Part shown: piece after piece, positions 1 to 39,569 of the stretch | Position numbering within the stretch: the stretch's first letter is position 1 | How the letters are laid out: every line of letters starts with the position of its first letter | NCBI GenBank assembly: GCA_042218325.1 | Contig: JBDGRE010000030.1 | Span: 1-39,569, forward strand | DNA from: Candidatus Nanohaloarchaea archaeon | GTDB lineage: Archaea > Nanohalarchaeota > Nanosalinia > Nanosalinales > Nanosalinaceae | Length of the DNA: 39,569 bases | Direction of reading: 5' to 3' | Notes under the pieces: model-generated | Seen by the model: only the letters and a program-made list of their open reading frames with translations | The model's database searches: none | What the model was told of the DNA's origin: nothing | Translations under genes and position numbers: made by a program

Positions 1-305
1 AGCTGGGTTTAGATCGGCGTGAGCCAGATCGGTTGCTATCTGCCGGGAGTGTTTATGCGGTCTGAGAGGAAAGTCCGGACAGTACGAAAGGAACCCTGGA
101 CTGAGGCCTCTGGTCTATCGGTCATCCGAGAGGGTGGCGCCGAGTAGCTACGCCTCACAGGCCTAAAAGCTGAAAGCATCTAAGCTTGAAGGCCTCCTCA
201 AACAAGAAACCGCATCCACTCTCGTACAAGACGAGTCGATAGAGCGGCGGTGTAAGCACCAAGGCAACGAGGTGTTCAGCCGACCGCTACTAACCGTGGG
301 TTTCA
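1..305 (+). rRNA. rrl: 23S rRNA, 3' end (partial; 3' boundary approximate)
   Basis: GCTGGGTTTAGA..CGTGAG peptidyl-transferase/H93 region at 2-30; sarcin-ricin loop AGTACGAAAGGAAC at 81-94; conserved GCTGAAAGCATCTAAG (169-184) and terminal CTACTAAC. Confidence 0.97.
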
Positions 306-461
306 CAGCTTTCCAACAGACGGCACCAACTTGAGCTTTAACATCTCGGGTCCACTCGCAAGAGTCGACCCGTTGAGAAGACCTCTGGTCTTCGACGAGC
401 AGCGTGCCCTCAGTGGATCACACAACGCGGCCGGACCTGCTTGCTATACGCTACACTTTCT

Positions 462-1091
462 CTACTCAATCACAATCTCTCTATCTGATTGAATAGGCAG
501 ACCATACGTTCTAACCCCATCTTCAGAACTTATCTCGAAACGATATTTCCCGTCCAGAATCTTCAGAATATGGCCTTCATAAGCACCAAGTTTCTCTCCA
601 TTTCTGTAGATTTCAACTTCATCAACCGGCATTTTCGTGACAAAAACATCTCTCATCACAGGAATCTTCGATGCAAGAGGCCTAACTTTCTCGTAAATCT
701 GAACTATGTGAGGATTGAAAATAGATTCTATTATCTCCTCCCCAAAGCGTTCATCCTGTCTTTCGGAAGCGTTATCTAATATCCTAACCAGACTATGTAG
801 AACTTCGAAGTCTTCCGCAAGATACGCCTGAACTGCTATTTCTCTCGCATTTTCTTCTATGATTTCAGAAAGTTCTTCGTCGTCTGCCTGTTTGACCTCT
901 TCTCTAAAACTATCCAAGAGCAGTATGAAAGGATCTTTTTCCCAAGAGCGATTAGACACAGAATACGTCTTACTACTCACAGAAAGGCTATATCCTACCG
1001 ACTTATGGCTATACCTCTCATCCTTCTTGTTCTTCAAGCGAGCCTTCTCAGTATTCAGCTCCTTAGTAAGGATATCGTGCCATCCAGCCAT
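462..1091 (-). CDS. hypothetical protein, A+T-rich; C-terminus resembles a PEGA-like beta domain
   Basis: 209-aa acidic ORF; C-terminal EVEIYRNGEKLG...GKYRFEIS pattern; composition differs from flanking genes. Confidence 0.6.
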   Translation of the reverse strand: MAGWHDILTKELNTEKARLKNKKDERYSHKSVGYSLSVSSKTYSVSNRSWEKDPFILLLDSFREEVKQADDEELSEIIEENAREIAVQAYLAEDFEVLHSLVRILDNASERQDERFGEEIIESIFNPHIVQIYEKVRPLASKIPVMRDVFVTKMPVDEVEIYRNGEKLGAYEGHILKILDGKYRFEISSEDGVRTYGLPIQSDREIVIE

Positions 1092-1145
1092 AAAATACAG
1101 TCTATGTATATCTTTTCCCGCAAAATCTAATCGAATATAGTTTAT

Positions 1146-1240
1146 CTAAACAAAACTAAACACCTCCACGCCTCAGCCGAACCCTCTTAGACGCTTTCTG
1201 AACGCCTTTGAACAGTCTTTCACGCGTTCGGGATATAAGG
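1146..1240 (+). promoter_or_regulatory. promoter with helically phased YYNAAC-like direct repeats and TATA box
   Basis: Hexamers at 1146, 1156, 1177, 1187, 1198, 1208, 1218; TATAAGG at 1234; same layout as 11879-11973. Confidence 0.75.
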
Positions 1241-1273
1241 CCCGGCGCGTATCCTGTGGCTGGTGAATCGACC

Positions 1274-1543
1274 ATGAAGAAAGCACTACTTGCGCTTGCT
1301 GCGATAGGGCTTGTGGCAGGAGCTGTAGCACTGCCCTCTCAGGCCGCCGACCAAGTGCCGGACATGGCTTCCCCGGGCGGCCAGGTGCAGATCGACTCTC
1401 CAGGTGAGAGTTCGGACGCGATGAACAGCGGTGCGCCCGCGGAGTTCCCGGGCGGGGCCGAGTTCTCGGGCCCTCCTTCGTTCGTGAAGGATCTGCTGCC
1501 GCAGCAGGCGGTGCAAAAAGTTCCGGGCTGGCTTTTCGGTTAG
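1274..1543 (+). CDS. small secreted protein with C-terminal amphipathic GPPSFV...LFG tail
   Basis: GGTGA SD at 1262, ATG 1274; signal peptide MKKALLALAAIGLVAGAVA. Confidence 0.8.
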   Translation: MKKALLALAAIGLVAGAVALPSQAADQVPDMASPGGQVQIDSPGESSDAMNSGAPAEFPGGAEFSGPPSFVKDLLPQQAVQKVPGWLFG

Positions 1544-1568
1544 CTCCCGATCAACTTCTTTTCTCTTT

Positions 1569-2390
1569 TTATCCAAGCTTCTTGACGGTTACAGGTACTT
1601 CTTCCGGTATCTCGGCGGTGTCTATATTGTAGTCGACGTGGACGCCGTAGAGGTCGATGTGCGGCGAGTTAGAGGCGCGGTCACGAACGTTTCTCTGGAC
1701 CGATGAGAGCAGCTTCTCCGCGTCATCGCGGGAAGTTTTGACCTCGAGGCCTATCACCTTGAAGTCCTCCACTTTCTCCAGCGGTATCCTGACGCGTTCC
1801 CGGTTTATCTCCGCCGAGCTCTTCGAGTGGTCTATGACATCGTACCGCATCTCCTCAGTCTCACCGTTCTTCTCCAGGGCGTAGAGGACCCGGTCTATCG
1901 TCGGTAGAAGGCTTTCCTGGAAACGTTCGAACATGTTTTTCCCGGCAGCGAAGTGGCGGCTCCGGACCTGCTTCAATATCTCTTCACGGTCCATGCCGTA
2001 GTGCGCGACCGAGTTCCCGCTTAGCTTCATCGAGTCTCGTGTATCCGGCTTTTCGCCGAGCCGCAGAGTGGCGGAGTCCGAGCTGTCTCTCAACCGGGCG
2101 TTCTCCCTCAGCTCCCATCCTCCCGGTAGCCTCGACTCGATGTAGCGCTTTATCCGTCCCTTAACGAATCTGGCGACCTTCTCGCCGAAGATACCCTGGA
2201 GCTTCCGTCTCTCAAGCTCCTGTATCTCGTACTCCAGCTCCAGGCCCTCGCTTTCCCGATCCTGGAAGTCGGTTAAACGGGTGAAGCCGTGCTCGCGAAG
2301 CTCCTGCTCCAGCTCCTCCTCGGATTTCTCCAGCTCGACTGCGAGCTTCCTGGGTGATACAAAGTAGGCCCTGTCAAGTATATCCGTCAC
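1569..2390 (-). CDS. PD-(D/E)xK nuclease-fold hypothetical protein
   Basis: GIFGE helix, PTID, IGLEVKTS and LSSVQR match the restriction-endonuclease-like motif order. Confidence 0.6.
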   Translation of the reverse strand: MTDILDRAYFVSPRKLAVELEKSEEELEQELREHGFTRLTDFQDRESEGLELEYEIQELERRKLQGIFGEKVARFVKGRIKRYIESRLPGGWELRENARLRDSSDSATLRLGEKPDTRDSMKLSGNSVAHYGMDREEILKQVRSRHFAAGKNMFERFQESLLPTIDRVLYALEKNGETEEMRYDVIDHSKSSAEINRERVRIPLEKVEDFKVIGLEVKTSRDDAEKLLSSVQRNVRDRASNSPHIDLYGVHVDYNIDTAEIPEEVPVTVKKLG

Positions 2391-2431
2391 ATCTTAAGCT
2401 TCTCTGGGCTAGTTATTATTGGTTCAGGTCG

Positions 2432-2453
2432 GGCATCCGGTTGTTCCGGTAGA
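2432..2453. promoter_or_regulatory. candidate operator GGCATCCGGTTGTTCCGGTAGA
   Basis: Intergenic between divergent genes; near-identical copy at 7396-7418. Confidence 0.6.
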
Positions 2454-2495
2454 TGAAGGGAAAAGGTTATTGACAGTGGAGGATAAGCTTCTTGC

Positions 2496-2987
2496 GTGAT
2501 AAGAGAGCACGCCCCCGTTCTGCTTATACCGGCAGCCTGGCTGGTCACCGCCCAATCGGTACTGGGCGGAGGCTCAGAGCTTGTGACCGGCATGCATATC
2601 TTCATGACGCTGTTCCTCGGGCTGTTTGTCGCAACGTCATGGAGGGAGATGGAGGTAGCTGTCCTCAACACATGGAGATGGGTGATAGCCGGAGGCTTCG
2701 TGCCGACGCTGCTCGCGACCTACGGGCTGATGGAGGGCGTCTCTTTCCTTCATGTACTCTCTCTTTCGTACTGGCTTCTCGTGCCGGGGCTGGCGATGTT
2801 CTCGAACGCGGAGGAGCTCGTGCAGGACTCGAAAAACTTCAGGAAGCTCGGGGTCTCCACCGTACCGGTGATGGGTCTTTACGGTATCGGGCTGACGGGT
2901 AACCGTGCGGCGCTGGCCGCGAGTATCTTCCTGGCGATGCTAACCCAGACATACGGTATAGCACTTGCGGCACGGATGGAGGGCTAA
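2496..2987 (+). CDS. multi-pass membrane protein, upstream of photolyase
   Basis: About six hydrophobic segments; stop is 1 nt before the photolyase ATG. Confidence 0.8.
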   Translation: MIREHAPVLLIPAAWLVTAQSVLGGGSELVTGMHIFMTLFLGLFVATSWREMEVAVLNTWRWVIAGGFVPTLLATYGLMEGVSFLHVLSLSYWLLVPGLAMFSNAEELVQDSKNFRKLGVSTVPVMGLYGIGLTGNRAALAASIFLAMLTQTYGIALAARMEG

Positions 2988-2988
2988 G

Positions 2989-4341
2989 ATGAGGATATTC
3001 CTACATATGGATGACCTCCGGGTCCACGACAACGCGGGGCTTTCAGAGGCGGGAAGCGGCGATGAGGTGCTGCCGGTCCACGTCAGGGATCCCCGGATAG
3101 TTGAGAGGCAGGGTGAGAAGAAGAGAAAGTTCAGGGAGGGCGCCCTGGAAAGACTGAGGCAGGAGTACCACGAAAGGGACGGTTCCCTGCTTCTCAGGGA
3201 TGGCAGGACCGCCGACATGGTGGAGCACGTAGCCCAGGCCTTCGACGCGGAAGCCGTCTACTACAACAGGAGCTACAGCCCGCTCAAGATGGAGATAGAG
3301 AGGGAGCTCGAGGAGCTGGAGCTCGAGAGCCGCTCGTTCAAGGACCGTCTGCTGGTCGAGCCCAGAGAGCTTGAGACGGAGTACTCAACTTTCTCACAGT
3401 TCTACTCCGACTGGAAGCAGGTCGGGAAGAGGGCGCCCTTCCACGGACCGGAACAGGTGGCGGACGTCGAGGAGGAGAACCAAGCTGAGGGACTCGAGGC
3501 GGACGAGCTGCCCGAGCCCGGAGAGGAAGCGGCGCTGGAGCGGTGGGAGTCCTTCCGCGATGAAAGGCTCGAGAGGTACAAATACGACAGAGACGACGTG
3601 AGCGACCCCGAGGCGGTATCCCGCCTCTCACCTTACTACAGCTCCGGTCTGCTTGGGCTAAGGACCGTGCTGTCCGATATCGAGGAGATGATACGTCGGG
3701 AGGATGATTCGGGAAAGATACGCAACTACGCAAAGTACCGCAGCGAGCTGGCCTGGAGGGAGTTCTTCTACCAAGTGCTTTACCACAACCCGGAGTCGGT
3801 CACCGAGAACTACAAGGATTTCGAGAACGGTATAGACTGGAGGAACGATCCTGAAGAGCTCGAGGCCTGGAAGGAGGGCAGGACCGGGGTGCCGTTCGTC
3901 GACGCAGGTATCAGGGAGCTTCTCGAGACCGGTTACATGCATAACAGGCTCCGCCAGAACGTGGCCTCGTTCCTTACCAAGCACCTGATGATTGACTGGC
4001 GGGAGGGCGCCAGCTTCTTCAGGAAGCACCTGGTCGACCATGACACCGCCTCCAACACAGGCGGGTGGCAGTGGTCTGCATCGACCGGGACCGACTCGGT
4101 ACCTGTCAGGATATTCAACCCTGTCAAGCAGGGCCGCAAGTACGATGAGAACTCGGATTACATCAGGAGATGGATACCGGAGCTCCGCGACCTCGACCCC
4201 GAGGAGATACACAGATGGGTAGAGATGGGCGAGGAGGAGAGAAGCCGTCTGGAGACGGACTACCCTTCTCCCATCGTCGACTTCGATGCGAGGTACCACG
4301 AGGGGAAGAAGATGTTCGAGCGGGCGCTCGGTAAGAGATAG
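2989..4341 (+). CDS. phr: deoxyribodipyrimidine (CPD class I) photolyase
   Basis: DLRVHDNAGL N-terminus; SRLSPY; ELAWREFF; GRTGVPFVDAGIRELLETGYMHNRLR; NTGGWQWSASTG FAD-binding motifs. Confidence 0.96.
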   Translation: MRIFLHMDDLRVHDNAGLSEAGSGDEVLPVHVRDPRIVERQGEKKRKFREGALERLRQEYHERDGSLLLRDGRTADMVEHVAQAFDAEAVYYNRSYSPLKMEIERELEELELESRSFKDRLLVEPRELETEYSTFSQFYSDWKQVGKRAPFHGPEQVADVEEENQAEGLEADELPEPGEEAALERWESFRDERLERYKYDRDDVSDPEAVSRLSPYYSSGLLGLRTVLSDIEEMIRREDDSGKIRNYAKYRSELAWREFFYQVLYHNPESVTENYKDFENGIDWRNDPEELEAWKEGRTGVPFVDAGIRELLETGYMHNRLRQNVASFLTKHLMIDWREGASFFRKHLVDHDTASNTGGWQWSASTGTDSVPVRIFNPVKQGRKYDENSDYIRRWIPELRDLDPEEIHRWVEMGEEERSRLETDYPSPIVDFDARYHEGKKMFERALGKR

Positions 4342-4343
4342 CT

Positions 4344-6437
4344 CTAGAGGTAGGAGTGTATGGTTTTCCTGCTGGTTTTCTTCAGCTCCCTTCTCACGTC
4401 TTCACGGTCCATGCCGAGCGGGGAGAGCACGCTCTCCGCCGCCCTGACGAGCTGCGTCCTGTAGAACCCGGTGTCGTATCTTGCGGTGTTTTCGAAGGCG
4501 AGCCTCACTCGGGCTCTCGGCGGCGCGTTGTCGTTCCTGACCACGTACCTGACGCGCTGGCCCGGCTTTATCTCTATGCCGTGCTGCCTGGCGCGCTTCA
4601 TCGCCGCGACCGTCCTGTTGGAGACCTGGTAGTCCTCCAGCGCCTTCGAGGCCTTCTTCTCCACCACGAGCCGGTCCGGGTCGACTTCCCCCGACTCCAG
4701 CCTGTCAACCTTCTCACGCAGCACATCCAAGACGTCCTCCTCGCTCATCTCCCGGTCGAGAGCCTCTATCATCTCCATCTGGGAGTCCTTCACGAAGCCC
4801 GGGCTTGAGCTCTGCTCCACCTCTATCCCTGCGGTCTTGAAACCTCCTGACTTCTTCTTGCCAAAATACCGGTTGAGCGTCGCGATGTCCGCATCCGAGG
4901 ATGAACGGGGAACGAAGGCGACCCATTCGAACTCGTGCTCGGGCTCCAGCTCTATGCCTATCTCTTGGGTTATATGCTCGCAAACCTTCTCAAAGTTTTC
5001 CGCATCCCGCTTCTTTTGGACCCAGATGGAGTCAATTATGCCGTGCGCGATGCTGTATCCGGCGTCCTCGAACATCTCCTTCGTTTCAACCATTATCTCT
5101 CGGTCGAACGCTTGGATGGCCTGGTGGCACTCTATCGCGCCGTAGCTGGCGTGGCAGTGGCCCATATAGCCGAAGCACGAGACCAGCAGCCACTTGATCG
5201 CGTCGACGCTGCCCTGCAGGTCCCTCCTCTCTTTCTCGTCCAGTTCCTCCCCGGCGAGTCTCTTCTTCATCCGCTGCCTGTCCTCGACCAGGGGTTCAAG
5301 GACGCGCGGGATAAAACCCTCCTCGTCGCATATCGAGTAGTCGAGCTCCGGCACCCTGTCGTTGTCGCAGCAGCCGCAGTTTACCGTCTCCGGGCTTATG
5401 TTCTTCTTGACCATTATGTTCGGGAAAAGCGAGGCGAAGTCGGCCTCGTAGACGTTCTCGTGGATGGAAGGCTCCGGGTTGAAGATGAAGCCGCCCCTGT
5501 CCGCGCGGTGCATCGTTGATGCCTTCTTCGGCTGCTCGCCGCTCCAGTTCTTCCACGGGGTAAGCGTTTTCTCCTCCAGGTATGCGCGCCGGACCTCGAT
5601 GCTGGTCAAAAGGCGGCCGATGCTGCCCCAGGCAAGCTCCTGCATCGGGCGGTAGCTTCTCTCGACGAGGTCCCAGAAGCCTTCCAGCGTCGCCTCACCT
5701 ATCAGGAAGCTGTTCGACCTGTCGATGACGACGCGGCCGGGGACGTTGTAGCGGGAGGCGGAGTGGACTGTCTTCCCGTAGCTATGGACCGTGTTCTCGC
5801 CCGCGACCTGCTCGAAGCTTCCCGCCCGGCCGAGCGAGCCAAGCCCCTGCTCGTTCATCCTTGTCTCCAGCAGCTCGAGGACCTGGCCGCGGTTGACCAT
5901 CAGGAGGTCCGGGTCCCTCCGCTCAAAGACGCGGTGGAACTTTTCGACCGCCTCACCCTCGGAGCCTTCCATCTCTTCACCGTCGACCTTCAGGCCCGAG
6001 AGCTCGCCAGACGCGATATACTTCCTGTGGAGCGTTATATCCATCCTGTCGAGTTCGAACTCGGGGACCGGGCAGGTCTCGCGCTGTAGGCAGAACCTGA
6101 ACTGCGGGCTGAAGCCGACGTTGTAGAACCTGAACTCGCTCCTGCCGAAGCTCTTCTTCAGCCTGTTGACAGCAGACCTCAGCGCGTCCTCCGAAAAGGT
6201 GTCGACCCTGAGGACCTTCTTCTCCGGCTTCGAGAGCGTCGGCTTCCAGGTCTCGAAGCAGGTCGAATCGACTCCATCCAGGCGGCTGAGCCACGGTCTT
6301 CCTCTATGCAGTGATGTCCTGTCGCCCTCGATGTAGAAACGCGGCCGGTAGCCCGGGTGCCTCTCGGCCTCGACCCTGTTCCTGGTCTTCGTCCAGGTGA
6401 CCGCGTCACCGTCGACGAAGTCAATCTTGAATACCAT
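4344..6437 (-). CDS. polB2: archaeal family B DNA polymerase, PolB2 group
   Basis: Motif A DFASLFP, motif B KWLLVSCFGY, degenerate motif C HGIIDS (vs YGDTDS), degenerate exonuclease region. Confidence 0.92.
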   Translation of the reverse strand: MVFKIDFVDGDAVTWTKTRNRVEAERHPGYRPRFYIEGDRTSLHRGRPWLSRLDGVDSTCFETWKPTLSKPEKKVLRVDTFSEDALRSAVNRLKKSFGRSEFRFYNVGFSPQFRFCLQRETCPVPEFELDRMDITLHRKYIASGELSGLKVDGEEMEGSEGEAVEKFHRVFERRDPDLLMVNRGQVLELLETRMNEQGLGSLGRAGSFEQVAGENTVHSYGKTVHSASRYNVPGRVVIDRSNSFLIGEATLEGFWDLVERSYRPMQELAWGSIGRLLTSIEVRRAYLEEKTLTPWKNWSGEQPKKASTMHRADRGGFIFNPEPSIHENVYEADFASLFPNIMVKKNISPETVNCGCCDNDRVPELDYSICDEEGFIPRVLEPLVEDRQRMKKRLAGEELDEKERRDLQGSVDAIKWLLVSCFGYMGHCHASYGAIECHQAIQAFDREIMVETKEMFEDAGYSIAHGIIDSIWVQKKRDAENFEKVCEHITQEIGIELEPEHEFEWVAFVPRSSSDADIATLNRYFGKKKSGGFKTAGIEVEQSSSPGFVKDSQMEMIEALDREMSEEDVLDVLREKVDRLESGEVDPDRLVVEKKASKALEDYQVSNRTVAAMKRARQHGIEIKPGQRVRYVVRNDNAPPRARVRLAFENTARYDTGFYRTQLVRAAESVLSPLGMDREDVRRELKKTSRKTIHSYL

Positions 6438-6708
6438 CCTCGAGCTCTTGGATGCGTTTCTCCAGCTCCGTGATTTTCTCTGCGTTCTCCGAACTCTCCT
6501 TCTGGAGGCCGAGAAGCATCGAGATTATCGCGGGTATACCCGGGCTGGACGAGTTCATGTAGGAGGCGGCGTGGGCGTAGCTGTGGGCTTTCTCCCAGAG
6601 ACCGTCAAGATGTTCCTGGTTGGTATCCCGCAGCGCCTTCCGGAAAGGTCTGAAGCTCTCGATGAAGCTGTCCAGGTGGTTCCGGTAGGTTGAGTTCGTC
6701 CGTCCCAT
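6421..6708 (-). CDS. small helical PolB2-associated protein (arCOG07300-like)
   Basis: MGRTNSTYR...FRKALR N-terminus; overlaps polB2 start. Confidence 0.85.
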   Translation of the reverse strand: MGRTNSTYRNHLDSFIESFRPFRKALRDTNQEHLDGLWEKAHSYAHAASYMNSSSPGIPAIISMLLGLQKESSENAEKITELEKRIQELEDGIQD

Positions 6709-7352
6709 CAGTAGGTCGCGACCGTCTCGACTTCCCTGGTTTTGCTGCTCCAGTAAGGTAGTGTAGTCTGGAAGCTGCCCGGGCTGCGATAGAAGAGCTG
6801 CTGGTGTTCCTTCGACTCGTACCTGACTCCTTCCGGTGTCCTCTCGACATCTATCCGGTTGGATGCGTCCCTCCTGACCCGGTAGCAGAGCAGGCTGTCT
6901 CCCGGGACCGAGACCAGTACCTTGAGGTCGAACTTCTTCTGCAGTCTTACGACCTCGTCCCAGGCCTCCAAGAACAGCTCCTCGGCCTCCCAGTCGCTTA
7001 CTTGGCCGTCGAGGTAGAGATGGCTGAACTGGGGAAGTGCCAGGAACTTCACGTCTTGGTCAATCCAGTCCTCGAGACCGGTCACCAGGCTGTGGTGCTG
7101 GAACGGCGTGAAAGCACGGCCTATCCTGACCCTATCGAGCACCTCGGCCCCTGATGCGGAGGCGAGCGCGTAGGTCGAGGACTGGTTCCGTGTATCTATC
7201 CAGACCGCCTCGCCCCTGGAGGACCCGAGTTCCGACGCGAGCAGCTCCTGGAAGACAGGACGCTTCTCCGGCTTCTCGACCAGGTTGACGCCCTCCTCGA
7301 CCTCGGGACTTGAATGCTTCACGACCTTCCCGGCTTCAGCAGTTTCTCGCAT
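6708..7352 (-). CDS. inactivated RadA/RecA-like P-loop protein of the PolB2 cassette
   Basis: AVWIDTRN and RIGRAFTPFQHHSL motifs; no intact Walker A; likely ATG at 7352. Confidence 0.8.
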   Translation of the reverse strand: MRETAEAGKVVKHSSPEVEEGVNLVEKPEKRPVFQELLASELGSSRGEAVWIDTRNQSSTYALASASGAEVLDRVRIGRAFTPFQHHSLVTGLEDWIDQDVKFLALPQFSHLYLDGQVSDWEAEELFLEAWDEVVRLQKKFDLKVLVSVPGDSLLCYRVRRDASNRIDVERTPEGVRYESKEHQQLFYRSPGSFQTTLPYWSSKTREVETVATY

Positions 7353-7395
7353 CCTGGACAAGAGATATCCATAACTGTTAAAGTGGGTAGCTCGT

Positions 7396-7418
7396 GGCAT
7401 TCCGGCTGTTCCGGTAAA
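7396..7418. promoter_or_regulatory. candidate operator GGCATTCCGGCTGTTCCGGTAAA
   Basis: Intergenic between the divergent PolB2 cassette and epimerase; matches 2432-2453. Confidence 0.6.
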
Positions 7419-7455
7419 GAGTAGAGTTAAACCGGTGGAAGCAAAAGATGGAGGC

Positions 7456-8247
7456 ATGAAGGTGCTGGTCGCGGGTAAGGGCTTTATCGGAGAGGCCGTA
7501 GGAGAAAAACTGGAGGGAAGACACGAAGTGAAGTACCTCGACAGGGGTGGCGCTGATCACGAATACGATATCACAGAGGAGTTCTCGATAGACGAGGAGT
7601 TCGAAGTGCTGATCCACACCATAGGACTGGCGCCCGGCTTCAGTTCAGCGGAGGAGTACCGGGAGGTTCATGTCGAGGGAACCCGGAACCTCTTGGAGGC
7701 GGTAGACGCAGAGAGAGCGGTCTACATGAGCGCGCTGAAGGCGGGAGAGGTCGACCACAGCTTCTTCCGGACGAAGAGGGAGGCAGAAGAGATACTGGAG
7801 GGATCAAGCATGGAACACGCGATAATCCGTCCATCGACCGTTTACGGAAGGGGCAACAGGCTGCTCGACATGATGCGGAGGCTCGCGCCCTCGAAGATAT
7901 TCCCGGATATAAAGACCCGGACGCAGCCGATACTGCTGGGGGACCTGGTGGAGATGACAGTCAGGCTGATCGAGGAAGAGGAGAATGGCATATTCAGGGC
8001 GGCGGGACCCGAAAAGATGACAGTCGGCGAGCTCGCAAGGCATGTCTACGCGGAGGAGGGCTACAGCTGCCTGCTTGTTCCCGGCGCCCAGCTCTCGATG
8101 GAGTACTCCCTGGCGTTTCTGAGCTTCCTTCCACCGCCTTTCGAGGACGAGAACATAAAGTTGATGAGGCACGATAACACGACGGATGAGAACGATGCGG
8201 AGAGATTCGTGGACCTCAGATCGATAGATGGCAGGAGGAAAGCTTGA
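7456..8247 (+). CDS. NAD(P)-dependent epimerase/dehydratase (atypical SDR, NDUFA9-like)
   Basis: MKVLVAGKGFIG Rossmann motif, HVEGTRNLL, FRTKREAE, IRPSTVYG; GGAGG SD. Confidence 0.9.
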   Translation: MKVLVAGKGFIGEAVGEKLEGRHEVKYLDRGGADHEYDITEEFSIDEEFEVLIHTIGLAPGFSSAEEYREVHVEGTRNLLEAVDAERAVYMSALKAGEVDHSFFRTKREAEEILEGSSMEHAIIRPSTVYGRGNRLLDMMRRLAPSKIFPDIKTRTQPILLGDLVEMTVRLIEEEENGIFRAAGPEKMTVGELARHVYAEEGYSCLLVPGAQLSMEYSLAFLSFLPPPFEDENIKLMRHDNTTDENDAERFVDLRSIDGRRKA

Positions 8248-8271
8248 ATAGTGGCGGCGTGAACTTATCAT

Positions 8272-8478
8272 ATGGAGCAGAACCTGTCGGAAAGAGAAAG
8301 GAAGATAAGACTGGCCGCCGGCATCCTGGTGCTGGCAGCGACCGGAGCCCTCTACCACCAAGGCGCGAGCGCGGGAGTTTTAGCGGCCCTCGCCCTGCTG
8401 GGTGCCGGACTTGTTGCCAACTACTTCACCTGCTTCTGCGGAACCAAGAAGCTGGTGAAGAGCATGACCGGTGACTAG
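8272..8478 (+). CDS. DUF2892/YgaP-like small membrane protein
   Basis: MEQNLSERERKIRL, two TM helices, FC motif. Confidence 0.8.
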   Translation: MEQNLSERERKIRLAAGILVLAATGALYHQGASAGVLAALALLGAGLVANYFTCFCGTKKLVKSMTGD

Positions 8479-9110
8479 CTCTCCCGGTCGTCGAGAAGCT
8501 CCAGGAACTCGCGGGCCGCCTCCGAGCTGGAATCAGGCCCCCTGGCCGTGACCAGGTTCCCGTCCCGGACGACTGAAGTATCCTGCGAGAGGTTAGAGCG
8601 CCATACCGCTCCCGCGGACTTCACGATGGCCTCGACCCTGTAAGGCAGCTTCCTGCCTTCCCTGACCTCATCACCATCGACCTGGTCGGTCTCCCACTCA
8701 TCGGGGAAGCCTGTCACCTCCCTGCCATCCACGAGCTCGGGCAGGAAGCCGAGGACTCCCACGGCGTGACAGATGACGAGAGCTCCCGCATCATCGACCT
8801 TCGATACCAGGAGCTCCTGGACGTGCCTGTCCTGGTTTATATCCCAGAGCGTTCCGTGGCCGCCCGGAAGCACCAGGGCGTCGTACTCGTCCTGGTCGCG
8901 GTAGGCCTCCATCAGCGAGGAGGGATCCTGCAGATGCCCGCTGTCCTCGATGAACTCCCTGTAACCCTCCACCGAAGCAGCATCCGGCTCAGGCCTAGAG
9001 CCGGTAGGGGTCGCCAGCTCCACTTCGTGTCTTTCCGATATCATTTTGAGAGGCTCGATACACTCCTCAGCCCAGTAGCCCTGCTCGGTCAACACGAAAA
9101 GTACTTTCAT
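8475..9110 (-). CDS. DJ-1/PfpI (class I glutamine amidotransferase-like) protein
   Basis: GYWAEE, PGGHG, ICHA nucleophile elbow, DGNLVTARGP. Confidence 0.93.
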   Translation of the reverse strand: MKVLFVLTEQGYWAEECIEPLKMISERHEVELATPTGSRPEPDAASVEGYREFIEDSGHLQDPSSLMEAYRDQDEYDALVLPGGHGTLWDINQDRHVQELLVSKVDDAGALVICHAVGVLGFLPELVDGREVTGFPDEWETDQVDGDEVREGRKLPYRVEAIVKSAGAVWRSNLSQDTSVVRDGNLVTARGPDSSSEAAREFLELLDDRES

Positions 9111-9163
9111 GGAGTTTATAACCGGGATAAGGCTTTTAGGGTTTTACGCAGCACCGTTCCGAA

Positions 9164-9797
9164 GTGATAGTAATAGACGGCTGCAGGGGAGGATGTATAG
9201 CCGCAAACCATACCGGTGATAGCTGGGAGGTATGGAGGACGGGATCACTGGACGAGCTCGAGTTCGATAAAGCGATCATAGACGTGCCGGTAGCCATATC
9301 GGATGAGGGAACGAGGAGATGCGACAGGGGGGGCCCGGAGTTTCCTTTCACCGGAAAGACACGGTTCTGTCTTCAACTGTCCTGTCAGGAAGGCGGTCTA
9401 AGCCGACAGCTACGAGGAAGCCTGCGATATCAACGAAAGTATCTCAGGTAAGAGGATATCACGCCAGTCTTGGGACATAGTTCCCGAGATAAGAGAGGTG
9501 AGAAGGTGCGACGGCCTCGAGATGAGGGAGGGTCACCCGGAAGTCTTCTTCAAAGCTATCGCCCCCGAGTTAGTGAAGCAGTCGGAGAGAACCGCGAAAG
9601 GTAAGGAACTAAGGAAGAAGGTGCTTTCCAGGTTCGGGGAACTACCGGATCTGGAGCAGCTGCCCGGCTCGACAGATGACAAGCCTGATGAGATGGTGCT
9701 TTCTCTCGGCGTAGAGCTAGAGCTGGAGACCCTTCCCGAGTCCGCCGAAGAGAACATCAAGGGCGAGAAGATGAGGATACTCAGGCCTCGACCGTAG
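9164..9797 (+). pseudogene. DUF429 (RNase H-like predicted nuclease) pseudogene
   Basis: IDGCRGG, IDVP, RRCD then a +1 shift in the G7 run 9327-9333 continues ARSFLS..SVFNCPVRKAV, in-frame TAA 9399-9401, then SRQSW..EGHPEVFF. Confidence 0.8.
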
Positions 9798-9838
9798 ACC
9801 ACCGAAACTGGTAAAGCCCGCGACGAGAAGAACTTTTT

Positions 9839-10264
9839 ATGGTAGATTATCCTGTAGATTTCCGGACATCATCTGGAGCAAGAGCATCAGAAAAAACATG
9901 GAGCAGCAAGGTATCCGGAGAGTCAATCAAGGTCTCAGCTCCCGAAGAGTTCGGGGGAGAGAAGCAGTCGGCCTCACCCGAGGAGCTGTACACTGCATCG
10001 CTGGAGAACTGTCTGCTCGCAACTTTCAAGCAGATAGCCGAGAGGAAGGGGCTCGAGTACGAGGAGATAAGCTCAGAGGCGGTGGCGGAGCTCGCAAGGA
10101 ACGAGGATTCTCGACCGGTGATGAAGAAGGTGAGGATAGAGATAGAGGTTGAAGGCATAGAAGACGAGGATCAAGCTTCCAGGGTAAAGAAGGCCGCTAT
10201 CAGGAACTGCTTCATACACAGGTCGGTCAAGACGGAAGTGGATCAGGAATTCCGGTGGCTCTAG
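9839..10264 (+). CDS. OsmC/Ohr family protein
   Basis: PEEFGG, SPEELYTASLENC, CFIHRSV two-Cys signature. Confidence 0.92.
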   Translation: MVDYPVDFRTSSGARASEKTWSSKVSGESIKVSAPEEFGGEKQSASPEELYTASLENCLLATFKQIAERKGLEYEEISSEAVAELARNEDSRPVMKKVRIEIEVEGIEDEDQASRVKKAAIRNCFIHRSVKTEVDQEFRWL

Positions 10265-10501
10265 ATGGACTGGGAAAGGCTGGAAGGAAGGTTCGAGGAG
10301 CACTTCGGCACCACAGGAGATGAAGAGGACGAACTGGTCTACAGCTCCGCTTCATCCCGGTTCAGTATCTCCCGCTCCGGGAAGGTCGAGGCCGAGATGC
10401 CTCTTCACAACTTCAGCGCGGAAAGCTTCGAGCAGATAGAGTTCCTTGATAACCGGATAGAAGTCAGGTCCGGCGACACTTTCTACGAGTTCAGGAAATA
10501 G
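10265..10501 (+). CDS. small acidic hypothetical protein
   Basis: Starts immediately after the OsmC stop; acidic composition. Confidence 0.7.
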   Translation: MDWERLEGRFEEHFGTTGDEEDELVYSSASSRFSISRSGKVEAEMPLHNFSAESFEQIEFLDNRIEVRSGDTFYEFRK

Positions 10502-10560
10502 AATAGTTTGAACCGGGCACCTGCTTCTTAAGCATCGCTCCAGCATTCGTGGATACAGCC

Positions 10561-11094
10561 ATGAGACGACTACTGATAGCATTCGCTGTCGCCGCGTTCG
10601 TGGCGGCGGGAGCTGCACAGCCTTCGGGTGCCGGGCCTAACATGGCCGGTGGTCCTGACTCTGCCCGACAGGGTCAGGTGACTACCATGGGCAACCAGTC
10701 CGGGAACCAGACAGGCAACGAGACCCGCGGAAACGTTTCCCGTGGTCCCGGCCGTAGCGCGCAGTTTGATGCTAGGCTTATGACCGCTATCAACACGGTT
10801 GACGCGCTGACAAAAATCGCTCCGAACGACGACGTTGAGCAGCGACTCGAGAGAGCTCTGGAGATCCTGCGCAACGTGAAGGAGGACACTGATACGGCCA
10901 GCCTCGGACCTGATAACGAGACAAGTGATGAAGACACCGGAGAAAGAGGGCCGCCCGCTGACAGAGGTCCTGGACAGCAGGGGCCTCCTGAAGACGCAGG
11001 TTCTTCCGGCCAGCAGGGACCACAGAACCGTGGACGCCAGGGCGGCGGACCACCTGGATTCGTCCGGCGCATGCTCGGCGGCCTGTTCGGCTAG
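10561..11094 (+). CDS. secreted Gly/Pro/Gln-rich protein with C-terminal GPPGFV...LFG tail
   Basis: Signal peptide MRRLLIAFAVAAFVAAGAAQP; GPP/GPQ repeats. Confidence 0.82.
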   Translation: MRRLLIAFAVAAFVAAGAAQPSGAGPNMAGGPDSARQGQVTTMGNQSGNQTGNETRGNVSRGPGRSAQFDARLMTAINTVDALTKIAPNDDVEQRLERALEILRNVKEDTDTASLGPDNETSDEDTGERGPPADRGPGQQGPPEDAGSSGQQGPQNRGRQGGGPPGFVRRMLGGLFG

Positions 11095-11120
11095 AACCAT
11101 TACCTTTCCTCTCTTTTTTT

Positions 11121-11836
11121 CTATAGGAAGCTTCGCACAGCATTCCGCATACCGGTAGCATCCCTCTTGACGAAAGATATAATCAGCGCCATAGGATATA
11201 CCAAGAGTCTCTCGACCAGAATTATCTCCCGGTAGGCATCCTCAAGACCCTGCCTGAAATCTCGTCTTTCCTCGGATGGTAGAGCGAGAATGTGGGCGTA
11301 AAGGTTTGCGATACCGAAGCTCTTCTCCCTTTTTGAGGCGCTTTGAGAACCGTACTCGTGGTCGACAGTGTATACCTCCTCGCCCGACACGTCAGGAAGT
11401 TATATAGACTGTTGTCCAGCAGGCATATCTGGCTGTTGTGCAGATTCTTCAGGAACTCACCTACTAGTTCTCCTGCCTTTCGAGGGTTTCCATCGCCCTC
11501 CATGCACTCCCGAATTGCCTGCCTTTCTACCTCTTCAAGTTCGAGCGCCACTTCACCATCGTGGAGAACCTCTGGTACCTTGAAACCGTGTGAAGCCAGT
11601 GACTGCTTTAGCTCTCTATCCCTTTCTTTCCTGGTGCGCCAGTCAATGAACTCTCTCCTGCCCAGCAAGGTTCCTAAAGGGTTGAATATGGCTGCATTGA
11701 ACGGTCTGCGAGAGAAGTATTTGATGATAGTACCTTCCCCGGTATGGTAGACATCGTTTGTGACCGCCCAATCTACAGATTCCGCACCTTCAAACTTTTC
11801 CTGAAGATAATCCCAAGGTTCCGGATGTCAGAACAT
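11121..11836 (-). pseudogene. Bud32/Kdo-like protein-kinase-fold pseudogene
   Basis: Fragments in different frames: MF*HPEPW..NDVYHTG / IIKYF..KVPEVL..LHNSQICLLDNSLYNFL / VYTVDHEYG; one stop and two frameshifts. Confidence 0.65.
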
Positions 11837-11878
11837 GGTGAAAGTAGCGCAGGGATCAGATAAAATACAACCGAGGTA

Positions 11879-11973
11879 TTAAACGGAACTGAACGAGTTC
11901 TTCCGAGAGTTAAACGCTATTGAACAAGAATTCAACCGCTTTGAACGTTCTTTCACGGATACGCCATATAAGG
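11879..11973 (+). promoter_or_regulatory. promoter with helically phased YTNAAC-like direct repeats and TATA box
   Basis: Hexamers at 11879, 11889, 11910, 11920, 11931, 11941, 11951; TATAAGG at 11967; ATG 12001. Confidence 0.78.
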
Positions 11974-12000
11974 GTCGTTTCTCTATCTCGGGGTAAAACG

Positions 12001-12888
12001 ATGAAATCGACACACGCGACGACGGCATTCGCAGCGGCGCTATTGTTCGCAGGATTTATTTCACCTGCAGCAGCGCAACCCACGAACGCACAGGCGCAGG
12101 TAGATGCGCAGGCCTCCGCACAGGCCGAAAGTAACAGTTTTGGACAGATAATGAGCCAGCTCCAGTCCCTCCAGGAGCGGCTGACAATTATAGAGAACAG
12201 GCTCTCCAGCCTCGAAGCACAGGTAAACGCCCAGGGCGAGGCAGAGGCTGAAGCCTCGCAGAACGGGCAGAGAGGCCCTCCAGAGCACGCCGGCCCCGAG
12301 AACCGCGGTAAGCCTGAAGACGCCCGGGGAGCGAACGGCGCAGAGGTCAACCACTCCGTAACGGTCGAGGACGGCAAGAAGACTATCGGGCACGAGGTCA
12401 CGAAGAACGGCGACACCCTCGTCAGCTTCGTGAAAGAGATCTTCGTCGGACCAAAGGCTTCCGCAAACGCAGAGGCAGAGAGCGACTCCGACAGCCAGGT
12501 CACCGGCGACGAGAGCGAGGAAGGGCTCGACCTCGAGTTCACGTCCAACGTTTCACAGGGCGAGAACGCCACCATCAACGTCACGGAAAACAGCGAGGCG
12601 GTCGCCAACGCCACAGTCACAGTCAACGGAGAATTAGTCGGCCAGACAGATGCCAGCGGGACAGCCACTTTCACGGTCCCCAACGAAGAGAAGGTGAAAG
12701 TCAAGGTCGAGAAGGGCGACCACACCGCCGAGCTCGAGGTAGAGTTCGAGTCAGAAGCAGAGACCGGCAGCAGTGAAGCAAACGAGACCGGGGCAGAGAC
12801 AGAGTCCAGCGCCTCGGCAGAGGCGAACAGTTCAAACTCCGGAGCAGAGGCCGAAGCGGAGCTTTCCGCAGAGGCAAGCCTCCAGTAG
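12001..12888 (+). CDS. secreted/surface protein (coiled coil, Ig-like beta domain, acidic Ala/Ser/Glu tail)
   Basis: Signal peptide ending AAAQP; VANATVTVNGELVGQTDASG beta-sandwich pattern; several NxS/T sequons. Confidence 0.85.
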   Translation: MKSTHATTAFAAALLFAGFISPAAAQPTNAQAQVDAQASAQAESNSFGQIMSQLQSLQERLTIIENRLSSLEAQVNAQGEAEAEASQNGQRGPPEHAGPENRGKPEDARGANGAEVNHSVTVEDGKKTIGHEVTKNGDTLVSFVKEIFVGPKASANAEAESDSDSQVTGDESEEGLDLEFTSNVSQGENATINVTENSEAVANATVTVNGELVGQTDASGTATFTVPNEEKVKVKVEKGDHTAELEVEFESEAETGSSEANETGAETESSASAEANSSNSGAEAEAELSAEASLQ

Positions 12889-12897
12889 GTGACCTAG

Positions 12898-13103
12898 ATG
12901 GAGGAAGTCGAGTTCCGGTGTACTAACTGCGGCAGGACCGTCGAGAGAGATATCCTTCCCACCAAGCATGCCATACTTGAACCTTGCCGGATATCAACCG
13001 GACGGCCGCCTGCTGCAGCAAACCCGATTACGAGGACGATGAGGGGTTCCGCCGCTCAAGGCAGGAGGTCTCCTTCCGGGACTTCATACCCGGGAGAGCC
13101 TGA
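12898..13103 (+). pseudogene. small zinc-finger protein, apparently frameshifted
   Basis: MEEVEFRCTNCG; after about 12985 another frame gives PDINRTAACCSKPDYEDDEGF..GRA* (TGA 13101-13103), supplying the second Cys pair. Confidence 0.5.
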
Positions 13104-13171
13104 AACCCTCCTCTCCGTTCCCCCTCCTTGAACGAGTTTAAAACGATAAGATGGACAAAAGGATGATAGAT

Positions 13172-13981
13172 ATGACCAAACTACACGCCATAATCGCGAT
13201 AACAGCGCTGCTGTCAGGAACCGCAGCGGCCCAGCCGGCCGATGTTCCGGCTGCGGGCATGACGCCCGGCGACCTGTTCTACGGGCTGGAGAGAGCCTCC
13301 GAGGCCCTGGAGCTCGCGGTGGCCTCCGCACCGGTTATCGGCAGTGATGAACTTGCGGCGAAAGTAAGGGCGAACCACGCCGCGGAGAGGCTGTCCGAGG
13401 CCCGGAAACTCGCGGAGAAGAACAAAACAGAGAAGGTCGAGCAGCTGATGGATCAGTACAGCAGGGGCATGAACCGGTCGGTCCAGGCCGCGAAGAGGTC
13501 CGGGAAGCCCGAGTTCGTCTCACGGCTCAAGAACGTCTCCAGCAACCAGGTAAAGGTGCTTGAACAGGTCAAACAGCAGGTTCCTGGACCCGCGAAGAAG
13601 GGTATCGAGAACGCCATCGAGAACAGCCGGAAGAACCAGGAAGAACTCGAGCTACCCGAACAGGCCCGGAAAAGGCCCGGAACCGAGAAGGGCAACAGCG
13701 ATGAAAGCCAGGGGAGAGGTGAGGTCAATATCTCCGTTGGAGACAAACCCTCGACCGGAAACCCTGGAAAGGGAAGACACGAGCCCGGCGAGCAGCCTGG
13801 AAATCCTCCAGAGCCGGGGAAGCCGGACGAAAGCGGGGCGACCAAGGGCTCCACGGGAACCGGGCAGGTCCCTGACGAGGTCAACAACTCGGCTTCAGCC
13901 GCCAGTAACGCCAGCCCTGGACAGGACGCGCAGCAAACCCCCAGGATAGCGGAAAACGCAAGCTTCTCCGGGCTGCAGTAG
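13172..13981 (+). CDS. secreted DUF5667-like protein with Pro/Gly-rich tail
   Basis: Signal peptide ending AAAQP; AGMTPGDLFYGLERASE...AAERLSEA motif. Confidence 0.8.
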   Translation: MTKLHAIIAITALLSGTAAAQPADVPAAGMTPGDLFYGLERASEALELAVASAPVIGSDELAAKVRANHAAERLSEARKLAEKNKTEKVEQLMDQYSRGMNRSVQAAKRSGKPEFVSRLKNVSSNQVKVLEQVKQQVPGPAKKGIENAIENSRKNQEELELPEQARKRPGTEKGNSDESQGRGEVNISVGDKPSTGNPGKGRHEPGEQPGNPPEPGKPDESGATKGSTGTGQVPDEVNNSASAASNASPGQDAQQTPRIAENASFSGLQ

Positions 13982-14038
13982 GACTGTTGCAGCCCCCTGA
14001 TACGCTCTTTTTTATTTTTACAGCAGGAAAGAGCCTCT

Positions 14039-14410
14039 ATGGCAGTCCCGTTTCCCGAGGCACAGCTCGAAGCACTCATCTACATGGCCCTGGGAGCCCT
14101 GCTATCTCTTACTATCGTGCTCGGGGTGTACGCCCAGAGGCTGAAGAAGCGGCTGGAAGGCACGGACGAGGAACCCGGGATCAGAATCGACCGGATGGGG
14201 CTGTCTCTACGCGCGGAGGAAGTACTGGAAACGGTAATGGAAGAACCGATGCTGCAGAGTGAACTCCCGAGCGAGCTCAAGGTATCGAAGGCGACCATCA
14301 GCAACGCTGTCTCGGAGCTTTTCGAGCGGAACCTTGTGAGGAAGAAAAAGAAGGCCAACACTTATCTCATCGAGCCGCGGATGGACAAGATAGAAGAGCA
14401 GGCCCGGTAG
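14039..14410 (+). CDS. membrane-anchored winged-HTH transcriptional regulator (COG2512-like)
   Basis: N-terminal TM helix; LQSELPSELKVSKATISNAVSELFERNLVRKKK..NTYLI wHTH. Confidence 0.85.
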   Translation: MAVPFPEAQLEALIYMALGALLSLTIVLGVYAQRLKKRLEGTDEEPGIRIDRMGLSLRAEEVLETVMEEPMLQSELPSELKVSKATISNAVSELFERNLVRKKKKANTYLIEPRMDKIEEQAR

Positions 14411-14446
14411 GCGAGCTGATAAAAGATTTGCGGTCCATGCTATCCT

Positions 14447-14929
14447 GCTGGAGGCGGAGAGACCGCCACCGCTGGCCGAAGGTCTTACGACCTTCTTTAT
14501 CGGCTTCCAATAGCCGAGAAAAGCCGAGTGAGGAAAGTCCCGACACCACGACGGGCAACTTCGCGTTGCCGGTCGTAGAGAAGCTCCCAGCGAGCTTCGT
14601 AAAGTGCGACAGCCGTAAGGGCTGTGACCGGGAGGTTCAAGAAGCGCTCCGTAACCTGTTTAATACCAGGGTAGGACGTTTCAACGGGCAGCAGAAACGA
14701 CACGTCCCCGGATAACGGGATGAGGGCCAGTATATCACGGTAACGGTGTCATGACCGGCGCCGTGTTGAAATGCCTGACATCTCCGGGGGAGCGATGAAA
14801 CGGGCCCAGCGCAGGGTGCAAGCCGAGAAGGTGCGTAGTCAAATGCTGGTCACCGTCGTTCCTCTGGAACGGCGTTGGAGAAGAGCTCCGCTCTTCGATA
14901 ACAGAATCGGGCTTACTCCCGCCTCCAGC
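14447..14929 (+). ncRNA. rnpB: RNase P RNA
   Basis: GAGGAAAGTCCCGA (14530) pairs with ACAGAATCGGGCTTA (14901) as P4; P1 GCTGGAGGCGGAG / CTCCCGCCTCCAGC; CAGAAA and TGAAAC conserved segments. Confidence 0.93.
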
Positions 14930-14966
14930 TCTAACACTTTTGAAGCTACGCGTACAAAATCACATT

Positions 14967-15128
14967 ATGGCGAAGGATGACCAGGTGCAGATGCCGTCCT
15001 CGCAGGGCGGGCTTGTACAGTACTTCGACGCCGACTCCGGCATGGATCTCGACCCGAAAGTGGTCGTGGGCGCGACTTCAGCCGTCGCCATCGTCATGCT
15101 GGCGCTCAACATGGGTCTTCTCGTCTGA
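14967..15128 (+). CDS. secG: preprotein translocase subunit Sec61beta
   Basis: MPSSQGGLVQYFD..LDPKVVV followed by a single C-terminal TM helix. Confidence 0.9.
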   Translation: MAKDDQVQMPSSQGGLVQYFDADSGMDLDPKVVVGATSAVAIVMLALNMGLLV

Positions 15129-15177
15129 TTCCTGACGTTATTTAATACTTCTACAGGCAAACTCTTCGTACAGATGC

Positions 15178-15345
15178 GGGGCCGTAGCTCAGCCCGGACA
15201 GAGCACTCGGCTTCTAGCCACCGGCTTCTCCCGTCAGGGAGATGGCGGTTTGAGAAGCGAATACTTGGAGCTTCGAGCGCTCCTTCTCCGCAAGGAGAAG
15301 CGGGAAGCTACCGAGTTGTCGAGGGTTCAAATCCCTCCGGCCTCG
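15178..15345 (+). tRNA. tRNA-Arg(TCT) with 93-nt intron (15217-15309) at 37/38
   Basis: Acceptor GGGGCCG/CGGCCTC; anticodon TCT 15213-15215; bulge-helix-bulge CTTC/GAAG with 3-nt bulges; T arm GAGGGTTCAAATCCCTC; no encoded CCA. Confidence 0.95.
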
Positions 15346-15350
15346 TTCAT

Positions 15351-15788
15351 ATGCCTCTAGAAATCGAGGAGACCTCTTTCGAAGAGGTCAACGCTATCCA
15401 CAGACAAATCCCGGAATTCGGCGAGGAACACCTTGAGGAACGGTATCACGACCGGTGCCCTGACTCAGATCCATCCCGCCTGGTAGCCCGGGAAAACAGC
15501 GAAAAATACGGTTACGTCGTCGCCTACGACAAGTTCGGGGACGGCTCTTACTACGTCTGGATGGCCGGAGTTAAACCGGATTACCGGAGAGAAGGGGTTA
15601 TGTCTGCCCTGGTAGAAAGGGTACTGGAAATCGCGGATAGCAAGAAATACGAGGCCGTCAAAATCAAGACCCGGAACGAGAGAAAGGCCATGAGACACCT
15701 TCTGATAAATCGGGGATTCGAAGTCTGTGGCTACAACGAGAAGGAAAACCTCGACCGGGGCGAGATAATTCATATCAAGGAACTATGA
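15351..15788 (+). CDS. GNAT family N-acetyltransferase
   Basis: WMAGVKPDYRREGV acetyl-CoA motif; real start likely ATG 15351 after the tRNA. Confidence 0.88.
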   Translation: MPLEIEETSFEEVNAIHRQIPEFGEEHLEERYHDRCPDSDPSRLVARENSEKYGYVVAYDKFGDGSYYVWMAGVKPDYRREGVMSALVERVLEIADSKKYEAVKIKTRNERKAMRHLLINRGFEVCGYNEKENLDRGEIIHIKEL

Positions 15789-16558
15789 CGAAGACTAGCT
15801 CTCCCAGGGAGGCAGAGACACTGGTGCAGAAGCTGCCCTCGGACATGGGTATACACCGGAACCCGAGGAAGGGAACTTTGAACGCGCCGGAAGTCATCCT
15901 TGAGGACTTCGATTTCCTGGGAACTGTCTTCCTGGACGAGGTGTTCCCCGACGAGTTCGACCTTGAGGAGACTCATAGACGTATCGAGGAGAACACCCGG
16001 GAGCTGCTGGAGTACGGGAAGCCGCTGCTGGGCATCGGCGGCGACCACTCAGTGAGTTTCCCTGTTATCAAAGCGCTGAAGGAAAGACATTCCGGGCTCC
16101 AGCTGGTGTGGCTCGACGCCCACCTCGACATGAAGGAGCCAGTCGACGGCCACGCGTCGCACGACGTGGTGCTGAGAGAGTTAATAGGGAGTGGTTTCGA
16201 GCCTTCAGAGTTGTGGGTCGTTGGCGTGACGCGCGTCGACCAGGACGAGGAAGAGTTGATGGAGCAGCACGACTTCAACATCTACCGCAGCAACGAGGTA
16301 GAAGAGTTCAGGCGAGAGTTCGATTCCGGCGAACAACCCGTGTATCTCAGCGTGGATATCGACGTTCTCGACCCGGAGGAGGCGCCGGGGACCGGGTACC
16401 CGGACGGAGAGCTTTCCCCAGAGCAGGCCGGGGAAGTCATAGAGACCGTTGAACCGGATTTCGCCGACCTGGTCGAGGTGGCGCCCCCGCTGGAAGAAGG
16501 AAATAGGACCGCCGAGAACGCCCGCGTACTGCTACGCCGACTTTCGGAAGCGCTCTAG
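15785..16558 (+). CDS. arginase/agmatinase family ureohydrolase
   Basis: GGDHS, WLDAHLD, SVDIDVLDP..APGTG, DLVEVAP. Confidence 0.92.
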   Translation: MTKTSSPREAETLVQKLPSDMGIHRNPRKGTLNAPEVILEDFDFLGTVFLDEVFPDEFDLEETHRRIEENTRELLEYGKPLLGIGGDHSVSFPVIKALKERHSGLQLVWLDAHLDMKEPVDGHASHDVVLRELIGSGFEPSELWVVGVTRVDQDEEELMEQHDFNIYRSNEVEEFRREFDSGEQPVYLSVDIDVLDPEEAPGTGYPDGELSPEQAGEVIETVEPDFADLVEVAPPLEEGNRTAENARVLLRRLSEAL

Positions 16559-16594
16559 AAAACTGTTTTCAAGCTTCCGAGTCGAAACAGGTCT

Positions 16595-18247
16595 ATGAAG
16601 CAGATAAAACAGCAGCTCGCCGAAGAGCTCTCGACCGTGCTGGAATTCGAGGTCGGGGAAGAGGATATCGAGTCGCCGGAAGGAGAACACGGCGACTTCG
16701 CCTACCCTGTGATGAAGGCCGCATCGACGCTCGGGGAGCCGCCACGGGAGCTCGCCGAGGACGTATCGGGCGAGGTCGAGCTGGATATAGTGGAGCAAGT
16801 CGAGGTAGCTGGCCCCGGCTACCTGAACTTCTTCCTTGACCGGGAGCAGTTCGCCGAAGAGGTATTCGAGGAACTGGAGAGGGAGAATATGGGCGTCGAG
16901 CAGCATGATGGCAAGATGCTGATAGAGTTCTCCAGCCCGAACGTCGCGAAGCCGATGCATGTCGGCCACTTCAGGAACAACGCGCTCGGGGACTCGCTGC
17001 AGCGCATCCTGCGGTTCGCCGGCTACGATGGGACGTCGGAGAACTATCTCGGCGACTGGGGGACGCAGTACGGCAAGCTGATCTACGCCTTCAGGGAGTA
17101 CGGCAGCGAGGAACAGTTCGAGGAGGCACCGATGGAGCACATGTTCGACCTGTACGTCAGGTTCCACGAGGAGGCAGAGGGCGACGAAGAGATAGAGGAG
17201 AAAGGCCGTGAATGGGCCGCGAAAATCGAGGAAGGCAACGAAGAAGCCCGGGAGCTATGGGAGAGGTTCCGGGAAGCTTCTATAGAGTACCACCGGAAGG
17301 ACTACCGTAGGATGGGAATCGAGTTCGACCGGTGGACCGGAGAATCCAAGGTCGTGGAAGAGGCCCGGGATATGGTAGAAGGATGGCTTGAGGAAGGAGA
17401 ACTAGAGCGCGACGACGACGGCTCCGTCTTCATGGAGTTCGAGGAGCACGACCTGCCCGGAACGGTGCTTCTCAAGGCCGACGGCTCCACGCTGTACATC
17501 ACGCGGGACCTGTACAACCTGAAGAAGCGCAACCAGGAGGGGTTCGACCACAACCTGTACGTGGTCGGCAGCGAGCAGGAACTGCATTTCCAGCAGGTGT
17601 TCGCCGCCGCGGAAGAGCTCGGGCTGGACCCGGAAGGTTCAGAGCACGTCTCCTACGGCCTCCTTTCGTTGCCCGAGGGATCGATGTCATCCCGCGCCGG
17701 CCGGATCATCCGGCTCGAGGACGCGATGGACGAGGCTGTCGAGCGGGCGGAGGAGAAGGCCGCGGAGAAGATGGAGCGCGAGGTGAAGAACGCCGAGGCC
17801 ATCGGCATCGGGGCGCTGAAGTACGCCAACCTCTCCGTTTCGCGGAAGAAAGATATCGAGTTCGACTGGGGCCGCGCGCTCAGCTTCGAGGGCGACTCGG
17901 GACCGTACCTGCAGTACTCCAACGTCCGGGCGAAGAGCATACTGGAGAAAGCAGACGCGGAAGGGCAGCTACGGGGAGAGCTCGGTGACCCGGAATACAG
18001 GCTGCTGAAGAAACTCGGTGGCTTCCCGGAGAAAGTCGATGCAGCGGCGAGGGAAAGAGAACCGGCAAAAGTCGCGAACTATCTCTCGTCACTCTGCGAG
18101 GAGTTCAACTCGTTCTACCACGACTGTCCGGTCATCGACGCCGGAGAGGAAACACGGATGCGGAGGCTGGCGCTGGTCGAGCTTTTCGTCGATGTGACCG
18201 ACCAGGGCCTCGAGCTTCTCGGAATCGAGCCGCTCGAGGAGATGTAG
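16595..18247 (+). CDS. argS: arginyl-tRNA synthetase
   Basis: EFSSPNVAKPMHVGH (HIGH), GDWGTQYG, MSSRAG, GPYLQY, terminal EEM. Confidence 0.98.
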   Translation: MKQIKQQLAEELSTVLEFEVGEEDIESPEGEHGDFAYPVMKAASTLGEPPRELAEDVSGEVELDIVEQVEVAGPGYLNFFLDREQFAEEVFEELERENMGVEQHDGKMLIEFSSPNVAKPMHVGHFRNNALGDSLQRILRFAGYDGTSENYLGDWGTQYGKLIYAFREYGSEEQFEEAPMEHMFDLYVRFHEEAEGDEEIEEKGREWAAKIEEGNEEARELWERFREASIEYHRKDYRRMGIEFDRWTGESKVVEEARDMVEGWLEEGELERDDDGSVFMEFEEHDLPGTVLLKADGSTLYITRDLYNLKKRNQEGFDHNLYVVGSEQELHFQQVFAAAEELGLDPEGSEHVSYGLLSLPEGSMSSRAGRIIRLEDAMDEAVERAEEKAAEKMEREVKNAEAIGIGALKYANLSVSRKKDIEFDWGRALSFEGDSGPYLQYSNVRAKSILEKADAEGQLRGELGDPEYRLLKKLGGFPEKVDAAAREREPAKVANYLSSLCEEFNSFYHDCPVIDAGEETRMRRLALVELFVDVTDQGLELLGIEPLEEM

Positions 18248-18297
18248 TCGCTGAAGACAGGGCTTATTAACGAGCTGCGGTATCTTATTATACAGTT

Positions 18298-20241
18298 ATG
18301 TCCCTGCTCGGATCGGTGAAGGAGGCGTTCAGCAGCAACGAAGAGGACGAGAGAGACCTCACGTTCGAGACAGCCGGGGACATCGGGTTCACGCTGTCAG
18401 ATGACAAGGACGTGAAGATAACTACGAAGGTCGACAAGCTGGCGGACGTCGATGTCAAGTACCCTCTTATCAAGCCGTTCGCGTACGCGCACGTGAAGTG
18501 GGACGACGACCAGAAGGAGATAATCTACCATCTTGAAGAGCCGAACCTGGACGACAGCGAGCAAGAGATGCTGGACAAGATAAAGGACAACCTCTCCGAG
18601 AAGCTGGACGTGTCGCTGAGTTCGATGCAGGACCGCAAGAAGGTCATCAGCTTCCTTGAGGACAAGATAAACGAACTGCTGCTGGAGCTCGGCATCGAGA
18701 TGACAGAGAAGCAGCACGACAAGATAATGTACTACATATTCCGGGATTTCGTCGGCCTCGGGCGTATCGAACCTTTCATGCACGACCCTTACATAGAGGA
18801 CCTCGGCTGCGACGGCAACGGTATACCGATCTTCGCGGTCCACAGCGAGTTCGGTTCGCTGAAGAGTGACGTCGTGTTCGACGAGCCGGACAACCTGAAG
18901 AACCTGGTAGTAAAGCTGGCGGAGCGGTGCGGCAAGTACGTCTCGTACGCCAACCCGCTGCTCGACGGCTCACTGCCCGACGGTTCACGTGTCAACGCAT
19001 CGCTGACCGAGGACGTAACCTCGAAAGGCCCGACCTTCTCCATCAGGAAGTTCCGGGATACACCTTTCTCGGCGATCGACATGATGGACCTGGGGACCGC
19101 GAGCGCCGATATCATGGCGTACATGTGGATACTGATGCAGTACCAGCAGTCGATGCTGATAACCGGTGGAACAGCCACAGGAAAGACATCGTTCCTCAAC
19201 TCCTGCGTCTCGTTCATACCGCCAGAGGACAAGATCGTATCCATCGAGGATACCCGGGAGCTGCAGCTGCCGCACGAGAACTGGATCCCCTCCGTTACCC
19301 GTTCGATGTTCGGGACGCAGAGCACCAGCGACGTGGACATGAACCAGCTGCTCAAGGAGTCCTTCCGTGAGAACCCGGACTACGTCATCGTAGGAGAGGT
19401 CCGTGGTGAGGAAGCGAGCGTGCTTTTCCAGGGTATGGCCTCCGGCCACCCGTCGATAGGTACGATGCACGCATCCGGGCCGAACGATGTCGTCAAGAGG
19501 CTCGTGACGCCGCCGATATCCCTTTCCTCGGCTTTGGTCGAGTCGCTGGACGTCATCGTGTCGATGACACACGCGAAGGGTGTCGAGAAGTCGGCGAGAA
19601 GGGCGAAGGAGATACACGAGGTGCAGAAGGTGATGGGCGAGTCGAACTCGGCCAGGACCAACGTACCGTTCTCCTGGACAGCCCGGGACGACAGCTTCAG
19701 CGCCCGCGGCGAACCATACCTTTTCGACCAGATAAGCAACGACTACGGGGTCAGCAAGGAAAACCTGAGGCAGGAGCTGGAGGACCGCAAGAAGGTGCTC
19801 GAGTGGCTGCAGGACAAGGGCGTGAAGGAGTTCGACAAGGTCTCAAAGATAATCGCGGAGTACTACAAGGACAAGGAGGAGATAATGAAGATGGTCAACT
19901 CCGAGGAGGGCGAGTACGACCTCGACCAGGTGATAGAGTCCGAGCGCAAGATCGATATCTCGAGACCTCAGCAGCTCGACAACGCCATAACAGCCGAAAA
20001 ACGGCAGAAACAGGCGGAGCAGGGAAAAGATGAAGAGGAGCTTGAAACGGAGATAAGAGAGATAGACGGCAGCACCGGCCTCGACGAGAAGCTTCAATCC
20101 GAGGAGAACCCTGTCGAGGACCTGGAGAAGAAGCTGCGAGACGAGAGGAGGAAGGTAGAGAAGATAAGAGGTTCCGGACCTGACGAAAACCCGTTCGAGG
20201 ACTCCGATGTCGACGTGGAGTCGAACCCGTTCGAGGCCTGA
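18298..20241 (+). CDS. type IV pilus/archaellum-family secretion ATPase (PilB/FlaI-like)
   Basis: GGTATGKT Walker A, SIEDTREL Asp box, PDYVIVGEVRGEE, SGH..TMHA. Confidence 0.95.
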   Translation: MSLLGSVKEAFSSNEEDERDLTFETAGDIGFTLSDDKDVKITTKVDKLADVDVKYPLIKPFAYAHVKWDDDQKEIIYHLEEPNLDDSEQEMLDKIKDNLSEKLDVSLSSMQDRKKVISFLEDKINELLLELGIEMTEKQHDKIMYYIFRDFVGLGRIEPFMHDPYIEDLGCDGNGIPIFAVHSEFGSLKSDVVFDEPDNLKNLVVKLAERCGKYVSYANPLLDGSLPDGSRVNASLTEDVTSKGPTFSIRKFRDTPFSAIDMMDLGTASADIMAYMWILMQYQQSMLITGGTATGKTSFLNSCVSFIPPEDKIVSIEDTRELQLPHENWIPSVTRSMFGTQSTSDVDMNQLLKESFRENPDYVIVGEVRGEEASVLFQGMASGHPSIGTMHASGPNDVVKRLVTPPISLSSALVESLDVIVSMTHAKGVEKSARRAKEIHEVQKVMGESNSARTNVPFSWTARDDSFSARGEPYLFDQISNDYGVSKENLRQELEDRKKVLEWLQDKGVKEFDKVSKIIAEYYKDKEEIMKMVNSEEGEYDLDQVIESERKIDISRPQQLDNAITAEKRQKQAEQGKDEEELETEIREIDGSTGLDEKLQSEENPVEDLEKKLRDERRKVEKIRGSGPDENPFEDSDVDVESNPFEA

Positions 20242-20242
20242 G

Positions 20243-20881
20243 ATGGAACGAGTAAAATCAGGTGTGGAGAACTTCGACCGGCTCGTAGGAGGCGGTATAC
20301 CGGAACGGGAACTGGTGCTGGTCGAGGGCGAACCCGGCTGCGGCAAGTCCAACTTCGGGCTGGAGTTCCTGTACCGCGGGGCGCAGCGGGGCGACCACGG
20401 TCTTTACGTCTCCTTCCAGGACACCGAGCCCGAGGTCCTGAGGACGACCACCTTCGACTGGGAGTTCGACCAGATGGTCGAGGATAACAGGATAAACATA
20501 ACCAAGTTCGACCCCTACAGGTACGAACAGATAGCGGACATGCTCCGGTCCACCATCAAGGAGAACGATGCCAAACGTGTCGTACTGGACCCGATAACCG
20601 ACCTCGACCTGTACATCGACTCCAGGAAGGACCAGCGGAAGAACCTGCTGAAAGTCAAGAAAGAGCTGAGCCAGATGGGATGCACGACATTCATGGTCGC
20701 GGAAAGAGAGGAAGCTACCGAGCTCGAGGAGGAGATAGCTGACGGCATAGTGCAGCTGGAACTGGTGAGGGAGAAGGGAAACGTCGAGAGACACATGTAC
20801 GTGAAGAAGCTGAAGGGCTCGGACTACCACCACGGGGTCCACAACTACATCATCGACAACACAGGTATCAAGGTGCGCTAG
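20243..20881 (+). CDS. KaiC/RAD55-family ATPase (FlaH-like) in the pilus operon
   Basis: SGVENFDRLVGGGIP, GEPGCGKS, RVVLDPI, IADGIVQL, KKLKG. Confidence 0.9.
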   Translation: MERVKSGVENFDRLVGGGIPERELVLVEGEPGCGKSNFGLEFLYRGAQRGDHGLYVSFQDTEPEVLRTTTFDWEFDQMVEDNRINITKFDPYRYEQIADMLRSTIKENDAKRVVLDPITDLDLYIDSRKDQRKNLLKVKKELSQMGCTTFMVAEREEATELEEEIADGIVQLELVREKGNVERHMYVKKLKGSDYHHGVHNYIIDNTGIKVR

Positions 20882-20894
20882 CAGAGGTGGCACG

Positions 20895-21824
20895 ATGAGC
20901 TCCAACCCGTTCCGCACCACACTCCGGGAACGCCTGAACGGCGCTATGAAGACCAACAACCTGTCTGCGGCCGCGAACGCACTTTTCGGCCCCACAGTGG
21001 ATAAATACGGCGAGCACTTCGAGGACCTGAAGGAAGATCTCCAGATGGCGGACATGGACGTCCTTTACCGGACATACGTATCGAAGATGTTCCTGTACAC
21101 GTTCGGTGCGTTCTTCCTCGGCATGTTCACCGGCCTGGTCTATACAGCGACGAATCTCTCCTCGATCTCGATGGCCATGGCTGTCCGGCTTGTCATGGGG
21201 CTGCCTATGGCGCTGGCGGTCATGGTTTTCGGTTTCATGTATATCTACCCTTCGCAGAAGGCAAAGAGACGGAAAAACGATATAGAGGACAACCTTCCGT
21301 TCGCCCTGAACCACCTCAGCGCCATCGCCACCTCGGGGATCCCGCCCAGCTCGATGTTCCAGCTGCTCCAGGGTTTCGAGGAGTACGGCGCCATCTCGGA
21401 AGAGGCCGGCGAGATATCGAGACGGGTGAACGTGTTCGGCGAGGACCTCACCACCGCGTTAAGAGAGGTAGCGGACAACTCGCCGAGCGAGGACTGGAGC
21501 GAGGTGCTCTACGGTATGCTTTCGACCGTCGAAACCGGGGGCAACATGGAGGACTACATCAAGGAGAAGGCCGAGGAGGCGCTTTTCGACTTCAAGATGG
21601 AACGGGAGAAGGAGATCGAGCGGCTGAGCACCTACGCATCGTTCTACACCGCGATACTTATCGCCGCGCCGGTCTTTCTCGTGGTCATCCTCTCCGTCAT
21701 GAACCTGCTCGGGGGCCAGCTGATGGGCTTCGCCATCAGGGACCTTATGTGGATGGGTATCCACATCATAATACCCGTGATAAACACCCTGTTCATAATA
21801 TTCCTCGCGCTGAAGGTGGACTAG
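20895..21824 (+). CDS. type II secretion F family (TadC/FlaJ-like) membrane platform
   Basis: IEDNLPFALNHLSAIATSGIPP, YGAISEE, several TM helices. Confidence 0.93.
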   Translation: MSSNPFRTTLRERLNGAMKTNNLSAAANALFGPTVDKYGEHFEDLKEDLQMADMDVLYRTYVSKMFLYTFGAFFLGMFTGLVYTATNLSSISMAMAVRLVMGLPMALAVMVFGFMYIYPSQKAKRRKNDIEDNLPFALNHLSAIATSGIPPSSMFQLLQGFEEYGAISEEAGEISRRVNVFGEDLTTALREVADNSPSEDWSEVLYGMLSTVETGGNMEDYIKEKAEEALFDFKMEREKEIERLSTYASFYTAILIAAPVFLVVILSVMNLLGGQLMGFAIRDLMWMGIHIIIPVINTLFIIFLALKVD

Positions 21825-21825
21825 G

Positions 21826-23046
21826 ATGGACCTGAGTATCTCAAGGCGGGACCTGGAACTGAAGGCGAAGAACATCTGGAGGAAGCACCACCGCCTCATA
21901 ACGCTTATCGCAGGCGCAGCAGTCCTCGGGATGCTTATCGCGGCTCTTAACACCTGGAACTACGAGAACACCAAGCAGAAGTTCCAGCTCCAGGAACCTC
22001 AGGAGGTAGGCAACCAGCAGGATGCCCGTTTCCATTTCCAGCTACAGCGTCCGAGCGTACAGGCCGACACCACCCTCAGGCTTACAATCGAGAACCTGCA
22101 GCAGGATTCCAACGTTCAGGTTGCGGTGAACGGCCAGCAACTGCGCTCGATATCGCAGAGCGAGACGCTCGTCAAGATACCGTCCGACACGCTGCAGCAG
22201 AACAACACTGTGAGGGTCTACCAAGAGGGCATAAGTTTCAACACCCAGCGGCTTGTGGACGCAAGTGTAACCTCCTACACCAGCATACAGCAACTGCTGT
22301 TCGTCCTGCTCAACTTCGCCTCGATACTGCTGATATTCACCCCAGTCGCGTACGTCAAGTACGAGGACTTCCAGGAACGGAAGAAGGTCGAAGACGAGTT
22401 CCCCTCGTTCCTGAGGGACGTGGTCCAGGGAACCCGGGCAGGCATGTCCCTGCCGCAGGCAATACAGAATACGGAGTCCGGCAGCTACGGGCCGCTGAAC
22501 GACCATATCCAGAGCATGTCAGCGCAGATAGAATGGGGGATACCGTTCGACGAGGTACTGGAGAACTTCTCGGGCGATGTCAAGTCCCCTCTCGTAAAAC
22601 GCTCCGTAGACACGATTATCCAGGCCTATAGCTCCGGAGGCAACATACAGGATGTGCTCGAATCCGTCGGCGATAATATCCGGCAGATCAAGCAGCTGCA
22701 GGAGGAGCGGTCAAGCCAGCTTTACAGCGAGATGATAACAGGGTACATCGTATACTTCATCTTTATCGGTATACTGGTAGCGCTCACGACATTCCTGCTC
22801 CCGAACCTCGCCACTGCTTCGCAGTCGCTCGGCGGAGGCCTGAGTATACTTGGTGGAGGCGGAGGCGGAAGCCTCCAAGAGAACATCACCCTCTACAACC
22901 AGTGGTTCCAGAGACTAGTCTTCATCCAGGCGCTGTTCTCCGGGCTGATAATCGGCAAGCTTTCCGAGGGCGAGCTGAAGGCAGGTATAAAGCACTCCGC
23001 GATACTGTTTGCGGCAGGATATCTCGCAGTCACATTCTTCCTGTAG
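21826..23046 (+). CDS. type II secretion F family protein with N-terminal extracellular beta domain
   Basis: EDEFPSFLRDVVQGTRAGMSLPQA, QALFSGLIIGKLSEG; about 110-aa polar insert between the first two TM helices. Confidence 0.9.
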   Translation: MDLSISRRDLELKAKNIWRKHHRLITLIAGAAVLGMLIAALNTWNYENTKQKFQLQEPQEVGNQQDARFHFQLQRPSVQADTTLRLTIENLQQDSNVQVAVNGQQLRSISQSETLVKIPSDTLQQNNTVRVYQEGISFNTQRLVDASVTSYTSIQQLLFVLLNFASILLIFTPVAYVKYEDFQERKKVEDEFPSFLRDVVQGTRAGMSLPQAIQNTESGSYGPLNDHIQSMSAQIEWGIPFDEVLENFSGDVKSPLVKRSVDTIIQAYSSGGNIQDVLESVGDNIRQIKQLQEERSSQLYSEMITGYIVYFIFIGILVALTTFLLPNLATASQSLGGGLSILGGGGGGSLQENITLYNQWFQRLVFIQALFSGLIIGKLSEGELKAGIKHSAILFAAGYLAVTFFL

Positions 23047-23086
23047 AGCCCTCCCAAATAAAAACGACCGCCGTCCTATGAGGTAC

Positions 23087-23503
23087 ATGAGAAAGGGAGT
23101 ATCGCCTATAGTCGCATCAGTACTGCTGCTCGCCGTCACTCTCTCGGTCGCAAGCATATTCTCCGGATGGGGACCCAACATAGTGAGAACAGTAACACAG
23201 TCGACCCAGAACCAGACAGAGACGACCATCAACTGCAACCAAGCGAGCGTAGACATAACTTCAGCAAAATACTACACGGGCGATAACACCTCAGTGGTAG
23301 TACGCAACACAGGCACTTCAGACCTGGACCAGCTTCAAATCTCAACATGGAAGAACGACCTGCCGATGAACCAGAAAGTGATATCCGTAAACAGGGGTAA
23401 TTTCACGACCGTAAACGTCTCGACATCCTCCAAGCCAGACTCCGTGCAGGCTTTCTCCAAGGACTGCTCCTCGGTGACGGACAAGTACGAGCAGATAAGC
23501 TGA
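23087..23503 (+). CDS. type IV pilin (class III signal peptide)
   Basis: MRKG/VSPIVASVLLLAVT; GAGGT SD before ATG 23087. Confidence 0.92.
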   Translation: MRKGVSPIVASVLLLAVTLSVASIFSGWGPNIVRTVTQSTQNQTETTINCNQASVDITSAKYYTGDNTSVVVRNTGTSDLDQLQISTWKNDLPMNQKVISVNRGNFTTVNVSTSSKPDSVQAFSKDCSSVTDKYEQIS

Positions 23504-23507
23504 TACG

Positions 23508-23939
23508 ATGAAAGGAGTTTCAGAGGTCGTATCTGCCGTTATAGTTCTCGCGGTCGGAGTAAGCGTAGTATCGCTCTACGCGGCCTGGGCCCCGGATTTC
23601 GCCGAGGACACGGTCGGCGATGTCGCGAACCAGTCCAACAACCAGATAAAGTGCAGCAACGCCGGTCTCTCAATCGATGACGCCTTCTACGACAGGACCG
23701 GCCAGGTTATAGAGATAAAGGTAGAAAACACCGGGACCATAAGATTCTCTCGCGGCCTCTACGCAGGAGCTTTCAACTCCTCACTTGAGATAGGTCGTAC
23801 CACGATATCGGAGCTGCAGGTCGGCGAAACACAGACCATCCAGATATCTGCAGACAGGGCGCCCGGGATGATTCTCGTCACCAGTAACGACTGTCCCGAC
23901 GTGGAAGCACGTGAAACACGGATAAGAGTGCAGAAGTAG
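23508..23939 (+). CDS. type IV pilin (class III signal peptide)
   Basis: MKG/VSEVVSAVIVLAV; paralogous C..A.LSI and VENTG motifs shared with the preceding pilin. Confidence 0.9.
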   Translation: MKGVSEVVSAVIVLAVGVSVVSLYAAWAPDFAEDTVGDVANQSNNQIKCSNAGLSIDDAFYDRTGQVIEIKVENTGTIRFSRGLYAGAFNSSLEIGRTTISELQVGETQTIQISADRAPGMILVTSNDCPDVEARETRIRVQK

Positions 23940-23940
23940 T

Positions 23941-24306
23941 TCAGTCGCGGATATTTATCAGGTAGCCATCGCTGCCGCCTTTCTGTATGCGTGCCACGAG
24001 AGTCCTGTTCGTTCTCGGCATCTCGAGGTAAAGTCTGCCATCCTCGGCCTTCTGGAACCTGACCTCCTCGGTCGGTATCTTGCTCATCTTGGTACATAGC
24101 TCCAGGTACTTCGATGGACAGTCGACGTAGCTCTTCTGGTACTGTGTAAGCTCCGGCTCCGGTTCCTGACCTTTCAGGTCCGCGGGTCTCAGGAATATAG
24201 CCGCTACGAAAACGAACACGGAAACAGTAAGTACGACCGCTGCCAGCTTGCGCTTCTCGCGCCAGTCCTCTTTCTCCGCCATCTCACGGAGCTTCTGCCT
24301 ATCCAT
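23941..24306 (-). CDS. single-TM hypothetical protein
   Basis: Basic N-terminus then TM helix; TTTAAA about 25-30 nt upstream of ATG 24306. Confidence 0.7.
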   Translation of the reverse strand: MDRQKLREMAEKEDWREKRKLAAVVLTVSVFVFVAAIFLRPADLKGQEPEPELTQYQKSYVDCPSKYLELCTKMSKIPTEEVRFQKAEDGRLYLEMPRTNRTLVARIQKGGSDGYLINIRD

Positions 24307-24388
24307 AACCCTTTCTTTGATATGCCCGGATTTAAATCGAACCCCGGCAGGATAACAAATGTAAACCTCGACACCATCCAGAATTAAC

Positions 24389-24586
24389 ATGACCGACAAC
24401 TTCTGGATGATAGAAGTCTACAGCGACGAAACCGCCAACGTCTCAGTCACCTCGAAGGCGGAGATAGAGGCCCTGCAGGAGAGCGGCGACATCGAAGAAT
24501 GGCAGTACGCACCCACCTCCGAGGCCAGTGAAGAAGACATGATAGAGCGCGCAGAGGAACACGACCTCGAACACGACCCGTGGTAA
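24389..24586 (+). CDS. small acidic hypothetical protein
   Basis: 65-aa ORF with host-like acidic composition. Confidence 0.7.
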   Translation: MTDNFWMIEVYSDETANVSVTSKAEIEALQESGDIEEWQYAPTSEASEEDMIERAEEHDLEHDPW

Positions 24587-24877
24587 CTACGGCAGACCGC
24601 CCAGCACGTCGTTTACAGCCGACTGGAGTTCTGGATCGGCGGCATATACCGACACACCAGCGATAGTAGCACCCAGCGAAACGTAGGCTATCTCCGGGCC
24701 GTAATCCTGAACAAAACCGGCTGTTGCCGAACACAGGCCATCGGAGTTCCTGTCCTGTATATTGTCCCGGAGATCTTCTCTCTGGGAGCTGAAACCGGCG
24801 TAATCCGGCTCCTGTTCAGCCCTGTACTCTCCAGGCCTGCCGCCGTCAGTCAGGAGTTCATCCATCTCCCGATCCAT
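24587..24877 (-). CDS. small membrane-associated hypothetical protein
   Basis: Acidic N-terminus with TDGG motif common in halophilic archaea; one hydrophobic segment. Confidence 0.65.
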   Translation of the reverse strand: MDREMDELLTDGGRPGEYRAEQEPDYAGFSSQREDLRDNIQDRNSDGLCSATAGFVQDYGPEIAYVSLGATIAGVSVYAADPELQSAVNDVLGGLP

Positions 24878-25031
24878 CACACGCAGAAATCACCGCGGAA
24901 AGTTATACATTTTCCGCAAAACCTGAAGTCCAGGTATGGCCGAGCCCCAGAAAATCTGTGATTTCCCCGGATTTAAAGTCGAAGACAAGTCTTCTCGGAC
25001 AAATCCGGGACAACTTCAGCGCCGAAGGCGA

Positions 25032-25117
25032 TGGCCGAGCCCGGATTTGAACCGGGGACAACTGCATAGCTGGAGTATCCTTCAGTGCAGCGCTCTCCCA
25101 GGCTGAGCTACTCGGCC
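25032..25117 (-). tRNA. tRNA-Phe(GAA) with 12-nt intron (25068-25079)
   Basis: Reverse strand GGCCGAG TAGCTCAGCCTGGGAGAGC G CTGCA CT GAA G [GATACTCCAGCT] A TGCAG TTGT CCCCGG TTCAAAT CCGGG CTCGGCC A. Confidence 0.95.
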
Positions 25118-25180
25118 ATAATACGCGATTCACAGGTGAGTTTTAAGAAATAAAACCTTCTGACGGCAAATCCCCTCTCG

Positions 25181-25672
25181 ATGCCCTTCACTCGCTTCCA
25201 TTTCGGGCCCGCCATCCTCATAGGCCTCCTTTTACTGGACTACATCGACTTCCCGACCTTCGTCGCTGCGAACGTCATCGTCGACTGGCGGGCCACGCTG
25301 GTGTTCTTCGGGGTGATAGACGGTCCTCTCCATTCATGGCCATCGACCTATCCTGGTGCGCTCCTGTCAGCGGTGCTCCTCGGCAGCGTCATGTTATACC
25401 TGAGACCGGCGCTAGCCGGACACCTAAGAGAGGCCGGGATAAAACAGGAGACAAGCAACTTAAAGATATTCGCAGGAGCTATAGCCGGCGTACTGCTCCA
25501 CGTGACCCTGGACGCGTTCCATCATCCCGACATACAGCCCTTCCTGGTCGACGGTTTCCGGCCTCTTCTGGGCCTTCTCTCCACCTACGAGGTCCGCGCC
25601 GCCAGCGTAGCGGCACTGCTCCTCTGCTTTCCCGTTTACTTCCTGCACCTGTGGAGAGACAAGGCTTCCTAA
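25181..25672 (+). CDS. membrane-bound metal-dependent hydrolase (YdjM-like)
   Basis: MPFTRFHFGP, NVIVD, GPLHS, LHVTLDAFHH.DIQPF. Confidence 0.85.
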   Translation: MPFTRFHFGPAILIGLLLLDYIDFPTFVAANVIVDWRATLVFFGVIDGPLHSWPSTYPGALLSAVLLGSVMLYLRPALAGHLREAGIKQETSNLKIFAGAIAGVLLHVTLDAFHHPDIQPFLVDGFRPLLGLLSTYEVRAASVAALLLCFPVYFLHLWRDKAS

Positions 25673-25705
25673 GCCCTGATAAATGTTGGTAGCGGATCCT
25701 TGGAT

Positions 25706-26677
25706 ATGACAGAGGAAACACGAGACCACGTCGTTCCGGGAACGGAAGAACCGCACAAGGGCGAGGAAATGAAAGGTTACCAGTTCGACGGCGAGTTCGA
25801 CCTCGACAGGTTCATCGATGCGTGCGGCACCACCGGTTTCCAGGCCACGCACCTGAAGGAGGCGGTCGACATAATCCGGGAGATGAGAGAGGAAGATGCG
25901 AAGATATTCCTGACCTTCACATCGAACATCGTCTCCTCGGGCCTCCGGGAAAGCATCGCCTATCTTGCGAAGGAGGACCTGGTCGATGTCATGGTGACGA
26001 CCGCCGGGGCGCACTCCGAGGATATCATCAAGACCGAGCACCCGTTCAAGATGGGGGAATGGGACGCGGAAGAGCAGGAGCTGCGGGAGAAAGGCATCAA
26101 CCGGCTGGGCAACATCTATGCAGAGTCTGACGGCTATGTCTGGCTGGAGAAATGGCTGAACGACGAGTTCTTCCCGGAATTTTTCGACGAGAAGAAGCTG
26201 CGGACGCCCACGGAAGTCGCCCGCGAACTCGGGAAGAAGATAGACGACGACCGCTCCTTCCTCAAGCATGCGGCGGAGAACGACATCCCGGTCTACTGCC
26301 CGGCGCTCATCGACGCGGAGATTGGTGACTACATGTTCTACTACCGCCAGGAGCAGGACCCGGAAATCGGTATTGAGATACTTGACGACTGGGACTCGCT
26401 CATCCACGAGGCCCTTGAAGCGGAGAAGACAGGCATCATATGTGTGGGTGCGGGAGTCCCGAAGCACCAGGCGATAATGTCCAACCTGTTCCGTGGAGGC
26501 GCCGAGTACGCTGTCTACATCTCCACTGGCATGGAAGGAGATGGTTCTCTTTCAGGCGCGCCGCCGAAGGAGGCGGTCTCCTGGGGGAAGATAAAGGGGA
26601 ACGTGAAGAACTACACCCAGGTCGAGGCCGAGGCTACGCTGGTCTGGCCGCTTATAGTCGAAGCCGCGTTCCGCTAA
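25706..26677 (+). CDS. dys: deoxyhypusine synthase
   Basis: GFQAT, FTSNIVSSGLRE, GINRLGNI, GAGVPKH, DGSLSGAPPKEAVSWGK. Confidence 0.96.
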   Translation: MTEETRDHVVPGTEEPHKGEEMKGYQFDGEFDLDRFIDACGTTGFQATHLKEAVDIIREMREEDAKIFLTFTSNIVSSGLRESIAYLAKEDLVDVMVTTAGAHSEDIIKTEHPFKMGEWDAEEQELREKGINRLGNIYAESDGYVWLEKWLNDEFFPEFFDEKKLRTPTEVARELGKKIDDDRSFLKHAAENDIPVYCPALIDAEIGDYMFYYRQEQDPEIGIEILDDWDSLIHEALEAEKTGIICVGAGVPKHQAIMSNLFRGGAEYAVYISTGMEGDGSLSGAPPKEAVSWGKIKGNVKNYTQVEAEATLVWPLIVEAAFR

Positions 26678-27033
26678 AGCTTTTCCTGTATCTTGCCTGC
26701 CACGCTGGAAAGCGGCGGTGCGAGCTCACGTGAATCGACCTTGTCAAGAGGCACCCACTCGGCATCCTGTGGTTCCCCGTCTATATGCATGCTGTAAGGC
26801 TGCCAGAGGAACTTTTCGCCCTCCATCTCGAACTCGGTCTTGAACCTGCGGCGGTAGCGCGCAGTCTCTGTGGTGCATCCCGTTACGTCCTCGGCGATAC
26901 GTTCTGCCGCATCCGAAGTAAGCTCGCCATGCTTCCTCGGACCCTGTGGCACGCCCCAGGCCTCTATATCCGGCCGGTAAGTCATGAGAAGTTTATCGTC
27001 CTGCAGTATAAGGCATCCAGATATCTCTACCAT
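26674..27033 (-). CDS. NUDIX-fold protein with degenerate Nudix box
   Basis: GCLILQDDKLLM..WGVPQG..HGELTSDAAERIAEDVTG; EWVPL. Confidence 0.75.
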   Translation of the reverse strand: MVEISGCLILQDDKLLMTYRPDIEAWGVPQGPRKHGELTSDAAERIAEDVTGCTTETARYRRRFKTEFEMEGEKFLWQPYSMHIDGEPQDAEWVPLDKVDSRELAPPLSSVAGKIQEKL

Positions 27034-27112
27034 GTAAACGCTTACTCGGGCTCGTTTAAAACAGCACCAACCGACTTAACCCTGGCGCGTCAATGCTTTT
27101 ACGGTGGTCGAC

Positions 27113-27925
27113 ATGGAATACGTACACATCCAGAACGAGCAGGTACCGGCCCTCGGCTTCGGTACATGGCAGCTCGAAGGGAAAGAATGCTACAGGGGCG
27201 TCATGGACGCTCTCGAAATCGGTTACAGGCATATCGATACAGCGCAGGCCTACGGCAACGAGGAAGAGGTCGGCAGGGCGATCGAGGAGTCAGACGTGTC
27301 ACGCGAGAACATCTGGCTGACCACCAAGATCTGGAGAGACAACCTTGACAGGGAGAACCTCAGGCGATCTGTGGAGGAAAGCCTCGAGAAGCTGCGGACG
27401 AACTACGTAGACCTCCTGCTCATACACTGGCCGTTCCCGGAGATAGACCTCGAGGAGGTCATAGAGGAGATGGAGGAACTCGTAGAGGAAGGGAAGGCCC
27501 TGCATATCGGGGTCAGCAACTTCACGCCGGAACAGGTCGAGGAGGCGCAGCAGCTCTCCTCCGTACCACTTTTCACGGATCAGGTCGAGTACCATCCTTT
27601 CCTCGACCAGGGCGAGGTCCTCGAGGCCTGCAGGGAACACAGGATGATGCTGACGGCGTACTCGCCGCTCGCCCGTGGAGACGTCGTGGAAGACGAGACG
27701 CTGGAAGAGATAGGGGAGAAGTACGGGAAGACCTCGGCCCAGGTAGCTCTCCGGTGGCTTGTCCAGCAGGAGGGTGTAGCGGCGATACCGAAGGCGAGCT
27801 CCGGCGAACACAGGAGGCAGAACTTCGATATCTTCGACTTCGAGCTGGATGAAGCCGAGATGGAGCGCATAAACGGCCTCTCGAGGAACGACAGGAAGGT
27901 CGACCCATCGTTCGGGCCATGGTAG
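27113..27925 (+). CDS. aldo/keto reductase
   Basis: LGFGTWQ, GYRHIDTAQAYGNE, TTKIW, DLLLIHWP, IGVSNF, AYSPL, AIPK. Confidence 0.97.
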   Translation: MEYVHIQNEQVPALGFGTWQLEGKECYRGVMDALEIGYRHIDTAQAYGNEEEVGRAIEESDVSRENIWLTTKIWRDNLDRENLRRSVEESLEKLRTNYVDLLLIHWPFPEIDLEEVIEEMEELVEEGKALHIGVSNFTPEQVEEAQQLSSVPLFTDQVEYHPFLDQGEVLEACREHRMMLTAYSPLARGDVVEDETLEEIGEKYGKTSAQVALRWLVQQEGVAAIPKASSGEHRRQNFDIFDFELDEAEMERINGLSRNDRKVDPSFGPW

Positions 27926-27934
27926 GAGGAGGAG

Positions 27935-29011
27935 CTACAGCTTCTGCTGTTTCTCCTCTTTTATCCTGTCATCATCCGTAAAATCAGAGTACTCGACGAC
28001 GTAACTCTTGTCCTTTCTCCGGGCTTCTTCCACGCTCTTGAAAAGTATGCGTTTCTCCTGCTTCGTCATCACTGGGAAACCGTAGTTCTCGGCCTCGTAG
28101 TCCCAGTCTTTGCCTTCCTGCGTCTTATCCTCCACGAACTCTTCGTGGCGGTTTATGCGCGCCGTGTTGACCTCCCTTGTCTTCTGCTCCAGTCCTTCCA
28201 CCTGTTCCTCGAACTCGCGGCCGAACTCCTCCTCGAGCTCGAATCCTACAGAGTTCCGGCCGAGGACCATCGCGGCGAGGGAGGTCGTTCCTGTACCCCA
28301 GAAGGGATCGAGCACAGTGTCGCCGTAGACCGAGTACATGTTGATCAGCCTGTACGGTATCTCGAACGGGTAGGCCGCCGCCCTGTCACGTAACTCGCCG
28401 TTGCTCAGGTCCTGCAGTGTACCCCGGACGTCGGTCCATACATCCGAGAACCACTTGTTGCGCTCCTCCCAGAAATACGCGCTCTGGTACCTGTCCTGCG
28501 AGCCGGGCTCGAACCTTCTCTCACCTTCTTTCCTGAAGACGAGGATGTGTTCATGCTCCAGCGTCACGTAAGCGTTCGGCGGCAACATGCCCGAACCCAT
28601 GAACTTGCTGGCCTTGTTCGTCGGCTTCCTCCACAGGATACCGGGAAGCAGGTGGAAGCCGTTCCGGGTGAAGAAATCTATCACCTTGCTGTGGTTCGGG
28701 AAAAGCTGGAAGTCGCCATCCACCTTCCGGGTCGCATCGCCCACGTTAACACATACTACACCTCCCTCACAGGTGACACGGGCGACCTCCGACCACACTT
28801 TCTCCAGCTCGTCATGCATCATGTCGAAGGCCTCGTAGGCCTCTCCATCCTCTATAGCCCGGCCTATCTCGGAGTTGAGCGAGGTGAAAAGTTCGTCCCA
28901 CATCTCTATCATCGGGTACGGCGGAGAGGTCACCGTGAGCTCGACCGAACCATCCTCTATCTCCGACATGTCACGCGAATCAGCGAAGTGCACAGTGTGT
29001 TCCGTATTCAT
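27935..29011 (-). CDS. DNA N4/N6 amino-methyltransferase, beta class (probably m4C), orphan
   Basis: TSPPY motif IV precedes LDPFWGTGTT motif I; no adjacent endonuclease gene. Confidence 0.92.
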   Translation of the reverse strand: MNTEHTVHFADSRDMSEIEDGSVELTVTSPPYPMIEMWDELFTSLNSEIGRAIEDGEAYEAFDMMHDELEKVWSEVARVTCEGGVVCVNVGDATRKVDGDFQLFPNHSKVIDFFTRNGFHLLPGILWRKPTNKASKFMGSGMLPPNAYVTLEHEHILVFRKEGERRFEPGSQDRYQSAYFWEERNKWFSDVWTDVRGTLQDLSNGELRDRAAAYPFEIPYRLINMYSVYGDTVLDPFWGTGTTSLAAMVLGRNSVGFELEEEFGREFEEQVEGLEQKTREVNTARINRHEEFVEDKTQEGKDWDYEAENYGFPVMTKQEKRILFKSVEEARRKDKSYVVEYSDFTDDDRIKEEKQQKL

Positions 29012-29290
29012 CGTCCTTGGCTCCCGTACCACGACCCCCGGCAAAGTAGAGGGCCGCAGCCACAGTCATGAAAGATGTTACCCGGGAACATTTTTAGAAG
29101 TGCAGCGCCCAGGGCAGACTTAAGCTGGTTCATTAACCATCTCGGTCTTAGTGGACAAACTTGTTTTCTTCAGAAAATCTTAAATCCGATTCCCTGATTC
29201 CTTGATTTCTTTAAAAGATTGACTCACCGCTCTACCTCTGGTTCAAAGGTCTCTTAATACGATTTTACCTTAAATTTCCAGTCGAAACAG

Positions 29291-29486
29291 AGGGTTTCTT
29301 GAACTTATAAAGAAGCCCTGAACTCGAACTTGACCTTCTGTCACCCCCTGTAAAAATATGTAGAAAAACACATATTTCGGTTTCTTGACTCTATAAACCT
29401 TTCTAAATAATGCTTTTAGCCAGAGGGCTTCTTGTAACGCTTAGTTTTCAAAAATAATGGCTCAGAGGAAAGGAAACCCTTTATAA
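29291..29486 (+). promoter_or_regulatory. operator array AGGGYTTCYT and TATA box of the RHH operon
   Basis: Copies at 29291 (+), 29310 (-), 29424 (+), 29471 (-); the last abuts TTATAA at 29481. Confidence 0.6.
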
Positions 29487-29513
29487 GATTTTAACTACTA
29501 ACCTGTCACTACT

Positions 29514-29630
29514 ATGAGAAGAATGATTCATTTCAAGGCAGACAACATGGAAGAGCTACGCAAAATCTGTAGAGAAGCCGTAGAGGAAAAAGTTCAGGAA
29601 AAAGAAGGGGTCGAAAATGAAAGAAAATAA
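29514..29630 (+). CDS. 38-aa protein, RHH-like fragment (not in ORF track)
   Basis: MRRMIHFKADNMEELRKICREAVEEKVQEKEGVENERK; ATG about 30 nt after TATA; overlaps next gene. Confidence 0.5.
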   Translation: MRRMIHFKADNMEELRKICREAVEEKVQEKEGVENERK

Positions 29631-29904
29631 CTCAATCTTCGGCTCAGACCTTGAACTCTTCCCCGCACGGCTTCCAGAACAAACACTCGATAGAATACAA
29701 AACATTTCCGACAGAGAAGGCGTATCACAGGCAGAAGTAGTCAGAACGCTCGTGAATAAATCTCTGGACGATGATTTTTACGAGAAAGAGATTGCGTTAG
29801 ATGTGCTGGACGATATTCAGAGAAAAACCTCCAGAGAACAGCTACAAAAATCCGCAATCAACATCCAACGCTTCCTACTTGAGCAGGAAGGCGGTCGAGA
29901 ATGA
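29617..29904 (+). CDS. ribbon-helix-helix (CopG-like) DNA-binding protein
   Basis: FPARLPEQTLDRIQNISDREGVSQAEVVRTLV. Confidence 0.82.
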   Translation: MKENNSIFGSDLELFPARLPEQTLDRIQNISDREGVSQAEVVRTLVNKSLDDDFYEKEIALDVLDDIQRKTSREQLQKSAINIQRFLLEQEGGRE

Positions 29905-30305
29905 GCAGAGACAGAAAAGCGTCAAGTAATGGTGAAATGCTGTCTGAGGAAGAGGTAAAAGAGGAAATGGAAACACTCAGAGCTTTACACCACGAGTGTA
30001 TGGTAGATTCCCTGAACGATGAAGTGGTAAGTAAGAACTGCCTCTATAGAAACATGATAGCGAATAATCTCGAAGACCAGGATATCGAAGTAGAGTTCTG
30101 TCTGACATGCGGTTTCCCAGTAGCTCCAAGATACGAAGTAGAGAGGAACTCCTGTCCAAGGTGCGACATGGCTTTCGACATACCAGAGGAACTGAAAGAC
30201 AACCCTGAAGTAGAAGACAAAGAGACTTTAATGGAGCAAAACGACTACTCATGGTCAATAGCCCTTGAGACAAAGCCTCCAGAAGATGTTCCAGGTGAAA
30301 AATAG
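29901..30305 (+). CDS. zinc-ribbon protein
   Basis: CLTCG and CPRCD pairs; ATGA overlap with upstream gene. Confidence 0.75.
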   Translation: MSRDRKASSNGEMLSEEEVKEEMETLRALHHECMVDSLNDEVVSKNCLYRNMIANNLEDQDIEVEFCLTCGFPVAPRYEVERNSCPRCDMAFDIPEELKDNPEVEDKETLMEQNDYSWSIALETKPPEDVPGEK

Positions 30306-30448
30306 GTTGATAGAGATAACAGGGCTACAATATAAAGGGGAAAATCCTTCCTCAATTTTTTTCTTTCAAAACTATTTTATGGAAATACCTAAACCTGTTA
30401 GTTACATACTGACAAGGCATAAAAATACAGTTTCAGAAATTCTTAGGT

Positions 30449-30610
30449 ATGGAAGGCTCTCAGCTACACACATTCAGAACGGCTCGAAACTGGTCGGGAA
30501 CTACAATAGTTTCAATACCCGCAGAAAGCGTCCGACAAATCGGCATAGAAGACGGAGAAAAACTTGAAATAGAACTCAAAAAAGCCGAAAACGAGACCGC
30601 AGAAACATAA
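30449..30610 (+). CDS. AbrB/MazE/SpoVT-family DNA-binding protein (53 aa, not in ORF track)
   Basis: MEGSQLHTFRTARNWSGTTIVSIPAESVRQIGIEDGEKLEIELKK. Confidence 0.8.
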   Translation: MEGSQLHTFRTARNWSGTTIVSIPAESVRQIGIEDGEKLEIELKKAENETAET

Positions 30611-30661
30611 AAAACCGGAAAAGGGTGTGACCAGCACCCCTTCCCTTCACAGACCGATACT

Positions 30662-33217
30662 ATGAACAATAAATAATTACACAGCACTACTGAAAAGCGT
30701 TTCGTCCCTCTCAAAACCACAGAAACAGAAGTAGAAGTAGACCTTGATATAGACAAGGAAATTTCAGGCGACCTACAGAAAATAAGAAACAGCGACTTCA
30801 TCCTCGACACAATCAATCAGGATTCAGGTAAAGAAAAAGGATTACGGCTGATACACGCATCCGCAGGAGCAAGAAAAACCTATTCCGTAATAGAATACTG
30901 TAAACAGAACCCTGACGAAACCATACTTATCGGTGTTCAGGACTGGCAACTCGGCAAGGAACTGGAGAAAAAACTGGTAAAGAAAGGAGTTGACTGCCGA
31001 CGGATAGAAGGATTCGAGAGAGCAGGATGCCCGTTAATGCCTGAATACGATACCGATGGAAACCTGAAAAAGAGTTACAAAAATCTGCCTCAAAGCAAGA
31101 AGGACTCACATGACTTCTGGAAAAACTCTACCGATGTAGCATACACCCATGACTACCTGATATCCCGATACGGCAATAACGACCACTGGAAGAACTGTCC
31201 ATACACCAGCCAATACCGGAAACTTAGCGGAAAAGTAATCATCGCACCTGTAGACCTACTAGAATCAGAAAGAATCTGGAACACAGGCACCGACAGAGCA
31301 TTTATAGACGAAACAACCGACAGAGACGAAAAACTAAAGTTCAATATAACCAAGAAAAACTTCAACCAGTTCGTTAAAAAAGTAGAGAAATCAGGAAACT
31401 TCAAAGACATTCTCAAAGAACACCGGATAGACGAAGAAACCTATAAGGAAAAGAAAAACGTGGTAAGAAACTTCATCAAGGATTACAGAAAGACGGTAAA
31501 GCGTTCTTCAGCGATACTGAACGACTACTGGAAGCCGGGCTACTACCAAGCCGACTCAATACGAGACACGCATGAAGCTCCTGTCAATCCTGATAAGGAC
31601 GAACCTGACAGAAGGTTGATTTGGCAGATACGGACTCTCAAAGTTATAGGCGACTACGACAGAGAAAAGGTGGCAGAAGCCTTCCAACAAATCGGGAAGC
31701 TCTACAGAGCAGCGATGTTCGAACTCATAGAAGATTCACCCAGCAAGGCATCATCTCTGACACAAGGATGGATAGACTTAGAGAGCTACAGCCGACACAT
31801 CAAAAACCTGTATATCCAACCAGAATGGTATCCCGAAAAAATCGAAAAGAAAGAACCCAGCTTCATACAGAACCGAGGCTACGAACCAGTAGAGGAGACT
31901 GGAGACTATCTATACGGCTACTTCCTCGACTTCGGAGAATACAAACCGTTCAAATACCTGAAAGACGAAAGCGAGGTCTGGATATCCGACTTGGGATGCG
32001 AATACGAACAACACGCAGACAGCACCAAGAAAATCTCTCACGGAGTCGTCTCCTACAGGAAGAAAAGCTACATGGAGAAAATAATCAGTAAATCAAACAA
32101 CTGCCACATCACCATTCTTGACGCATCCTTCAAGAAAAAAGACCTAGAAACCACGCTCGAAAACTACCTGATGCGGGAGGTAGAATACAGGTATCCTGAG
32201 AAGCCGTGGACTCTGAAGGAAAATGTAGAACCAGTTCGACTTTACCTTGAAGAAAACATAGGCAGGGAGGTCGTGAAGCCTGATGCAACAGTTCCTTTCT
32301 ACGACTGGGCGATGAGACTGAAGAAGACGAGAAGAAGTGATGATGGCTACGAAATCAAGATAGCGAGAGCCAAGGTCGACCAGGGATGCCTTTCTACTGT
32401 TACACGGCTGACACGCAAACACACAGGCAAAACCAACCTTTCCAAGTTCACAAAGAACTCAGAACTATACAAAGAATGGATGAAACAACTGAGGAACGGA
32501 GAAGTGCCTGAACTACTTCAAGACCTTTGCGACCTGCTGAACCAGAAAGGATTCCCCGACTTCGGACTAATAACCCACAGACCACTATACCTACAACTTC
32601 TGCAGAACGACTTGGTAGACAAGAAAGATATCGGCTACTTCTGGGGTCTGCGTGGCGTCAACAAGTTCAAGGACAAGTCAGGTCTGTTCGTTCTCGGAAC
32701 GCCATACACATCGCCAGACTCCATACTTTTCCAGACCACAGCCCGTTACGGCAGGATATCAGGGAGTCACGCCATCAAAAACCCTATGAGCAACTACAAG
32801 TATCCTCTGGAAATCGAACAGACAGTATTGGAGATGGAGACGCACGAGGAAATCTACCAAGCCATCATGCGAATCCGTCCACACATACATGCGAAAGAAA
32901 TCTACGCCATGTGTCCAATACCTGACAAAGTGAAGGAAGAAGTAGGCAAAAAGAAACAGCCAGAATACCTCTCGGAAACCGTCAGAGACAGGCTCTTTGA
33001 ATCAACGAAAAATAAGTGTAATAACCTTACCAGTCAAATACTTTCAGGCAAAAAGTTCGATTTGTCAGACTTGAAACAGAAATACGATTATTCGGAAGAG
33101 TTCCTAGAGTATGTAATGAAACGGCTGGGAGACGAAAGAAGCCACGATGACATAAAGAAGGTAAAGCTGAAAGACGGGAAATTATCCAGAAAACAGAACT
33201 ACAGCTACAGCCCATAA
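30662..33217 (+). pseudogene. SF2-helicase-like replication protein with stop at codon 5 and altered Walker A
   Basis: ATG 30662, TAA 30674-30676, then open in frame with the 31037 ORF; ASAGARKT (30857-30880), FIDET, FWGLRGVNKF..LFVLGTP, EIYQAIMRIR. Confidence 0.72.
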
Positions 33218-33576
33218 AAATACTGGAAACCGGAGGTTCGGCTGAACCTCTATTATCATATTACTAATAAGAGTTCGCCCGAATCTGCGGAAAAATGTCC
33301 TGCAAAGACGGTGAAAACCTGTTTTTAATCAATCCATGTCTCCGGTTTCTTGAAACCGCCCTGTTTCTTGAACTTTTAAACCATGGAACTACTTTTCCGG
33401 TAACAAATCCTGATTCTTTAGAACTTCCTTGAAATAACCACAAACGGCAGACCTGTGTTCCCACCACTCCAATTGTATCCTTGACTGATTTATTTGAAGA
33501 CGGCTGAATCAACGGTTTCAGCACTTGACAGTTGTTTTTTACACCGAGAAATCCAGAAAAAGAACTATCCGAAAAT

Positions 33577-34617
33577 TTACCCCATGACTTTTTGGTAGTC
33601 CTGCTTGTTCTCCTTTTTCTCTATGTTCAGATAATGCTTATCGGTCAGGTCAGTATTCTGGTGTCGTGCCAAGTTACTTGTTCTGCTGAGGTTCAAACCT
33701 TCCTCACCGCCTTCGTAGATATGGTGGATGAAGCTCTTCCGCAGACGATGTGCGGAAATCTTCTCAGCCTTGTTGATACCGGATTTCTCTGCTACTTTCT
33801 CCAGTTCCTTGTTCAAGTGGTAGCGTTCCCGTGCCAACGCCCTGAAGTCCTTATCGCTATCACCTATGAAATCGAATAAGTGGTTAAGGTCTTCGCTGTC
33901 AGTTTCCTGTATGAACCCCTGAAAATCCTCTATCTCTGTTTCGTGCTGGTTGATGATATAGTTCTGTATTTCCTTTTGGAATCTAGCCGGAAGGAAGCAG
34001 TATTCAGGTTCTTTGCTGTTTTTCTTGCCCTTGGCGTATTCTGACGGTATCTCAATCTCAATGGCTTCATCTTCTGTAAACTCATACCAGTCCGGTTTCA
34101 GGTTCAGTATTTCATAGCTCCGCATCCCAGCGTAGAACATGTGGATTATCGCCTGTTTCAGTTGAGGGTTGTTATCGGAGACTGCTTCCAATATTTTCTG
34201 AACCTGTTCCTCTGTGAAGTATGTAGTTGGCGACTGGGAGCTTGGTTTCTCCATGTTTCTGGATTCTGGAAGCTGTCGAATCTTACTGGTCTCGCCTACT
34301 GCTTCAAGGTAGCTTTTCAACGCTACATAGGTGTTGTATTTGAATCTAGTAGTATCTACATCTCTTTTCTTGGCTTTCAAGGTCGCCCAGCGTTTGAACT
34401 GGGTTAAGTCGAAGTTTTCGACCTCGACCGTGGAAGGTTCTGGGTCGTTTACCGTGGGGTCGAAGTCCAGATGTGACAGGTAACGAAGGTATTGGACCAG
34501 CGTTCCGTCTGCCTTCTCCCCGTTGTGATACTCAGCGAACTTTTTGTATTGTATCGGGTCGTTATTGGTTTCCAGAGATTCAGCTATGCTGAATAAATCC
34601 TTGTCTTGGGATGGCAT
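33577..34617 (-). CDS. tyrosine recombinase/integrase
   Basis: GMRSYE (R), KGK (K), HRLR, ARHQ (H), KHY (Y) catalytic set; likely ATG 34617. Confidence 0.93.
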   Translation of the reverse strand: MPSQDKDLFSIAESLETNNDPIQYKKFAEYHNGEKADGTLVQYLRYLSHLDFDPTVNDPEPSTVEVENFDLTQFKRWATLKAKKRDVDTTRFKYNTYVALKSYLEAVGETSKIRQLPESRNMEKPSSQSPTTYFTEEQVQKILEAVSDNNPQLKQAIIHMFYAGMRSYEILNLKPDWYEFTEDEAIEIEIPSEYAKGKKNSKEPEYCFLPARFQKEIQNYIINQHETEIEDFQGFIQETDSEDLNHLFDFIGDSDKDFRALARERYHLNKELEKVAEKSGINKAEKISAHRLRKSFIHHIYEGGEEGLNLSRTSNLARHQNTDLTDKHYLNIEKKENKQDYQKVMG

Positions 34618-34793
34618 AAAAAATAGGTATTTTTTAGCAGATAAAAGCGCTTCTACATACATCTATAAGTTCTATAAGACCTATAAAGTCGTCTGAATTA
34701 TACTGCTCAATATTTCTTGATTACGGTTTTGGTTGTCAATCATAACTGGCATCAAGGCAACCAACAGGCTGTAACCAGATTCTGTTTCTTCTT

Positions 34794-37700
34794 CTACGAA
34801 CCGCTATACCAGTCGTGTGCTTCGAGGAGTTCTGTTCTTTGTTTCCATCCGTCTGCTTCTGTGGAGTGTTTGAGTTCGAGTCCAAGTTCGTCTGATACTC
34901 TTTCCATGTAGCCTTCGAAGTAGTCGCTGGTGTCTATGTCGATGTCCTTATATCGGCTAGTGTTGTGGTAGATGAGTTCTTCGTCTTCTGTGATGAATGC
35001 TTTGACTCTTGCTCTTTCTCTTCCCTGCTCGTCTTCTGCATAGAATATCATCTTGTTAGCGTCTACTGCGTTTGAGATGGATGCCCATGCGTAGCTTCCT
35101 CCGTCTATGTCGTGGCATGAGCCGAATCCTTGTCCCATTCTTGTGGTGTCCATCGGGTCAGCTACTCGCAGTGTTAATTCGTCTGGTATTCCGCCTGCTC
35201 TGTTTTCGACGGAGTGGTAGTTGTTGATGGCATCTTTGAGTTCTTGGTAGTCTTGTTCGTCTTCTGGTTCTTCGAGTTCTTCTATTGCTTGTTCTGCTTC
35301 TTCTATGTCTTCGACTTCGTCTTCTACTCCTACTCTGTCGAGTAGCTCGGTTACTTCGTCCCAGTATTGCTGCTTCTCCCTTTCTGTATCCATTTGGACA
35401 TCTGATGGGTCTACTTCGACTTGTAGTTCGCTGTTGTATTCTGGGTCTTCAGGTCTTCTGTATCCTCCCTCTACCTGGTTAGATAGGTCTGGGTCGATTA
35501 ATTCTTCCTCGCTGAAGTCGTGCTGTTCCAACCACTTCTGGTTTGTTTCAAGCTCATATACATCATTCTGATGCTCAAGAAGTGTATCTACAAGCTCCTG
35601 CTTGTTCGCATCACGTTTCCATCTATCTCTGTTTCTAACTTTGAGTGCCGCAAGTTCGTTCCTGTCTATCTCATCTATATCTTCTGGTCTTTCGCCAGTT
35701 GCTTCTTCGTATTCATCTAATGCTGCCTCGAACCCTAACTCTTTGATGTTCTGTTTTGTGTATTCTCGGAGCTTGTTTTGAACATCTTTCTCAAGTTCTC
35801 TTCTGCGGTCTTCAAGCAGGCTGTCAATTTCTTCCGCTTCTGGTTCGAAGTCCGTATTCTGTCTTTGCCCCTCTTTACCTTTCAGCATACCGAAGACGCT
35901 TGATGCGTCATATTCTATTCCAAGTCTTTCTGCCAGACCGTCAACCATTCTCAATTTCTCTGCAAGTTCTTGGTCTGACATTTCTCCGTATTCTGTGTCT
36001 TCGCCGTTCTCAAGCTCTTCTTCCTCTGTAAGTTCCTCTATTATTTGCTTGTAAGGTGAATCTGATTCGAAGAAGGAATCTCCTACATCTGGAAGACTTC
36101 CTTCTGTTTCAAGCAGTTCTTCTATTCTGTCTGCTTCATCATCTACGAAGAAATCATATTTTCTGTTAACAGCGATGTCGAAAAGAGTGCTTCCGAACTT
36201 ATCATCGCCATCGCTGTATTCGACTTCTTGACCGTGTTCGTTTACCCTGTGTTCTTCTATAGCCTCGTCCGTGTCTGTCTTCAACACTTCGTAAAGCTCA
36301 TCTTGGAGTTCAGGGTCTATGCTACTGATTACGTCACCGAAGTCTTCGACATCCTCTCTCTTTGAATCTGCTTCGTCTGCGATGTCATTCGTGAGTTTCC
36401 CTAAAATCTGTCCCTTAAATCGTGGATGAAGGGTGTCGTAGTTTGTTACGTATTCCGTGTTTTCGTCAACTTTCTCTGGCTCGGCATCACCTATCCCTGT
36501 CCAGATTTCATCTTCAATTGTGTCAACTGCTTCTATCAGAAGCTCATTCTCTTCCTGGTCAGAAACTGTTTCAACTCCTGTAAGCGTGGATAGGTGGTCA
36601 TGGTATCTTTCATCGGTCTTCGTTTCAACCAAATTCTTCAGTTCCTCCGAAATAAGATTGGTAAGCTCACCTTCAACCGTAGAAGCAAGCCTTCCAACAT
36701 TCTCTCCTGTATTGCCCGTTTCTACAGCTTTTACGAATCTTTCTTGACCCATCAAATCAAAGCTACTAAACGTGTAATCAATAGTTGAGAATTCGTCTTG
36801 CTTATCCTCGCCTGCCTCAACCATGGGATTGAGGAGTTCCGCAAAGTCTTCCTTATCAAGCTCCTCATACAGGTTTCTTACGTTATTTAGACTATCTCCT
36901 ATCTCATCCAGTACTTCAGCAGGGTTTGAATCCAGTTTCTCATCAAGGATATTTCTCATCTCTTTTTCTTTCTGCCAGAAATCGTCGAATGAGCTTATTT
37001 CATCTATCTCCGGCTTGAGGAGAGGTATTCCGAAGTATTCGGGATTTAGGTCGCCAGCATAGAGCTTGTCGTAAACTGCCGTTCCCCCAGAATTCTCCCT
37101 TCGTTTCGTTTCTATATCATTTAGCTTCTCGGCAAATTCTCTCCAGTCTTCTTCATCTCCCGTAAATTCTGTGAATCCATGTTTCTCCTTTGTTTCTGAT
37201 ACGAAAGGACTGAACTTGTATTCATGGTCTATAGCAGGTATAGCTTCATATTCTCCAAGTTTTTCCAGAGCTTGAAGGGTCAGTCTTCTCTTTTCGTCTT
37301 CGAGTTCTTCTTCAAGTGCCTGCTCTATATCTTCGACTCCGTCTATTTCGTATTCTTCGTCCTCTAATTTCCTTTTCTTCTGCTCTGAAACCCATTCTTC
37401 TGTATCCAGTTCAAGTTCTTCTCCGAGGAATTCTGCAAGGTAGACAAGATTAGCGACATCTTCTTCGTTTTCTTCATAGGCTCTTTCAAGCATACCTCCG
37501 AGGCTGATGTATCCGTTGTTCCAGGCATCCCATTCCTCCCAGTCCTCCTTTAATTCCGAAACATCTGGGAGTCCTGCTTGAGAAGTCATCAGTTCATCAA
37601 GTTCATCTCTTAAAATGTAGTCAAGGTCATACCGGATTTGGTTTGCTACATCGAAAATATCGTTGTTCTGGAGCCTTTCGAATAGTTCTTTTTTAGCATT

Positions 37701-38756
37701 TGAGTTAATTCCATCTGAATATCCGCCGTCAAGTATTTCGCCAAACTCGCCAAGTTTTTCTGCCTCTGATTCTTGGGCGTGTAGTGTAAGGTTTAGAAGT
37801 GAGGCATATCTCTCATTTTCAAAGTCGGTGAAAGCTTCAAGGTTGCCTATTCTTTCTGCAATTGTGTCCAACGAGTTTTGTGGGTCAACATCAAGATTCT
37901 CGTCAAGAATTTCCTGCATCATTTGTTCTCTGGTGAAAAATCTGTCTACGAATCGCTCTGCATCATCATCGGAAACATCTGTTCCTGTTAACTCCCTGAA
38001 TCTTTCTCGTTCCGAGTCATCCTTTGGAATTAAGCCATCTGGATTCAGTATAGGAATTCCGTAAATTTCGTCCTCTTTCTGTTTCAGAGTCTGTTTAAAC
38101 TCTTGCCATTCTTCCCAATTTCTTTCGTATCCATCATCTTTTCTGGCAGGGAATTTTTCATCTGCTTGAGATGTCCGCCACCCTGGATTTTCTGCCGAAA
38201 TAGTAAAGAAATTTCCATTTGTTTCCCCAGTATCTATTTTGTCTGCAACTATGAGTCCTCCAAGAGAATTACTGTCAAGGGCGGCATCTCCTTCAACTTT
38301 TTCTCCTATCACGGTGGGAAGGTGAGAAATATCGAAAAATTCTTGATTCCTTCTATTTCCTGTACCTACTACTTCTATATCTCCGTGGACGGTAAGATTA
38401 TGAGAATTTCTTGCAAATACATCTCCTGCTTTTGAATTTCCTTCTATTACACCTATTTCTGAATTATCTACAACTGTTCTGCCAGCTAAATCTCCGTTTA
38501 CTGTTTCTATAGAGGAATTATCAATTGCTATGCTTCTTTCATAGGCTTTAGTTGGGACGAGAATTGAACCTGCTGACTTTGCATCCACATCTTCCACTCC
38601 GTGAGCGTATTGATTGCTCACTATCGTAACATCTCCAAGATGTATATCGCCATCTATACCTTCAATTTCTTGAGGTGTAATTCCCTTTAGAACCGTGGCA
38701 CTTTCTTCATCGCCATCTAAATGGACATCCTCGACTGATTTTTGGGAGGCACTCAT
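34794..38756 (-). CDS. 1320-aa acidic multidomain protein (beta-solenoid-like N-terminus, duplicated helical core, C-terminal MG..SC domain)
   Basis: Long uninterrupted ORF with upstream TTTTATAA; internal repeats visible; no signal peptide. Confidence 0.88.
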   Translation of the reverse strand: MSASQKSVEDVHLDGDEESATVLKGITPQEIEGIDGDIHLGDVTIVSNQYAHGVEDVDAKSAGSILVPTKAYERSIAIDNSSIETVNGDLAGRTVVDNSEIGVIEGNSKAGDVFARNSHNLTVHGDIEVVGTGNRRNQEFFDISHLPTVIGEKVEGDAALDSNSLGGLIVADKIDTGETNGNFFTISAENPGWRTSQADEKFPARKDDGYERNWEEWQEFKQTLKQKEDEIYGIPILNPDGLIPKDDSERERFRELTGTDVSDDDAERFVDRFFTREQMMQEILDENLDVDPQNSLDTIAERIGNLEAFTDFENERYASLLNLTLHAQESEAEKLGEFGEILDGGYSDGINSNAKKELFERLQNNDIFDVANQIRYDLDYILRDELDELMTSQAGLPDVSELKEDWEEWDAWNNGYISLGGMLERAYEENEEDVANLVYLAEFLGEELELDTEEWVSEQKKRKLEDEEYEIDGVEDIEQALEEELEDEKRRLTLQALEKLGEYEAIPAIDHEYKFSPFVSETKEKHGFTEFTGDEEDWREFAEKLNDIETKRRENSGGTAVYDKLYAGDLNPEYFGIPLLKPEIDEISSFDDFWQKEKEMRNILDEKLDSNPAEVLDEIGDSLNNVRNLYEELDKEDFAELLNPMVEAGEDKQDEFSTIDYTFSSFDLMGQERFVKAVETGNTGENVGRLASTVEGELTNLISEELKNLVETKTDERYHDHLSTLTGVETVSDQEENELLIEAVDTIEDEIWTGIGDAEPEKVDENTEYVTNYDTLHPRFKGQILGKLTNDIADEADSKREDVEDFGDVISSIDPELQDELYEVLKTDTDEAIEEHRVNEHGQEVEYSDGDDKFGSTLFDIAVNRKYDFFVDDEADRIEELLETEGSLPDVGDSFFESDSPYKQIIEELTEEEELENGEDTEYGEMSDQELAEKLRMVDGLAERLGIEYDASSVFGMLKGKEGQRQNTDFEPEAEEIDSLLEDRRRELEKDVQNKLREYTKQNIKELGFEAALDEYEEATGERPEDIDEIDRNELAALKVRNRDRWKRDANKQELVDTLLEHQNDVYELETNQKWLEQHDFSEEELIDPDLSNQVEGGYRRPEDPEYNSELQVEVDPSDVQMDTEREKQQYWDEVTELLDRVGVEDEVEDIEEAEQAIEELEEPEDEQDYQELKDAINNYHSVENRAGGIPDELTLRVADPMDTTRMGQGFGSCHDIDGGSYAWASISNAVDANKMIFYAEDEQGRERARVKAFITEDEELIYHNTSRYKDIDIDTSDYFEGYMERVSDELGLELKHSTEADGWKQRTELLEAHDWYSGS

Positions 38757-38898
38757 ATGTTGTTACTTTATGATTGTAACATTATAAAAGTTGTGTTTCG
38801 GTGCTTCTGTTTCCGGAAGTAGTTCGTGAAGAAGGAGAGTATATAAGATTTTTAGGAAGTCAAAGAGAGAATAATAGGATAAAATGGAGGTATTTCCG

Positions 38899-39417
38899 TT
38901 AGGACATGTTTTCTAAAGCCTGTTCAGCCTTGTTAATCGCTTCATCTGCCTGTTCTACGTTGCTCTGGTATCCTCCCATTATCTGCTGAATCTGCTGTTC
39001 GACCTGTTCTTCTTCATTTTCGACTTCTACTGTTAGCTCGTGTTCTCTTTCTTCATCCTGTAGGAGTTCTTGGAATCTCTGCTTCAGGTCTTCGACATCA
39101 GAAGCGATATTTCTGCCGTGGTCGCTATACCAGTCAAGGAATACAGAAAGTCTTGCTGCTTGATTATCCTGCGGAACGCTCTGAAGCTCCTGCATTAGTG
39201 GTTGAAGATGTTGCTCAATATCTTCATAGTCGCCCATTATAGCCTTTATTTCTTCAAGTAGTTCTTCGTTTACCTTAATCTCGTTCTTTTCTTGCTCTAT
39301 AACTTCCTGAACTTCCTGTGCAACTTGCTGAAGTTCTTCTTCCTCTTCTTCACTTTCCTGGTATAGATTTTGAGCCTTTGAAACTGCGTTGTTGAGTGTA
39401 TCGCCGAAACCAGCCAT
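38899..39417 (-). CDS. all-helical Glu/Gln-rich coiled-coil protein
   Basis: 172-aa ORF with heptad character; TTATAAAA about 25 nt upstream on the minus strand. Confidence 0.8.
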   Translation of the reverse strand: MAGFGDTLNNAVSKAQNLYQESEEEEEELQQVAQEVQEVIEQEKNEIKVNEELLEEIKAIMGDYEDIEQHLQPLMQELQSVPQDNQAARLSVFLDWYSDHGRNIASDVEDLKQRFQELLQDEEREHELTVEVENEEEQVEQQIQQIMGGYQSNVEQADEAINKAEQALENMS

Positions 39418-39569
39418 AATCGGTTAAGTTTAACGGTTTTATAAGTTTTTCAAAATCTGCCCTTTTAGGGTGTTATAAGCATACTTTGAAGGTTCTATGG
39501 AGATTGAGTGCCCAAGCTGAAGCACCGAACTGTTTACGGGAAACCGTGGTTCTATTAGGTCTGGAGCTT

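Follow-up and report, generated by a model that had tools for sequence, protein, structure and literature searches.

A conserved tandem CGGAA promoter element links the PolB2 cassette to other DNA-damage-tolerance genes in a nanohaloarchaeon and points to an Orc1/Cdc6 paralogue as its candidate regulator

Introduction

Two nearly identical strings of DNA lie in divergent intergenic spacers of a 39,569-nucleotide stretch from a nanohaloarchaeon (the whole stretch is called the window here), one near a photolyase gene and the other beside a cassette encoding the polymerase PolB2. Which genes do these strings serve, and what would bind them? An earlier note on this DNA described the shared pattern as CCGG-N5-CCGG and proposed a DNA-damage or light operator, by analogy with the damage-inducible PolB2 of Sulfolobus. 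It named no regulator and left the direction of control unresolved.

Results

The two window sites are copies of a tandem CGGAA repeat

Both strings read on the plus strand in the same orientation, GGCATCCGGTTGTTCCGGTAGA at 2432-2453 and GGCATTCCGGCTGTTCCGGTAAA at 7396-7418, and they are nearly identical across 22 nt. Site 1 occupies a 105-bp spacer (2391-2495) between the divergent 273-aa gene (GTG at 2390, minus strand) and membrane-protein gene (GTG at 2496, plus strand); site 2 occupies a 103-bp spacer (7353-7455) between iRadA (ATG at 7352, minus strand) and the SDR gene (ATG at 7456, plus strand). These limits hold once over-long ORF calls have been trimmed. Measured from the centre of the motif, the four flanking starts are 52, 53, 55, and 49 nt away. 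The pair of strings and their roughly 100-bp divergent settings reported earlier are thus confirmed, and the 47 to 59 nt given to each start is about right. The exact 13-mer CCGGYTGTTCCGG occurs three times in the 1.07-Mb genome, at the two window sites and on another contig (C16:44960-44972), and all three copies are intergenic and divergent. From base composition, about 0.1 copies are expected on both strands, and the backward-read pattern has no match in the genome. When up to two mismatches are allowed, the window holds 9 matches, seven of them inexact, where 100 shuffles give 1.77 on average.

The opposite strand shows the element to be a direct repeat in tandem, TACCGGAAC-NN-CCGGAA, whose period is 9 bp; at site 1 the second unit is imperfect. 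CCGG-N5-CCGG was a partial view of this repeat. The element consists of two direct repeats of (C)CGGAA(C), and the consensus among relatives is TACCGGAAC-NN-(C)CGGAA. A TATA-like box begins 12 to 16 nt past the end of the element and the start codon follows about 43 nt past it. The element is thus immediately ahead of the BRE/TATA region, at about -43 to -63 relative to the starts of mostly leaderless genes. This location suggests activation, not operator-type repression. Coordinates are collected in Table 1.

Table 1. Sites, TATA-like boxes and genes in the part of the window under study
Feature	Position	Strand	Remarks
273-aa gene	1569..2390	-	aimed at by site 1; N-terminal HTH-like part, C-terminal domain weakly like PD-(D/E)xK nucleases
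TATA-like box AATAATAA	2413..2420	-	13 nt downstream of site 1; 273-aa gene start 43 nt after site
Site 1, tandem CGGAA element	2434..2451	-	minus strand reads TACCGGAACAACCGGATG; within the string at 2432-2453
163-aa membrane-protein gene	2496..2987	+	far side of site 1; no family match
Photolyase gene	2965..4341	+	Pfam FAD_binding_7 8e-77, DNA_photolyase 9e-26
PolB2	4344..6437	-	last operon gene; Pfam DNA_pol_B 2.6e-23; NCBIfam NF004418 706.9 bits against a cut-off of 692
PPB2 (arCOG07300)	6421..6708	-	95 aa, N-terminus MGRT
iRadA (inactivated RadA-like)	6708..7352	-	first operon gene; alternative start, in-frame TTG at 7361
TATA-like box TTTAACAG	7375..7382	-	16 nt downstream of site 2
Site 2, tandem CGGAA element	7399..7416	-	minus strand reads TACCGGAACAGCCGGAAT; within the string at 7396-7418
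SDR epimerase-like gene	7456..8247	+	far side of site 2; Pfam Epimerase 8e-7

The element points at the PolB2 operon and a nuclease-like gene

Since the element reads on the minus strand and keeps its spacing to a TATA-like box and a start codon on that side, it faces away from the photolyase and SDR genes. Downstream of it lie instead the iRadA-PPB2-PolB2 operon (site 2), the 273-aa nuclease-like gene (site 1) and, for the copy on contig C16, the gene of a DUF763 protein. The question of direction can be settled because orientation and spacing are conserved in relatives (below). The SDR gene, listed earlier among the genes flanking the sites, has the element pointing away from it and is probably not a target.

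The three genes behind site 2 are adjacent and co-directional, the arrangement that marks a PolB2 mutasome operon. In the translations, read by eye, the polymerase motif C region of PolB2 is HGIIDS and iRadA shows no GKT Walker A; an iRadA profile built from 18 orthologues matches RadA structures (E 1.3e-9). On the far side of site 1, the membrane-protein gene overlaps the photolyase gene and probably forms one operon with it. The 273-aa protein has no Pfam or NCBIfam match and four homologues in all, its own record included. Across six sequences, E70, D209, E216-x-K218, and Q232 are invariant. Its AF2 model has a pLDDT of 77.6 (the Atlas's own model is poor, pLDDT 0.36); the Atlas search gave no usable feature match and Foldseek no match at E ≤0.001. 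VIA-align rows are mostly Hjc, splicing-endonuclease and exonuclease folds, of the restriction-endonuclease-like fold, with Z up to 5.4 (rmsd 3.4 Å, 81 residues), which is below the level of reliable Z values.

The element is conserved in relatives

We searched 40 genomes of relatives. Gibbs sampling confined to relatives recovered this motif independently upstream of 17 iRadA genes and 10 DUF763 genes; in 7 of the 10 DUF763 regions the site keeps one position, -72/-73. The matrix from the DUF763 set finds sites scoring at least 12 in 11 of the 17 iRadA regions (1 of 17 on the reverse strand), and the iRadA matrix finds sites in 8 of the 10 DUF763 regions (reverse, 0 of 10). This de novo motif finding is the conservation check that the earlier note had asked for, and its idea of a cis-regulatory site is borne out: found in relatives as well, the element is supported as a conserved site rather than a chance string. 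The exact 13-mer has 9 matches in 8 of the relatives' genomes; judging flanks by eye, only one is orthologous and intergenic, about 90 nt upstream of iRadA (G010). The other matches look coding and were taken as chance. In another relative (G017), the gene just upstream of iRadA is by eye SDR-like and co-directional with iRadA, and the element there still aims at iRadA.

Applied to this genome, the matrix from relatives gives its top scores, 23.1 and 22.5, to sites before a gene for an Orc1/Cdc6 paralogue. A zinc-ribbon gene (22.4), DUF763 (22.0), iRadA (site 2, 21.0), and DinB (20.2) come next. This genome-wide scan, of the kind proposed in the earlier note, finds sites before iRadA, DinB, DUF763, the Orc paralogue, the zinc-ribbon gene, and a gene of about 55 aa. 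Many high scores fall in coding DNA with Glu-rich GAGGAAG runs, so raw score alone is unspecific. A promoter-architecture filter asked for a score of at least 12, a TATA-like box that follows after 12 to 16 nt, and an ORF that starts between +37 and +48. Eight genomic sites pass, site 1 (score 15.2) among them, and the start is at +43 in five of the eight; ten column-shuffled matrices put through the same filter yield 0 to 2 sites each. Sites before an SRAP gene (16.2) and an HTH-LAGLIDADG gene (17.9) fail it. The XPD helicase gene has a site of 15.1 with the right architecture; none of 27 XPD orthologues, our negative control, has a site of at least 13 on either strand, and its membership in the regulon is doubtful.

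For gene sets held out of matrix training we counted forward-strand scores of at least 13. Sites precede 14 of 29 Orc-paralogue orthologues (reverse strand, 3 of 29), lying at -61 in seven close relatives; about half of these promoters score, and the more distant ones carry variant or palindromic forms. DinB has sites in 8 of 23 (reverse, 0) and the zinc-ribbon gene in 11 of 22 (reverse, 1). A gene of about 55 aa adjoining the Orc gene has sites of at least 12.6 in 6 of 10. The zinc-ribbon gene is found only in the family f1, and neither the 69-aa zinc-ribbon protein nor the ~55-aa protein belongs to a recognised DNA-binding family. Two relatives (G002 and G013) have variant CGACAC/CGGACAC repeats, which we compared with the presence of an extra adjacent Orc copy. 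In a genome of the same genus (G001), iRadA, DUF763, and DinB were not found with these queries; it keeps the Orc paralogue and its sites.

The conservation does not extend to every gene at the window sites. No site scoring at least 11 lies in the promoters of the two full-length orthologues of the 273-aa gene (G007 and G013), and none was found for two fragments in G021. The same threshold gives 0 of 4 loci for true photolyase orthologues; at 25 paralogue-type photolyase loci there are 11 sites of at least 13, none directly upstream of the photolyase gene. With no site before the orthologues of either gene, site 1 is specific to this genome: it points at the 273-aa gene, and that pairing is not kept in these relatives. 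The repair link proposed earlier survives for the PolB2 cassette and gains DinB, DUF763, and the Orc1/Cdc6 paralogue beyond the window, and it is not supported for the photolyase and for light, given the orientation and the orthologue loci. That the element links these DNA-damage-tolerance genes is supported by the sites themselves.

The strongest sites precede a second Orc1/Cdc6 gene

The 338-aa Orc paralogue is placed in the Orc1/Cdc6 family by TIGR02928 (227 bits, cut-off 181) and by Cdc6_lid (5.6e-14), and its translation shows by eye a Walker A, GPPGTGKS, and a Walker B, ILDEVD. It is distinct from the 411-aa Orc1, whose gene (C15) adjoins an origin-like region: a 520-bp non-coding stretch with ORB-like dyads and a G-string. 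The repeats there, TCCAnTCGAAAT...GGGGG, differ in sequence from the CGGAA element. We infer that the paralogue is a non-initiator. In phmmer searches against solved structures its best matches are of the Orc1-1 type (2qby_A, 1.8e-27; 2v1u, 3e-27), ahead of A. pernix ORC2 (1w5s, 8e-15); by sequence it is closer to the former. The paralogue is found in 36 of the 40 relatives. Its promoter carries several sites and, across the start site, a further pair in inverted orientation, CGGAA...TTCCG.

In this genome the gene lies on contig C5, unlinked to iRadA-PPB2-PolB2. Elsewhere the two can be neighbours: of 80 named loci, 29 have an Orc homologue no more than 1.5 kb from iRadA, and with a single exception it lies upstream of iRadA on the strand of iRadA. 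These linked homologues are 27 to 54% identical over the best tblastn segment, and at least 38% in all but three of the 29. Enrichment of orc1/cdc6 genes beside PolB2 operons has been described before (PMC4104785, PMC11791011).

The element reaches Halobacteria

Upstream of halobacterial iRadA genes, GGAA-N5-GGAA occurs on the forward strand at 28 of 61 loci, compared with 2 of 61 on the reverse strand, and upstream of linked Orc genes in 8 of 16 compared with 0 of 16. Haladaptatus, Natrinema, and Halorarius are among the haloarchaea that carry the element. In five Halobacteria genomes, TCGGAA-N5-GGAA occurs 101 times and its backward control 10 times. Thirty of the 101 matches were viewed in context and seven look by eye like promoters: three of orc genes, two of iRadA, one of a trypsin-like protease-like gene and one with a PadR-like gene far downstream. 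We claim no haloarchaeal regulon from these genome-wide counts. A literature search outside the subscription journals found no account of this element in halophiles.

Discussion

We propose that the element serves the response to DNA damage and that the non-initiator Orc1/Cdc6 paralogue binds it, in the manner of Orc1-2 and its DDRE in Sulfolobus, and we put the odds at slightly better than even (about 0.55). The CGGAA element would mark a small DNA-damage-tolerance regulon, comprising here iRadA-PPB2-PolB2 (site 2), the 273-aa nuclease-like gene (site 1), DUF763 (the third exact copy), DinB, the 69-aa zinc-ribbon gene, the ~55-aa gene, and the Orc1/Cdc6 paralogue gene. The strongest and multiple sites would belong to the gene of the regulator itself, a second, non-initiator Orc1/Cdc6 protein, which would bind the repeats head to tail, activate the promoters of the regulon after DNA damage and feed back on its own. 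Orientation, spacing, conservation, target genes, and the linkage of the Orc gene are observed in the genomes; the binder, its activating rather than repressing role and damage induction are the proposed part. Several observations count against the proposal: the paralogue is nearer to Orc1-1-type structures than to ORC2, the motif differs from ANTTTC, about half of the Orc-paralogue promoters in relatives score, the sites before the 273-aa gene and XPD are not conserved, and G001 keeps the Orc paralogue although iRadA, DUF763, and DinB were not found there. Where the earlier note could speak only of an unknown regulator, there is now a concrete candidate, and its analogy with damage-inducible Sulfolobus PolB2 holds for promoter architecture.

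Would another protein bind the same element and govern the same repair genes, the Orc paralogue being merely one of its targets? We regard this as unlikely. The binder could be a winged-helix-turn-helix protein that has so far escaped recognition, or one of the two small proteins (the 69-aa zinc-ribbon protein and the one of ~55 aa). The genes of the two small proteins carry some of the best-conserved sites, and in the halovirus SNJ2 a small protein encoded beside an Orc1 gene is the effector of a damage switch (PMC10123103). However, multi-site autoregulatory promoters like that of the Orc paralogue are typical of a regulator's own gene, the linkage of Orc to iRadA spans two phyla-level groups, and an experimental precedent exists for Orc1-2; the two small proteins belong to no recognised DNA-binding family, and the element extends to Halobacteria beyond the range of the zinc-ribbon gene. 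Less probable still is that the paralogue does bind the repeats and that the programme is tied to replication or the cell cycle, through fork restart or alternative initiation, rather than to damage. Makarova et al. (2014) proposed that PolB2-iRadA-arCOG07300 and the linked Orc act in replication or in controlling it (PMC4104785), and the likeness of the paralogue to initiator-type Orc1-1 rather than ORC2 fits such a role. The targets, on the other hand, are translesion polymerases (the PolB2 complex and DinB), and the sites stand singly close to promoters, unlike ORBs, which cluster around AT-rich DNA that unwinds; the genome's own ORB repeats have another sequence.

It is improbable that the element is a bidirectional operator for UV or light and also governs the SDR gene and the membrane-protein/photolyase operon. 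Its appeal lies in the layout: a factor between back-to-back promoters could act on both, the far-side starts are similarly spaced (+44 for the membrane-protein gene, +39 for the SDR gene), and on the membrane-protein side of site 1 there is a TATA-like TTATTG at a distance of about 16 nt. Such symmetry is nevertheless expected where divergent spacers measure 100 bp and about 90% of a 1-Mb genome is coding. The element keeps its orientation to its target, matches on the reverse strand are rare, sites are missing before the four photolyase orthologues and directly before the roughly 25 paralogue-type genes, the SDR-like gene in G017 runs with iRadA, and this 96%-complete genome has no B12-binding domain of the CarH/LitR type (no PF02607 match). 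Hardly credible is a chance likeness or a functionless remnant of local duplication. Sites 1 and 2 do share 22 nearly identical nucleotides, and both lie in a stretch of about 10 kb (window 442-10757) without a DNA match in the two closest genomes; against this stand three exact copies where about 0.1 are expected, orthologous conservation across an order and into Halobacteria, and fixed spacing to TATA box and start codon.

The proposed regulon would account for the long-noted orc1/cdc6 neighbourhood of PolB2 operons, and it flags DUF763 and the two small proteins as likely damage-response factors. Tentatively, and with rather less confidence, we extend the idea: Halobacteria and Nanohaloarchaeota may share an SOS-like network in which a PolB2-linked non-initiator Orc1/Cdc6 protein binds tandem CGGAA head to tail, switches on the PolB2 mutasome, DinB, DUF763, and small proteins, and autoregulates. 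If this extended reading is true, the network would be the first cellular damage regulon with a cis-element outside the Sulfolobales, and DUF763, the 69-aa zinc-ribbon protein, and the ~55-aa protein would be assigned to DNA-damage biology. The result is a concrete cis-element, a short target list and a named candidate regulator, kept from tiny symbiotic nanohaloarchaea to cultivable and partly genetically tractable Halobacteria, and this conservation makes the hypothesis directly testable.

Comparison with known systems

ORB origins consist of clustered dyads with a G-string that flank an AT-rich stretch by the orc1 gene. They resemble the present element in being short and repeated, with a CGAAA-like core, and Orc1/Cdc6 proteins recognise them, as one would here; the window sites are single 18-nt tandem pairs in ordinary promoters, in spacers of 103 to 105 bp. 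In the LexA/SOS system, a repressor made of an HTH and an S24 peptidase binds a palindromic operator that overlaps the promoter. Control of translesion polymerases by a regulator that also acts on its own gene is known there and proposed here; the CGGAA element, unlike the LexA operator, is a direct repeat upstream of TATA. This genome has no LexA: its sole Peptidase_S24 match (24.4 bits) is a 177-aa membrane-anchored protein with SCSMYP and no HTH, and by sequence it looks like a signal peptidase. Some bacterial PolB2 operons do carry lexA (PMC4104785).

Another parallel is the pleolipovirus SNJ2, whose Orf8 (Orc1/Cdc6) and Orf7 form a damage switch in haloarchaea (PMC10123103). There, a halophile Orc1/Cdc6 homologue answers DNA damage by turning on an adjoining small gene, and here a ~55-aa gene with its own site adjoins the orc paralogue. 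SNJ2 differs in being viral and in governing lysogeny, and the available part of PMC10123103 defines no binding site. The iRadA-PPB2-PolB2 operon itself is known from Makarova et al. (2014, PMC4104785) and Timinskas et al. (2025, PMC11791011), the latter describing the gene order and the MGRT N-terminal motif of PPB2. Ours has that order, a 95-aa PPB2 with MGRT and a RadA-like protein without Walker A; orc1/cdc6 is linked in relatives, in contrast to the unlinked gene here. In the parts available to us, both papers deal with genes and neighbourhoods and give no promoter element.

A further parallel is the Orc1-2/DDRE damage response of the Sulfolobales (Sun et al. 2018, PMC6061795; Liu et al. 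2022, PMC9738581). In S. islandicus, Orc1-2 binds the DDRE in the promoters of damage-response genes, up-regulates its own gene and is required for induction of dpo2 (PolB2); the published 20-bp DDRE consensus includes GTTTCRG, and DinB is reported as not induced (PMC6061795). The Sulfolobus hexanucleotide is 5'-ANTTTC-3'; the one found here, GTTCCG, reads CGGAAC along the gene strand and occurs as a tandem pair of 9-bp period, and the predicted regulon includes DinB, DUF763, and small proteins. The two systems are nonetheless alike in having a second Orc1/Cdc6 protein beside the initiator and in placing a short asymmetric element close upstream of core promoters, both for the PolB2 (dpo2) genes and for orc, and on the same-strand reading the units GTTTCRG in Sulfolobus and GTTCCGG here resemble each other, a likeness that we take as resemblance only.

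RESULTS

The source genome comprises 1.07 Mb in 35 contigs at 55% GC, the window being contig C24; the relatives that bear names are Nanohaloarchaea. Both strings picked out by the earlier note were recovered where it had placed them, and once over-long ORF calls had been trimmed, each lay in a divergent intergenic spacer (see table). The whole genome has three copies of their exact core, CCGGYTGTTCCGG, whereas about 0.1 copies are expected from base composition, and a backward-read control gave no match in the genome.

To define the element, we sought regions upstream of iRadA, the inactivated RadA-like gene, in 40 relatives and obtained 17 loci from 16 of them. Most carry a direct repeat, CGGAA-N4-CGGAA, on the gene strand, shortly followed by a TTTAAA- or TTAAAA-type box, and the identical 13-mer recurs in relative G010 at the orthologous position, about 90 nt before iRadA. 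The CCGG-N5-CCGG motif described previously is real, but it corresponds to part of this repeat read on the opposite strand and is not the full element. Gibbs sampling restricted to relatives yielded ATACCGGAACTGGCGGAA as the consensus of the 17 iRadA regions and, in an independent run, ATACCGGAACTAGCGGAA for 10 DUF763 regions; in 7 of these 10, the site lies 72 or 73 nt upstream of where the Pfam match begins. In cross-validation at a score of at least 12, the DUF763-trained matrix found forward sites in 11/17 iRadA regions (reverse, 1/17), and the iRadA-trained matrix found them in 8/10 DUF763 regions (reverse, 0/10).

We scanned all contigs with a matrix built from 23 sites of relatives, none from the source genome. 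The top two scores, 56 nt apart, lie upstream of a gene for a second, putatively non-initiator Orc1/Cdc6 protein (the Orc paralogue). Since many further high scores are Glu-codon runs within genes, we demanded a TATA-like box 8 to 25 nt past the site and then an ORF start. Eight sites pass, their boxes falling between +12 and +16 and their ORF starts between +37 and +48 (five at +43); 10 column-shuffled matrices gave 0 to 2 such sites. The genes concerned are those for the Orc paralogue, a zinc-ribbon protein, DUF763, iRadA, DinB, a 273-aa protein and an XPD-like helicase, plus a 58-aa ORF downstream of the Orc paralogue. Site-to-start spacing points to mostly leaderless genes, with the element at roughly -43 to -63, upstream of BRE/TATA. 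Site 1 scores only 15.2 because its second unit is CGGAT.

Coordinates, site scores and annotation of the features in the source genome
Feature	Location	Strand	Site score	Detail
Site 1	window 2432-2453	+	15.2	273-aa gene
Spacer of site 1	window 2391-2495			between 273-aa gene (-) and membrane-protein/photolyase pair (+)
Photolyase	window	+		Pfam 8e-77
Site 2	window 7396-7418	+	21.0	iRadA
Spacer of site 2	window 7353-7455			between iRadA (-), first gene of operon, and SDR gene (+)
iRadA	window	-		RadA matched at 1.3e-9 by orthologue profile
PPB2 (arCOG07300)	window			95 aa, N-terminal MGRT
PolB2	window			NCBIfam NF004418, 706.9 bits
Third exact core copy	C16:44960-44972			divergent spacer, small membrane-protein gene/DUF763 gene
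DUF763 gene			22.0	Pfam 6e-126
Orc-paralogue gene	C5:29426-30442		23.1, 22.5	338 aa
Orc-paralogue promoter	C5:30443-30560			locus L112
~55-aa ORF (58 aa here)	C5:29187-29363 (L112:288-464)	-		directly downstream of Orc paralogue
orc1 gene	C15			411 aa, beside non-coding stretch
520-bp non-coding stretch	C15:20147-20670 (L116:2647-3170)
Zinc-ribbon gene	C32:14677-14898		22.4	69 aa
Zinc-ribbon paralogue	window 12898-13131			match broken by TGA
DinB gene	C32:33799-34674 (L110)		20.2	Y-family polymerase, Pfam IMS 6e-36
HTH-plus-LAGLIDADG gene	C12:30767-31615 (L115)		17.9	free-standing; site followed by TTTTTAGG
Other photolyase-family genes	C2:18390-19760; C29:2439-3746
Segment lacking in G001 and G005	window 442-10757			about 10 kb
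DUF429 N-terminal ORF	window 9164-9451
DUF429 central ORF	window 9498-9797

Conservation was counted in gene sets outside the matrix training, a site being a score of at least 13. Forward sites precede 14/29 Orc-paralogue orthologues (at -61 in 7 close relatives), 11/22 zinc-ribbon genes and 8/23 DinB genes, with reverse counts of 3/29, 1/22 and 0/23; XPD, the negative control, gave 0/27 in either direction, and the XPD site of the source genome is doubtful. A conserved core thus emerges, made up of the Orc paralogue, its adjoining small ORF, the zinc-ribbon gene, iRadA-PPB2-PolB2, DinB and DUF763. Among Orc promoters of more distant relatives, about half have variant forms. Relative G001, of the same genus, retains the Orc gene and its site, and the queries used found no iRadA, DUF763 or DinB there.

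The orientation of the element is kept throughout, which settles the direction of control that the earlier note had left open. As judged from sequence, the predicted target of site 2 is the PolB2 operon and that of site 1 is the 273-aa gene; the photolyase and SDR genes are targets of neither. The proposed link to the photolyase finds no support: the element points away from it, and the site is absent from the promoters of all 4 true photolyase orthologues. The site is also absent from the promoters of both 273-aa orthologues (n = 2), and by this comparison site 1 is confined to the source genome.

Orc1/Cdc6 paralogue as candidate regulator

There are two Orc1/Cdc6 genes in the source genome. 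The paralogue belongs to the family (TIGR02928, 227 bits versus a cut-off of 181), is present in 36/40 relatives, shares only 32% identity with the 411-aa Orc1, and is nearer Orc1-1-type structures than A. pernix ORC2. The stretch beside the orc1 gene, with inverted ORB-like (origin) repeats or dyads, TCCAnTCGAAAT...GGGGG, and an AT-rich palindrome, looks like oriC. The promoter of the paralogue has two tandem pairs in the source genome and a tandem pair in close relatives (L046-L055); past the TATA box it also has an inverted pair, AGCGGAA-N8/9-TTCCGTGAG, which overlaps the GTG start and is conserved in those relatives. Such a multi-copy layout would be expected of an autoregulated factor, and the inverted pair may mediate autorepression.

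In relatives G014, G021, G002 (second copy) and G013 (fragment), iRadA is immediately preceded by the Orc gene. Among 80 named loci found by iRadA alignment (61 from Halobacteria, 19 from Nanohaloarchaea), 29 (24/61 and 5/19, respectively) have an Orc homologue no more than 1.5 kb from iRadA, upstream and on the same strand in all but one; identity in the best segment is 27 to 54%, and at least 38% in all but three. Published neighborhood analyses report the same Orc enrichment beside PolB2 operons (PMC4104785, PMC11791011).

The repeat also extends into Halobacteria, where Gibbs sampling confined to the 61 regions upstream of haloarchaeal iRadA gave TTTCGGAACTTCCGGAAACGACCC. GGAA-N5-GGAA is present there in 28/61 forward and 2/61 reverse, and other spacings number 0 to 4, except N8, with 12. 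Upstream of linked haloarchaeal and nanohaloarchaeal Orc genes with sufficient upstream DNA (n = 16), the repeat is forward in 8 and reverse in none, often with an extra TTCCG abutting the TATA-like box. A second repeat class, CACTTTCACTTTCAC, containing two hexamers in tandem, both matching the Sulfolobus ANTTTC, precedes iRadA in 7/61 Halobacteria, including Haloferax (L189, L201, L207, L210, L213, L221 and L240; reverse, 0). Locus L188 has CACTTTCACTTTCAC upstream of its linked orc gene and a CGGAA tandem upstream of iRadA.

Predicted target genes and their surroundings

The 273-aa protein has 4 homologues in a large protein collection, its own record counted. Six aligned sequences share E70, D209, E216-x-K218 and Q232. 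Its AF2 model (pLDDT 77.6) had no Foldseek match; VIA-align rows, at Z ≤5.4, are nearly all PD-(D/E)xK folds, including Hjc, tRNA-splicing endonuclease, exonucleases and restriction enzymes, and residues 1-40 resemble HTH domains (Z about 4). The earlier assignment as a PD-(D/E)xK-like nuclease is plausible but tentative.

The ~55-aa ORF is conserved (M..RYE.HL.YLPK.EREAL...) and matches no known family; in 6/10 close relatives its start, at +43/+44, is preceded by a site of its own (at least 12.6) and a TTTATAAA box. The zinc-ribbon family is present in 16/24 same-family genomes, with a very well conserved promoter (site, then TTTATAAA); weaker paralogues occur in the source genome, including one within the window. 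DinB of the source genome has 291 aa in an open frame of 298 aa, versus frames of 347 to 390 aa in most relatives, and its little-finger domain is barely detectable (IMS_C, 0.011), so that a C-terminal truncation is possible.

Of the three photolyase/cryptochrome-family genes in the genome, the one in the window is of the rarer type: only 4/40 relatives have an orthologue at least 50% identical to it. In relative G007, about 660 nt separate the 273-aa orthologue from another photolyase paralogue, which diverges from it on the opposite strand.

The segment bearing both sites has no DNA-level match in G001 or in relative G005, and its flanks match both at 72 to 92% identity. It holds the 273-aa gene, photolyase, PolB2 cassette, SDR, DJ-1/PfpI, DUF429 and OsmC genes and looks like a variable stress/repair island. 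The two short, adjacent DUF429 ORFs within it suggest a single gene that has been split or frameshifted.

DISCUSSION

Our literature searches found no description, for halophiles, of this element or of a cellular damage regulon centered on Orc; according to the SNJ2 paper, the first case in euryarchaea is a viral Orc1 (PMC10123103). The nearest experimental precedent is S. islandicus Orc1-2, which binds the damage-response promoter element DDRE (ANTTTC within a 20-bp consensus) in DNA-damage-response promoters, and which is required for induction of dpo2 (PolB2); its binding to promoters depends on ATP binding, on the ISM and on the winged helix (PMC6061795, PMC9738581). By analogy, the nanohaloarchaeal Orc paralogue would bind the tandem units and help recruit TBP/TFB after damage. 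A direct repeat of roughly one helical turn would accommodate two AAA+ protomers bound head-to-tail, and the extra sites over the paralogue's own start could provide negative feedback. Unlike in the DDRE, the unit of the nanohaloarchaeal element is not ANTTTC. By this comparison, the logic of the element appears to be that of Sulfolobus Orc1-2/DDRE, with a different motif architecture, lineage and part of the regulon.

Follow-up and report, generated by a model that had tools for sequence, protein, structure and literature searches.

Gene content of the locus

The stretch of DNA analysed (the window; 39,569 nt, from genome G000, a Candidatus Nanohaloarchaea archaeon) carries genes for secreted proteins, two phased repeat arrays and a gene for a membrane-anchored winged-helix (wHTH) protein. 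Genes are named here by their first coordinate, and the features are listed in Table 1.

Table 1. Features of the module in the window, with the evidence for each.
Feature	Position	Strand	Evidence or description
Second phased array, promoter of 1274	1147..1241	+	R1 model 66.6 bits, E=6e-20
Small secreted protein, 89 aa	1274..1543	+	Signal peptide, acidic low-complexity middle, conserved C-terminal GPPxFV...LFG
Secreted protein, 177 aa	10561..11094	+	AAQP signal peptide, low-complexity regions, conserved helical core, C-terminal PGFV..MLGGLFG
Phased repeat array and core promoter of 12001	11879..11975	+	R1 model 74.6 bits, E=1.8e-22
Secreted protein, 295 aa	12001..12888	+	AAQP signal peptide, coiled-coil segment, Ig-like beta-sandwich, acidic tail
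Small Cys-rich (CxxC...CC) zinc-ribbon-like gene	12898..13103	+	Split over two frames near 12978 in the window
Secreted DUF5667 protein	13172..13981	+	AAQP signal peptide, five-helix domain, disordered tail; alternative starts 13151 or 13163
Membrane-anchored winged-helix protein, 123 aa	14039..14410	+	Pfam, NCBIfam, homologue alignment, AlphaFold2, Foldseek

The first-pass annotation had described a cluster of three secreted proteins with AAQP signal peptides (10561, 12001 and 13172) next to the wHTH gene. In a crude scan of the 1.07-Mb genome, 5 of 206 signal-peptide-like ATG starts (alternative starts included) contained AAQP and belonged to exactly these three genes, which are the only ones of this kind in the genome. 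The joining of a membrane-anchored wHTH protein, a DUF5667 protein and other secreted proteins in one module was also supported.

No Pfam or NCBIfam match was obtained for the 1274 protein, and its orthologues stand behind arrays in three other genomes (G001, G022, G055). An array in front of 10561 was not found within the window; where orthologues of 10561 occur in G064, G065 and metagenome loci L051 and L055, each immediately follows an array. The 12001 protein matched Fn3_arc slightly under the cut-off (27.6 bits, cut-off 28.9), its orthologues follow arrays in 10 other genomes and at metagenome loci L052 and L058, and its structural neighbours in the Atlas are archaeal surface proteins, which are taken as leads only because every score was below 0.9. 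For the zinc-ribbon-like gene, two tblastn segments in different frames were obtained (12898-13026 and 12981-13100), and the gene is intact as orthologues at L014, L015 and L022 and as paralogues on contig C32.

The DUF5667 domain (PF18915) of the 13172 protein scored 59.8 bits, above the cut-off of 27, and its helices at residues 37-160 were modelled by AlphaFold2 with pLDDT >90. Genes of this type adjoin the wHTH gene in 15 of the 18 wHTH-positive genomes of the family, and the family search found DUF5667 in 30/50 family genomes and in 0/14 control genomes. DUF5667 genes are also present in 12 of the 32 wHTH-negative family genomes and lie away from the wHTH gene in G001, G022, L053/L054 and L055, indicating that DUF5667 is not an obligatory partner of the wHTH protein.

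Structure and conservation of the phased array

A sequence-only model of the array (R1), with training sequences from nine of the array-bearing genomes, was used to scan the window. The 12001 and 1274 promoters were both recovered (Table 1), in agreement with the earlier proposal that these genes have a phased promoter in common, and nothing else in the window scored above 5.2 bits. The shared array is ~95 bp long and contains six T(G/A)AAC units and a degenerate seventh, 10-11 bp apart with one empty slot, with a BRE/TATA-like ATATAAGG at the end. In front of 12001, the T(G/A/C)AAC-type units have their first bases at 11880, 11890, 11911, 11921, 11932 and 11942, with the degenerate unit at 11952 (spacings 10, 21, 10, 11, 10, 10), and are followed by a BRE-like GGATAC and by the TATA-like box at 11966-11973. 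The 1274 array, which aligns gaplessly with nine other arrays, begins with a distal pair TAAAC-N5-TAAAC, continues with proximal units and ends at the same box (1233-1240), 33 nt before the ATG. A GAAC-N2-4-CTTTCAC block was found at only two sites in the genome, namely these two arrays. TATAAGG is rare in the promoters of this genome (4/498 upstream regions, compared with 35 for TTTAAA). A weak array (C16:858-949, 21 bits) also precedes a truncated DUF5667 paralogue in the same genome.

The weaker TTGAAC units that had been proposed before 10561 and 13172 did not hold up. The site at 13126-13145 scored 3.3 bits (E=3.4), and the spacing of the 13128 unit to its TATA-like TTTAAAA is unlike that of the conserved array; at 10508, no R1 match was returned with filters off and E up to 10. 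Both units are single hexamers at chance level, and it is more likely that 13172 is co-transcribed with 12001 or driven by its own TATA.

Ten arrays from nine genomes were aligned without gaps over 98 columns with a mean column identity of 73%, and the proteins encoded downstream are just 31-47% identical. The alignment stays gapless across genera, with a fixed register to the TATA-like box. Among 18 strong arrays, the conservation showed a periodicity peak at 10.25 bp that was reached by 4 of 2000 column permutations, and each of the 18 runs up to a TATA-like box, with the ATG of a gene for a signal-peptide protein following 25-45 nt further on. The array-headed genes belong to four families (12001-like, 1274-like, 10561-like and DUF5667), and 6/6 metagenome arrays precede genes of these same kinds. 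Weaker versions were observed at four loci before a DUF5667 gene heading a DUF5667-wHTH pair (E=1e-3, 5e-3, 0.035 and 0.038). In several array orthologues a proximal GTTTC-N2-GAAAC palindrome lies beside the TATA-like box and could be a repressor site. The array itself sits upstream of BRE/TATA, which is the position described for known archaeal activator sites such as the GvpE UAS (PMC2241852).

The membrane-anchored winged-helix protein

The 14039 protein is composed, from the N-terminus, of a 12-residue outside tail, a TM helix, a basic juxtamembrane stretch, a short acidic linker and a MarR/ArsR-type wHTH. In the AlphaFold2 model (mean pLDDT 88.9), residues 6-40 form a single long helix, residues 43-46 a low-confidence linker and residues 50-113 the winged helix (three helices plus a beta-hairpin), with just one short helix (115-122) after the wing. 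The top Foldseek matches of the model were MexR, HlyU, DNA-bound ST1710, AbfR2 and MarR (probability 1.00, E ~1e-3), and the modelled fold resembles these solved MarR/ArsR-type regulators, a family that also has a helical dimerisation module. AlphaFold2 and Foldseek agree with the earlier reading of this gene as a TM helix fused to a wHTH.

In Pfam and NCBIfam, no wHTH family matched above its curated cut-off. HVO_A0261_N (PF25213) was the best Pfam wHTH match (30.0 bits, cut-off 35), and the other matches were DUF7343 (PF24034; 23.5 bits, cut-off 27.6), MarR_2 (23.3 bits, cut-off 27), MarR (22.2 bits, cut-off 24.6) and Lrs14 (30.3 bits, cut-off 90). The 173 homologues, of about 125 aa, are annotated as Nanohaloarchaea or "uncharacterized membrane protein", and precomputed PF25213 matches are present in most of them. 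Among 57 homologues, almost no variation was seen in the recognition helix (S-K-A-T-x-S-N-A) or the wing, and conservation extends to the outside tail and to one side of the TM helix (F5, Y15, G19, Y31). Basic residues flanking a TM helix mark the cytoplasmic side (positive-inside rule); the charges of this protein are acidic before and basic after the helix, which places the wHTH inside the cell. Beyond the membrane there are only the 12 tail residues and no sensor domain was recognisable in the protein, so the "envelope sensing" suggested in the first-pass annotation could not be maintained, and a link of the module to envelope stress or host contact is speculation.

Linkage and co-occurrence of the array and the wHTH gene

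Three arrangements of the array and the wHTH gene were observed. The array precedes a string of genes on the same strand whose last member is the wHTH gene in eight genomes (G000, G001, G005, G017, G022, G061, G064, G065), begins 0-30 nt past the wHTH stop in six (G002, G007, G018, G050, G054, G057), and is divergent from the wHTH gene at a distance of 36-39 nt in two (G016, G044), indicating that the linkage survives rearrangement.

Strong arrays were found in 16/70 genomes of the phylum, all within one family, and in 0/20 genomes of the other four families. The wHTH gene accompanies the strong array in 15 of the 16, and in the sixteenth (G055) the contig ends before the expected wHTH position. 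Among the 50 genomes of the family, which are related and not independent samples, the wHTH gene is present in 18, the array in 17 and both in 16; in all three discordant genomes (G008, G009, G055) contigs end before the expected position of the missing partner. Neither the wHTH gene nor a strong array was found in the closed genomes G011, G015 and G020, where the array search gave nothing at E up to 1e-3 (the best match had E=6e-3 for G015 and E=7e-3 for G020). Outside the training set, the wHTH gene has an array no more than 2.2 kb away in 7/7 wHTH-positive genomes, six of them at E <=8.5e-10 and G044 at 1.5e-4. Among orthologue-level metagenome loci, 6/8 likewise carry an array within 2.2 kb of this gene (E <=1e-8), and the contigs of the remaining two, 1.1-1.2 kb long, stop within the upstream gene. 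Arrays physically unlinked to the wHTH gene were found only in the wHTH-positive G000, namely the 1274 array, 13 kb away, and the weak array on C16. The module is present or absent even within genera, and no other conserved DNA-binding gene was found in it. The phylogenetic co-occurrence of arrays and regulator, whose absence the first-pass annotation had named among the findings that would refute its proposal, was thus observed, and it is partly trivial because the two usually lie within 2 kb and are inherited, or missed by assembly, together.

Comparison with known systems

Like the 14039 protein, ToxR of the ToxR/ToxS system (Vibrio) and the CadC-type activators are single-pass membrane-anchored winged-helix proteins. 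The sites of ToxR lie upstream of the promoter and consist of direct repeats at intervals of about one helical turn (TNAAA-N5-TNAAT, -51 to -37 of ompU), and ToxS, encoded in the ToxR operon, is described as a co-activator acting outside the cytoplasm (PMC7496328); the present array has T(G/A)AAC-N5/6 units, and the regulator gene has a gene for a secreted DUF5667 protein as its neighbour. In contrast to ToxR and CadC, the DNA-binding domain is MarR/ArsR-like and not OmpR/PhoB-type, the topology is reversed (wHTH C-terminal, N-terminus outside), and 12 N-terminal residues stand in place of a periplasmic sensor domain; compared with ToxR, the array has 6-7 units over ~85 bp instead of 2-3, and the promoter machinery is archaeal BRE/TATA. 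Among the 13 Pfam families matching the protein at E up to 0.1, Trans_reg_C is absent, and with the C-terminal wHTH and no C-terminal periplasmic sensor domain, membership of the ToxR/CadC family was rejected. The earlier comparison with ToxR is apt for the direct-repeat mechanism but not as a family assignment: the system is an analogue of ToxR and not homologous to it.

The earlier statement that no mechanism had been described for such proteins needs correction, since transmembrane transcription regulators (TTRs) have been catalogued and found to be widespread in archaea (PMC10269533) and ArnR/ArnR1 of Sulfolobus, membrane-bound activators of surface-structure genes, were studied experimentally (PMC6396743). 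The survey of Demey et al. (2023) lists 1,384 TTRs from archaea, spread over 367 of the 404 archaeal species, a TTR being defined by a predicted DNA-binding domain and at least one TM region; the words MarR, DPANN and Nanohaloarchaeota are absent from the main text of that survey (PMC10269533). The 14039 protein combines a wHTH fold (50-113) and a TM helix (within 6-40) in one polypeptide and so falls under this definition. ArnR is reported to combine an N-terminal HTH with HAMP and sensor domains and a C-terminal pair of TM helices, and to bind inverted repeats TCGAC-N5-GTCGA (PMC6396743), whereas the 14039 protein is a 123-aa N-anchored minimal form paired with direct repeats; with the architecture reversed and minimal and the repeats direct, assignment to the ArnR/ArnR1 one-component systems was also rejected.

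In an exhaustive profile search, archaeal proteins of the form [N-terminal region]-TM-DUF7343 wHTH, also named "uncharacterized membrane protein", were aligned with the 14039 family across the TM helix, linker and wHTH (for example, over profile positions 5-116 for one relative of 165 aa and 11-119 for another of 466 aa). DUF7343 scored above its cut-off in 12 of 14 single-wHTH distant relatives scanned, two of them are named in their sources as Heimdallarchaeota and Thermoplasmatota regulators, and DUF5667 was present in 0/16 proteins scanned. The distant relatives carry 40-340 extra residues before the TM helix, whereas the nanohaloarchaeal family has almost none and is small, its full-length members forming 11 clusters at 50% identity (E <=1e-26, all 121-146 aa). 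To our knowledge, no function has been tested for any of these proteins. The COG2512-like label of the first-pass annotation is consistent with these relatives.

The GvpE UAS of haloarchaeal gas-vesicle promoters resembles the array in having direct repeats with a TGAAAC/TGAAC core immediately upstream of BRE, and GvpE activation is reported to strictly need the spacing between the repeats and to BRE (PMC2241852). The GvpE site has two 8-nt portions with a 12-nt period, in contrast to 6-7 units at 10-11 nt, and GvpE is soluble and not a winged-helix membrane protein, unlike the membrane-anchored 14039 protein.

Proposed mechanism and alternative explanations

The 14039 protein is probably a transmembrane transcription regulator specific to this lineage, which binds to the phased repeats and switches on genes for secreted proteins, its own operon included. 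It would be a minimal regulator with a short conserved tail outside, one TM helix as anchor and a MarR/ArsR-type winged helix hanging about 15 residues below the membrane. Several copies would bind the T(G/A)AAC(G) direct repeats head-to-tail, and since the repeats are one helical turn apart, all sites would be on one face of the DNA, which could lie against the membrane. With the array abutting the BRE/TATA of an atypical TATA (..TAAGG), the bound proteins may help to recruit TBP/TFB and thereby activate transcription. The predicted targets in this genome are 1274 and the 12001 gene string, which appears to run through the zinc-ribbon gene and DUF5667 into the regulator gene and would thus give positive autoregulation. 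A candidate for the regulator's partner on the outer side is the secreted DUF5667 protein encoded with it, in a role like that of ToxS towards ToxR.

MarR/ArsR-type domains usually bind palindromes as dimers and not long rows of direct repeats, which fits a reading in which the array does serve as an upstream activating sequence, but for another factor that is soluble, with the wHTH protein as a co-regulated envelope product or its wHTH used for protein contacts. Lying downstream of the array on the same strand in eight genomes, the wHTH gene could be a mere target, and the soluble haloarchaeal activator GvpE uses a similar direct-repeat site, TGAAACGG-n4-TGAACCAA, beside BRE (PMC2241852). However, the wHTH gene precedes the array in six genomes and would not be driven by it there, the module has no other conserved DNA-binding gene, and the nearly invariant recognition helix matches the invariant AAC cores. 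Such a factor acting in trans would also need the same patchy distribution, given the lack of strong arrays in the other families and of both elements in the closed genomes, and the explanation is considered unlikely.

It is quite unlikely that the wHTH protein binds the array as a repressor or membrane-sequestering silencer. Many MarR-family proteins repress, and binding at the last degenerate unit and the GTTTC-N2-GAAAC palindrome, directly against BRE/TATA, could block TFB/TBP; nevertheless, ~60 of the 85 bp of the array lie well upstream of BRE, where archaeal repressors rarely act, and a TATA-like box atypical for the genome fits a promoter needing help. The 10.25-bp period and the A-rich cores (AAAC/GAAC), as in phased bending sequences, would suit a promoter element that bends intrinsically or positions chromatin, is inherited together with the gene cluster and is read by no specific factor, but the conservation is base-specific (T, A, A, C, often G) and not merely A/T-rich, the register to TATA is fixed without gaps, and only 1-3 such promoters occur per genome, in wHTH-positive genomes only (apart from the truncated G055 contig), making this explanation highly improbable.

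An extension of regulation by the 14039 protein, in which the array-driven secreted products act from outside on the conserved 12-residue tail and TM helix, the regulator oligomerises at the membrane along a single side of the promoter DNA and more of the same genes are switched on in a self-contained positive-feedback circuit, is put forward only as an improbable variant. Its outside ligands might be the DUF5667 protein or peptides released from the conserved GPPxFV...LFG C-termini of the small proteins, and the circuit would read the cell's own surface or neighbourhood. If true, this would amount to a counterpart of ToxRS or of peptide autoinduction that is specific to DPANN archaea and possibly linked with host-cell contact.

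Biological significance

The module is probably a lineage-specific accessory regulatory module of one nanohaloarchaeal family. Gene regulation in DPANN archaea is little known and only a handful of archaeal activator sites have been defined; here, comparative data yield an unusually clean and directly testable pair, a 123-aa tethered winged helix and a rigidly spaced 6-7-unit array abutting BRE/TATA. This raises the question of how a factor that can reach only a few nanometres from the membrane assembles on ~85 bp of DNA and contacts TBP/TFB. The array targets are secreted proteins of obligate episymbionts, and because the module comes and goes within genera, it may mark strain-level differences in surface or host-interaction biology.

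Structure of the promoter array

The first-pass annotation had proposed a promoter element common to genes 12001 and 1274 (genes are named by their start in the window). This was confirmed with an array model, a sequence-only covariance model built on ten promoters, which recognised both promoters and gave 5.2 bits at most in the rest of the window (coordinates and scores are listed in the table below). The weaker TTGAAC units that had also been placed before 10561 and 13172 were attributed to chance, as only 3.3 bits (E = 3.4) were obtained at 13126-13145 and 10508 was unlisted.

Before 12001 the unit spacings are 10, 21, 10, 11, 10 and 10, the 21 indicating one empty slot. Ten arrays from nine genomes aligned without gaps over 98 columns with a mean column identity of 73%, the T, A, A and C being invariant in several units, whereas the proteins encoded downstream are only 31-47% identical. 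Column conservation across 18 strong arrays peaked at a period of 10.25 bp, a value matched in 4 of 2000 column permutations, which puts all units on the same face of the DNA. The TATA-like ..TAAGG stands out in this genome, with TATAAGG present in 4 of 498 upstream regions; the usual hexamers about 30 nt upstream of start codons are TTTAAA and TTTTAT. An exact-unit search of the genome (strict regular expression, three or more units) recovered no array but that of 12001; the others came to light only with the profile model. In addition, contig C16 carries a weak third array (21 bits, E = 2.8e-4), followed from ~953 by a DUF5667-like ORF that stops after 54 residues, and together they resemble a module copy that has decayed.

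Coordinates of features in the window (contig C24) and on other contigs of the same genome, G000
Feature	Position	Strand	Remarks
23S rRNA gene, 3' end	1-313		contig start; 273.9 bits; array-driven 1274 <1 kb away
Array before 1274	1147-1241		66.6 bits
Gene 1274	1274-1543
Gene 10561	10561-11094
Array before 12001	11879-11975		74.6 bits
Units T(G/A/C)AAC	starts 11880, 11890, 11911, 11921, 11932, 11942		degenerate unit at 11952
ATATAAGG	11966-11973		after the units and BRE-like GGA(A/T)AC; 27 nt upstream of 12001 ATG
Gene 12001	12001-12888
Short gap	12888-12898
Zinc-ribbon-like gene (CxxC...CC)	12898-13103		between 12001 and DUF5667; broken across two frames near 12978
Short gap	13981-14039
Pilus- or archaellum-like locus	18298-23043
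tRNA	25032-25117	minus	4 kb before low-G+C block
Border of low-G+C block	27938-29044
Low-G+C block	~29000-39569		39-47% vs about 57% elsewhere
Phage-integrase-family gene	33580-34662	minus	in low-G+C block
Weak array, C16	858-949
wHTH paralogue, C23	26238-26606		locus L021, 6739-7182
DUF5667 paralogue, L021	~6260-6560	minus	divergent from wHTH paralogue
Zinc-ribbon-like paralogues, C32	14677-14886; 12207-12422; 12477-12722		intact

Distribution and co-occurrence of array and regulator

Orthologues of the regulator 14039, a membrane-anchored winged helix-turn-helix (wHTH) protein, were found in 18 of the 50 genomes of the window's family and strong array sites in 17, both being present together in 16. 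No orthologue-level regulator match was obtained in other families (16 genomes searched), and strong array sites were absent from all 20 genomes of the phylum searched outside this family. Each of the three discordant genomes has a contig end at the module: a contig breaks off within the regulator gene, leaving a fragment (G008), a 3-kb contig begins within the 12001 orthologue (G009), or the contig ends within a 92%-identical 12001 orthologue, short of the expected regulator position (G055). The phylogenetic co-occurrence that the first-pass annotation had named as a check was thus borne out.

Since nine array-bearing genomes had trained the model, the test was restricted to the remaining genomes. 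An array lay within 2.2 kb of the gene in all seven untrained wHTH-positive genomes, six at E values of 9e-24 to 8.5e-10 and G044 at 1.5e-4. Among eight orthologue-level metagenome loci, six carried an array at E = 1e-8 or better (two of the six being apparent mutual duplicates), and the other two are contigs of 1.1-1.2 kb ending within the upstream 1274-like gene. In the closed single-contig genomes G011, G015 and G020, neither the wHTH gene nor an array was detected at E up to 1e-3, and a looser threshold gave very weak partial array matches only (G015, E = 6e-3; G020, E = 7e-3). The absence of both from these three genomes is genuine.

Co-inheritance and co-loss would be expected for any linked pair because the gene and the array are physically close. 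The co-occurrence counts, in which related genomes are not independent, prove a module rather than a binding event.

Gene order around the array

The order array, 12001-like gene, zinc-ribbon gene, DUF5667 gene and regulator was found in G000, G005, G017 and G061, with the zinc-ribbon gene seen in the first three, and G009 shares this gene order on a contig that stops short of the array position. A second order, DUF5667, regulator, array and 12001-like gene, is that of G002, G007, G018, G050, G054 and G057; here the array begins 0-30 nt past the regulator stop codon and heads the 12001-like gene, and four loci of this type have weak array versions ahead of DUF5667 (E = 1e-3 to 0.038). The array heads a 10561-like gene in G064, G065 and metagenome loci L051 and L055, heads a 1274-like gene in G001, G022, G055 and L053/L054, and lies between divergent DUF5667 and regulator genes in G016 and G044. 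A signal-peptide gene was immediately 3' of the array in 18/18 strong arrays and 6/6 metagenome arrays. No other conserved DNA-binding gene was found near the module. A T-rich stretch about 30 nt upstream of 14039 is a possible TATA for the regulator gene itself, or a possible terminator.

Regulator 14039

The 123-residue product was modelled (AlphaFold2, 57 homologues, mean pLDDT 88.9) as a helix (6-40), a floppy linker (43-46), a winged helix (50-113) and a short last helix. The positive-inside rule is a guide to the topology of membrane proteins, and the acidic residues before the hydrophobic stretch and R/K after it would accordingly place the 12-residue N-terminus outside and the wHTH inside. 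The top Foldseek matches were MexR, HlyU, ST1710, AbfR2 and MarR (probability 1.00, E about 1e-3), and every wHTH match in Pfam and NCBIfam was below cut-off. Orthologues (121-146 aa) share 37-66% identity with 14039. Across the family almost no variation is seen in the recognition helix and the wing, nor in the outside tail and several transmembrane (TM) positions, one of them an invariant glycine. When 1.84 billion representatives were searched exhaustively with a profile, only 11 full-length clusters were found at E = 1e-26 or better. The outer part of the regulator consists of only 12 conserved residues, and the envelope sensing proposed at first is unsupported.

A second membrane-wHTH paralogue (42% identical) is present on contig C23, divergently paired with a DUF5667 paralogue whose reading frame is interrupted by at least two frameshifts. 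Between the two genes only a degenerate array is present, undetected by the array model.

Secreted proteins and DUF5667

The N-termini ending in AAQP that had been noted as signal peptides in 10561, 12001 and 13172 are present and signal-peptide-like, each ORF starting with a basic residue and a hydrophobic stretch. In a crude genome-wide scan, five of 206 signal-peptide-like ATG starts carried AAQP, all belonging to these three genes with their alternative starts, and the motif was found again in orthologues. Gene 13172 encodes DUF5667 (59.8 bits), and gene 12001 a coiled-coil segment and an Ig-like domain (Fn3_arc, 27.6 bits, slightly below the cut-off of 28.9).

When 1274, 10561, 12001 and orthologues in L018, L019, L044, L047, L048 and L050-L055 were compared, 1274-like and 10561-like proteins were seen to end alike, in a conserved GPPxFV ... 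LFG followed directly by the stop, and both, like 12001, contain a short motif of the RGPPE(D/H) type. In G065 a 10561-like protein is fused to the Ig-like domain of 12001, indicating, with the shared motifs, that these families are mosaics of shared pieces. The frame split of the zinc-ribbon-like gene, which is unbroken in L014, L015 and L022, may mark a pseudogene or result from faulty assembly; its paralogues on C32 adjoin genes that by eye resemble rRNA-processing genes.

The DUF5667 gene adjoins the regulator gene in 15 of 18 wHTH-positive family genomes, and the secreted DUF5667 protein is a candidate partner of the regulator. DUF5667 genes also occur in 12 of 32 wHTH-negative family genomes (30/50 family genomes in total, 0/14 control genomes), and some loci have the regulator without DUF5667 beside it. 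Complex prediction for residues 22-172 of the DUF5667 protein, its DUF5667 domain, and the first 45 residues of the regulator gave a median score of 0.28 (mark, 0.32), which speaks neither for nor against a contact. DUF5667 was absent from all 16 distant, longer TM-wHTH proteins scanned from the exhaustive profile search, so no fusion ties it to the regulator; a word-based search, which is weak evidence, found no relatives of greater length. Against the PDB, the DUF5667 fold gave only uninformative matches, to designed helical-repeat proteins (E = 0.03 or worse). No published literature mentioning 'DUF5667' was found. A link of DUF5667 to bacterial anti-sigma factors was considered, gained no support and was dropped; the Atlas neighbours are stand-alone DUF5667 proteins of candidate bacterial phyla with scores of 0.84 or less (leads only). 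A second DUF5667 subfamily (ORFs of about 185-220 aa), unlinked to the regulator, was observed in many regulator-less genomes; examples of the subfamily are G001:C1:933733-934056, G005:C2:63770-64072 and G006:C13:21808-22131.

Genomic setting

The genome (1.07 Mb, 35 contigs, G+C about 56%) encodes acidic proteins in the window, and homologues of the studied genes are labelled 'Candidatus Nanohaloarchaea' or 'Nanosalina' in their sources, which identifies the organism as a nanohaloarchaeon (DPANN). Upstream of the module are photolyase, family-B polymerase, DJ-1/PfpI and OsmC genes; downstream are Sec61-beta, GNAT, an arginase-family enzyme and arginyl-tRNA synthetase, then a type-IV-pilus- or archaellum-like assembly locus with a PilB3-like T2SSE ATPase, a KaiC-like ATPase and two T2SSF membrane proteins, followed by small ORFs, possible pilins. 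No array was found in front of this locus. The low-G+C block, which also holds ORFs of 1320 aa and 726 aa without Pfam hits and has a DNA methylase gene at its edge, looks like an integrated element.

Proposed mechanism and relation to known systems

The promoter-proximal phased element is conserved, keeps a fixed register to the TATA-like box, adjoins a membrane-anchored wHTH gene and is present or absent jointly with it. The core of the first-pass annotation is real and stronger than could be known from the sequence alone. On the sequence evidence, the array is probably the target of regulator 14039, a well-supported assignment that we infer. Several regulator molecules would sit head-to-tail on the direct repeats, on the membrane-facing side of the DNA, and may aid the loading of TBP/TFB onto the weak TATA. 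Activation is favoured because the array lies upstream of the BRE, as does the GvpE site, TGAAACGG-n4-TGAACCAA, whose spacing to the BRE is described as critical (PMC2241852). The gaps between the genes are short, so one transcript may cover the regulator gene and its targets, and the circuit would then feed back positively. A search for RNA data over 11800-14500 gave no entry.

In its mode of working the module resembles ToxR/ToxS, for which direct repeats (TNAAA-N5-TNAAT) and an outside co-activator encoded in the ToxR operon are described (PMC7496328). Unlike the ToxR family, the regulator is without an OmpR-type domain and a sensor domain, and its topology is reversed. It fits the broad definition of transmembrane transcription regulators, counted in 367 of 404 archaeal species according to one survey (PMC10269533), but is distinct from ArnR and ArnR1, which have been studied in archaea (PMC6396743). 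Distant relatives in other archaea carry a TM helix and a DUF7343 wHTH behind an additional N-terminal stretch of 40-340 residues, and the nanohaloarchaeal regulator looks like a stripped-down member of this uncharacterised TM-DUF7343 wHTH class. Judging by titles and abstracts, no paper on the module in Nanohaloarchaeota/Nanohaloarchaea was found; the supplementary tables of the survey may list members of the regulator family. The kind of system, a membrane-tethered one-component regulator with upstream activating repeats, is already known. What is new is the regulator family, its minimal architecture and the helically phased array of 6-7 units.

Follow-up and report, generated by a model that had tools for sequence, protein, structure and literature searches.

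A helically phased seven-unit promoter array upstream of secreted-protein genes in one nanohaloarchaeal family and a candidate membrane winged-helix regulator

Regulators that are tethered to the membrane and bind DNA through a winged helix are exemplified by ToxR of Vibrio cholerae, whose partner ToxS is encoded next to it, and by CadC of E. coli. ToxR, which targets envelope and secreted proteins, combines an N-terminal OmpR-type winged helix with a C-terminal periplasmic sensor and uses two to a few binding units. In the ompU operator these are described as TNAAA-N5-TNAAT direct repeats at positions -51 to -37 (PMC7496328). Among archaea, ArnR and ArnR1 of Sulfolobus acidocaldarius are reported as membrane-bound HTH regulators of surface-structure genes with boxes at -43 to -84, upstream of BRE/TATA; in ArnR an N-terminal HTH is combined with HAMP and sensor domains, two transmembrane helices lie at the C-terminus, and the boxes are two inverted repeats, TCGAC-N5-GTCGA (PMC6396743). 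The GvpE upstream activating sequence (UAS) of haloarchaeal gas-vesicle promoters is given as TGAAACGG-n4-TGAACCAA, with the consensus YGAAAYGA; it abuts the BRE, and its spacing is critical (PMC2241852). Four copies of TACATA in the fla promoter of Methanococcus maripaludis, the EarA sites, are needed for activation of this surface-structure operon (cited in PMC6396743; see also PMC5512572). Our search of the literature, supplementary tables aside, returned no study of a nanohaloarchaeal promoter or regulator, and none of the array, the candidate protein or DUF5667 described below.

Nanohaloarchaea are small-genome DPANN archaea living on haloarchaeal hosts. We analysed a 39,569-nt stretch (the window), which is contig C24, one of the 35 contigs of a Candidatus Nanohaloarchaea genome of 1,072,872 bp with 55% G+C (G000). 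A look-up of sequencing runs containing the locus gave five DNA rows from salt-lake metagenomes and no RNA run. The preliminary description had assigned to two distant promoters of this window a common set of hexamer offsets (-72, -62, -41, -31, -20, -10 and 0) and a TATAAGG at +16. When both regions were read and aligned on TTTCAC, these offsets proved to be exact in both. The two promoters and their genes comprise the following features.

11879..11956, plus strand: array A, consisting of the hexamers TTAAAC and CTGAAC, a 15-nt unconserved gap, and the hexamers TTAAAC, TTGAAC, TTCAAC, TTGAAC and TTTCAC; unit starts at 11879, 11889, 11910, 11920, 11931, 11941 and 11951; nhmmer E=2.9e-22.
11967..11973, plus strand: TATA-like box TATAAGG of promoter A, 34 bp before the ATG at 12001.
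12001..12888, plus strand: regulated gene 1, P0001, 295 aa, with signal peptide, coiled-coil-like stretch, RGPPE motif, Ig-like domain and acidic tail.
1146..1223, plus strand: array B, consisting of the hexamers CTAAAC, CTAAAC, CCGAAC, TTAGAC, CTGAAC, TTGAAC and TTTCAC; unit starts at 1146, 1156, 1177, 1187, 1198, 1208 and 1218; nhmmer E=2e-17.
1234..1240, plus strand: TATA-like box TATAAGG of promoter B, with the ATG at 1274.
1274..1543, plus strand: regulated gene 2, P0002, 89 aa, with signal peptide and a C-terminal GPPSFV...VPGWLFG motif.

In arrays A and B the unit starts follow one another at steps of 10, 21, 10, 11, 10 and 10 bp, corresponding to a mean of 10.3 bp per turn with one skipped turn, and at this pitch all seven units fall within 0.06 turn. 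Since the units recur as direct repeats with a period of 10-11 bp, and the wider step from unit 2 to unit 3 amounts to two turns, all of them lie on one face of the DNA, and we infer that a protein oligomer occupies this face. The TATA-like box begins 16 bp downstream of the first base of the last hexamer, so that 10 bp separate it from the end of the array.

Combinations of these elements are rare in the genome. The paired motif YTRAAC-N4-YTRAAC occurs seven times on both strands of the whole genome, four of these occurrences being inside arrays A and B, and both TTGAACNNTCTTTCAC and TTTCAC-N10-TATAAGG are found at arrays A and B only. In a leave-one-out scan, in which a hexamer matrix derived from one array was summed at the seven offsets along both genome strands, the A-matrix gave array B 43.2 bits and the B-matrix gave array A 50.4 bits. 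The same scans detected two further arrays, C23(-)26101 with 31-33 bits and C16(+)929 with 28-30 bits. Other rows reached at most 21 bits and were mostly shifted copies of the four arrays, the best unrelated locus scoring 18.4 bits. Concordantly, nhmmer with the --max option and a 100-column profile returned the four genomic arrays at E<=1.1e-15 and the next match at E=1. The match between arrays A and B is far beyond chance. The concern that similar phased arrays might be common is answered by the same numbers, four arrays in a 1.07-Mb genome against a background of E>=1. An array was looked for and not found upstream of the genes at 10549, 13151 and 14039 in the cluster around array A. A single TTGAAC stands 3 nt before a TTTAAAA box ahead of 13151.

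Relatives of P0001 were detected in 9 of 40 related genomes (E<=0.001), the seven best being 34-52% identical. The upstream DNA of six relatives was read; in five (G017, G002, G005, G018 and G007) it carries the array in the same register, and the sixth (G023) was left out because its start codon could not be assigned credibly. A gap-free alignment over 100 bp was obtained for nine promoters from six genomes, and from it a sequence-only profile, R1, was built. R1 detected arrays in 9 of 41 relatives (E<=0.01). None of 16 genomes from the order's four other families carries an array at this threshold. The array appears to be an element of a small regulon within one nanohaloarchaeal family. Among 50 genomes of that family, 19 have a match at E<=0.01. 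Twenty arrays are strong (E<1e-8) and are distributed over 16 of the 50 genomes and 9 of 21 genera; 11 of these 20 were absent from the R1 training set. As the family genomes are kin and not independent of each other, such counts should be read as a description of conservation, not as a statistical test.

Of the 20 strong R1 matches 19 were checked, and in all 19 the genomic span equals the model span, which indicates that there are no net insertions or deletions over about 95 bp. Across the 20 arrays a hexamer column carries on average 1.32 bits of information, a spacer column 0.59 bits and a column of the 15-nt gap behind unit 2 0.45 bits. The 190 possible array pairs agree on average at 72% of the hexamer positions and at 43% of the spacer positions. 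The consensus unit is T-N-A-A-C, often followed by G, and its T and C are kept in 17-20 of the 20 arrays at most positions of units 1-6, the T of unit 5 being kept in 15. The last unit, which reads TTTCAC, GTTTCT or GTTCAC, deviates from this consensus, and in several orthologous promoters it forms the palindrome CGTTTC-TG-GAAACG, which might be a separate operator. In G022 one unit is displaced by 1 bp, as judged by eye. G044 has a shortened array of four units. Conservation upstream of orthologous genes, which had been proposed as a test, is thus seen in other genera ahead of proteins at the identities given above, without net indels and with the hexamers retained above the spacers.

This pattern bears on a reading that dispenses with a dedicated factor, according to which phased AA/AAC steps either give the DNA an intrinsic bend or fix the place of an archaeal histone or a chromatin particle ahead of the promoter. 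A 10.3-bp period of A-rich steps over about 80 bp does resemble curvature or nucleosome-positioning signals. However, the near-invariant T and C of T-N-A-A-C would be needless for curvature, the A-runs are only 2-3 long, and the genome holds just four such sites, which track one regulator gene (see below). We consider this explanation very unlikely.

All four arrays of this genome precede ORFs with signal-peptide-like starts, such N-termini being judged by eye throughout. The Ig-like domain of P0001 scores 27.6 bits against Fn3_arc, just below the cut-off of 28.9, and an Atlas look-up with P0001 gave a best feature score of 0.80, the matches being Ig-like archaeal surface proteins, to be taken as leads only. 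P0002 has orthologues in G001, G022 and G055 that likewise lie behind an array. On the G055 contig the P0001 gene is 92% identical to that of this genome, though G055 is placed in another genus. Pfam and NCBIfam searches with P0001, P0002 and the small ORFs behind the C16 and C23 arrays returned nothing above cut-off. A neighbouring gene resembles P0002:

10549..11094, plus strand: secreted protein, 181 aa, with RGPP and C-terminal GPPGFV...LFG motifs in common with P0002.

Relatives of this protein in G064 and G065 are encoded behind an array; the gene has no array of its own here. The locus does not appear to be a mobile element or island, a reading that was rejected because the neighbours are housekeeping genes (photolyase, PolB, ArgRS and a PilB-like ATPase).

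All 20 strong arrays are followed by an ORF, its first possible start being 21-43 nt downstream of the beginning of the TATA-like box, and 19 of the 20 ORFs begin with a signal-peptide-like sequence; in G057 the first ORF does not, and a P0001-like coding sequence comes next. The targets fall into four sets that are mutually unrelated: P0001-like proteins with a coiled-coil stretch and an Ig-like domain (11 arrays), small P0002-like proteins with a C-terminal GPPxFV...VPxxxFG (4 arrays), DUF5667-like proteins (3 arrays), and acidic secreted proteins related to the 10549-11094 product (2 arrays). An RGPPE-like motif is common to many of them. Most of the start codons read are preceded by the Shine-Dalgarno-like word GGTGA. 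In this genome, boxes of the TTTAAAA type stand 35-45 nt ahead of tRNA genes, which makes the reading of TATAAGG as a TATA box plausible. The conserved T(T/A)TAAGG is thus plausibly such a box, somewhat weaker than TTTAAAA.

Arrays A and B lie in one genome, 10.7 kb apart, and could in principle be the neutral relic of a promoter duplication. Yet, as had been claimed, most of their spacers differ: 13 of 36 spacer positions are identical between A and B, as opposed to 33 of 42 hexamer positions, and across 16 genomes the same arrangement is found ahead of four gene families that are not related to one another. The alternative that the repeats encode a structured RNA was dropped, since folding of arrays A and B, each on either strand, gave z-scores between -1.33 and +0.32 and no Rfam family covers the arrays; in the whole window Rfam identified only the 3' end of an LSU rRNA (1-313) and a tRNA (25032-25117, minus strand). 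Both the duplication and the RNA reading are contradicted by these data and are scarcely credible. The proposal that selection acts on the spaced array, in preference to a recent duplication, gains support from its conservation across genera and from the hexamers being kept above the spacers. We conclude that the array is, very probably, a selected cis-regulatory element of a secreted-protein regulon.

A candidate regulator gene is located 2 kb downstream of array A, directly behind a conserved partner gene, and a paralogue is associated with the array on contig C23.

13151..13981, plus strand: DUF5667 protein whose N-terminus is a signal peptide or an anchor; its gene is a conserved partner of the winged-helix gene, which it immediately precedes.
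14039..14410, plus strand: candidate regulator, 123 aa; the short N-terminal stub MAVPFPEA is followed by a single transmembrane helix, then by an acidic linker and, at the C-terminus, by a winged helix-turn-helix.
Contig C23, 26247-26603: paralogue of the candidate regulator, 42% identical, in divergent orientation to the C23 array at a distance of 73 bp.

The product of 13151..13981 matches PF18915 (DUF5667) with 59.8 bits (cut-off 27, E=3.6e-16). In the structure predicted for the 14039..14410 product (pLDDT 83.5), residues 6-40 form one long helix and residues 57-122 a winged helix, the two being joined by a disordered acidic linker. Acidic residues precede its hydrophobic helix and RLKKR follows it, from which we infer, by the positive-inside rule, that the N-terminus lies outside and the winged helix, i.e. 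the DNA-binding domain, on the cytoplasmic side. Only the stub MAVPFPEA, which is conserved, precedes the helix, implying that the protein lacks an extracytoplasmic domain.

The nearest Pfam neighbours of the DNA-binding domain are all below cut-off: HVO_A0261_N (30.0 bits, gathering cut-off 35), DUF7343 (23.5, cut-off 27.6), MarR (PF01047; 22.2, cut-off 24.6), MarR_2 (PF12802; 23.3, cut-off 27) and TrmB. A match to the OmpR-type domain (Trans_reg_C) was absent from Pfam at E<=0.1. Foldseek ranked MarR, ArsR and Lrs14 folds highest, with E of about 1e-3, and the Atlas feature neighbours, to be taken as a lead only, are DUF7343/MarR clusters at 0.91. A profile of the regulator searched against 1.84 billion representative proteins retrieved 13 clusters at E<=1e-10, 11 of them full-length with E<1e-27. 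Next in the ranking, at lower scores, came generic winged-helix proteins, including some longer archaeal proteins with a hydrophobic helix before the winged helix. This fall in score indicates that the immediate family of the regulator is narrow.

Within the family, the regulator was found in 18 of 50 genomes (E<=1e-10), and 15 of the 16 genomes with a strong array carry it. In 16 of the 18 regulator-bearing genomes an array lies no more than 2.1 kb from the regulator gene, in one of three arrangements: with the regulator directly upstream and its stop codon abutting or overlapping unit 1 (G002, G007, G018, G054, G057 and G050), with the regulator 0.4-2.1 kb downstream of the array (this genome, G001, G005, G017, G022, G061, G064 and G065), or with the regulator divergent from the array at 51-73 bp (G016, G044 and the C23 locus of this genome). 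In G044 the regulator is on the opposite strand, 51 bp from the short four-unit array. The linkage of array and regulator thus appears to survive rearrangement. It is not universal: array B and the regulator gene are 12.8 kb apart, and the C16 array belongs to a different contig. Neither a regulator nor a strong array is present in 31 of the 50 genomes, three of which have weak R1 matches only. G055 has arrays and no regulator gene was found in it; this genome is 75% complete, and its contig ends 424 bp past the array. In G008 and G009 the regulator gene is cut at or beside contig ends. All of this evidence is comparative and drawn from metagenome-assembled genomes, in which contig ends and possible mis-binning touch a few of the counts. 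The DUF5667 gene directly precedes the regulator gene in 12 genomes, with G001 and G022 as exceptions to the pairing. At the three divergent loci the gene targeted by the array is the DUF5667 gene itself.

Co-occurrence and linkage could reflect the mere inheritance of one gene cluster. An alternative built on this is that the array is a real binding site, but for another soluble transcription factor or a specialised TFB or TBP, the winged-helix gene being a passenger. The link to the regulator indeed consists of co-occurrence and synteny, no copy of its gene lies near array B or the C16 array, and MarR-like folds, as well as ArsR and Lrs14 folds, are usually dimers on palindromes and not tandem monomers. 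Against this stand the proximity of array and regulator in 16 of 18 genomes and in three arrangements, the joint absence of both from 31 of 50, with the mismatches G055, G008 and G009 all at contig ends, and the fact that no further conserved DNA-binding gene was seen in the cluster. We therefore regard another factor as unlikely and the membrane winged-helix protein encoded at 14039-14410 as the probable ligand of the array.

We propose that the array is an upstream activating element, one face of which is bound by tandem membrane-tethered winged-helix domains; for this composite reading we see an even chance. In this model the winged-helix domains of the 14039-14410 product would sit on the units head to tail, one domain per unit, approaching the array from the membrane side on a single helical face. 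Tethering would explain the strict phasing, because domains hung from the membrane reach the DNA from one side only. From its site just ahead of BRE/TATA, the protein would promote the loading of TBP and TFB at a sub-optimal box. This position is the reason for which we propose an activator, and the archaeal activator sites described in the literature cited (GvpE UAS, ArnR boxes) are also upstream of BRE/TATA. Judged from position alone, and given that the protein binds, activation is a better bet than repression.

The same protein and array could instead act as a repressor or silencer, with a filament that spreads over BRE/TATA or ties the promoter to the membrane until a signal arrives. The last unit, ending 10 bp before the TATA-like box, would abut or overlap the BRE, some orthologues have the palindrome at this unit, and most of the MarR and ArsR relatives found by Foldseek are repressors. 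However, about 70 of the 80 bp of the array are upstream of the BRE, where archaeal repressor sites are uncommon. The A-run of T(T/A)TAAGG, shorter than that of the tRNA TTTAAAA boxes, would also suit an activator-dependent promoter, although this is a weak argument. Repression is, in our estimate, rather improbable.

As to the proposed activator's partner, the DUF5667 protein may, speculatively, be its extracytoplasmic counterpart. A point against signalling through the tethered activator is that it has almost no extracellular part for sensing. A more far-reaching version is that up to seven tethered domains dock the promoter on the membrane and thereby couple transcription, translation and secretion, while an interaction of DUF5667 with the extracellular stub reports the state of the envelope or host contact, in the manner of ToxS or an anti-sigma partner; this we hold to be doubtful.

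Compared with the described systems, the candidate would be most ToxR-like in its working, and among archaea it is closest to ArnR and the GvpE UAS, while being a member of none. The ToxR box and T-N-A-A-C-N5 here are both direct repeats one helical turn apart, so that the direct repeats spaced by about 10 bp that mark ToxR/CadC operators are present at the sequence level, and the DUF5667 gene adjoins the regulator gene as toxS does toxR. Envelope or secreted proteins are the targets in either case. In contrast, the candidate has neither the OmpR-type winged helix nor the periplasmic sensor of ToxR. It has an N-terminal transmembrane helix with about 5-10 residues outside and a C-terminal MarR/DUF7343-like winged helix, and its seven units are combined with archaeal TATA/BRE machinery. 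ToxR and the candidate regulator are without common ancestry and would be alike in working only. Unlike ArnR, the candidate has a single helix, at the N-terminus, and lacks a sensor domain, and its proposed sites are direct repeats, seven in number. The GvpE UAS word resembles the unit here, T(T/G)AAAC(G), and both are directly upstream of the BRE, but the UAS consists of two 8-nt units with a 12-nt period and the array of seven units with a 10-11-nt period, and thus does not conform to it; moreover, GvpE is not known to be a winged-helix protein. The EarA sites are similar in being several copies of a 6-bp word upstream of a surface-structure promoter, though the word differs. EarA is a soluble protein, and we know of no report of strict helical phasing of its sites over 80 bp. 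With respect to MarR, DUF7343 and HVO_A0261_N, the nearest Pfam and Foldseek neighbours, a transmembrane helix replaces the dimerisation helices of MarR and the proposed sites are direct repeats and not palindromes. Differing in domain order, domain type, sensor, symmetry and period, the system is not a member of ToxR, ArnR or classical MarR.

Altogether, the analysis yields a defined cis-element of 100 bp, a regulon that in this genome comprises four promoters of genes for secreted or surface proteins, and a 123-aa candidate regulator together with its partner gene. If the membrane-tether reading is true, the system would be an archaeal counterpart of ToxR-type signalling assembled from different parts, and it would provide a physical reason for the helical phasing of the binding sites. 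If the proposed role of DUF5667 is true as well, it would represent a minimal transmembrane signalling device in a DPANN symbiont with few other regulators. As the targets are surface proteins of the symbiont, the system may bear on attachment to the host.

Beyond the window, the same genome holds two additional full arrays:

Contig C23, 26077-26174, minus strand: full array
Contig C16, 857-953, plus strand: full array

The putative target of the C23 array is a DUF5667-like gene with an apparent frameshift past the signal peptide, after which DUF5667-like residues resume in a different frame, while that of the C16 array is a 54-aa remnant stopping shortly past PGSFLYPLD. Either these gene copies are undergoing decay or the assembly is faulty at both places.

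To array A of the window we compared a promoter from the related family genome G055, aligning G055:C70:5387-5484 (locus L064) with window 11877-11976. The proximal columns were identical throughout (32/32), whereas just 44 of the 68 distal columns matched, with the hexamers still in register. The downstream gene, encoding P0001 (12001-12888), is 92% identical between the two, although G055 is placed in another genus. Taken together, identical proximal and diverged distal columns in front of so similar a gene in another genus suggest a recombination breakpoint within the array or a mis-binned contig.

Between unit 7, the last hexamer of the array, and the TATA-like box, several orthologous promoters (L004, L005, L007) carry a near-perfect palindrome, CGTTTC-TG-GAAACG, which may constitute a separate dimer operator overlapping the BRE. 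In the genome studied here TTTCACGGATACG replaces this palindrome. On the other side of the arrays, upstream of unit 1, a shared 10-mer was found at the following positions:

Window 1090-1099: ATAAAATACA, 46 bp 5' of unit 1 of array B
Window 11860-11869: ATAAAATACA, 9 bp 5' of unit 1 of array A

Only four copies of ATAAAATACA exist in the genome, two of them in the window, compared to 0.03 expected; near array B, the divergent ORF 462-1091 has a start codon that overlaps the 10-mer.

The DUF5667 gene of the window (13151-13981) is preceded, at 13129-13144, by one TTGAAC located 3 nt ahead of a TTTAAAA box. This lone hexamer may represent a single-unit form of the array element or a chance occurrence. 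The true start of the gene is likely the methionine of MTKLH, approximately 34 nt past the box. Between this gene and that of the candidate regulator (14039-14410), positions 13975-14025 comprise a hairpin rich in GC (GCTGCAG...CTGCAGC-like) and, after it, a T-rich run, which could provide a terminator, the TATA-like box of a leaderless regulator transcript, or both.

Comparison of the products of 12001-12888, 10549-11094, 1274-1543 and 13151-13981 and their orthologues revealed short proline motifs common to the products of putatively array-driven genes and of their neighbours. RGPPE/GPPE is present in P0001, the 10549-11094 product and the orthologues of both, and a C-terminal GPPxFV...VPxxxFG in the families of the latter protein and of P0002 (1274-1543). 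Neither motif is covered by a family model. Two RNA genes were also located:

Window 1-313: 3' end of an archaeal LSU rRNA (273.9 bits), truncated by the contig start
Window 25032-25117, minus strand: tRNA, assigned as tRNA-Pro by aragorn

Across the family, the module, which consists of the array, the regulator and the DUF5667 gene, is distributed patchily inside genera (e.g. 1/4, 2/5 and 3/6 genomes), and the family-wide search did not find it in three genomes that are each assembled as a single contig and 96-99% complete. The module thus behaves as an accessory rather than a core element.
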